Positions 1-32,000 of a DNA stretch of 32,000 nucleotides are shown here, in pieces (position 1 is the first letter of the stretch; each line of letters begins with the position of its first letter). Below the pieces are notes generated by a model that worked only from the letters and a program-made list of their open reading frames with translations, searched no databases and was not told the origin of the DNA. The stretch is taken from NCBI GenBank assembly GCA_029269845.2, contig CP149973.1:1650001-1682000 (forward strand), written 5' to 3'. The stretch comes from Opitutia bacterium KCR 482. GTDB lineage: Bacteria > Verrucomicrobiota > Verrucomicrobiia > Opitutales > Intestinicryptomonadaceae. The position numbers and the translations under genes are program-made.

Positions 1-66
1 GCGAGGGCAAAGCGCGAGTTCGACTCGTTCCGTCCGCGCAGCATCTCGGTTGCGACGCTCGAAAAT

Positions 67-1374
67 TTGAAGAGCGCGGCGATGTCGGAATCCGCCGACT
101 ATGCGGAGCGGCTCGCATCTCTCAAACGCGCGGTTGTAGGGGCGGCGAACCCGAAGCGGGATTCGGGCGCGTCGGATTCTGAAAGCGCGCCGCCGCTCTC
201 CCGTGCGGAGAGGATTTTCGCAAAGTCGCTCTTCACAAAACGAGGCGTCGAAAACGAAATCCACGCGGCGGTGCTCGCAAAATTCAAGGGCAGGACGGTC
301 GTGCTGTGCACAAAGGAATTCATGCCCGAAAAATTCCCCGTGGTGTTCGCAAACGCGGCGGGAAAAGTGTCGTGCTCGCGCGCGTTCGTTTCGGACGAGC
401 TTCCGCTGCTAATGCTCGTGCCCGATTCCGTGCCGCAGTCGCTCGAAGCCTTGGAGATTGCCGACGACTCCGAAGTCCGCATGGGCGCGGAGCTTCTGGC
501 GGTCGCCCCCGACGGCGGCGGATTCCGCTCTCTGGGAGTTTCGGTGTTTTCGGCGGACGAAAAATACCTCAACCTCACCGCCGACACGAACCCGCGCGTT
601 TCGCATAAAATCGACGTAAAACACGTCGGCAGGGACGCAAAGACTTTCGTTTCGGTCTCGGAAATTTCGGAGGTCGGTGACGACGCCGTGGCGGTTGACG
701 CGAAGACGGGGAAGCTTGTCTCGTTCTCGGTCAGGATATACAATCCGGGGGTGCTGTCGCACCACGGAAAGACGGGGTCAATCATCGGGCACGAAAATTC
801 GCCCATTCCCGACTTCACGACTTTCGTAAGGCAGTTCGACGGCAGCGTGAACAAGACTTTCGTTCCGTTCAGCTCGATACGCTTCGTCCGCATGGGTGCG
901 TTGGAAAAATGGAAGCCGCTCGACATCGCAAAATTCGCCCGCCAGAAAAACGAAATCAGGATTCTTACCGACGAAAACAACGACTTCATGATGTTTTTCA
1001 AAAACAACACATTCGGCGAGGCGTTGCGGTCGCGCAGGCTCGGCACAATCGCGGAGCGGTACAAAAAGCCGTTTCTGCACGACAGGCTCAGCCGCGAGTC
1101 CTACGAACGCTCTTACAGAAACTACATGATTGAAGTTTCGTTCGCGCTCAAACGCGAGCTTCAGCACTACGCCAATCCCGACGCATTCTACTCGATTTAC
1201 AGGCAGGAGCTTCTCTACCAGCTGAAACTCCGCCGCTCGATGTACGAATACCTCGCGGAGGGAGTCAAGGACACGAACATCGTAAACATTCTCCACACGG
1301 ACCTCGCAACCCGATACGACAACTGCGGCGTGAACACCGAGCGCGTCGGCGGTTCCATCGGGGGCGGATATTGA
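67..1374 (+). CDS. Hypothetical protein, paralogue 1 of a three-member tandem family (start uncertain, possibly 5'-truncated by window edge)
   Basis: Longest ORF here with ordinary amino-acid composition; the antisense ORFs are Arg/Pro-rich. Position 67 is a TTG and an ATG follows at 82. The frame has no stop from nt 1 to 66, so the gene may begin upstream of the window. It shares motif blocks with the next two ORFs: EIHAAVLAKFKGRTVVLC, GDDAVAVDAKTGKLVSFSV and YRNYMIEVSFALKR..FYSIY. No known family recognised. Confidence 0.6.
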   Translation: MKSAAMSESADYAERLASLKRAVVGAANPKRDSGASDSESAPPLSRAERIFAKSLFTKRGVENEIHAAVLAKFKGRTVVLCTKEFMPEKFPVVFANAAGKVSCSRAFVSDELPLLMLVPDSVPQSLEALEIADDSEVRMGAELLAVAPDGGGFRSLGVSVFSADEKYLNLTADTNPRVSHKIDVKHVGRDAKTFVSVSEISEVGDDAVAVDAKTGKLVSFSVRIYNPGVLSHHGKTGSIIGHENSPIPDFTTFVRQFDGSVNKTFVPFSSIRFVRMGALEKWKPLDIAKFARQKNEIRILTDENNDFMMFFKNNTFGEALRSRRLGTIAERYKKPFLHDRLSRESYERSYRNYMIEVSFALKRELQHYANPDAFYSIYRQELLYQLKLRRSMYEYLAEGVKDTNIVNILHTDLATRYDNCGVNTERVGGSIGGGY

Positions 1375-1384
1375 GGGCAAATCC

Positions 1385-3337
1385 ATGAAAAATCTGCTGT
1401 TGATTCTTCTGCTCGCCGCAATCGGCGGCTGGTACTGCTACGACAAATACGGAAAAACCGCCGCCCCGCGGGGCGACTCCGCCGAGGTCTCCGACCCGCT
1501 CGCCGCCGAAATCCGCGCCCGCGCAAAAACGCTCTTCCCGACGAGGGAGGGCGACCGAAACGCTTGGATTTCGCGCCAAGTTGCGGCAATGCATGCGCTG
1601 GAATCCCGCGCGGAGGGGCTGTCGAAAAAGGATTTCGACTCAATCATGGACGCCGCCCGCCAACGCTACGGCGCGGACTACGAAAAACGGCTCGAATACG
1701 TTTCAAAGCAGAGAACCGCGGCAATCGACGTTGCGAACATCGAGGCGTCGCTCAAAATTCCGCCCGACGCGCTCGCCGAGCTTTCCGCGCGTTTCAGGGA
1801 GGCGTGCGAAGGCGACTTCTGCGCCATGCGCTCGGCGTATTCGGAGGTGTCTTCCGCGCTTTCGGAAATCGCGCGGAAGTCGGCGTCGCTGCCGGCGTCC
1901 GACGCGAAGAAACTCGCGGCAAAAACCGTTCCGCTGCTGCTGAAAAATCCCGTCCGCGCCGTGGAATTTTTCGACGCGCAGGCTTTGGCGCGGCACAACT
2001 TTCTTTCAAAACAAGTGCCCGAAGCCCTCGCAAACGCAAAGGCGGAAATAGAGCAGTCGCTGCCCGACGACTACGCCGCGCAGCTCGCCGCGCTCGACTC
2101 CAAATTGGACGGGTACATGCGCTCTGGCGGCGGGTTTGCAAGCTTTGCCGCAGACAAAATTTCGAAGCTCGGACGCGACTACTTCGCAAAATACATCTAC
2201 GTTGCCGACATCGCCGGCGAGTCCCACCCCGCGTTTTTCGCGGAGGTTCGCGGCAGGGTGTTCGCGGTGTTCCCGAGCGAATATCTGGCGACGCTTCCGA
2301 AGTCGTTTTCGCTCGACGTCGGCGCGGGCGAAAAATTTTCGTCCGACAAAATCTACCTTTCTAAAACGTCGGCGTTCGCGATTGTCGCGCCGCCCGCGTC
2401 CGCCAACCCAGACCCGATTCCGACGGGCAAAATTTCCTCCGACGACGTCGCGGTGGAAATCGTGGGAATTTCCCGCGCGGGCGCAAAGCTTTCCGTTCCC
2501 GCCCGTCTGAAATACGGCAAAAAAATAGAGGCAAACTCCGAAAACGCTTCGCTGCTTGCCGAAAAAATGCGCTCCGGCGCGTTGGTGGTGGAATCGGAAA
2601 CGGGGAAAGTCGTTGCGCTCTTCGAGGCTGTCCCCGCGCCCGACGCCGCAATCTACGCAAGGTTCGACGACCCCTCGGCGTCGGCTCTCGCAAAAATCGG
2701 CGAGCGCATTCCGCGCTGGCGCGGGCTTGACGAAGTGATGCGGACGGCGCGCGCGCGCATGGTATCCGACGGGCGGCGCGAGTTCGCCGCGGTCGCGCTG
2801 TCGTCGCTCGGCGACGTGTCCGCCTACGTTCCGTCGAAGTATTCCGCCCAACGCGCGAACCTCGAAAAAATCTGCGTCTCCAACTTTTCCGCGCTCCGCT
2901 TCATGCTGATAGGCGGCTACGCCGAAGACGTCGAAACACCGGTTATTTCCGACGTCGCCGAGAAGTACAGGCCGTTTTTCATCACGGGCTCTCGCGTGGG
3001 AACTCCCGCGCTATACTCCAAATTTTCGGCGTATATGAACGACGTCAAAAACGCTCTCGTCCGCAACGCGGCGTTCGCCCGCGGCGGCTTCTACTCCGAA
3101 TACTACTACGATTTTTCCGAAGCCGCAAAGCGGCAGGCGGAGCTTTTCGCAAAGCTCGAAAACGTCATGACCCGCGCCATTGCCGCGCCCGACAAAACCG
3201 CGGTTCTCCACGCCGACTTGGCGAAATGTATTGCGGGTTCGTCGTTCGTGCCGTCGGGGCGCGTGTTTTCGCGTCAGGGTTTTTCCGACGGAGGCGGCGG
3301 AAACGTGTTGAGAATGCGCAATGTAAAAAAGGACTAA
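1385..3337 (+). CDS. Hypothetical membrane-anchored protein, paralogue 2 of the tandem family
   Basis: ATG at 1385 lies 10 nt after the upstream stop and is preceded by GAGGG. The N-terminal hydrophobic segment MKNLLLILLLAAIGGWYCY looks like a signal anchor. Blocks shared with the next ORF: KTLFPTREGDRNAWI vs EKLFPDDRAARKKWI, RLEYVSKQ vs KFEYVRAQ, HPAFFAEVRGRVFAV vs HTAVYCRIRGVDVFAV, and GALVVESETGKVVAL vs GAVLLSADSREVFAL. No known family recognised. Confidence 0.7.
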   Translation: MKNLLLILLLAAIGGWYCYDKYGKTAAPRGDSAEVSDPLAAEIRARAKTLFPTREGDRNAWISRQVAAMHALESRAEGLSKKDFDSIMDAARQRYGADYEKRLEYVSKQRTAAIDVANIEASLKIPPDALAELSARFREACEGDFCAMRSAYSEVSSALSEIARKSASLPASDAKKLAAKTVPLLLKNPVRAVEFFDAQALARHNFLSKQVPEALANAKAEIEQSLPDDYAAQLAALDSKLDGYMRSGGGFASFAADKISKLGRDYFAKYIYVADIAGESHPAFFAEVRGRVFAVFPSEYLATLPKSFSLDVGAGEKFSSDKIYLSKTSAFAIVAPPASANPDPIPTGKISSDDVAVEIVGISRAGAKLSVPARLKYGKKIEANSENASLLAEKMRSGALVVESETGKVVALFEAVPAPDAAIYARFDDPSASALAKIGERIPRWRGLDEVMRTARARMVSDGRREFAAVALSSLGDVSAYVPSKYSAQRANLEKICVSNFSALRFMLIGGYAEDVETPVISDVAEKYRPFFITGSRVGTPALYSKFSAYMNDVKNALVRNAAFARGGFYSEYYYDFSEAAKRQAELFAKLENVMTRAIAAPDKTAVLHADLAKCIAGSSFVPSGRVFSRQGFSDGGGGNVLRMRNVKKD

Positions 3338-3342
3338 ATATC

Positions 3343-5169
3343 ATGAAATATCTTGCAATTCTTCTTGCCGCCGCCGCCGCGGGCGCGTACTTCTATTTCG
3401 GTTCGTCCGACTTCGGCGCGTCGAGCCCCGAGGACGCCGCGCTTGCCGCAAAGGCGGAAAAACTCTTTCCCGACGACCGCGCCGCGCGGAAAAAATGGAT
3501 TGCCGCCGCAAAGGGAGTTTCGGCGCAAATAGCGGCTCTCGCGCCGTCCGCGCCGTCGGCGGATTTCGAAAAAATAAAAATCCGCGCCGATGGAAAGTTC
3601 GACCCTGCGTCTCCCGAAAAATTCGAGTACGTACGCGCCCAGCTCGCCGCCCTTGCGAAAATCGAAAGCGGCGCGTCGGACGACGACGTCCTCGACTCGG
3701 AGTTTGCGCTTGCAAAAAAAACCGCGGAGGAAAAATCGCCCGACGATTTCGTCGCGCAGTCCAAATTGGCGGCGTCCTACTGCGCGATGTTCGCCGACGC
3801 CCGCAGGGCGCGGGAAGGCTGCATGAAGTCCGCAACCGACGGCGCATACGCCGAGTTCATCGCGGCGTTTCCGTCGAACCCGTCGGGCGCGTTTGCGCGT
3901 TTCAAAAAGATTTGCGCCGCTCATGCGGCATTCGAAAACGCGCACGTTCCGCCGTTTCTCGACGGAATCAGGGAGCGTCTGTCGGCGGACGTTTCCGACC
4001 CCGTCGCGCGGGCTTCCGAGCTTTCGGCGGTTTTGGAGAATCCGCGCAGGCACTTGGATTCGCGCCTGTTCGCGTCGGCGCGTCCCGACTGGCGCGACTT
4101 GTCCCGCGCGGGCGAAACGCAGCGCGCCATGCTTGAAAATTCCGTATATACCGCGTCTGTCGGCGGACGCCGGCACACGGCGGTTTACTGCCGCATAAGG
4201 GGCGTCGATGTCTTCGCGGTTTCGGGCGCGTGTTTTTCGCGCGGAGAGGTGAAATTTTCTCGCGGCGGCGAAACGGTTTCGGCGAAGCTTTCGAAAGTCG
4301 GCAAAAACCTGCTTTTCTACGCGCCGATTGCCAAGCCTTCGGGCGCGCCCGCCGCCGTATCGCGGCTCGACTATGTTCCGTCGTCGGCGTTTGCCGTCGG
4401 CGGCAACGCGTTCGGAAAAACGGTCTCCGTCCGCGCCTCTCCCGAAAAAATCTCCGACGGCAAAATCGGCTTCTACCAAAGCGGATTTCAGGATTTGCTT
4501 TGCGACGGCGCGGTGCTTTTGTCGGCGGATTCGCGCGAGGTTTTCGCGCTAGGAATCCGCGGCGGCTGGGCTGAACTGCCCAACCCCGACGCGCCAGACG
4601 CCGAGGACGTCGCCGCCCGCGTGCGCATGTCGAAAAGCGCAATCCCCACTTTGGCAAAGGAGTTTGCGACGGATTTTTCCGCCGCAAACGCCTCCGCCGA
4701 ACCGCTCCGCTATTGCCAGCTGGGCGCGGAGTTCGACCAGTCGCTTGGCTACGACGCCGAAAAGGACGCCGCGTTCGGGCATTGTCTTGCCGTGTTTACG
4801 CGCCAAAACAATGCCGCGTTCGCCGCGCTTTCCGACAACCGCATGGAAACTTTCCTTTCGCCCGACACCGAGCGCGACTTTCCAAAACTTTACGCGTCGG
4901 CAATGCGCTTCAAACGCGCGTTCGGCGACGTCCGCAACGCCGCGCAGCTCCGCGCGAACGCCCGAAATTTCATGCAGCAGGTCTGCTCCGACATGGACTC
5001 GTCGCTCCGCGATTTCCGCGCGCGCGAAATCTTCCCGTTCTACGAAAAGGCGGCGCAGGAGCAAATCGAATTCAGGGAAAAGCTCGTTTCCGCGCTGAAA
5101 ACGGCGCTGAAAAAGTCCCCCGCCGACTCGCTCGTCCCGCGCGACGTCTCCGTGGTGTCGTCGCGCTGA
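3343..5169 (+). CDS. Hypothetical membrane-anchored protein, paralogue 3 of the tandem family
   Basis: I start it at ATG 3343 (MKYLAILLAAAAAGAYFYF, hydrophobic anchor), 5 nt after the upstream stop. The track start at 3226 would overlap the previous gene and adds an Arg-rich extension. Architecture and motif blocks are colinear with ORF 1385..3337. Confidence 0.7.
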   Translation: MKYLAILLAAAAAGAYFYFGSSDFGASSPEDAALAAKAEKLFPDDRAARKKWIAAAKGVSAQIAALAPSAPSADFEKIKIRADGKFDPASPEKFEYVRAQLAALAKIESGASDDDVLDSEFALAKKTAEEKSPDDFVAQSKLAASYCAMFADARRAREGCMKSATDGAYAEFIAAFPSNPSGAFARFKKICAAHAAFENAHVPPFLDGIRERLSADVSDPVARASELSAVLENPRRHLDSRLFASARPDWRDLSRAGETQRAMLENSVYTASVGGRRHTAVYCRIRGVDVFAVSGACFSRGEVKFSRGGETVSAKLSKVGKNLLFYAPIAKPSGAPAAVSRLDYVPSSAFAVGGNAFGKTVSVRASPEKISDGKIGFYQSGFQDLLCDGAVLLSADSREVFALGIRGGWAELPNPDAPDAEDVAARVRMSKSAIPTLAKEFATDFSAANASAEPLRYCQLGAEFDQSLGYDAEKDAAFGHCLAVFTRQNNAAFAALSDNRMETFLSPDTERDFPKLYASAMRFKRAFGDVRNAAQLRANARNFMQQVCSDMDSSLRDFRAREIFPFYEKAAQEQIEFREKLVSALKTALKKSPADSLVPRDVSVVSSR

Positions 5170-5250
5170 CGCGGGAAAAATGGCGTCTTGACAAGCCGCG
5201 CGTTCCTGCTAACTCTTTTAGCTTTACGCAACAAACACGCCGTACAGCTA

Positions 5251-6243
5251 ATGAAACTTTTTTACACTCTCGCCGCAATGACACTCTCGACCTGCGCTTT
5301 TGCGCAGTCGTACCTGCTGACCGTCGAAACTTTCGTCGGAAACAAATTGGAGGACAAAATGTCCTTCTCTCTGCAAGTCGGAGAGCCACAGACAAAGGGC
5401 TTCGACGGCAAGCTTCTGGCGAAACGCTACCGCGCAAAGGGCTTCCCCAACAAGCGTTATGCCGAAATAAAGGCGGCGGCGGCAGACGCAAAAAAAACGG
5501 AGGCGGAGGCTAAAATGACCCCGCGCGAAGTCGTGAAAAACCTCGCCGAAAAAACGCGCGGCGAGCTTGCCGCGGCGGAACGCGCAAGCGAATCGGCGGC
5601 GGTTAAAACGGACTCCCTTTCGGAGAAACTCAAACTTTTGGAGGAGCTTGAAGAGCTTGGCTCGCGCAATTCGCCGTCGTTCGACAGGTCGTACGAGGCT
5701 TTCTGCAAAAAGTACGAGCTGACCCCCGCCGACTTGGAATACAAGAAAATGCTCAAAAAACGCCCCGCCTACACGGGCGACATCGAGGAAATCGACTACG
5801 GCTCGTTCTGCGCGGCAAAAATCACGAAGGCCGCCGACAAGGACGCCCTGCTCAATATCGACTACGCGTACTCGCGCATTAGCTCCAGCTTCTACTCGGA
5901 CGGCACAAACAATTCGAATTCGATAACAAAGCACCCCGTGGTCGAGCGTTTCGAAAAATACGGAATGAAAAACGTGCACCTTGTGGTTGGCAAGCCGTAT
6001 TGCGTGCAGTTCGGCAGACTGTCGGCGGAAAAGGCGCGGTCGCTGTCGGAGGCTCTCTCGAAATCGGGCATTTTCGGCGACGGCGAAAGCGTGGCGGGAG
6101 GAGAACAGGCGGAAGCGGAGGCGGACGAATCGGCGAAGCTCGACGCGCAGGGGCTGTACTCGGAAATCAAGCGCAAATATTCGGGCGAGGGCGGTCGCGT
6201 GCTAAGAGCTGTCTTTACTCTTAAACACGACAAAGGGGCGTGA
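5251..6243 (+). CDS. Hypothetical secreted protein with a charged, helix-rich middle region
   Basis: ATG 5251 gives a signal-peptide-like N-terminus, MKLFYTLAAMTLSTCAFAQ. The middle is Lys/Glu/Ala-rich (AEIKAAAADAKKTEAEAK, LSEKLKLLEELEEL), suggesting coiled coil. Strand-like segments sit at both ends (YLLTVETFVG, VHLVVGKPYCVQFG, RVLRAVFTLK). No family recognised. Confidence 0.65.
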   Translation: MKLFYTLAAMTLSTCAFAQSYLLTVETFVGNKLEDKMSFSLQVGEPQTKGFDGKLLAKRYRAKGFPNKRYAEIKAAAADAKKTEAEAKMTPREVVKNLAEKTRGELAAAERASESAAVKTDSLSEKLKLLEELEELGSRNSPSFDRSYEAFCKKYELTPADLEYKKMLKKRPAYTGDIEEIDYGSFCAAKITKAADKDALLNIDYAYSRISSSFYSDGTNNSNSITKHPVVERFEKYGMKNVHLVVGKPYCVQFGRLSAEKARSLSEALSKSGIFGDGESVAGGEQAEAEADESAKLDAQGLYSEIKRKYSGEGGRVLRAVFTLKHDKGA

Positions 6244-6388
6244 AAACGCCCCTCTAAGAGCGTTTCGCGAGTGTCTCAGACTGCTCGCGTACGAAAGTAC
6301 GCCACGCACACGGGGCGTGAAAGCACCGTTGATGCGGCGTTTCGCGAGTGTCTAAGACTGCTCGCGTACGAAAGTACGCCACGCACCC
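6235..6388 (+). repeat. Two tandem copies of a 77-bp hairpin-rich unit starting at the last two sense codons and stop codon of the upstream gene
   Basis: GGGGCGTGAAA occurs at 6235 and 6312, giving a 77-nt period. A 50-nt core at 6260..6309 and 6337..6386 is identical except for one base (TCTCAGA vs TCTAAGA). Each core contains CGCGAG-N12-CTCGCG and GCGTAC-GAAA-GTACGC (a GNRA-type loop). Unit 1 opens with the hairpin GGGGCG-TGAAAA-CGCCCC, whose loop holds the stop codon TGA at 6241..6243. Confidence 0.9.
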
Positions 6389-6495
6389 TTAGCCGCTCGC
6401 AAAGCCACCGCCTGAACGGCACTTTGACGCCCCTAAAATTACAGCGCGGAGCGCGGAATATTTTTAGAGTGCGTTGGGATAAAAGTTGGGTTTAT

Positions 6496-6542
6496 AAAAA
6501 AGCGGAGAATCCATGTTTTGGGATTTCCGCTTTTTCTTTTTT
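6496..6542 (+). terminator. Rho-independent terminator (A-tract / stem / T-tract, potentially bidirectional)
   Basis: AAAAAAGCGGAGAATCC-ATGTTTTG-GGATTTCCGCT-TTTTCTTTTTT. The stem is 11 bp with one bulged G. A T-rich tail follows and an A-run precedes it. Confidence 0.7.
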
Positions 6543-6595
6543 CGCGCAAAGCGCGTTTATTTAAATTTTTATATCGCATATCCCAATGCTAGTAA

Positions 6596-6740
6596 TTGCC
6601 AACGGCAATACAAACTAATCGGGGAAAGCGGCAAGTATACTTGCCGCGCATAATCACAGAAAGGAGCGAAGCTCCGACGCCGTGCAGGCAGCTTGCCTGC
6701 CGCACCTTGCGCCCTCTAATTGACTTGATTAAACAGAGGG
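6596..6740 (+). promoter_or_regulatory. Hairpin-dense leader upstream of the solute-binding protein gene, including a perfect 20-bp palindrome
   Basis: Consecutive inverted repeats: TTGCC-AAC-GGCAA (6596..6608); GCGGCAAGTATACTTGCCGC (6628..6647, a perfect palindrome); GGAGC-GAA-GCTCC (6663..6675); GCAGGCA-GCT-TGCCTGC (6684..6700); and CCCTCT-N17-AGAGGG (6712..6740), which abuts the G-rich pre-start region. Confidence 0.35.
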
Positions 6741-6760
6741 TGGGGGTAGAGTTGTGGGGT

Positions 6761-7825
6761 ATGATAAGGTATATAGTATTGGCGATGGCGGTTGTTGCCG
6801 TTGGGCTGGGCGGGTGCTCGACGTCGGCGGTGGACGACGGCTCGTATCCGATGGGGGTGATGCTGCCCGCGAAGGGAGTCGGGGCGGCGGCTTCGGCGGA
6901 GGTCGTGCGCGGCATGGAGCTTGCCTGCGGCGAGATAAACGCGGCGGGCGGGCTTGACGGCATTCCGCTCAAATTGCTTGTGCGCGACTCTTCGACATTT
7001 TTGGAAAGTTTTGAATCGCTGCGCCGCGCGGGGGCGCGGGTGCTGAGCGTGGGCTTCGGGCGCGAGTGCATTGCCCAAAAGGCGTTTCTTTCGAAGCGCG
7101 ACGACGTTTTTGTAAACTTCATGTGTACATACCCGCCCGCCACGCTCGACATGCCGAACGCAACGCGCATATTCCTGAACGGGGCGCAGGCGGGCGACAT
7201 CATGGCGAAGGCGGTCGCGCGCGGGGAGGACAGGGACGTTCGGCTTGTCGTCATGAACGTCGACGACTACTTCGGCAAGGCGGACGCCGACTACCTTTCG
7301 TTCGACTTAAAACTCGACCGCACAAAACTCTACCGCGACGTTTTCGGCGCGGACGAGCGCGACTTCGACATTTTCGCCTCGCAGATAATGAGGCTCGACG
7401 CCGACTGCGTGTTTTACGTCGGCTACGGCGATTCGCTCGACGCGTTCGTGTCGGCGTTGGCTCGCGCGGGATACGGCAAAAAAATCGTGGCGAACTGCGG
7501 AATCGCGGCGTCTAAAATCCCCGCCCCGAAAGGCGTCGAACTGTGCATCGTGGAGACCGACTTTGCGCGGGGAACGCTCGGCGGCGAAAAAACGCGGGCG
7601 TTCGTTTCGGCGTATCGGGCGAAATACGGCACCGAGCCGACGTGGCTTGCGGCGTACGGGTACGATTCCGTCCGCATGCTTGCCGACGCGGCGAGGAAGT
7701 CGCGCTTCAACCCGTCGAAAATGCGCGACTGTTTCCGCAACACGTCCTGCGAGGGCGCGGCGGGGAAAATCGAGTTCGACAACTCGGCGGATTCGCTCTC
7801 GCAAATTTCGCTCGTAAAGCGGTAG
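6761..7825 (+). CDS. Periplasmic solute-binding lipoprotein, LivK/LivJ-like (type 1 periplasmic binding fold, branched-chain amino acid binding family)
   Basis: ATG 6761 gives MIRYIVLAMAVVAVGLGGCS, a signal peptide with an LGGC lipobox. ELACGEINAAGGLDGIPLKLLVRDS and AFVSAYRAKYGTEPTWLAAYGYDSVRMLADA match hallmark blocks of Leu/Ile/Val-binding-type proteins. The track start at 6596 adds an unlikely extension across the hairpin leader. Confidence 0.72.
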   Translation: MIRYIVLAMAVVAVGLGGCSTSAVDDGSYPMGVMLPAKGVGAAASAEVVRGMELACGEINAAGGLDGIPLKLLVRDSSTFLESFESLRRAGARVLSVGFGRECIAQKAFLSKRDDVFVNFMCTYPPATLDMPNATRIFLNGAQAGDIMAKAVARGEDRDVRLVVMNVDDYFGKADADYLSFDLKLDRTKLYRDVFGADERDFDIFASQIMRLDADCVFYVGYGDSLDAFVSALARAGYGKKIVANCGIAASKIPAPKGVELCIVETDFARGTLGGEKTRAFVSAYRAKYGTEPTWLAAYGYDSVRMLADAARKSRFNPSKMRDCFRNTSCEGAAGKIEFDNSADSLSQISLVKR

Positions 7826-7826
7826 A

Positions 7827-9551
7827 ATGGATTTCGGTCGGCGCGAGACATCGGGGCGGGGAACGCGTTTTTACACGCCGCTTCTTCCGTATTTGTGCGC
7901 GTTGATTGCGTCGTTTTTTGCGGCGGGAATTTTCGAAAATCTGCGGGAGTTTGCGGGCGCGTGTCTGTCGGTTGCCGCCGCGCTGTTCGTCGCCGAGTCG
8001 GGCGCGGCGTTGCTGGCGGACTGTTTCGAAATGCCCGAAAGCCGCGCGGCGGCTCTTCGGAAAATCCGCTTTGCGGCGCGGATAGTCGGGGTGTTCGCGC
8101 TGGGAGTGTGGTATTTTTATTTCCGCGTACCGCCGAATCCGCACGCCGACCTCGCGCCGCGGCGGGCGCGCGTGGAGGCTGTGATAGACGAGGTTTCGCG
8201 CGGAGTGAACGACTCCCGCTACGGAATCGCAACCATTACCAACGCGCCGTATTTTGCGCCGAACGCCGTAGGGCACAAAATGTGGTTTACCGTCTCCGAC
8301 GGGAAAAACGCGGCGACGCCCAACAAAAATTTTGTCGTTTCGCAAAAAGTTTCCTTCGACGGCGTGTTCTCTGCGGTCTACCCGTCCGAGCCGAAATCGC
8401 GCGGCTTCGGCGCGAACACGCCAGAGGGTAGGGCGTTCGAAAAATACCTCCGAAGCCGCTTCGTCTATTTCAAGATGTCGGCGCGGATTGCGGACGCGTC
8501 GGTGTTGGAGGGCGAAAGCATGCGCTTCGGCTTTTACGAAGCCGTGCGGAAATACGCCGAGCGTTCTCTTTCGGCGTTCCCGCGCGAATCGCAGGCGGAC
8601 GGCGAGGCGGCGCGGACGTATCGGGCGATGATTTTGGGCGACAAAAGCCTGCTCACCGAAGCCCAAAAGCGCGATTTCAGGGACACCGGCACGATGCACG
8701 TTTTCGCGATAAGCGGGCTTCATGTGGGCTTTGCCGCCGCCGTGCTTTACGGCGCTCTTGCGGCGGTCGGCGTAGGGCGGCGCTTTCAGCCGTTCGTTGC
8801 GCTGCCCGCGCTCTACCTCTACGTTTGCGCGTGCGGGGCGCGTCCGTCGGCAATGCGGGCGTTCGGAATGGTTGCCCTTGTGTGGCTTGCGCTTGCGTTC
8901 TCGCGCGGAATGCGCCCGTTCGGCGCGTTGGTGTTTGCGGCGGCAATAGCGGTCGTAGCTGCGCCGCAGACGGTTTTCGACGCGGGCTTCGGGCTTTCGT
9001 ACGCGATTGTGGCTTCGATATTCGTCTATTCCGTGCCGCTTTACGGGTACCTTTCGGGGCTTGGTCGGAGCGGGGTTTCGGACGGCAAAATTTCGGCTTT
9101 CGGGAGTTTTGCGTCGTGGGCGAAGTCGTATTTTCTCGGCGCGTTTTGCATATCGCTTGGGGCGATGTTCGCCGCCGCGCCTCTTGGAGCTCATTATTTT
9201 TCGTACTTTTCGCCGATGTCGGTTTTGTACTCGCCCGTGTTTGTGGGCGGCGCTGGGCTTGCGGTGGGGCTTGGCTTTGCGGGGTTTGCGCTGCCGAATT
9301 TTATTGCGGGCGTTCTCAACACCGTCGCGGCGTGGATAGTGGGCGCGATGTCCGCATGGGCGAAGTTCTGCGCGGAAATTTGGAGCGGCAGGGTCGATTT
9401 CCCCTTGCCGAACGCTCTTACGGCGTACTCTGCGGTGGCTGTTTTTCTTGTCGTTTCTGCGTACTGCGCCGACTTAAAAAACGCCTTTTTGAGATTCGGG
9501 CTTGCCCCGCTGCTCGCGGCGTCGATAATGCTTTTATTCGAAAATGTTTAG
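7827..9551 (+). CDS. comEC: ComEC/Rec2 family DNA internalisation channel protein (no metallo-beta-lactamase domain evident)
   Basis: Polytopic membrane protein carrying the ComEC signature FRDTGTMHVFAISGLHVGF. It starts 1 nt after the upstream stop. At 574 aa it ends soon after the competence domain. Confidence 0.85.
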   Translation: MDFGRRETSGRGTRFYTPLLPYLCALIASFFAAGIFENLREFAGACLSVAAALFVAESGAALLADCFEMPESRAAALRKIRFAARIVGVFALGVWYFYFRVPPNPHADLAPRRARVEAVIDEVSRGVNDSRYGIATITNAPYFAPNAVGHKMWFTVSDGKNAATPNKNFVVSQKVSFDGVFSAVYPSEPKSRGFGANTPEGRAFEKYLRSRFVYFKMSARIADASVLEGESMRFGFYEAVRKYAERSLSAFPRESQADGEAARTYRAMILGDKSLLTEAQKRDFRDTGTMHVFAISGLHVGFAAAVLYGALAAVGVGRRFQPFVALPALYLYVCACGARPSAMRAFGMVALVWLALAFSRGMRPFGALVFAAAIAVVAAPQTVFDAGFGLSYAIVASIFVYSVPLYGYLSGLGRSGVSDGKISAFGSFASWAKSYFLGAFCISLGAMFAAAPLGAHYFSYFSPMSVLYSPVFVGGAGLAVGLGFAGFALPNFIAGVLNTVAAWIVGAMSAWAKFCAEIWSGRVDFPLPNALTAYSAVAVFLVVSAYCADLKNAFLRFGLAPLLAASIMLLFENV

Positions 9552-10959
9552 GGAAATCAGAATATCCGATGCCGCCTCCGTCCGCGCGAATCTGGACGAT
9601 TCCGCGTACGGGCGTCTGCGCTCGATTTTCGCGTCGGGCGGGCGTGTGGGCGTTGCGTGTTCGGGCGGCGCGGATTCGGTTTTCCTTTTGCGCGTTTTGG
9701 CGGCGGAATTCGGCGCGGAAAATCTTGCGGTCTTGCATTTCAACCACAAAGTGCGCGCGGCTGCGGAAATCGACGAAAAGTTCGTTGAGTCTGAGTGCGC
9801 CAAGCTTGGCGCGGAGTTCGTTCGCGGCTCTCCCGACGAAACCCCGCGAGACCGCTCGGAGGGCGGCTTGCGGGCTTTGCGCCTTGCGTTTTTCGAAAAA
9901 AGCGCGGACGATTTGAAGCTTGCGGCGGTTGCCCAGGGGCACCACGCGGGCGACGTCGCCGAGACGCTCCTCATGCGGCTTGCCCGCGGCGCGGGCTTGG
10001 GCGGTCTCTGCGCTCCGCGCCCGATTTCGCGCCTGCGCGGGGTGGAGTATCTGCGCCCGATTCTGGGCATGTCGAAGCGCGAAATCGTCGCGGCGATGGT
10101 GTCTGCGGGGCTTGCGTGGCGCGAGGACGAATCGAACGCGGGGCTTGACTATTTCCGCAACAGGATAAGAAACGCGGTTTTGCCCGCGTTTGCGGAGGCG
10201 TCGCAGTACGACGTTTTCGCGGGGGCGGTGCGCTCTCGCGGGCTTTTGCAGGAGGACGCCGACGCGCTCGACGCCCTGTTTTCCGCCGAGTACGCCCGCG
10301 CAAACGCGGGGAAGCCGGACGGCGGCGGCGTGTTTTTGTCGGAGTCGATTTTGGCGCATGCGGCCTTTGTCCGCAGGGCGGTCGAAAAATTTTTGTCGGA
10401 GCGCGGGCTTTGCGTGAGGGCGTCGGCGGTCGATGCGTTCGTGCGCGGAATCGCCGCGCATGCGGACGCGCGTCTCGACGCGGGCGCGGTGTTTGTTGAT
10501 TTTTCGCCGCGCGACTTCTCTCTTTCGGCCGTCCCGAAAAAAACGGATTTCGAGCTTTCCGTGCGCGTCGGCGGAAGCGTCGCGCTTCCCGACGGTTCCG
10601 CGCTTTGCGCCCGCATTGTCGCCCTTTCGCCCGACCGCGCCGATTCCATAAAAAGCGGCGGCAACGACGACCGCGTTTCGGCGTATCTCAACCCGTCCGC
10701 GCTATGCGGAGGGGATTCGCTCCGCGTGCGCGCGCGCCGCGACGGCGACGCCTACGCGCCCGTCGGCAGGCGTTCCCCGAAAAAGCTGAAAACGCTCTTC
10801 GAGGGAAAAAAAACGCCGCGCCCGAAACGAATTTCCGCGCCCGTTGTCTGTAATTGCGCGGGGGAGATTCTGTGGGTGCGCGGGCTTGCCCCCGCCGATA
10901 AATTCAAATTGGCGGATTCCGCCGAGGCATTAGAATTGACCTTTTGCCGAACTGTATGA
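9544..10959 (+). CDS. tilS: tRNA(Ile)-lysidine synthetase
   Basis: PP-loop motif VACSGGADSVFLL, followed by AVAQGHHAGDVAETLLMRLARGAG and LRPILGMSKREI, in typical TilS order. It overlaps the comEC stop by 8 nt. The position immediately upstream of ftsH is a common arrangement. Confidence 0.85.
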   Translation: MFREIRISDAASVRANLDDSAYGRLRSIFASGGRVGVACSGGADSVFLLRVLAAEFGAENLAVLHFNHKVRAAAEIDEKFVESECAKLGAEFVRGSPDETPRDRSEGGLRALRLAFFEKSADDLKLAAVAQGHHAGDVAETLLMRLARGAGLGGLCAPRPISRLRGVEYLRPILGMSKREIVAAMVSAGLAWREDESNAGLDYFRNRIRNAVLPAFAEASQYDVFAGAVRSRGLLQEDADALDALFSAEYARANAGKPDGGGVFLSESILAHAAFVRRAVEKFLSERGLCVRASAVDAFVRGIAAHADARLDAGAVFVDFSPRDFSLSAVPKKTDFELSVRVGGSVALPDGSALCARIVALSPDRADSIKSGGNDDRVSAYLNPSALCGGDSLRVRARRDGDAYAPVGRRSPKKLKTLFEGKKTPRPKRISAPVVCNCAGEILWVRGLAPADKFKLADSAEALELTFCRTV

Positions 10960-10977
10960 TAGCTTTTAATCTTTCAA

Positions 10978-13020
10978 ATGGACAATAGAGACAAGAATTC
11001 GGGATTTTCCAAACTGCCAAACAAGCCGTACTTTGTGTGGCTGCTGGTAATCTGCGCGGTGGTGTTTCTTGTGTCGCTCCCGCGCGGCGCGGGCGGCGGG
11101 CAAACGCAGGAGCTTGATGTGCGCAAACTCATGCATGCCGTCGAAAACGACACAATCGCTTCGATGACCGTGCGCAACGACCCAACCGCGGGCAAAGACT
11201 GGTACGTAATAGAGGGGAAAATCAAGAACCCGACTTTCGGCAAGGAGGGCGCGGACGCCAACACCCCGCGCACGCTTCCGTTCGTTTTCAACGGCCGCAT
11301 AACCGACGAAATGTACAAAAAACTTTCCGACCCCGCCGCCCCGTGGGATTTGAAGGAAGTTCCCGCAAGCACTTTCTGGGGCAGCATGGTGATGTCGGTT
11401 CTGCCTTTCGTGATTGTCGTGGGCTTTCTGTATTTCTTTTTCATGCGCCAGATGCGCGGCGCGGGCAAGGGCGCGATGTCGTTCGGCAAAAGCCGCGCGC
11501 GCCTGCTTACGCCAGACAAGGACAGAATCACTTTCGCCGACGTCGCGGGCTGCGACGAATCCAAGGAGGAGGTTTCCGAAATTGTCGAATTTCTGAAAAA
11601 TCCGCAGCGTTTCAAGGACATCGGCGCGAGAATCCCCAAGGGCATTCTGATGGTTGGCCCTCCCGGAACGGGCAAGACGCTTCTTGCCCGCGCAGTCGCG
11701 GGAGAGGCGGACGTTCCGTTCTTTTCGATAAGCGGTTCGGATTTTGTGGAAATGTTCGTGGGCGTCGGCGCGGCGAGGGTTCGCGACATGTTCGAGCAGG
11801 CCCGCAAGGCGGCTCCGTGCCTTGTGTTCATCGACGAAATCGACGCCGTGGGACGCCAGCGCGGCGCGGGTCTAGGCGGCGGCAACGACGAGCGCGAGCA
11901 GACTCTCAATTCGCTGCTCGTCGAAATGGACGGCTTCGACTCCCGCACGGGCATAATAATCATCGCCGCGACCAACCGCCCCGACGTTCTCGACAACGCG
12001 CTTCTGCGCCCCGGACGCTTCGACAGGCAGGTTGTAATCGACCTTCCCGACGTGAACGGGCGCGAGGAGATTCTGAAAATCCACGCAAAAAAAATCAAAC
12101 TTTCGGACGGCGTGGATTTGTCGAAAATCGCCCGCATGACCCCCGGCTGTTCGGGCGCGGATTTGGCGAACCTGCTCAACGAAAGCGCGATTATCGCCGC
12201 CAGAAGGAGCGAAAAAACCGTCTCGGAAGCCGACATCGACGAGGCTCGCGACAAGGTCTTCTTCGGGCGCGAACGCAAAAAACTCATGGACGCCGACGAG
12301 AAAAAACTTACCGCATACCACGAGGCGGGGCATGCGCTCATTCAGGCGATTGTCGACAACGGCAGACTGCCCGTCCACAAGGTGACGATTATTCCGCGCG
12401 GACAGAGCTTGGGTTCCACAATGTTCATTCCCTCGCGCGATATCCGCACCGAAAGCAAGACGTCGCTTCTTAACAACATCTGCACGAGCCTCGGCGGGCG
12501 CGTGGCGGAGGAGCTTGTGCTCTCCGACATCACAAACGGCGCGGCGGCGGACATCAAGCAGGCTACGAAAGTCGCCCGCAAAATGGTCTGCGACTGGGGC
12601 ATGAGCGACCTCGGCCCGATTTCATTCGGCGAAAATCAGGACCACATTTTCATTGGGCGCGAAATCGCCCGCGAGGAGCGCGTCAGCGAGCGCACCGCAA
12701 TGGAAATCGACGAAAGCGTAAAGGCGATTATCGACGGACAGCTCGCGCGGGCGCGGAAAATCGTCTCCGACAACCGCGGGAAGCTCGACACAATCGCGAA
12801 CGAGCTTTTGATTCGCGAGACAATCGACGGCGCGGACGTCTACAAAATCGTGGACGGAACTTTCACCCCGACCGACAGGGAGCAGTGGGAGTGCGAGCAG
12901 GCGGAAAAGCTTGCCGCCAAGCGGAAAGCCGCCGCGAATCCCGACGCGGAGCGGAAGCCCGAAGCCGCCGACGGCGCGGAAACGGACGCCTCGGACGCGT
13001 CGCCCGAAGCCGCGTCTTAG
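10978..13020 (+). CDS. ftsH: ATP-dependent zinc metalloprotease FtsH
   Basis: Two N-terminal TM segments; Walker [19 protein letters not shown]; Walker [11 protein letters not shown]; second region of homology [19 protein letters not shown]; zinc motif HEAGHAL. Confidence 0.97.
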
Positions 13021-13039
13021 AGCTTCGATTTTGCAATTC

Positions 13040-13077
13040 AAAAAAGCCTTTCGGACGGAATCCGAAAGGCTTTTTTT
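13040..13077. terminator. Bidirectional rho-independent terminator between convergent ftsH and the Tsr3-like gene
   Basis: AAAAAA-GCCTTTCGGA-CGGAA-TCCGAAAGGC-TTTTTTT. The stem is a perfect 10 bp, flanked by an A-tract and a T-tract. Confidence 0.85.
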
Positions 13078-13095
13078 GTGCCCGATTTGCGCGGC

Positions 13096-13590
13096 TTATT
13101 CGAAGCGGTAGAAGCGTTCGGGAGTGTCGAAAAATCCGTCGGGGGCGTCGGACAGCCACCCGTTAAGCTGCAAAAACTTCGGCGCAAACATGTAGCCGCG
13201 CAAAATTTCGATGTCGGGCGTTCCCGCGAATTTCAGCGCGGCGTAGAGCGCCTCTACGGTCGCGAGTCCGTGCGGGTCGGAGTGCATTTTGGACACGCGC
13301 GGATACGCCGTCTTTATCGAGGGCGGCAGCGAGCGCGACACAAAATTCCCGAAGACTTTGTTGCGTATGCGCGGCAGCAAATGCCATGTGGAGTCGAGCA
13401 AAAGCACGGGTCGGTCGGCGTCGGCGGGCGACATCTCTGGCGCGCCGATTTCGAGCAGGGTGAAGCCCGACGCGTCGAACGAAAATCCGTCGGTTGCCGC
13501 CAGAAATTCGAAGTTCGGGCGGCCGTGCAAATGGCGTAGGGAGCACTTTTTCAGGTTCTCGCGCGGGTGTCTTATCACGACGACGTTCAT
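13096..13590 (-). CDS. DTW-superfamily protein, Tsr3/DUF367-like putative aminocarboxypropyl (acp) transferase
   Basis: Starting at ATG 13590 (MNVVVIRHPRENLKKCSLRHL), the motif order matches Tsr3-type enzymes as I remember them: KKC[ST] near the N-terminus, LLLDSTWH (DTW-type motif), SRSLP, ATVEALYAALKFAG, then F..LN near the C-terminus. The upstream extension to 13701 is basic and low-complexity, so I trimmed it. Confidence 0.55.
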   Translation of the reverse strand: MNVVVIRHPRENLKKCSLRHLHGRPNFEFLAATDGFSFDASGFTLLEIGAPEMSPADADRPVLLLDSTWHLLPRIRNKVFGNFVSRSLPPSIKTAYPRVSKMHSDPHGLATVEALYAALKFAGTPDIEILRGYMFAPKFLQLNGWLSDAPDGFFDTPERFYRFE

Positions 13591-13713
13591 TGCCGCGTTT
13601 TTTTCATTCCCCGCGCCGATTGTCGAGCGTTTTTTTGCGCCGCAAGTCCTTATTTTTTGCTTGTGGGAGGGCGGCTTTTCGTATTCTAATCTGCGACGCA
13701 TTTTTTTACATTT

Positions 13714-14937
<1,224 letters not shown>

Positions 14938-14940
14938 AAG

Positions 14941-15852
14941 ATGTCGGAAAAACTTTTGGTTATAGGGTCGGTCGCCTACGACTGCATCGAAACTCCCGAC
15001 GATTCCGCCGACTTCATTCTCGGCGGGTCGGCGAGCTACGCGGCGCTGGCGGCGTCCTACTTCGCGCCGACAATCATCTCGGCGGTCGTTGGGAACGACT
15101 TCAAGGAATCCGACATCAAGCGCCTCACCGCGCGTTCGGTGGACATCTCGAACCTCCAATTCGACTCCGCAAAGCCCACGTTTTTCTGGCGCGGAAAATA
15201 CCACGAAAACTTCAACTCGCGCGAGACGCTCGACGTGCGCCTGAACGCGTACGAAGATTTCAAACCCGCTCTCGACGAAAACGCGCGCAACGCTGGCTTT
15301 GTGCTGCTGGGCAACATTTCGCCCGCGGTGCAGTCGGCGGTTCTCGACTTGGTGCGCGAGCCGAAGTTTGTCGTGCTCGACACGATGGACTTGTGGATAG
15401 GCACGGAGCGCGACGCGCTTATGAAGCTCGTGCGCCGCTGCGACCTGCTTATCGTCAACGACTCCGAGGCGAAAATGCTCGCCGACACAAGCAACATAAT
15501 AGTTGCGGGCAACACCCTGCTTAAACTCGGCGCAAAAAGCGCGATTGTAAAGACGGGAGAATACGGAGCAATGCTCTTCCACAAAGACGGATTCTTTGCG
15601 ATTCCCGCCTATCCCGTGGCGTCGCTCCACGACCCGACGGGCGCGGGCGACTCTTTTGCGGGCGCGTTGGCTGGCTACCTTGCGGGCTGCGGAAAGACCG
15701 ACTTTGCGTCGATAAAGCTCGGCATGCTCGCGGGGGCGGCGACGGCGTCGATGACGGTCGAGTCGTTCTCGTGCTACAAGCTCGAAGAAAACGGGCTGGA
15801 CGAAATCGAAAGACGCTGCGAATACATCAAAAAAATATCGCAAATACAATGA
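14941..15852 (+). CDS. PfkB-family carbohydrate/nucleoside kinase (ribokinase-like fold), substrate unknown
   Basis: N-terminal GS..YD and GGSASYAA block, plus the C-terminal PfkB signature [17 protein letters not shown]. Its stop overlaps the proA start (ATGA). Confidence 0.85.
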
Positions 15853-17105
15853 GCGAAGTTCTCGAAATTGCAAAGCGCGCCCGCGCGGCGTCGCTTAAAC
15901 TTGCGTCGTACTCCTCCGAAGCGAAGAACGCCGCGATAGAAAAAATCGCCGACGCCGTGCTTGCGCGCGCCGACGAAATCAAGGCGGCGAACGCCCTCGA
16001 CGTGGAGGCGGCGCGGGGGAAAATCTCCGCGCCCATGCTCGAACGCCTTTCGCTGAACGACAAAAAAATCGCCGCAATGGCGGAGGGCGCAAGGCAGGTC
16101 GCCAAGCTCCCCGATCCCGTCGGCGAGATAATCGAATCGACCGTGCGCCCCAACGGACTGCGCATAGACAAGGTTCGCGTGCCGATAGGCGTAATCGGAA
16201 TCATCTACGAAAGCCGCCCGAACGTCACGGTAGACTGCGCGGTGCTCTGCCTAAAAAGCGGCAACGCGTCGATTCTGCGCGGCGGCAGCGAATGCTTCAA
16301 AACAAACGGCGTGCTTGCGGAAATCATTTCCGAGGCCCTCGCGGCTTCGGGGCTTGACCCCGACTGCGCCCAAATGATTCCCACAACCGATCGCGCCGCT
16401 TTCGGCGAGCTTTTAAAGCTCGACAAATACGTTCACTGCATAATTCCCAGAGGCGGCGAAAAACTCATCAGGTTCGTCGTGGAAAACTCGTCGATACCCG
16501 TGGTCAAGCACTACAAGGGCGTCTGCACGGTTTATGTGGACAAGTCAGCCGACCCCGACATGGCGGAGAAACTTTTGGTAAACGCAAAATGCCAGCGTCC
16601 GAGCGTCTGCAACGCGGCGGAAAACCTGATTGTGCACGCGGACGTAGCGGAGGCGCTTCTGCCGAGGCTCGCAAACGCGCTCGTCTCGCGCGGAGTGGAA
16701 TTCCGCGCCTCCGAGCGTTGCGCTCCGATTCTCTCCCGCGCGGGCGTTCCGTTCGTCCCCGCGACGGAGGAGGATTTTTCGACCGAATACATCGACCTCA
16801 TTATTTCGGCGGACATCGTCGATTCCGTGGACGCGGCGGCGGATTTCGTCAACAAATACGGATCGGGGCACTCCGACCTGATTGTGACGGCAGACTCAGC
16901 GGCTGCGGAGGAATTTCTGAACAAAACGGACTCCGCCACTGTCTATTGGAACGCGTCCACGCGCTTCACCGACGGCTTCGAGTTCGGCTTCGGGGCGGAA
17001 ATCGGAATTTCCACCGACAAGCTCCACGCGCGCGGGCCGATGGGCTTGAAGGAGCTGTGCTCCTACAAGTACAAAATCTACGGCAACGGTCAGACGAGAG
17101 GCTAA
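15849..17105 (+). CDS. proA: Gamma-glutamyl phosphate reductase
   Basis: ATG 15849 gives [19 protein letters not shown], a typical ProA N-terminus. Also [39 protein letters not shown], and [33 protein letters not shown] at the C-terminus. Confidence 0.93.
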
Positions 17106-18263
17106 ATGGAGGACGATTCCGAAAAAGGCGAACCGCGCATTCTCCGCAAAGACGGCGAAGAAATCGAAATAGTGTACGCCGACGCGGGCGACGAAATAGA
17201 AATCGGCGAGGACGAGGAGGTCGAGTTTATCGAGCTTCCGCCGCCGCCTTTCGGCGCGTTCCCGCCAGAATTTGCGCCCTCCCGCCCGCAGGAGGTCCGT
17301 CCGCGCCCGAAACCGCAGACGGGGCGCGGCCGCAACCTCAACATAAAAAAAACTTCGAAAAAGTCCGCGGAAACCGCGCCTGCTGAGTCGGACTCGACTG
17401 GCGGAAAACCCTTCCGCGCAAACATAAGACCCGATGAAGCGCAGCCCGCGCGGCATTCGGGCAGGCTTGCGGCGTTTTTCAAATTCTTCCTTGCCGCGGC
17501 CGTTTGCCTTGCGGGAATCGCCGCGTGCGGCTACGCAATTTTCATCTTCCACGAAAAGCTCGCGTCGTCGTCCGTCGCGGAATCCGCCGAAGCGTCGGCA
17601 AATTCGGGCGGCATCGCCGACAAAAAGGCGAACGCGGTTGTCCGCAGTTTCTACGAATTTTCGGGCGGATTGGCGACGTCGGCGGAGTTCCGCGACATGC
17701 TCGTAAAGGGCGTCGTGAAATCGGGCGGCGCGGAGAAAAGCTTTTACGGAATCAGGCGTCCGAACGGGCGCACCTACGCAAAGCTGGGCGACACCCGCGC
17801 GTACTTCGCCGAAAGGCTCGGCGCGGGCGTGTTCCTTCTGCGCGACATGCGCGTTTCGGGCGCGCGGGAGAAACTTTCGGGGCGCGACGCGCTGTTTGTT
17901 CGCACCATGACGCTCTTCGACGAACCGCTGTTTTCCGCGTTTTTCCCGCAGTCGGAAAACGCCGACGACAGCTCCGCGGTGTCCTACGCGGGCGCGGAGA
18001 TTTTCGACGGGCGCGACGCCGAAGTTGTGGCCGTCGAAAACGGGGCGGTGAAAACCCGCTACTTCTTCGCCGCCGCAAGCGGCGAGATGCTCGCGGCGGA
18101 ATATTCCGACGGTTCGCAAAAGGCGCTCGTCAAATTTTCCGACTACCGCGCGGAGAACGGCGTGAAGTTTCCGCTCAAAAAGGAGGTTTTTGCGGGCGGG
18201 AAAAAGATTTTCGAAATGTCGCTCGACTTGGCGATACGCAACAGGGGCTTCCTGTTCCCGTAG
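17106..18263 (+). CDS. Hypothetical single-pass membrane protein (acidic, then Pro-rich and basic N-terminus, one TM, about 240-aa extracytoplasmic domain)
   Basis: ATG directly follows the proA stop codon. The N-terminus is acidic (EEIEIVYADAGDEIEIGEDEEVEFIE), followed by a Pro/Arg-rich linker and the TM segment LAAFFKFFLAAAVCLAGIAACGYAIFIF. Composition is ordinary, whereas the antisense ORF is Arg-rich. No family recognised. Confidence 0.6.
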   Translation: MEDDSEKGEPRILRKDGEEIEIVYADAGDEIEIGEDEEVEFIELPPPPFGAFPPEFAPSRPQEVRPRPKPQTGRGRNLNIKKTSKKSAETAPAESDSTGGKPFRANIRPDEAQPARHSGRLAAFFKFFLAAAVCLAGIAACGYAIFIFHEKLASSSVAESAEASANSGGIADKKANAVVRSFYEFSGGLATSAEFRDMLVKGVVKSGGAEKSFYGIRRPNGRTYAKLGDTRAYFAERLGAGVFLLRDMRVSGAREKLSGRDALFVRTMTLFDEPLFSAFFPQSENADDSSAVSYAGAEIFDGRDAEVVAVENGAVKTRYFFAAASGEMLAAEYSDGSQKALVKFSDYRAENGVKFPLKKEVFAGGKKIFEMSLDLAIRNRGFLFP

Positions 18264-19571
18264 CTACAAAAGCCTTTCGAGCCGCGCGGCAACGCGTTCG
18301 CGCCCGATTTTTCCGACGATTTCCGCGAGCGCGAGCCTGTTTTTCAGCCCGCTTTGGGGAATGTTTACGGCAACCTGCATGTAGTTGTCGGTGTAGCCGA
18401 GGTAGTCGCCGTTGGCGAGCCTGTTTTCGAGCAGGACTTCGCGGATTTTCCCGACGTTTTTTTCGGCGAATTTCGACCTTATTTCCTCCGCCGTTTTCCG
18501 CAGTTCCGCGGCTCTCGCCTTGCGGATTTCCGCCGGTACCTGCCCGTCCATGACCGCCGCGAGCGTTTTGGGGCGCGGCGAGAACGTGAAGACGTGCGCG
18601 TACGCCATGCCCGAAGAGAGCAGGCGCGACTTCGTCAGGGCGAAGTCCTCTTCGGACTCGCGCGGGTGTCCGCAGATTAGGTCGGTGCCCACCGCGATGT
18701 ATTCCGACTTGTTGCGGATTTTTTCGAGCGTGGCGGCGAACTCCGCGTAGGCGTATTTTCTGCGCATTGCCGAAAGCACGTTGTCGGAAAGGCTCTGCGA
18801 CGATATGTGCAGGTGCGGCGCGAGCTTGTGCGAAGAATCCGCCATGCGTTCGAGAAGCGCGTCAAGTTCGAAGTGCGGCGGCTCGATGCTGCCGAGGCGC
18901 AGGCGCAGAAGTTCGGGGATTTTGTCGAGCCTGTCTGCGAGGTCGGCGAGCCCGCCCTCTGGCGACGAAAATTTTGCGATGTTTATTCCAGTAAGAATTA
19001 TCTCGCGCACGCCGCGCGAGACGAGGTTTTCGGCGTCGCGCACTATGTCGCCGAAAGCCCTGCTTCGGGGCAGCCCGCGTGCGCGGGGAATTATGCAGTA
19101 GGCGCAGGCGTTGTCGCAGCCGTCCTGAATTTTGAGGTTCATGCGGTCGTCTAGCGGCGTGTTTCCGCGCGACGCTTCGGGGCTTGCGGGCAGGGCGGAA
19201 TCGGAAAGCACAAGCGGCTCTTCGGCGGGCGGGTATCTTTTTATAATCTCCGCGGCGCGGGCTTTGAGCGCGTTGCAGACAACCCATTTCACGTTGGGAA
19301 GCTCCGCTATTTTGTGCGGGTCGGTCTGCGCGTAGCAGCCGCTTACGGCGATGGCGCAGTGCGGGTTGGCGCGGGCGAAAATGCGTATCGCCTGTCGCGT
19401 CTTAGCTTCGGCAAGCACGGTCAGGGCGCATGAGTTTACAACGCCGAAATCGGCCGGCTCGTCCCAGCCGACGACTTCGAAGCCGCATTCCCGCGCGGAG
19501 TCGGCAATCGCCGCCGATTCGTAGTGGTTTACGCGGCAGCCGAGCGTAAAGATTGCAATTTTTTGCGACAT
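18264..19571 (-). CDS. mtaB: Radical-SAM methylthiotransferase, MtaB-like (tRNA ms2t6A37 type)
   Basis: ATG at 19571 gives MSQKIAIFTLGCRVNHYES (MTTase N-terminal Cys motif, MtaB-like). Radical-SAM cluster motif DGCDNACAYCIIP. C-terminal TRAM-like region GKIREVLLE..YLGYTDNYMQV. The upstream extension to 19685 is basic junk overlapping queC. Confidence 0.82.
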   Translation of the reverse strand: MSQKIAIFTLGCRVNHYESAAIADSARECGFEVVGWDEPADFGVVNSCALTVLAEAKTRQAIRIFARANPHCAIAVSGCYAQTDPHKIAELPNVKWVVCNALKARAAEIIKRYPPAEEPLVLSDSALPASPEASRGNTPLDDRMNLKIQDGCDNACAYCIIPRARGLPRSRAFGDIVRDAENLVSRGVREIILTGINIAKFSSPEGGLADLADRLDKIPELLRLRLGSIEPPHFELDALLERMADSSHKLAPHLHISSQSLSDNVLSAMRRKYAYAEFAATLEKIRNKSEYIAVGTDLICGHPRESEEDFALTKSRLLSSGMAYAHVFTFSPRPKTLAAVMDGQVPAEIRKARAAELRKTAEEIRSKFAEKNVGKIREVLLENRLANGDYLGYTDNYMQVAVNIPQSGLKNRLALAEIVGKIGRERVAARLERLL

Positions 19572-19573
19572 CG

Positions 19574-20224
19574 CTATTCGTACACGGTGGGGTCTGGCAC
19601 GCCGGCAAGCTCGAAAGCCTCGCGGCGTTCGGTGCATGTTCCGCATTTTCCGCAGTGGAATTTTCCGCCCTTGTAGCACGACCACGTTCTGGCGAAATCG
19701 ACGCCAAGCTCCGCGCCGAGTTTTACGATGTCCGCCTTTGTCATATCGACGAACGGGCGTTCGAGCCTAATCGGCTCGTAGTGGCAGAGGTGCAGGACGC
19801 CGTCGAGGGCGTCGGCGAATTCGTTTCGGCAGTCGGGGTAGATTGCGTGGTCTCCGCTGTGGGCGGCGTACGCCACGGAGTCCGTCCCAATCGCGATTGC
19901 GCGGGCGGCGGCGACCGCCACGAGAATCATGTTCCTGTTGGGAACGACCGTCGTCTTCATGTTTTCGTCGGCATATCCTCCCTCCGGAACTTCGACCGAC
20001 TTTTGCGTCAGGGCGTTGTCGCCGAAAAGCGGTTGCAGGGCGGAGAGGTCGGCGATGTCGAGCTTTACGCCGAGCTTTTCGCAGTTGAATTTTGCGCATT
20101 CAAGCTCCCGCGCGTGCCGCTGTCCGTAGTTTACCCACAGCGCGCCGTCGGCGCGGTTTTCAGCCGCGAGCTTGTGCAAAAGCACGGTGGAGTCCAAGCC
20201 CCCCGAATATACAATCAATGCCAT
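19574..20224 (-). CDS. queC: 7-cyano-7-deazaguanine synthase
   Basis: ATG 20224 gives [16 protein letters not shown] (PP-loop). Also [10 protein letters not shown] and the zinc-binding C-terminus [21 protein letters not shown]. Its stop is 2 nt from the mtaB start, so the two probably form one operon. Confidence 0.92.
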
Positions 20225-20290
20225 TGTTAGAGAATTATTAAATTGCATTAGACTATTATTTTTGCCAAATTCAACGCCAAATTTTATTTT

Positions 20291-22042
20291 ATGGGTACCG
20301 TATTCCAGATAATCGGCAGCTTGGGTTTGTTCCTCTTCGGAATGAAATTAATGAGCGACGGCTTGCAAAAGCTTTCGGGCGAACGTTTGCGCGAGGTCAT
20401 GCGCAAGATGACGGGCAACCGCTTCTACGGGCTCTTTTCGGGGACGTTCATTACCATGACCGTCCAAAGCTCGACAGTGACGACCGTGATGGTGGTAAGC
20501 TTCGTCAACGCGGGTCTGCTTACCCTGCGCGAGGCAATCGGCGTGATAATGGGCGCGAACTTGGGCACGACGACCACCGCGTGGCTTATCGCGATTTTGG
20601 GCTTCAAGTTCTCTCTTGCCGACATTGCGCTGCCGATTATCGGCGTGGGCGTTGTGGTCTCGTTCTGCAAGCGGGCTGGCTGGCGAAGCGCGGGCGAATT
20701 TCTGGTAGGCTTCGGACTGCTGTTCATGGGGCTTGAATACCTCAAAAATGCAGTGCCCGACATTCAGTCGCACTCCGAGGTGTTGGAGTGGATTCGCGAA
20801 TACTCCAACATGGGCTTCCTTTCGGTCCTGCTCTTCTTGGCGTTCGGGGTGATTCTTACTCTTGTGGTGCAGTCGTCGGCTGTGGCAATCGCGATTACAA
20901 TTACGATGGCGGCAAAGGGCTGGATTACCCTCGACCTCGCCGCGGCAATCGTCTTGGGCGAAAACATCGGCACAACCATGACCGCGCTTGTGGCGGCAAT
21001 TCCCGCGAGCCTTAGCGGCAAACGCGCGGCGATTGCCCACCTGCTTTTCAACGTGCTGGGCGTTGTCTGGATGCTTGCGGTGTTCTACTGGTTTGTGGAT
21101 TTCATCTGCTGGCTCGTCCCCGCGGCGGGCACTCCCGCGGCGGAAACGCTCAGAGCCATGAGCATTACGGATTTCGATTCGCTCACGGGCGCGGCACGCG
21201 ACGCCGCCCTCGAAAAAGTGGCGATTCCCGCGCGGCTTGCGATGTTCCACACAATGTTCAACCTCACCAACATTTGCGTGCTGATTGGCTTCGTTCCGCA
21301 GATAGAGAAAATCGCGTGCTGGATTATCAAGGGCGGGGCGGGCTACAAGCACCGCACGGCTTTGCAGCGCATAGAATACCTTACGTCGAACGTCTCCGAA
21401 ATGGGCGAGCTTGCGCTCTTCGAGGGGCAGAAGGAGCTTGTGAAGCTCGCGGAGCTTTCGGGCGAAATGTTCAACGGCTTCGTCTATGTGATTCAGAATC
21501 CCGACAAGGATTTAAGCTCGGAGGTCGCCCGTTTGCGCGACTTGGAGGAGGAGTCCGACAAGCTCTCGATTGCCCTCACAAACTTTTTCGTCAAGTGTTC
21601 CGCGCACGATCTCAGCCAAAACAGCATAAAAATCGTCACAAGGAACATGATTATCGTCCCCGAGTTGGAGGAAATGTGCGACTCCTGCTACCGTCTCATC
21701 ACTCTTGCCCGCAAACGCTACCGCAAGCAGTTCTTCGACGAAATGCTCAAATCGCAGGTCTTTATGGAGTTCTGCGCCGAGATGAACAAGTTTGTGCAGT
21801 TTGCGGATACAAGCCTGAATTCGCGCGAAATCAGCGCGGCCGACTTGGACAGCTCGCTTAAAATGCGCGAAAAGCTCGACTTGGGGCGCAAGGCTCTTCG
21901 CCGCGAGGCTATCCGCCAGATGGAGTCCACGGGCGTTACGCGCGGCGGCATTCTGTTTATCGAAATTCTTTCGGCGTGCGAGCGCGTGAACTCGCACGCG
22001 ATGAACATTCTCGAAGCAATGAACCCCCGCGCGGGGCAGTAG
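20291..22042 (+). CDS. Na+/phosphate cotransporter family protein (NptA/YjbB type with PhoU-like C-terminal domain)
   Basis: N-terminus [28 protein letters not shown] and the block [20 protein letters not shown] are repeated in the second half ([17 protein letters not shown]). A soluble helical C-terminal half follows, as in this family. Confidence 0.88.
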
Positions 22043-22088
22043 CTTTTTTTGCGAAACTTTTTTGTGCGCCGCGCGTTTACCCCTTTAT

Positions 22089-23135
22089 ATGGCGGACAAA
22101 ATCATATTTGCCGACGACGGCGCGTTTTTTGCGAAGACGCTCGACGCGCCCGAATCGCTTTCCGACGCCGATTTGCGCGGCTTCGTCGAAACGTGGGTCG
22201 AGACAAACTCGCCCATGCCCGCCGAGCGCATGCGCACGGGCTTTTTGCGCGTTGGCGGCAGGGTGCACGTTTTTTCGGGCTTGGCCGAGCGCGTCTTTGC
22301 GGGGCTTGACGGCGCGGAGGCGGAGTCTCCCGTGGTCGCGCCCGCGTCGCTGCTGCCGTTGTGCGGGGTGTCCGACGGCTTCGCGCTTGTGCGCTCGCCG
22401 AGCTGTATTTCGATTGCCGAATTTTCCGATGGGGCGATTGTCTCTTTGTGCTCCCGCAAAAATTCGGGGGACGCGTCCGCCGACATTGCCGCGCTTCGTG
22501 CGGAATCGGGTTCAGCGGGCGGCGGGCGAATGTTTGTCGTTTCCGACGGGCTTGTGTCGGAATTCGACGGGGAAGGCTCTCTTTTGTCGGGCGCGGCAGT
22601 TCCGAAAGCCGTGTTCCGCATTCCCGAAAAGGCTCTCGCGACCCTCGACGTGCGCGACGCCGAAATCGTCCGCGCGTTCGCAAAAAAACGCCGCGCCGAA
22701 CGGCTGAAATCGGCGTGTCTGCGGCTTGTCCCGCTTGCGTTCGCGCTCCTGCTCTTGGGGCAGATTGCGCTGTGGTTCGGGGAGTGCGGGGTGTCGCGCA
22801 TGGCGGCTGAATTTGCGGAAATAGAGCCGCAGGCGAAGGAGATAGAGTCTCGCGCGGAGCGGCTTGCGGAGCTTCGCAGATTTTCGCGCAAAAAGCTCCG
22901 CGCGGTGGAGTCGCTCGCGCTGCTCAATGCCGACCGTCCCGAAAAGGTGCGGTTTTTGCGCTACACGCAGACTTCGCCGAATTCCGCGGAAATACGCGGC
23001 TATGCGGCGACGATAGGCGAGACTAACGCATATCTCGACGCCCTCAAAAAGAATCCCGCTGTTGCCTCCGCCGAGCTTAAATCGGAGACTTCGCGCGGCG
23101 AGGCAAAATTCGTTCTCGGCGTGGTTTTGAAATGA
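22089..23135 (+). CDS. Hypothetical bitopic protein with GspL-like / PilN-like architecture
   Basis: ATG 22089 (MADKIIFADDG). About 215-aa cytoplasmic domain, basic stop-transfer KKRRAERLK, and the TM LRLVPLAFALLLLGQIALWF. Then a heptad-like stretch (AEIEPQAKEIESRAERLAELRRF) and a small C-terminal alpha/beta domain (IRGYAATIGETNAYLDALKKNPAVASAELKSE..FVLGVVLK), as seen in PilN/GspL periplasmic domains. The call rests on architecture only. Confidence 0.45.
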   Translation: MADKIIFADDGAFFAKTLDAPESLSDADLRGFVETWVETNSPMPAERMRTGFLRVGGRVHVFSGLAERVFAGLDGAEAESPVVAPASLLPLCGVSDGFALVRSPSCISIAEFSDGAIVSLCSRKNSGDASADIAALRAESGSAGGGRMFVVSDGLVSEFDGEGSLLSGAAVPKAVFRIPEKALATLDVRDAEIVRAFAKKRRAERLKSACLRLVPLAFALLLLGQIALWFGECGVSRMAAEFAEIEPQAKEIESRAERLAELRRFSRKKLRAVESLALLNADRPEKVRFLRYTQTSPNSAEIRGYAATIGETNAYLDALKKNPAVASAELKSETSRGEAKFVLGVVLK

Positions 23136-23659
23136 AAAAATTTTTCGACAAACTAAATCCCCGCGAGCGCTTGCTGCTCTGCTGTGTGGCGGCGGTCGCC
23201 GCGTTCGGCTGGCTCTCATACCAAACAAAGGGCTTTGCCCGCGCCGATTCGGAGCGTTCGACGCTTGCGGCGCGAATCAAAACCGCAAAAACCGTCGTCG
23301 GAATGTCGGGCGAAATCTCGCGCGAGCTTGACGGCATTCTCGCGTCTTTCGACGTAAACAAAACCCTTGCGCCGCTTGCCTTGCAGCTCGAAACCGAAAA
23401 GTGCGCCCGCGCCGCCGCGCTTGAATACTCGCTTTCGAACGTGTCGGAAAGGGACGCGGGGCGTTTTAAAATCAACACGATTACGCTTTCGTGCCGCCGC
23501 GCCGACTTAGGCAAGCTTGCCGACTTCGAAGCGGAAATGCGCAAGCTCGAACCCTATGCTACGTTCTCGAAAGCCGTTTTCGACAGCAATTCCGAGGGCG
23601 AAATTTCGGCAAAATACGAAATTTCATCGTTCGAGTTCGGCTCTCAGAAGAAAAAATAG
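23132..23659 (+). CDS. Hypothetical small bitopic protein, GspM-like / PilO-like
   Basis: Start overlaps the upstream stop (ATGA). The N-terminus KLNPRERLLLCCVAAVAAFGWLSY resembles the L.PRER.LL plus TM opening typical of T2SS protein M. Size (175 aa) and position after an L-like gene fit. Confidence 0.45.
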   Translation: MKKFFDKLNPRERLLLCCVAAVAAFGWLSYQTKGFARADSERSTLAARIKTAKTVVGMSGEISRELDGILASFDVNKTLAPLALQLETEKCARAAALEYSLSNVSERDAGRFKINTITLSCRRADLGKLADFEAEMRKLEPYATFSKAVFDSNSEGEISAKYEISSFEFGSQKKK

Positions 23660-23681
23660 CTTTGCGTGTTTTTTGCGGCGC

Positions 23682-23890
23682 GCTTAGCCCGCCTGCCTAC
23701 GGCTTTTGCGGCTTACCCCGCCTTATCGTCGGTCAGCCCGCCCACAAAGGAATTTGCGTCGGTCAGCCCGCCTGCAATGGAATTTGCGTCGGTCAGCCCG
23801 CCTGCAATGGAATTTGCGTCGGTCAGCCCGCCTGCAATGGAATTTGCGTCGTGCTTAGCCCGCCGCTAATTTGGCAATTTGCTTCAAGTC
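23682..23890. repeat. 30-bp tandem array (4 tight copies at 23728..23847 plus degenerate flanking copies) filling the convergent intergenic region
   Basis: GGTCAGCCCG recurs at 23731, 23761, 23791 and 23821. Copies 2-4 are identical (GTCGGTCAGCCCGCCTGCAATGGAATTTGC); copy 1 differs in the middle (CCACAAAGG). Degenerate relatives containing AGCCCGCC or ACCCCGCC lie at 23682..23727 and at 23848..23885. The latter is the 3' end of the minus-strand synthetase gene. Confidence 0.9.
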
Positions 23891-25483
23891 GAGCTTGCCG
23901 CTGGGCAAAAGCGGGATTTTCTCTACTTTTACCAGATATTTCGGCTGCCAAAGGTTGCTAATGCCCGCGTTTCGGAGCGCGTCTTTTGCCTGCGCAAGTG
24001 TGATGTCGGTTGCGGCAAGCAGCACGAGTGCTTCGCCCTTGCCCTCGTCGAGCCTCGACGACACCGCAATCAGCGGAATGTCGGAGTCGGCAAGTTTTAG
24101 TTCCGCGTTGAGCGCAGCCTCTACCGTAGCGTGCGGCACCATTTCGCCGCCGATTTTCGAGAAGCGCGACACGCGCCCGTCTATATAAAGAAAGCCGTCT
24201 GGGTCCATCCGCGAGAGGTCGCCCGTAATCAGCCAGCCGTTTTGCAGTGCGGCGTCGGTCGCGGGTTTGTTGTCGAGGTATCCCGTAAAAATGTTCGGGC
24301 CTTCGAGCGCAAGCAGCCCCTGTTCGCCGAACGGCATTTCTTTGAGCGTTGCGGGGTGCAGTATTTTCGCCCGCATTCCCGGGAAAAGCTTGCCTATCGA
24401 GCCTTTGCGGTTGCCAGTCGAAAAGTATCCGAAGTCCCTCTCGGGCTGGTTGACGCCAACCACGGGCGACGCCTCCGTCAGTCCGTAGCCTTCAAGGTAC
24501 GTTTCGCCGAACGCCGCGTTCCACATTTCGTGGAAGCCTTTGGGCGTTTTTTCCGCGCCGGCAATCGCCATTTTGACGGTTTTCATGTCGTCGGGCGCGG
24601 CGTGTTTTAAATATGCGCGGAAGAAAGTGGGGCTGCCGATTATCGCGGTGATTCCGATTTCCCTCACGGCGCGGATATTGTTTTTGACGTCGAGCGGGCT
24701 GTGGAGGGTTGTCGTTTTCTGCCCGTGCGCCGCCATGTACCACGCCTCGAAAAGGAGTCCGAAACTGTGGAAAATGGGAAGGTTCGCAAGAAGAATGTCG
24801 TCTTTGCCGAACAGCCCGATGAGTTTTGTTTGAAGGCAGTTGGCGATTATGTTGCGCTCGGTGAGGATTGCCGCTTTCGGAGAGCCTTCGCTTCCGCTTG
24901 TGAAAACGAGCGTCGCCTCCCTTTCGTTGTCGCCGAATTTCGGTATTCCGTGCAGTTTTGCGAAGCCGTCCGCGCCCAGTTTTACGGATTCGGCGATTTC
25001 GTCGATTTCAGCCTGCGGAATTTCGTCGAGCAGTTTTTGCGCGTCGATTGTGTTTTCGCTCCACGGGAACTGCGGGTTTGCCTTTGCGATTTTTGCCCTG
25101 AAAAATTCCGACGTAATCGATGTTTCGATTTTCGCCGTCTCGAAGCAGCTCTTCGCCGCGACGGGGCCAAGCGTGAAATTGATGTTTACCGGTCTCACCC
25201 CCGCGAATACGCACGCGTAGTTTACCACGAACGCTATTTGCGACGGCGCGAGCGCGACCGCCACCCTGTCTTTTAGACCGAGCTTTGCGAAGCGGCGGGA
25301 GAGGGCGACCGATTGGGCGAGAATTTCGGCGGCGGAGTACTTTTTTGCGCCTCCCGAAAAGTCGCATAAAAGCCAGTCGGTATGCGATTCGCAAAGCCCC
25401 TTGGCGACGGTGTATGCCAGCGTGCATTTCAGTTCGGGGCGTTTTGCGAACTCCTCGAAGCCCATGTCGAGCGTATATAACAT
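23855..25483 (-). CDS. AMP-dependent synthetase/ligase (acyl-CoA or acyl-ACP synthetase, Aas-like adenylation domain)
   Basis: AMP-binding motif LVFTSGSEGSPKAA (TSGSTGxPK type), then GYGLTEASPV, WLITGDLSRMDPDGFLYIDGRVSRFSKIGGEMV and LPSGKLD at the C-terminus. RFSKIGGEMV resembles the Aas-type acyl-ACP synthetase block. Confidence 0.88.
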   Translation of the reverse strand: MLYTLDMGFEEFAKRPELKCTLAYTVAKGLCESHTDWLLCDFSGGAKKYSAAEILAQSVALSRRFAKLGLKDRVAVALAPSQIAFVVNYACVFAGVRPVNINFTLGPVAAKSCFETAKIETSITSEFFRAKIAKANPQFPWSENTIDAQKLLDEIPQAEIDEIAESVKLGADGFAKLHGIPKFGDNEREATLVFTSGSEGSPKAAILTERNIIANCLQTKLIGLFGKDDILLANLPIFHSFGLLFEAWYMAAHGQKTTTLHSPLDVKNNIRAVREIGITAIIGSPTFFRAYLKHAAPDDMKTVKMAIAGAEKTPKGFHEMWNAAFGETYLEGYGLTEASPVVGVNQPERDFGYFSTGNRKGSIGKLFPGMRAKILHPATLKEMPFGEQGLLALEGPNIFTGYLDNKPATDAALQNGWLITGDLSRMDPDGFLYIDGRVSRFSKIGGEMVPHATVEAALNAELKLADSDIPLIAVSSRLDEGKGEALVLLAATDITLAQAKDALRNAGISNLWQPKYLVKVEKIPLLPSGKLDLKQIAKLAAG

Positions 25484-25501
25484 GCGTCCGTTTTTAGGGC
25501 G

Positions 25502-26557
25502 CTATTTGCGCCTGTCAACACTATTGCATTTTGCGCGGCACTTTTGGAACACGGCTTTGCGCGGGCGCGCGCGGTTCGGCTCGGGTTGCCCGTTTTCGCG
25601 CCGTTTGCGGTTTTTGCCCTCCCGCGCGGGGGAGGGCGCGTTTGCGCCGCGTTCGAGCAGGCGTTTGGGCGACGATCCGAAGCGCGTTTTGATTGCGTTT
25701 GAAAGCGAGTACGCGTCGGCGTAGCCGAACTTTTTTGCGCACGCTTTGAGCGTCGCCCCGCGGGCGTATTCTTCGAGTGCGGATTCGAGGCGGATTGTCC
25801 GCGCGGCTTGCGCGAATGTCGTTCCGCGGGCGCGTACAAATATTACGTCGAGCGTTTTTGTATCAAGCTTTTCGCGCTTGGCGGCTTTCGCGCGGGTGTG
25901 GGGCTTGGCGGGGCCTTTGCGGATTTTCTCCGAAATGGCGTCGGCGGCTTGGGTGTCGCGCTCCGTTTCGCTTTCGGAAATTTCGCGCCTGAGCGTTTCG
26001 GCGAGAACTTTCAGAATGTTCCGCAAATGCTCGCGGGAGGCGTGTTCGGAATACGCTTCGTCGGCGTACATCTGCGCGAGAGCCGCGATTTTCCCGAACT
26101 CCGCCGACTTCCCCGCCCTTTCTCTTGCGCCGACCAGCGCGTGCCACGGCGACTTCCGCGCGAATCTGAACCACAGCACCCGCGCCCCGCGCCCGCTTAC
26201 GGCGTCGCGGCAGACCGTACCCGCGGGGAGAATGAAAAATCCGCCGCGCCCGATTTTGAAGTCGCAGTTTTCGGTTTTTGCGCCGTATTTGCCGTCGAGG
26301 ACGAAAATCGCCTCGTCGGTTTCGGTTTCCTTTCGCATTATGTAGTATCCGCTGCGGTGGGTGGCAAACGCCGCGCCTTCAAGCCCGAACTCCGCGAAGA
26401 TTTCGGCGCGGGGATTTTTCGGGGCTTCTATTCCGCCCCTGTTGACGAAACGCGGCGGCATGTGTTTTGTGGGCTTCGAAAGGTATTTTATCTTGCTTTC
26501 GGCGGGCCACACCTGAATGCGGTCGGTCTTCGAGATTTTCCAGAGCTGTTTGGGCAT
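25502..26557 (-). CDS. AraC/XylS-family transcriptional regulator (cupin-like sensor plus HTH) with an unusually long basic C-terminal tail
   Basis: Cupin-like N-terminal half (FFILPAGTVCRD, VLWFRF). C-terminal AraC HTH block (ARTIRLESALEEYARGATLKACAKKFGYADAYSLSNAIKTRFGSSPKRL). ATG at 26557, with an alternative TTG at 26575. The stop is 18 nt upstream of the synthetase start on the same strand. Confidence 0.85.
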   Translation of the reverse strand: MPKQLWKISKTDRIQVWPAESKIKYLSKPTKHMPPRFVNRGGIEAPKNPRAEIFAEFGLEGAAFATHRSGYYIMRKETETDEAIFVLDGKYGAKTENCDFKIGRGGFFILPAGTVCRDAVSGRGARVLWFRFARKSPWHALVGARERAGKSAEFGKIAALAQMYADEAYSEHASREHLRNILKVLAETLRREISESETERDTQAADAISEKIRKGPAKPHTRAKAAKREKLDTKTLDVIFVRARGTTFAQAARTIRLESALEEYARGATLKACAKKFGYADAYSLSNAIKTRFGSSPKRLLERGANAPSPAREGKNRKRRENGQPEPNRARPRKAVFQKCRAKCNSVDRRK

Positions 26558-26653
26558 AATGAGATTTTTTTGCAAAAGATGTTGTTTTTATTAATTGAAT
26601 GCGCGTCGGTTTTCAAATAAAATGAAATTTTAAAATTTATCGAAAGGGGAAAC

Positions 26654-28468
26654 ATGTTTTTCAGATATTCAGCAGTCGCCGCGTTTATTCTCGCGGCGTG
26701 TTCGGCTTGGGCACAGGTGGCAACGCTTATCGAAACGCCGAAATCGGGCGCGGCAACGGAGCGCACGTACAAGCTCGAAAAGACCTCGGCGGACTCTTAC
26801 AGGCTCTTTATTCCGAGGTCGGACATTTCGCCCTCGGCGAAGTGTGTTGAAATTTCAACGGACTTCGCGCGGGCGAAGCGCGGCGACGCGGGGAGCATAA
26901 TTTTCTCGCGCGGCGAGATTGTCGATTTCGACGCGCCCGACGGCAGGGTGAATCTCGGAAGGTTCATTCTGCCTATTGTCGCCATGAAGACCGACAAATG
27001 CAATTTCTGGGCGCAGATAAAAACGCTCCGCAATGAGGCGTCATGCTGGCTCGAAGTCCGCAACGGCGTCTTCACCCCGTTTGTGCGCTACGACATTGCG
27101 GGCACGGGGTTCGGCGTGTACGACGACATCGTAATAGAATACAACATGCTTCCGAAAGACGCGGGCTATGTTGAAATCGGCAAGGCGTACCGCAAGAAGC
27201 TGCTCGACGCAGGGATTGTCCGCCCGCTCAAAGAGCGCATCAAGGAGCAGCCGTGGCTGGAATACATGGCGAAGTCCGTTCCCGTGCGCATTCAGTTCCA
27301 CGGCTCGAAAAAGCGTCAGGACAAAGATTTTACCCCCGAAACCGAGCCGCCTGTAATCCCCGTGCTCGACTTCAAAAAGTCGATAGCGTTTGTGGACGAG
27401 TTCAAGAAATGCGGAATCGGCGAAGTGACATTCTGCTCGGCGGGCTGGCAGAGCGGCGGCTACGACGGGCGTTTCCCCGACATCTTCCCGATTCCCGAAG
27501 AGCTGGGCGGCGAGGCGGCTTTGCGCGAGTTCATTGCGCACGTCAAAAAACTCGGATACAGAATCCACGCGCACACAAATTCCACCGACTGCTACACGTG
27601 TTCGCGCATGTGGAACGGCGGCGAGGTCGCGGCGAAGAACGTCAACGGCACTCCCCAGCGCGGGTACTTCTGGGGCGGCGGCAGGGCGTACAACCTGTGC
27701 GCAAAAAACGCGTACGAAAAATTCCTTCCCGACCAGCTCAAAAAAGTCCGCGACTTGGGCTTTCAGGCACCGCACTACATCGACGTGTTCTCGGCAGTTC
27801 CGCCCTACATGTGCGCCGACCCAAAGCACCCCGCCACGCGCGACGAAATGGGCGAAGTGCAGATTAAAATCGCAAAATTCTGCCAAAAGGAATTCGGCGG
27901 CTTTGCGAGCGAGGCCGGCTTCGACCACATCGCGGGGCAGCTCGACTATATCAACTATGTCAGCGGCAAGATGTCGAAGTGGTACAACTCGAAGGCGGGG
28001 CGCGAACCCAAGGGCACGTTCTTCGAAAAGCTTTCGCACTATGTAGACGGCTTTGTCCCGCTTTGGGAGATTGCCTACCACGGCATAATTTTGAGCAATC
28101 CAGACCGCTTTACGCAGAACCATACCACGGGCAAGGCGAAAACCGACGACAGCGGCGACCTTACCTTCAACAAGCGCGACGGCGTTCAGGATCCCTTTGC
28201 CACGCTCAAGCTTTTCGAATACGGCGGCAGGCCGATTTTCTATTCGAGCAATTTCGACGACGTTCCGCGAATCAAAAAGGCTTACGACGAATTTCTGCCC
28301 GTGCGCCACTTGCAGCTCGAATTCATGGAAGACCACAAGTATTTGACGCCCGACGTTACCATGACGGTCTTCGGCAACGGCGAAAAGATTGTCTGCAACT
28401 ACGGCAAAACTCCCTACGTCTACAAAGGCAAAACCGTAGCCCCCATGAAGTATTTGCTGACGAAGTAG
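26654..28468 (+). CDS. Secreted or lipoprotein hypothetical protein, possibly a TIM-barrel glycoside-hydrolase-like enzyme (DUF5696-like, from memory only)
   Basis: AAGGGGA lies 5-6 nt upstream of ATG 26654. The signal peptide MFFRYSAVAAFILAACSAWAQ includes a possible LAAC lipobox. The central region (FCSAGWQSGGYDGRFPDIFP, YRIHAHTNSTD, APHYIDVFS, FASEAGFDH) alternates hydrophobic strands with conserved acid/His positions like a sugar-active barrel. It is divergent from the AraC gene. The functional call is weak. Confidence 0.7.
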   Translation: MFFRYSAVAAFILAACSAWAQVATLIETPKSGAATERTYKLEKTSADSYRLFIPRSDISPSAKCVEISTDFARAKRGDAGSIIFSRGEIVDFDAPDGRVNLGRFILPIVAMKTDKCNFWAQIKTLRNEASCWLEVRNGVFTPFVRYDIAGTGFGVYDDIVIEYNMLPKDAGYVEIGKAYRKKLLDAGIVRPLKERIKEQPWLEYMAKSVPVRIQFHGSKKRQDKDFTPETEPPVIPVLDFKKSIAFVDEFKKCGIGEVTFCSAGWQSGGYDGRFPDIFPIPEELGGEAALREFIAHVKKLGYRIHAHTNSTDCYTCSRMWNGGEVAAKNVNGTPQRGYFWGGGRAYNLCAKNAYEKFLPDQLKKVRDLGFQAPHYIDVFSAVPPYMCADPKHPATRDEMGEVQIKIAKFCQKEFGGFASEAGFDHIAGQLDYINYVSGKMSKWYNSKAGREPKGTFFEKLSHYVDGFVPLWEIAYHGIILSNPDRFTQNHTTGKAKTDDSGDLTFNKRDGVQDPFATLKLFEYGGRPIFYSSNFDDVPRIKKAYDEFLPVRHLQLEFMEDHKYLTPDVTMTVFGNGEKIVCNYGKTPYVYKGKTVAPMKYLLTK

Positions 28469-28512
28469 CGGCGGCTTGCGCGGCGCGGAAGACTCGCCAC
28501 GCGCTTCCGGCG

Positions 28513-28551
28513 AAAAAACGCCCGAATCCTTGCGGATTCGGGCGTTTTTTT
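28513..28551. terminator. Bidirectional rho-independent terminator between the convergent secreted-protein gene and the sigma factor gene
   Basis: AAAAAA-CGCCCGAATCC-TTGC-GGATTCGGGCG-TTTTTTT. The stem is a perfect 11 bp. Confidence 0.85.
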
Positions 28552-28591
28552 CTGCGGGGAAATTTTCCCGAAATTTGCGCGTTTCGCGCGT

Positions 28592-29332
28592 TTAATTCGT
28601 AAATTTGGGGCGGAGCGAGCTTAACGCCTGCGAGTGTATTTGGCAGATACGGGCTTCGGTCAGCCCGAATTCGCGGGCGATTTCGCCGAGCTTTTTTTCG
28701 CCGAAATAGTAGCCCTCCAACACGCGCCTCTGCTTTTCGGGGAGCGCGGCTACGCAGCGTCGGATTTCGGCGGCGGTCTCCTTGCGTTCAAGCTCTTCGC
28801 GGGCGGTCGTCGCGTTTTCGTCGGCGATGGACTCCGAAAACGACGGCGTTTGGGAGTCGTCGGAGTTTCCCGCTGCGTCGTTTAGCGAAACGAAAGAGTA
28901 GGCTTGGGTGCGGCGCATGATTTTGTCGAACTGTTTGCGGGTTGCGCCAATTTCGGCGCGGACTTCCTCGTCGGTGGCGGTTCTGCCGAAGCGTTGTTCG
29001 AGGTCGGAGCGCGTCTTTTCGATATTTTTTGCGTCGGCGCGTGCGGAGCGCGACATGTAGTCCAAATCGCGAAGCTCGTCGATTATCGCGCCGCGAATGC
29101 GCGTGGAGACGTATCCGCCGAAGCTTTCCTCTCGTTCGGGGTCGAGCCGTCTCACGGCGTCGGCGAGTCCCGAAACCCCCGCCGAGTGGAGCTCGTCCAA
29201 ATCGGCGTGCGCGGGCAGCTTTGCGCGCATGGAGTTCACCACTTTGTCCACAAGCGGATAGTATTTGACGAACAATGATTTCTGCTTTTTGTTGAGTACG
29301 TTTGTCTGTTTTTCGCATGTCGTTGAAACCAT
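28592..29332 (-). CDS. fliA: RNA polymerase sigma factor, sigma-28 (FliA/WhiG) subfamily
   Basis: Region 2 block LDELHSAGVSGLADAVRRLDPEREESFGGYVSTRIRGAIIDELRDLDYMSRSAR is colinear with E. coli FliA (..[25 protein letters not shown]). Region 4 block LPEKQRRVLEGYYFGEKKLGEIAREFGLTEARICQIHSQALSSLR matches FliA ..ESRVSQLHSQAIKRLR. Confidence 0.85.
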   Translation of the reverse strand: MVSTTCEKQTNVLNKKQKSLFVKYYPLVDKVVNSMRAKLPAHADLDELHSAGVSGLADAVRRLDPEREESFGGYVSTRIRGAIIDELRDLDYMSRSARADAKNIEKTRSDLEQRFGRTATDEEVRAEIGATRKQFDKIMRRTQAYSFVSLNDAAGNSDDSQTPSFSESIADENATTAREELERKETAAEIRRCVAALPEKQRRVLEGYYFGEKKLGEIAREFGLTEARICQIHSQALSSLRPKFTN

Positions 29333-29427
29333 GTCTGTTTTCGGGATAATCCCGCCTCCGCTTGGGGTTGATATGTGTGGTTTGTCTTTTACATATCAGA
29401 TTTTATGCCAGGCGTGCGGATATCGCA

Positions 29428-29625
29428 AATTCGGGCGTATGTTTTTGATATTTAGCGCGAATGCGCATTTTATCGCTTCGGGCGAATGTGCCATTCGGGC
29501 GGAAATGTGGGACATTTTTTCCCGCCTTTCATTTCGTCGCGGCGGGGTGTTTTTTTTTGCGGCGCGGCGGAAATGTTGTTGAAATCGGGCGGCGGAATTT
29601 TTTATATTCAAACGAATGCGGCATT
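29428..29625. promoter_or_regulatory. Cluster of AATG..CATT palindromes and TCGGGCG repeats in the fliA / namZ-like divergent intergenic region
   Basis: Palindromes: AATGCGCATT (29460..29469, perfect), CGAATG-TGC-CATTCG (29483..29497) and AATGC-G-GCATT (29615..29625). TCGGGCG occurs at 29431, 29478, 29495 and 29585, each followed by an (A)ATG-like or GGAA(A)T element. GGCGGAAATGT occurs at about 29498 and 29566. Confidence 0.35.
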
Positions 29626-29689
29626 GTCCGCGCGCGTTAGGGTTGGGCGTTTTGCGCCGCCCGTCGCGGAATTTTTCAAGGAGGCTTTA

Positions 29690-30973
29690 ATGAGGGGCGT
29701 TTTTTTACTTGTTTTGACGTTTATATCGGCGGCGGTTCTGCCGCTCGCGTGCGGGGCTGCGCCGCTCAAACGGCAGGCGGCTTCGACCGCGCCGCGCGTA
29801 ATGCTTGGAATCGACGTTTTGGAGGCATCGGGTTTTGCGCAGTTGAAGGGCAAGAGGGTCGGGCTGTTGACCCACCCCGCGGGCGTCAACAGATACGGGG
29901 TGAGCACCGTGGACGTTCTTCGCCGCGCAAAGAGCGTGCGGCTTGTCGCGCTCTTCGGCCCAGAGCACGGAATCTACGGCGACGAAAAGGCGGACGTTCC
30001 AGTTCTCGACAAAATCGACAAACGCACGGGGCTTCCCGTCTATTCGCTCTACGGAAAGTACCGCAAGCCGACGCCCGAAATGCTCAAAAAAATCGACGTG
30101 CTGGTTGTGGATTTGCAGACGCTCGGCGTGCGTTCGTACACATTCAAAAGCTGCATGCTCCGCGCGATGGAGGCGTGTTTCGAGCAGGGCAGGGAAATCA
30201 TGGTTCTCGACCGCCCGAACCCGCTCGGCGGGCTGAAAGTGGACGGCCCGCCGCTCGACGCAAAGTTCAAGAGCTATGTGGGGCTTTTCCAAGTGCCGTA
30301 TGTCCACGGCATGACGATTGGCGAGCTTGCCCGCATGGCTAAGGGAACTGCGGGCATGATGGAGATAACTTCCAAACAGCAGCGGGCGGGCAAACTCACG
30401 GTGATTCCCATGCGCGGCTGGACGCGCTCGATGCTCTGGAAAGACACGGGGCTTCGCTGGGTTCCGACAAGCCCCGCCGTGCCGACTTTCGCGGCGGCGG
30501 TCGGATACTCCATGACGGGCTTGGGCTGCCAAATAGGAGGATTCCAACACGGCTACGGCACGGGCTATCCGTTCAGAATGCTAACGTTTCCGTCGAAAAC
30601 TCCGCGCCAGATTGAGGCTGAATTGCGGCGGTATCCGATTCGCGGCGTCTCCTACGTTCCCGTCTCCACGCGCGACCAGAAAGGCAGGAAAGTCGAGGGC
30701 TTGTACGTCGTTGCCGACTGGAACACCGTGCGTCCCACAGAAATCAGCTTCTACATGATGAAGGCGGCGTGCCGCTTCAACGGCGGAAACGTCTTCGCAA
30801 AGGCGTCGAAAAACAACGCGCTGCTTTTCAACAAACACGTAGGCTCGCAGGAGTGGTGGAACGAAATTTCCCGAAAGGGCGCGTCGGCGGACGTTTCGAA
30901 ATTCGTGGAAAAGTGGTCGAAGCAGGCGGCGGAATTTCAAAAGGCGACGGCGAGATTTCGCCTGTACAAATAG
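29690..30973 (+). CDS. DUF1343 family protein (YbbC/NamZ-like exo-beta-N-acetylmuramidase family), secreted
   Basis: AAGGAGG lies 6 nt upstream of ATG 29690. Signal-like N-terminus [25 protein letters not shown]. Family-typical blocks [32 protein letters not shown] and [18 protein letters not shown]. The track start at 29486 adds an improbable leader. Confidence 0.82.
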
Positions 30974-31083
30974 GTCAGCACAGTAGAAAACGCGCGGGGG
31001 GCTTGGGAGTCTGTCCGCGCGGGCGCGGGGCATGCCGTTCCCAAAGGGCGTTCGGAATCGCGCGGGCGTTGTCCGAAAGGCGC

Positions 31084-31113
31084 GTCGGCGCGGGGCTTGC
31101 GCGGCGGCTTTTT
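31084..31113 (+). terminator. Possible rho-independent terminator downstream of the DUF1343 gene
   Basis: GTCGGCGCG-GGGCTTG-CGCGGCGGC-TTTTT. The stem is 9 bp with one G-G mismatch and one G-U pair, followed by a 5-T tail. It lies 110 nt after the stop codon. Confidence 0.45.
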
Positions 31114-31258
31114 AGGCGTCGGAGATTTTTTTCCGAAAGGCTGTCGGGGCGCGTTGCGGAAGCTCCGGATTTAGCTCCATTTTTTGCTTTAAAAGCGCGG
31201 CAAAAAATGCGCTAATTATAGGCATAATTCGCCGTGAGGCGCGGAAAGGTTCTATAAA

Positions 31259-31987
31259 ATGCGTATACAAAAATACATTTCGCAGTGCGGGGTTTGCTCG
31301 CGCCGCGAAGCCGAACGTAAAATTTTGGAGGGCGATGTCGAGGTAAACGGCGTTCCCGCCGAAATCGGTCAGGACGTAAATCCCGAAGCCGACAAGGTGT
31401 CGGTTGACGGCGCGCTCGTGCGCGGAATCGTCGAAGACAAGGTTGTTCTTGCGATGAACAAGCCCAAGGGCTACATCTGTTCGAACGGCGACCCGTTCAA
31501 GGCGCAGACGGTCTTCGACCTGCTTCCCGAACCTTTCGCCTCGATGAAGCTTTTTTGCTGCGGCAGGCTCGACAAAAATTCGCAGGGGCTGCTGCTTCTC
31601 ACAAACGACGGCGACTTGGCGAACAAAATCACCCACCCGTCGAGCGGCGTAGTCAAACGCTACCATGTGCTGCTCAACCGCGACTTGGACGCGAAAATCA
31701 TACCCGTGCTCCTGCGCGGCGTGCTTTGCGACGGCGAAAAGCTCAAAGCCTCGAAAATCATTCCCGACAGCTCGAATCTTTCGGACTCTCCGCGCCGCGT
31801 GGAGGTCTGGCTCAATCAGGGGCGCAAGCGCGAAATCCGCAGAATGTTCGAGGCAATGGGCTACTTCGTCAAGGAGCTTAAACGCTACCAGATAGGCGGG
31901 CTTGTTCTCAAACGCATTCCTGAGGGCGCGGTAAAGATTCTCGGAAAGGCGGACATCGAAAAAATATTTTCAAACCGACACCAATAA
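31259..31987 (+). CDS. RsuA/RluB-family rRNA pseudouridine synthase (S4 domain plus catalytic domain)
   Basis: S4-like N-terminus MRIQKYISQCGVCSRREAERKILEGDVEVNG. Catalytic motif CCGRLDKNSQGLLLLTNDG with the conserved Asp, then KRYHVLL and GRKREIRRMFEAMG. Confidence 0.9.
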   Translation: MRIQKYISQCGVCSRREAERKILEGDVEVNGVPAEIGQDVNPEADKVSVDGALVRGIVEDKVVLAMNKPKGYICSNGDPFKAQTVFDLLPEPFASMKLFCCGRLDKNSQGLLLLTNDGDLANKITHPSSGVVKRYHVLLNRDLDAKIIPVLLRGVLCDGEKLKASKIIPDSSNLSDSPRRVEVWLNQGRKREIRRMFEAMGYFVKELKRYQIGGLVLKRIPEGAVKILGKADIEKIFSNRHQ

Positions 31988-32000
31988 AAGGGAGACTTTC

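Follow-up and report, generated by a model that had tools for sequence, protein, structure and literature searches.

What are the three adjoining genes of Opitutia bacterium KCR 482, a gut member of the Opitutales (Verrucomicrobiota), that share motif blocks with one another, and do they, together with the secreted protein encoded behind them, make up a single system? In the window that we analysed (a stretch of 32,000 nt) the three genes, here called copies 1, 2 and 3, follow one another on the same strand with intergenic gaps of 10 nt and 5 nt, an arrangement that an earlier, sequence-only reading had described and that the ORF listing bore out. The features of the locus, with domains as predicted from models and alignments, are as follows.

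1..1374, + strand: copy 1, the C-terminal 457 codons of a predicted 655-aa lipoprotein whose 198 N-terminal codons lie upstream of the window
208..930, + strand: copy 1, degenerate chymotrypsin-like beta-barrel domain (approximate limits), colinear with the copy-2 domain
1385..3337, + strand: copy 2, complete ORF, 650 aa, with orthologues of 25-99% identity
1385..1450, + strand: copy 2, N-terminal signal anchor (aa 1-22; helix at aa 2-22 in the model) with the juxtamembrane motif GGWY[CY]YDKY
1496..2122, + strand: copy 2, helical region (aa 38-246) of five helix-turn-helix hairpins, with at least three recognisable 'PDDY' repeats
2198..2824, + strand: copy 2, double beta-barrel (aa 272-480), chymotrypsin-fold-like, no catalytic triad (from Foldseek and alignment columns)
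2831..3232, + strand: copy 2, C-terminal helical domain (aa 483-616; from the model), with Tyr-rich blocks common to copy 1
3343..5169, + strand: copy 3, 608 aa, signal anchor MKYLAILLAAAAAGAYFYFG, start as in contigs L001 and L003
4126..4776, + strand: copy 3, degenerate beta-barrel domain (approximate limits), aligned with the copy-2 domain
5251..6243, + strand: c4, conserved secreted partner, 330 aa, signal peptide …CAFAQ-SY
6231..6256, no strand assigned: GC-rich hairpin with an 11-bp stem, straddling the c4 stop codon

Gene limits and membrane tethers

Copy 1 had been read as an ORF at 67..1374, but its TTG start is an artefact, frame 1 being open from nt 1. It had also been left undecided whether copy 1 lacked the N-terminal anchor and helical region of the other copies or was cut by the edge of the window, and it is the latter that proved correct. 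The sequence upstream of nt 1 is supplied by a 100%-identical contig (L003:8023-9987), in which the gene encodes 655 aa and matches the copy 1 of the window at 457/457 residues; the full-length protein begins MKIDLNKKTLLALSAISALFLCGC, then DF, and has the lipobox LCGC-D. Copy 1 and WYJ06960.1, annotated in Opitutia bacterium KCR 482 as a hypothetical protein, have 99.85% identity, and copy 1 matches the family HMM with an E-value of 1e-138. For copy 3, which matches the same HMM at 6e-127, the longest ORF runs from 3226 and the start in related contigs is at 3343 (MKYLAILL).

The three copies appear to be tethered by two different means. Only copy 1 has a bacterial lipoprotein signal with the lipobox [LVI][ASTVI][GAS]C, and it is from this signal that we predict it to be a lipidated protein; of the 16 c1-type members about 13 have a lipobox-like Cys, in many cases with Asp or Glu after it. 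Copies 2 and 3 have an uncleaved signal anchor, and these anchors are conserved in the c2- and c3-types: residues G14, W16, Y17, Y19, D20 and K21 of the copy-2 anchor are invariant, and its juxtamembrane motif was found in all c2-type members. The lipoboxes and anchors, together with the Cys pairs of the c1-type (columns 296 and 320, in 15/16 and 16/16 members, respectively) and of c4, argue for a tethered, extracytoplasmic location. The description of the set as partly membrane-tethered was therefore correct as to tethering and location, and erred in limiting the tether to two copies. The c1-type subfamily also has P330, P336 and W478 as invariant residues.

Three ancient paralogues with a common architecture

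Are proteins with only 20-24% identity to one another truly related? BLASTP connected copy 1 with copy 2 (E 9e-6, 447 colinear residues) and copy 2 with copy 3 (E 8e-5 over 411 residues), and gave only E 0.18 for copy 1 against copy 3. A profile of copy-2 orthologues, searched against 1.84 billion proteins, matched the representatives of both copy 1 (P0022, E 1.5e-42) and copy 3 (P0063, E 1.2e-15) over their full length, and the three-way alignment of the copies is likewise colinear over the full length. Profile comparison thus found the copies to be significantly related, as had been proposed, and, judged from their sequences, the three genes are true, ancient paralogues. The accompanying claim of an old duplication in which each copy has been maintained also held, because each copy has, in addition to its low identity to the others, its own series of orthologues extending down to 22-38% identity.

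The colinear motif blocks from which the sequence-only reading had started all fall in the same alignment columns of the three copies. One of them had been described as a His-containing block, and while the block itself is real, its His is present in just 6 of 69 family members; for this reason we rejected it as a candidate catalytic His.

Common to all copies are the membrane tether, about five 'PDDY' helical hairpins, a double beta-barrel and a C-terminal helical domain. In the AlphaFold model of copy 2 (pLDDT 76.4 overall and 85-92 across the barrel; alignment of 9 sequences) the helix pairs lie at aa 38-50/55-76, 81-95/99-122, 127-141/145-166, 171-187/189-208 and 218-225/230-246, the barrel strands (7 + 6-7) at aa 272-334 and 355-480, and the C-terminal helices at aa 483-509, 512-517, 522-532, 540-566, 575-600 and 610-616. 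The hairpin repeat, which has no name, is found widely as a module of small secreted proteins, and an HMM built from such proteins has three matches in each of c1, c2 and c3. Among 30 repeat-only proteins Pfam gave only scattered chance matches, and the repeat profile found only chance coiled-coil matches among PDB sequences.

It had been claimed that the copies carry no Pfam-type signature, and we agree. There were no matches to Pfam or NCBIfam in the three copies (E<=1), only scattered chance Pfam matches in the 69 family members, with no peptidase model even at E 0.1, and only chance coiled-coil matches when the copy-2 and family profiles were searched against PDB sequences (E<=10). Adding PADLOC and PHROG to these searches yielded no informative match for the 69 members, and by sequence none of the copies matches a characterised family. 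At 50% identity the family forms about 130 clusters, of which about 70 are full-length; it is annotated only as 'hypothetical protein', and across the 69 members nothing but M1, W61 and A91 is nearly invariant. We found no account of the family in the literature on Opitutia/KCR 482 or on periplasmic pseudoproteases. It occurs in bacteria that are frequent in gut metagenomes, and the cluster of copy 2 by itself comprises 379 sequences.

The barrel domain and its catalytic positions

The structural check suggested by the sequence-only reading, AlphaFold followed by Foldseek, matched the copy-2 model only to chymotrypsin-fold proteases. In the PDB the top 44 matches are all PA-clan proteases (nsp4, MarP, DegP, DegS, MamO, TEV and 3C among them), with a TM to target of at most 0.55, marginal E-values (1e-3 to 5e-2) and an rmsd of 5-13 Å. 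In BFVD there are 30 matches with E<=1e-3, and those with names are all RNA-virus non-structural proteins or polyproteins, the kind that includes chymotrypsin-like proteases. The two barrels of the model accordingly agree with the chymotrypsin topology, an assignment in which our confidence is moderate because it comes from a single model, built on 9 sequences, and from marginal E-values. The strand blocks noted earlier are thus real, but they belong to a degenerate chymotrypsin-fold domain that had gone unrecognised, and on the evidence of the model the family represents a new and uncharacterised version of a fold already known.

If the barrel has the fold of a protease, has it kept the residues of one? 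We used an hhalign alignment of the barrel profile with DegP solely to place the triad positions, and this mapping is approximate. The alignment is colinear over the whole domain and reaches the positions of the classic motifs TNxHV, DxAxL and GxSGG, and it is not significant (probability 0.8%). In it DegP His105 corresponds to E299, Asp135 to A330 (Pro in 48/69 members) and Ser210 to S397 (Glu in 21, Ser in 15 and Asp in 7 members), so that the triad-equivalent columns hold E/T/S, P/A and E/S/D, and the residues of copies 1, 2 and 3 are E/P/D, E/A/S and C/-/D, respectively. There is no His-Asp-Ser (or Cys) triad at the barrel interface and no conserved His across the 69 members, at most 12 of which have His in any one column. 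Neither the copies (E<=1) nor the 69 members (E<=0.1) have a match to Trypsin, Trypsin_2 or related Pfam/NCBIfam models, and no PDZ domain was matched by Pfam in the copies or the members, the region after the barrel being all-helical in the model. Since the His, Asp and Ser positions are not conserved, the barrel is best read, from model and alignment, as a pseudoprotease domain whose catalytic residues have been lost.

Could copy 2, at least, nevertheless be an active peptidase of an unconventional kind, with copies 1 and 3 as its non-catalytic regulatory or adaptor subunits in a membrane-bound protease complex that processes c4 or other envelope proteins? The retention of a Ser at the nucleophile-equivalent column makes residual or unconventional catalysis by copy 2 conceivable: the motif around Ser397, MRSGALVV, is aligned to GNSGGALV in DegP, and in the c2-type, which is the type kept by single-copy genomes, the Ser is found in 7/15 members and G398 in 13/15. 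Moreover, no polar residue of the barrel is better conserved than Asp/Glu403 (51/69). However, no His lies anywhere close to the His-equivalent column, Ala or Pro takes the place of the Asp, the Ser is missing in half of the c2-type as well as in copies 1 and 3, and no peptidase model of Pfam was reached even at E 0.1, all of which leads us to consider an active enzyme unlikely.

The pseudoprotease reading can be set against what is known of the matched proteins. With the HtrA family (DegS, DegP, DegQ; MEROPS S1C, PA clan) the paralogues have in common a double-barrel fold, the one that gave the best structural matches (TM to target 0.50-0.55), and colinear motif positions; HtrA proteins are periplasmic, as is predicted for the paralogues, and DegS has an N-terminal anchor at the inner membrane, like the paralogue tethers. 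Unlike HtrA proteins, the paralogues lack the His-Asp-Ser triad, have a helical bundle after the barrel and no PDZ domain, have a 200-aa helical-repeat region before the barrel, and have no sequence match to Trypsin/Peptidase_S1 models. MarP (Rv3671c of Mycobacterium tuberculosis; PDB 3lt3, 3k6z), ranked third among the fold matches (TM to target 0.54), has, like the paralogues, a membrane-anchored, periplasm-facing chymotrypsin-fold domain, but its triad is intact and it works as a serine protease; it has four transmembrane helices, and it is without the helical-repeat region and C-terminal helical domain. MamO of magnetotactic bacteria is a membrane-associated protein with a degenerate, HtrA-like chymotrypsin-fold domain that is catalytically incompetent and has a non-proteolytic role. 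It ranks 11th (PDB 5hma, TM to target 0.52). MamO keeps a recognisable HtrA sequence similarity and a TauE-like membrane domain, neither of which the paralogue family has, and of its di-histidine metal site there is no sign in a family in which His is almost absent. If the model is right, the paralogues would be a bacterial case of a predicted chymotrypsin-fold domain that has lost catalysis and has long been retained in three specialised, differently anchored copies.

The secreted partner and the distribution of the array

The sequence-only reading had noted a secreted partner after the array, and c4 does have a signal peptide and is conserved across genomes. An N-terminal beta-hairpin is accompanied in it by long helices and long beta-strands, and its 55 invariant columns include two Cys, C187 and C251; Pfam matches none of the 25 known clusters of c4. 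The top 18 PDB matches of the c4 model (pLDDT 68.5) are all secretins, and these matches are weak (E 0.016-0.6, probability 0.16-0.8, rmsd about 15 Å, TM below 0.2 except for about 0.27 with InvG entries). Like the secretins (GspD, PilQ, RcpA, InvG), c4 has a signal peptide and long paired beta-strands, but with 310 aa in its mature form it is much the smaller protein, and a long coiled coil is inserted in it. It has no match in Pfam/NCBIfam (E<=1), neither to Secretin (PF00263) nor to N0/N1-type periplasmic domains; a profile of 17 orthologues found no secretin among PDB sequences, only chance coiled-coil matches. We therefore treat the secretin likeness, which stems from the model, as a lead and not as a classification.

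Is the arrangement of three copies and a partner conserved? Across the Opitutales the gene order is always c1-c2-c3, even at 22-38% identity, and c4 lies 3' of one-, two- and three-copy arrays, in 11 distinct loci, so that homologues are indeed clustered and both order and partner are conserved. The number of copies is not: genomes have one, two or three, c4 is absent nearby at some two-copy loci (L006, L020), and distant members of the family occur singly, surrounded by housekeeping genes and with no c4. Glycan-degrading genes (DUF5696, GH127, NamZ) are plentiful in the host genomes.

A proposed role in the envelope

Do these genes act jointly, or are they independent hypotheticals left by tandem duplication, with no joint system and with an unrelated gene downstream? 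A copy number of 1 to 3 and the solitary distant members would suit independence. Joint action is supported by the gaps of just 5-10 nt, by a c1-c2-c3 order and subfamily tether types that have been kept over deep divergence, and by the presence of c4 behind arrays of every copy number, and against these observations independence seems to us improbable. The three tethered paralogues and c4 are probably a lineage-specific envelope complex, and like the sequence-only reading we infer a dedicated envelope system.

How might such a complex work? In the explanation that we propose, the barrel would keep a peptide- or protein-binding cleft in place of catalysis, and the three tethered paralogues would cooperate at the periplasmic face of the inner membrane. 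HtrA-type barrels trimerise, and by analogy the paralogues may form a 1:1:1 hetero-oligomer; a long-kept, differently anchored paralogue trio is the pattern expected of a hetero-oligomeric scaffold. With c4 they would then make up an envelope scaffold, or a quality-control-like complex, that is specific to the lineage. That pseudoprotease barrels act jointly with c4 in this manner is a reading which we hold with about as much confidence as doubt, and the existence of single-copy genomes means that a three-part complex is not obligatory. A bolder version, in which a 1:1:1 heterotrimeric, non-catalytic inner-membrane platform docks a small, secretin-like outer-membrane oligomer of c4 to form a trans-envelope apparatus found only in gut Opitutales, strikes us as a long shot. 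If true, a protease fold would have come to serve as the structural core of an apparatus for secretion or uptake.

A further alternative questions the fold itself: the barrel may be unrelated to proteases, the Foldseek matches reflecting generic paired small barrels in a modest model, and it may have another function such as glycan or peptidoglycan binding. Marginal PDB statistics (E 1e-3 or weaker, with the large rmsd given above), the low hhalign probability against DegP, the 9-sequence alignment and the plentiful glycan-degrading genes of the hosts would all be consistent with this. Yet every one of the top 44 PDB matches is of the PA clan, the named viral matches (E<=1e-3) are of a protease-containing kind, DegS, MarP and MamO reach a TM to target of 0.50-0.55, and the hhalign alignment is colinear over the domain and falls on the three DegP motif positions, so that we regard an unrelated barrel as very doubtful. 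The envelope complex that we favour would lie in a poorly understood structure, the envelope of the Verrucomicrobiota, and the complete 2.3-Mb genome of Opitutia bacterium KCR 482 could make the system testable if the strain can be had in culture.

Genomic setting

The array and its partner are sited in an operon-like row between hisS and a Peripla_BP_6/comEC/tilS/ftsH block, and the flanking hisS, comEC, tilS and ftsH are syntenic housekeeping genes. PADLOC and PHROG gave no matches for the four proteins except a chance one (0.058) for c4. With no such matches and with housekeeping synteny, the cassette is neither mobile nor defence-related, and we dismiss an anti-phage or phage-derived origin, the context being syntenic and not mobile or variable. 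A conserved link with competence, comEC being two genes downstream, was rejected because single-copy loci have other neighbours (rubredoxin, flavodiiron protein). Rfam and tRNA scans of the window had no matches. In a consensus scan of 1..7000 the hairpin at 6231..6256 was the strongest, and it is possibly the end of the transcription unit.

Three paralogues and their family

The plus strand of the window opens with three ORFs in a row and then a fourth, separated, in order, by 10, 5 and 81 nt:

1..1374, plus strand: copy 1, frame open from nt 1, 457 codons within the window
1385..3337, plus strand: copy 2, 650 aa
3343..5169, plus strand: copy 3, 608 aa
5251..6243, plus strand: c4, 330 aa, cleavable signal peptide

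The sequence-only reading had begun copy 1 at a TTG (67..1374), which we correct, the frame being open from nt 1. Its counterpart in contig L003, where copy 2 encodes a protein with 99% identity to that of the window, has 655 aa, is identical at 457/457 codons inside the window and supplies the N-terminus, a lipoprotein signal (MKIDLNKKTLLALSAISALFLCGC followed by DF). A longer ORF for copy 3, starting at 3226, was rejected because it overlaps copy 2 and related contigs call another start. The strongest hairpin in the window's first 7 kb spans the c4 stop codon.

BLASTP aligned copy 1 with copy 2 (E 9e-6, 20% identity, 447 colinear residues) and copy 2 with copy 3 (E 8e-5, 24% identity, 411 residues), and gave only E 0.18 for copy 1 against copy 3. 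Decisive was a profile built from copy-2 orthologues alone and searched against 1.84 billion representative proteins, which retrieved cluster representatives 97% identical to copy 1 (P0022, E 1.5e-42) and 98.7% identical to copy 3 (P0063, E 1.2e-15, full length); by this comparison the three copies are related to one another. They align colinearly from signal sequence through C-terminus, and the three motif blocks that the earlier reading took to be shared fall into common columns.

At E<=1e-3 the profile matched 128 representative clusters, of which 72 also passed E<=1e-10. Full-length proteins of 530-710 aa account for about 70 of them, the remainder being fragments or small proteins that match the N-terminal helical region only. 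As had been suspected without database searches, Pfam holds no consistent match for copies 1-3 or any of the 69 aligned full-length members, and NCBIfam, PADLOC, PHROG and PDB-sequence searches of the family returned none. The sole name in any source is [quoted passage not shown], 99.85% identical to copy 1. The 90%-identity database cluster under P0001, a copy-2 protein, also holds 608/609-aa copy-3 sequences; these are 93-99% identical to copy 3 and ~24% to copy 2, identities that mark their placement as a database clustering oddity, not biology.

All relatives in reference genomes belong to Verrucomicrobiota, class Opitutia, order Opitutales, in gut-derived assemblies; they include UBA4654 (95% identity), UMGS1069, HGM23545, Candidatus Merdousia and Puniceicoccaceae bacterium Marseille-Q1082.

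Tethers and gene order

Assigning family members by best match gave three subfamilies, which differ at their N-termini. The c1-type has a lipoprotein signal in ~13/16 members, its Cys often being followed by Asp or Glu; the c2-type has an anchor that stays uncleaved and carries the motif GGWY[CY]YDKY; and the c3-type has an anchor ending in GGYYYY. All three paralogues carry extracytoplasmic tethering signals; a more distant group of about 550 aa has an ordinary cleavable signal peptide. The c1-type has a conserved Cys pair (column 296 in 15/16, column 320 in 16/16), which an oxidising compartment would lead one to expect.

Is the array tandem redundancy and nothing more? We give that explanation some probability. 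The order c1-c2-c3 is found in every three-copy locus, even in L018, whose copies are 38, 26 and 22% identical to those of the window, and the three paralogues form an old, maintained, ordered set. Two-copy loci have c1+c2 (L006, L020, L012) or c2+c3 (L021), and the single copies of L007, L013-L017 and L019 are c2-type.

A probable chymotrypsin fold lacking its triad

The AlphaFold model of copy 2 (mean pLDDT 76.4; structured domains 85-92) predicts the following parts:

aa 2-22: N-terminal membrane helix
aa 38-246 (window 1496..2122): five helix-turn-helix hairpins
aa 272-334 and 355-416, plus strands 466-480: two-barrel beta-rich domain
aa 483-616: helical C-terminal domain

The hairpins, which make up the family's N-terminal region, are repeat units of ~45 aa with the consensus IP..V...IK..A...YPDDY.MQ.Y.I..Q..AY, and hairpins one and two hold W61 and A91, the only near-invariant residues family-wide besides M1. 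The same PDDY repeat, for which Pfam and PDB searches gave no model and no solved structure, builds many small secreted proteins in other bacteria (P0081-P0136, matched by the copy-2 profile). A Mrr_cat restriction-endonuclease domain occurs in 4/30 of the small repeat proteins.

In a Foldseek search of the PDB with the copy 2 model, the best 44 matches were all chymotrypsin-fold proteases, including arterivirus nsp4, MarP/Rv3671c, DegP, DegS, AlgW, MamO, M. tuberculosis HtrA, TEV and 3C (E 1.2e-3 to ~5e-2; TM normalised to target up to 0.55). Against predicted viral structures there were 30 matches at E<=1e-3, those named all being non-structural proteins or polyproteins of RNA viruses, a kind among which chymotrypsin-like proteases occur (astrovirus nsp1a, barnavirus). 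An hhalign comparison of the 69-member barrel alignment with the authentic DegP sequence reached a probability of 0.8%, not significant alone, and is colinear across 159 columns, meeting the classic motifs. We consider the chymotrypsin (PA) fold probable, not proven, and some probability goes to the fold call being mistaken.

Copy 2 residues aligned with the DegP triad (hhalign, probability 0.8%) and commonest residues of each column among 69 members
His105 (TNNHVV): E299 (FPSEYL); E22, T8, S6
Asp135 (SDIALI): A330 (no copy 2 motif); P48
Ser210 (GNSGGAL): S397 (MRSGALV); E21, S15, D7

The triad-equivalent columns are unconserved across the family, and read E/P/D in copy 1, E/A/S in copy 2 and C/gap/D in copy 3. 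No His is conserved in the domain, the highest count in any column being <=12/69; the "His block" noted earlier survives as a shared alignment block and loses its His, present in 6/69. The conserved positions of the domain are structural (G290, K291, P297, S326, P330, P336, P339, G361 and G398), together with D403. Such conservation is the signature of a putative pseudoenzyme whose fold is retained; that copy 2, with its Ser at column 397, keeps residual catalysis also has some probability.

The neighbouring secreted protein

A secreted partner had been proposed behind the array; c4, the candidate, has a signal peptide and occurs behind three-, two- and one-copy arrays. It lies directly 3' of the array in three-copy loci and in two-copy L012, and is absent from two-copy L006 and L020. 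In L021, from one Opitutales MAG, copy 1 is missing and the stretch where c4 is expected (11515-13113) is AT-rich and contains a transposase/integrase fragment (…YYNTERPHQNLDNE…); the locus seems to have been rearranged or degraded. Single-copy loci have c4 with a small low-complexity secreted protein between it and the family gene, such as the 193-aa Ala/Pro/Gln-rich protein at L007:11400-11981, with equivalents in L008, L014-L017 and L019. The window has no counterpart, since its copy 3-c4 gap is only 81 nt. Within this spacer, a TTGACA hexamer in 5186..5215 (cttgacaagccgcgcgttcctgctaactc), absent from the consensus scan list, could be an internal promoter of c4.

The c4 family (25 clusters, no Pfam match) is small and highly conserved, with 55 invariant columns, two of them Cys; c4 is a conserved and, by its signal peptide, secreted neighbour. 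In the c4 model (pLDDT 68.5) a beta-hairpin sheet at the N-terminus is accompanied by long helices, which take up ~100 residues, and by four long strands. The best 18 Foldseek PDB matches were secretins, with weak scores (E 0.016-0.6; TM <0.2, except ~0.27 for InvG entries), a likeness that we treat as a lead only.

Possible function

What might such a set do? We suggest that the barrels, PA-like in their probable fold and lacking the triad, would bind instead of cutting, that the three paralogues may work as a single complex and that c4 would be their partner. HtrA protease domains trimerise, and by analogy a hetero-trimer is one idea. The fold itself and pseudoproteases as such are already known; new are the family, its architecture of PDDY repeats, dead barrel and helical domain, the three-tether paralogue set and the partner protein.

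Genomic neighbourhood

Outside the array the window is ordinary chromosome. Housekeeping genes flank the array, with enolase, a GFO_IDH_MocA-family oxidoreductase, HU and HisS on its 5' side and a Peripla_BP_6 protein, ComEC, TilS and FtsH on its 3' side. The Peripla_BP_6 gene is unlikely to belong to the system because it adjoins c4 in three-copy genomes only. Read from the first TTG, its ORF (6596..7825) gives 409 aa; the gene calls in related contigs are 346-357 aa long, and translation therefore probably begins inside the ORF. Pfam gave no match at E<=1e-3 for two further sizeable ORFs, 17106..18263 (plus strand, 385 aa) and 22062..23135 (plus strand, 357 aa). At 25502..28468 an AraC-type regulator (HTH_18) is divergent from a DUF5696 protein with weak GH101-like similarity; two-copy L006 also has a DUF5696 gene nearby, and that of the window is probably a glycan-utilisation gene unrelated to the array.
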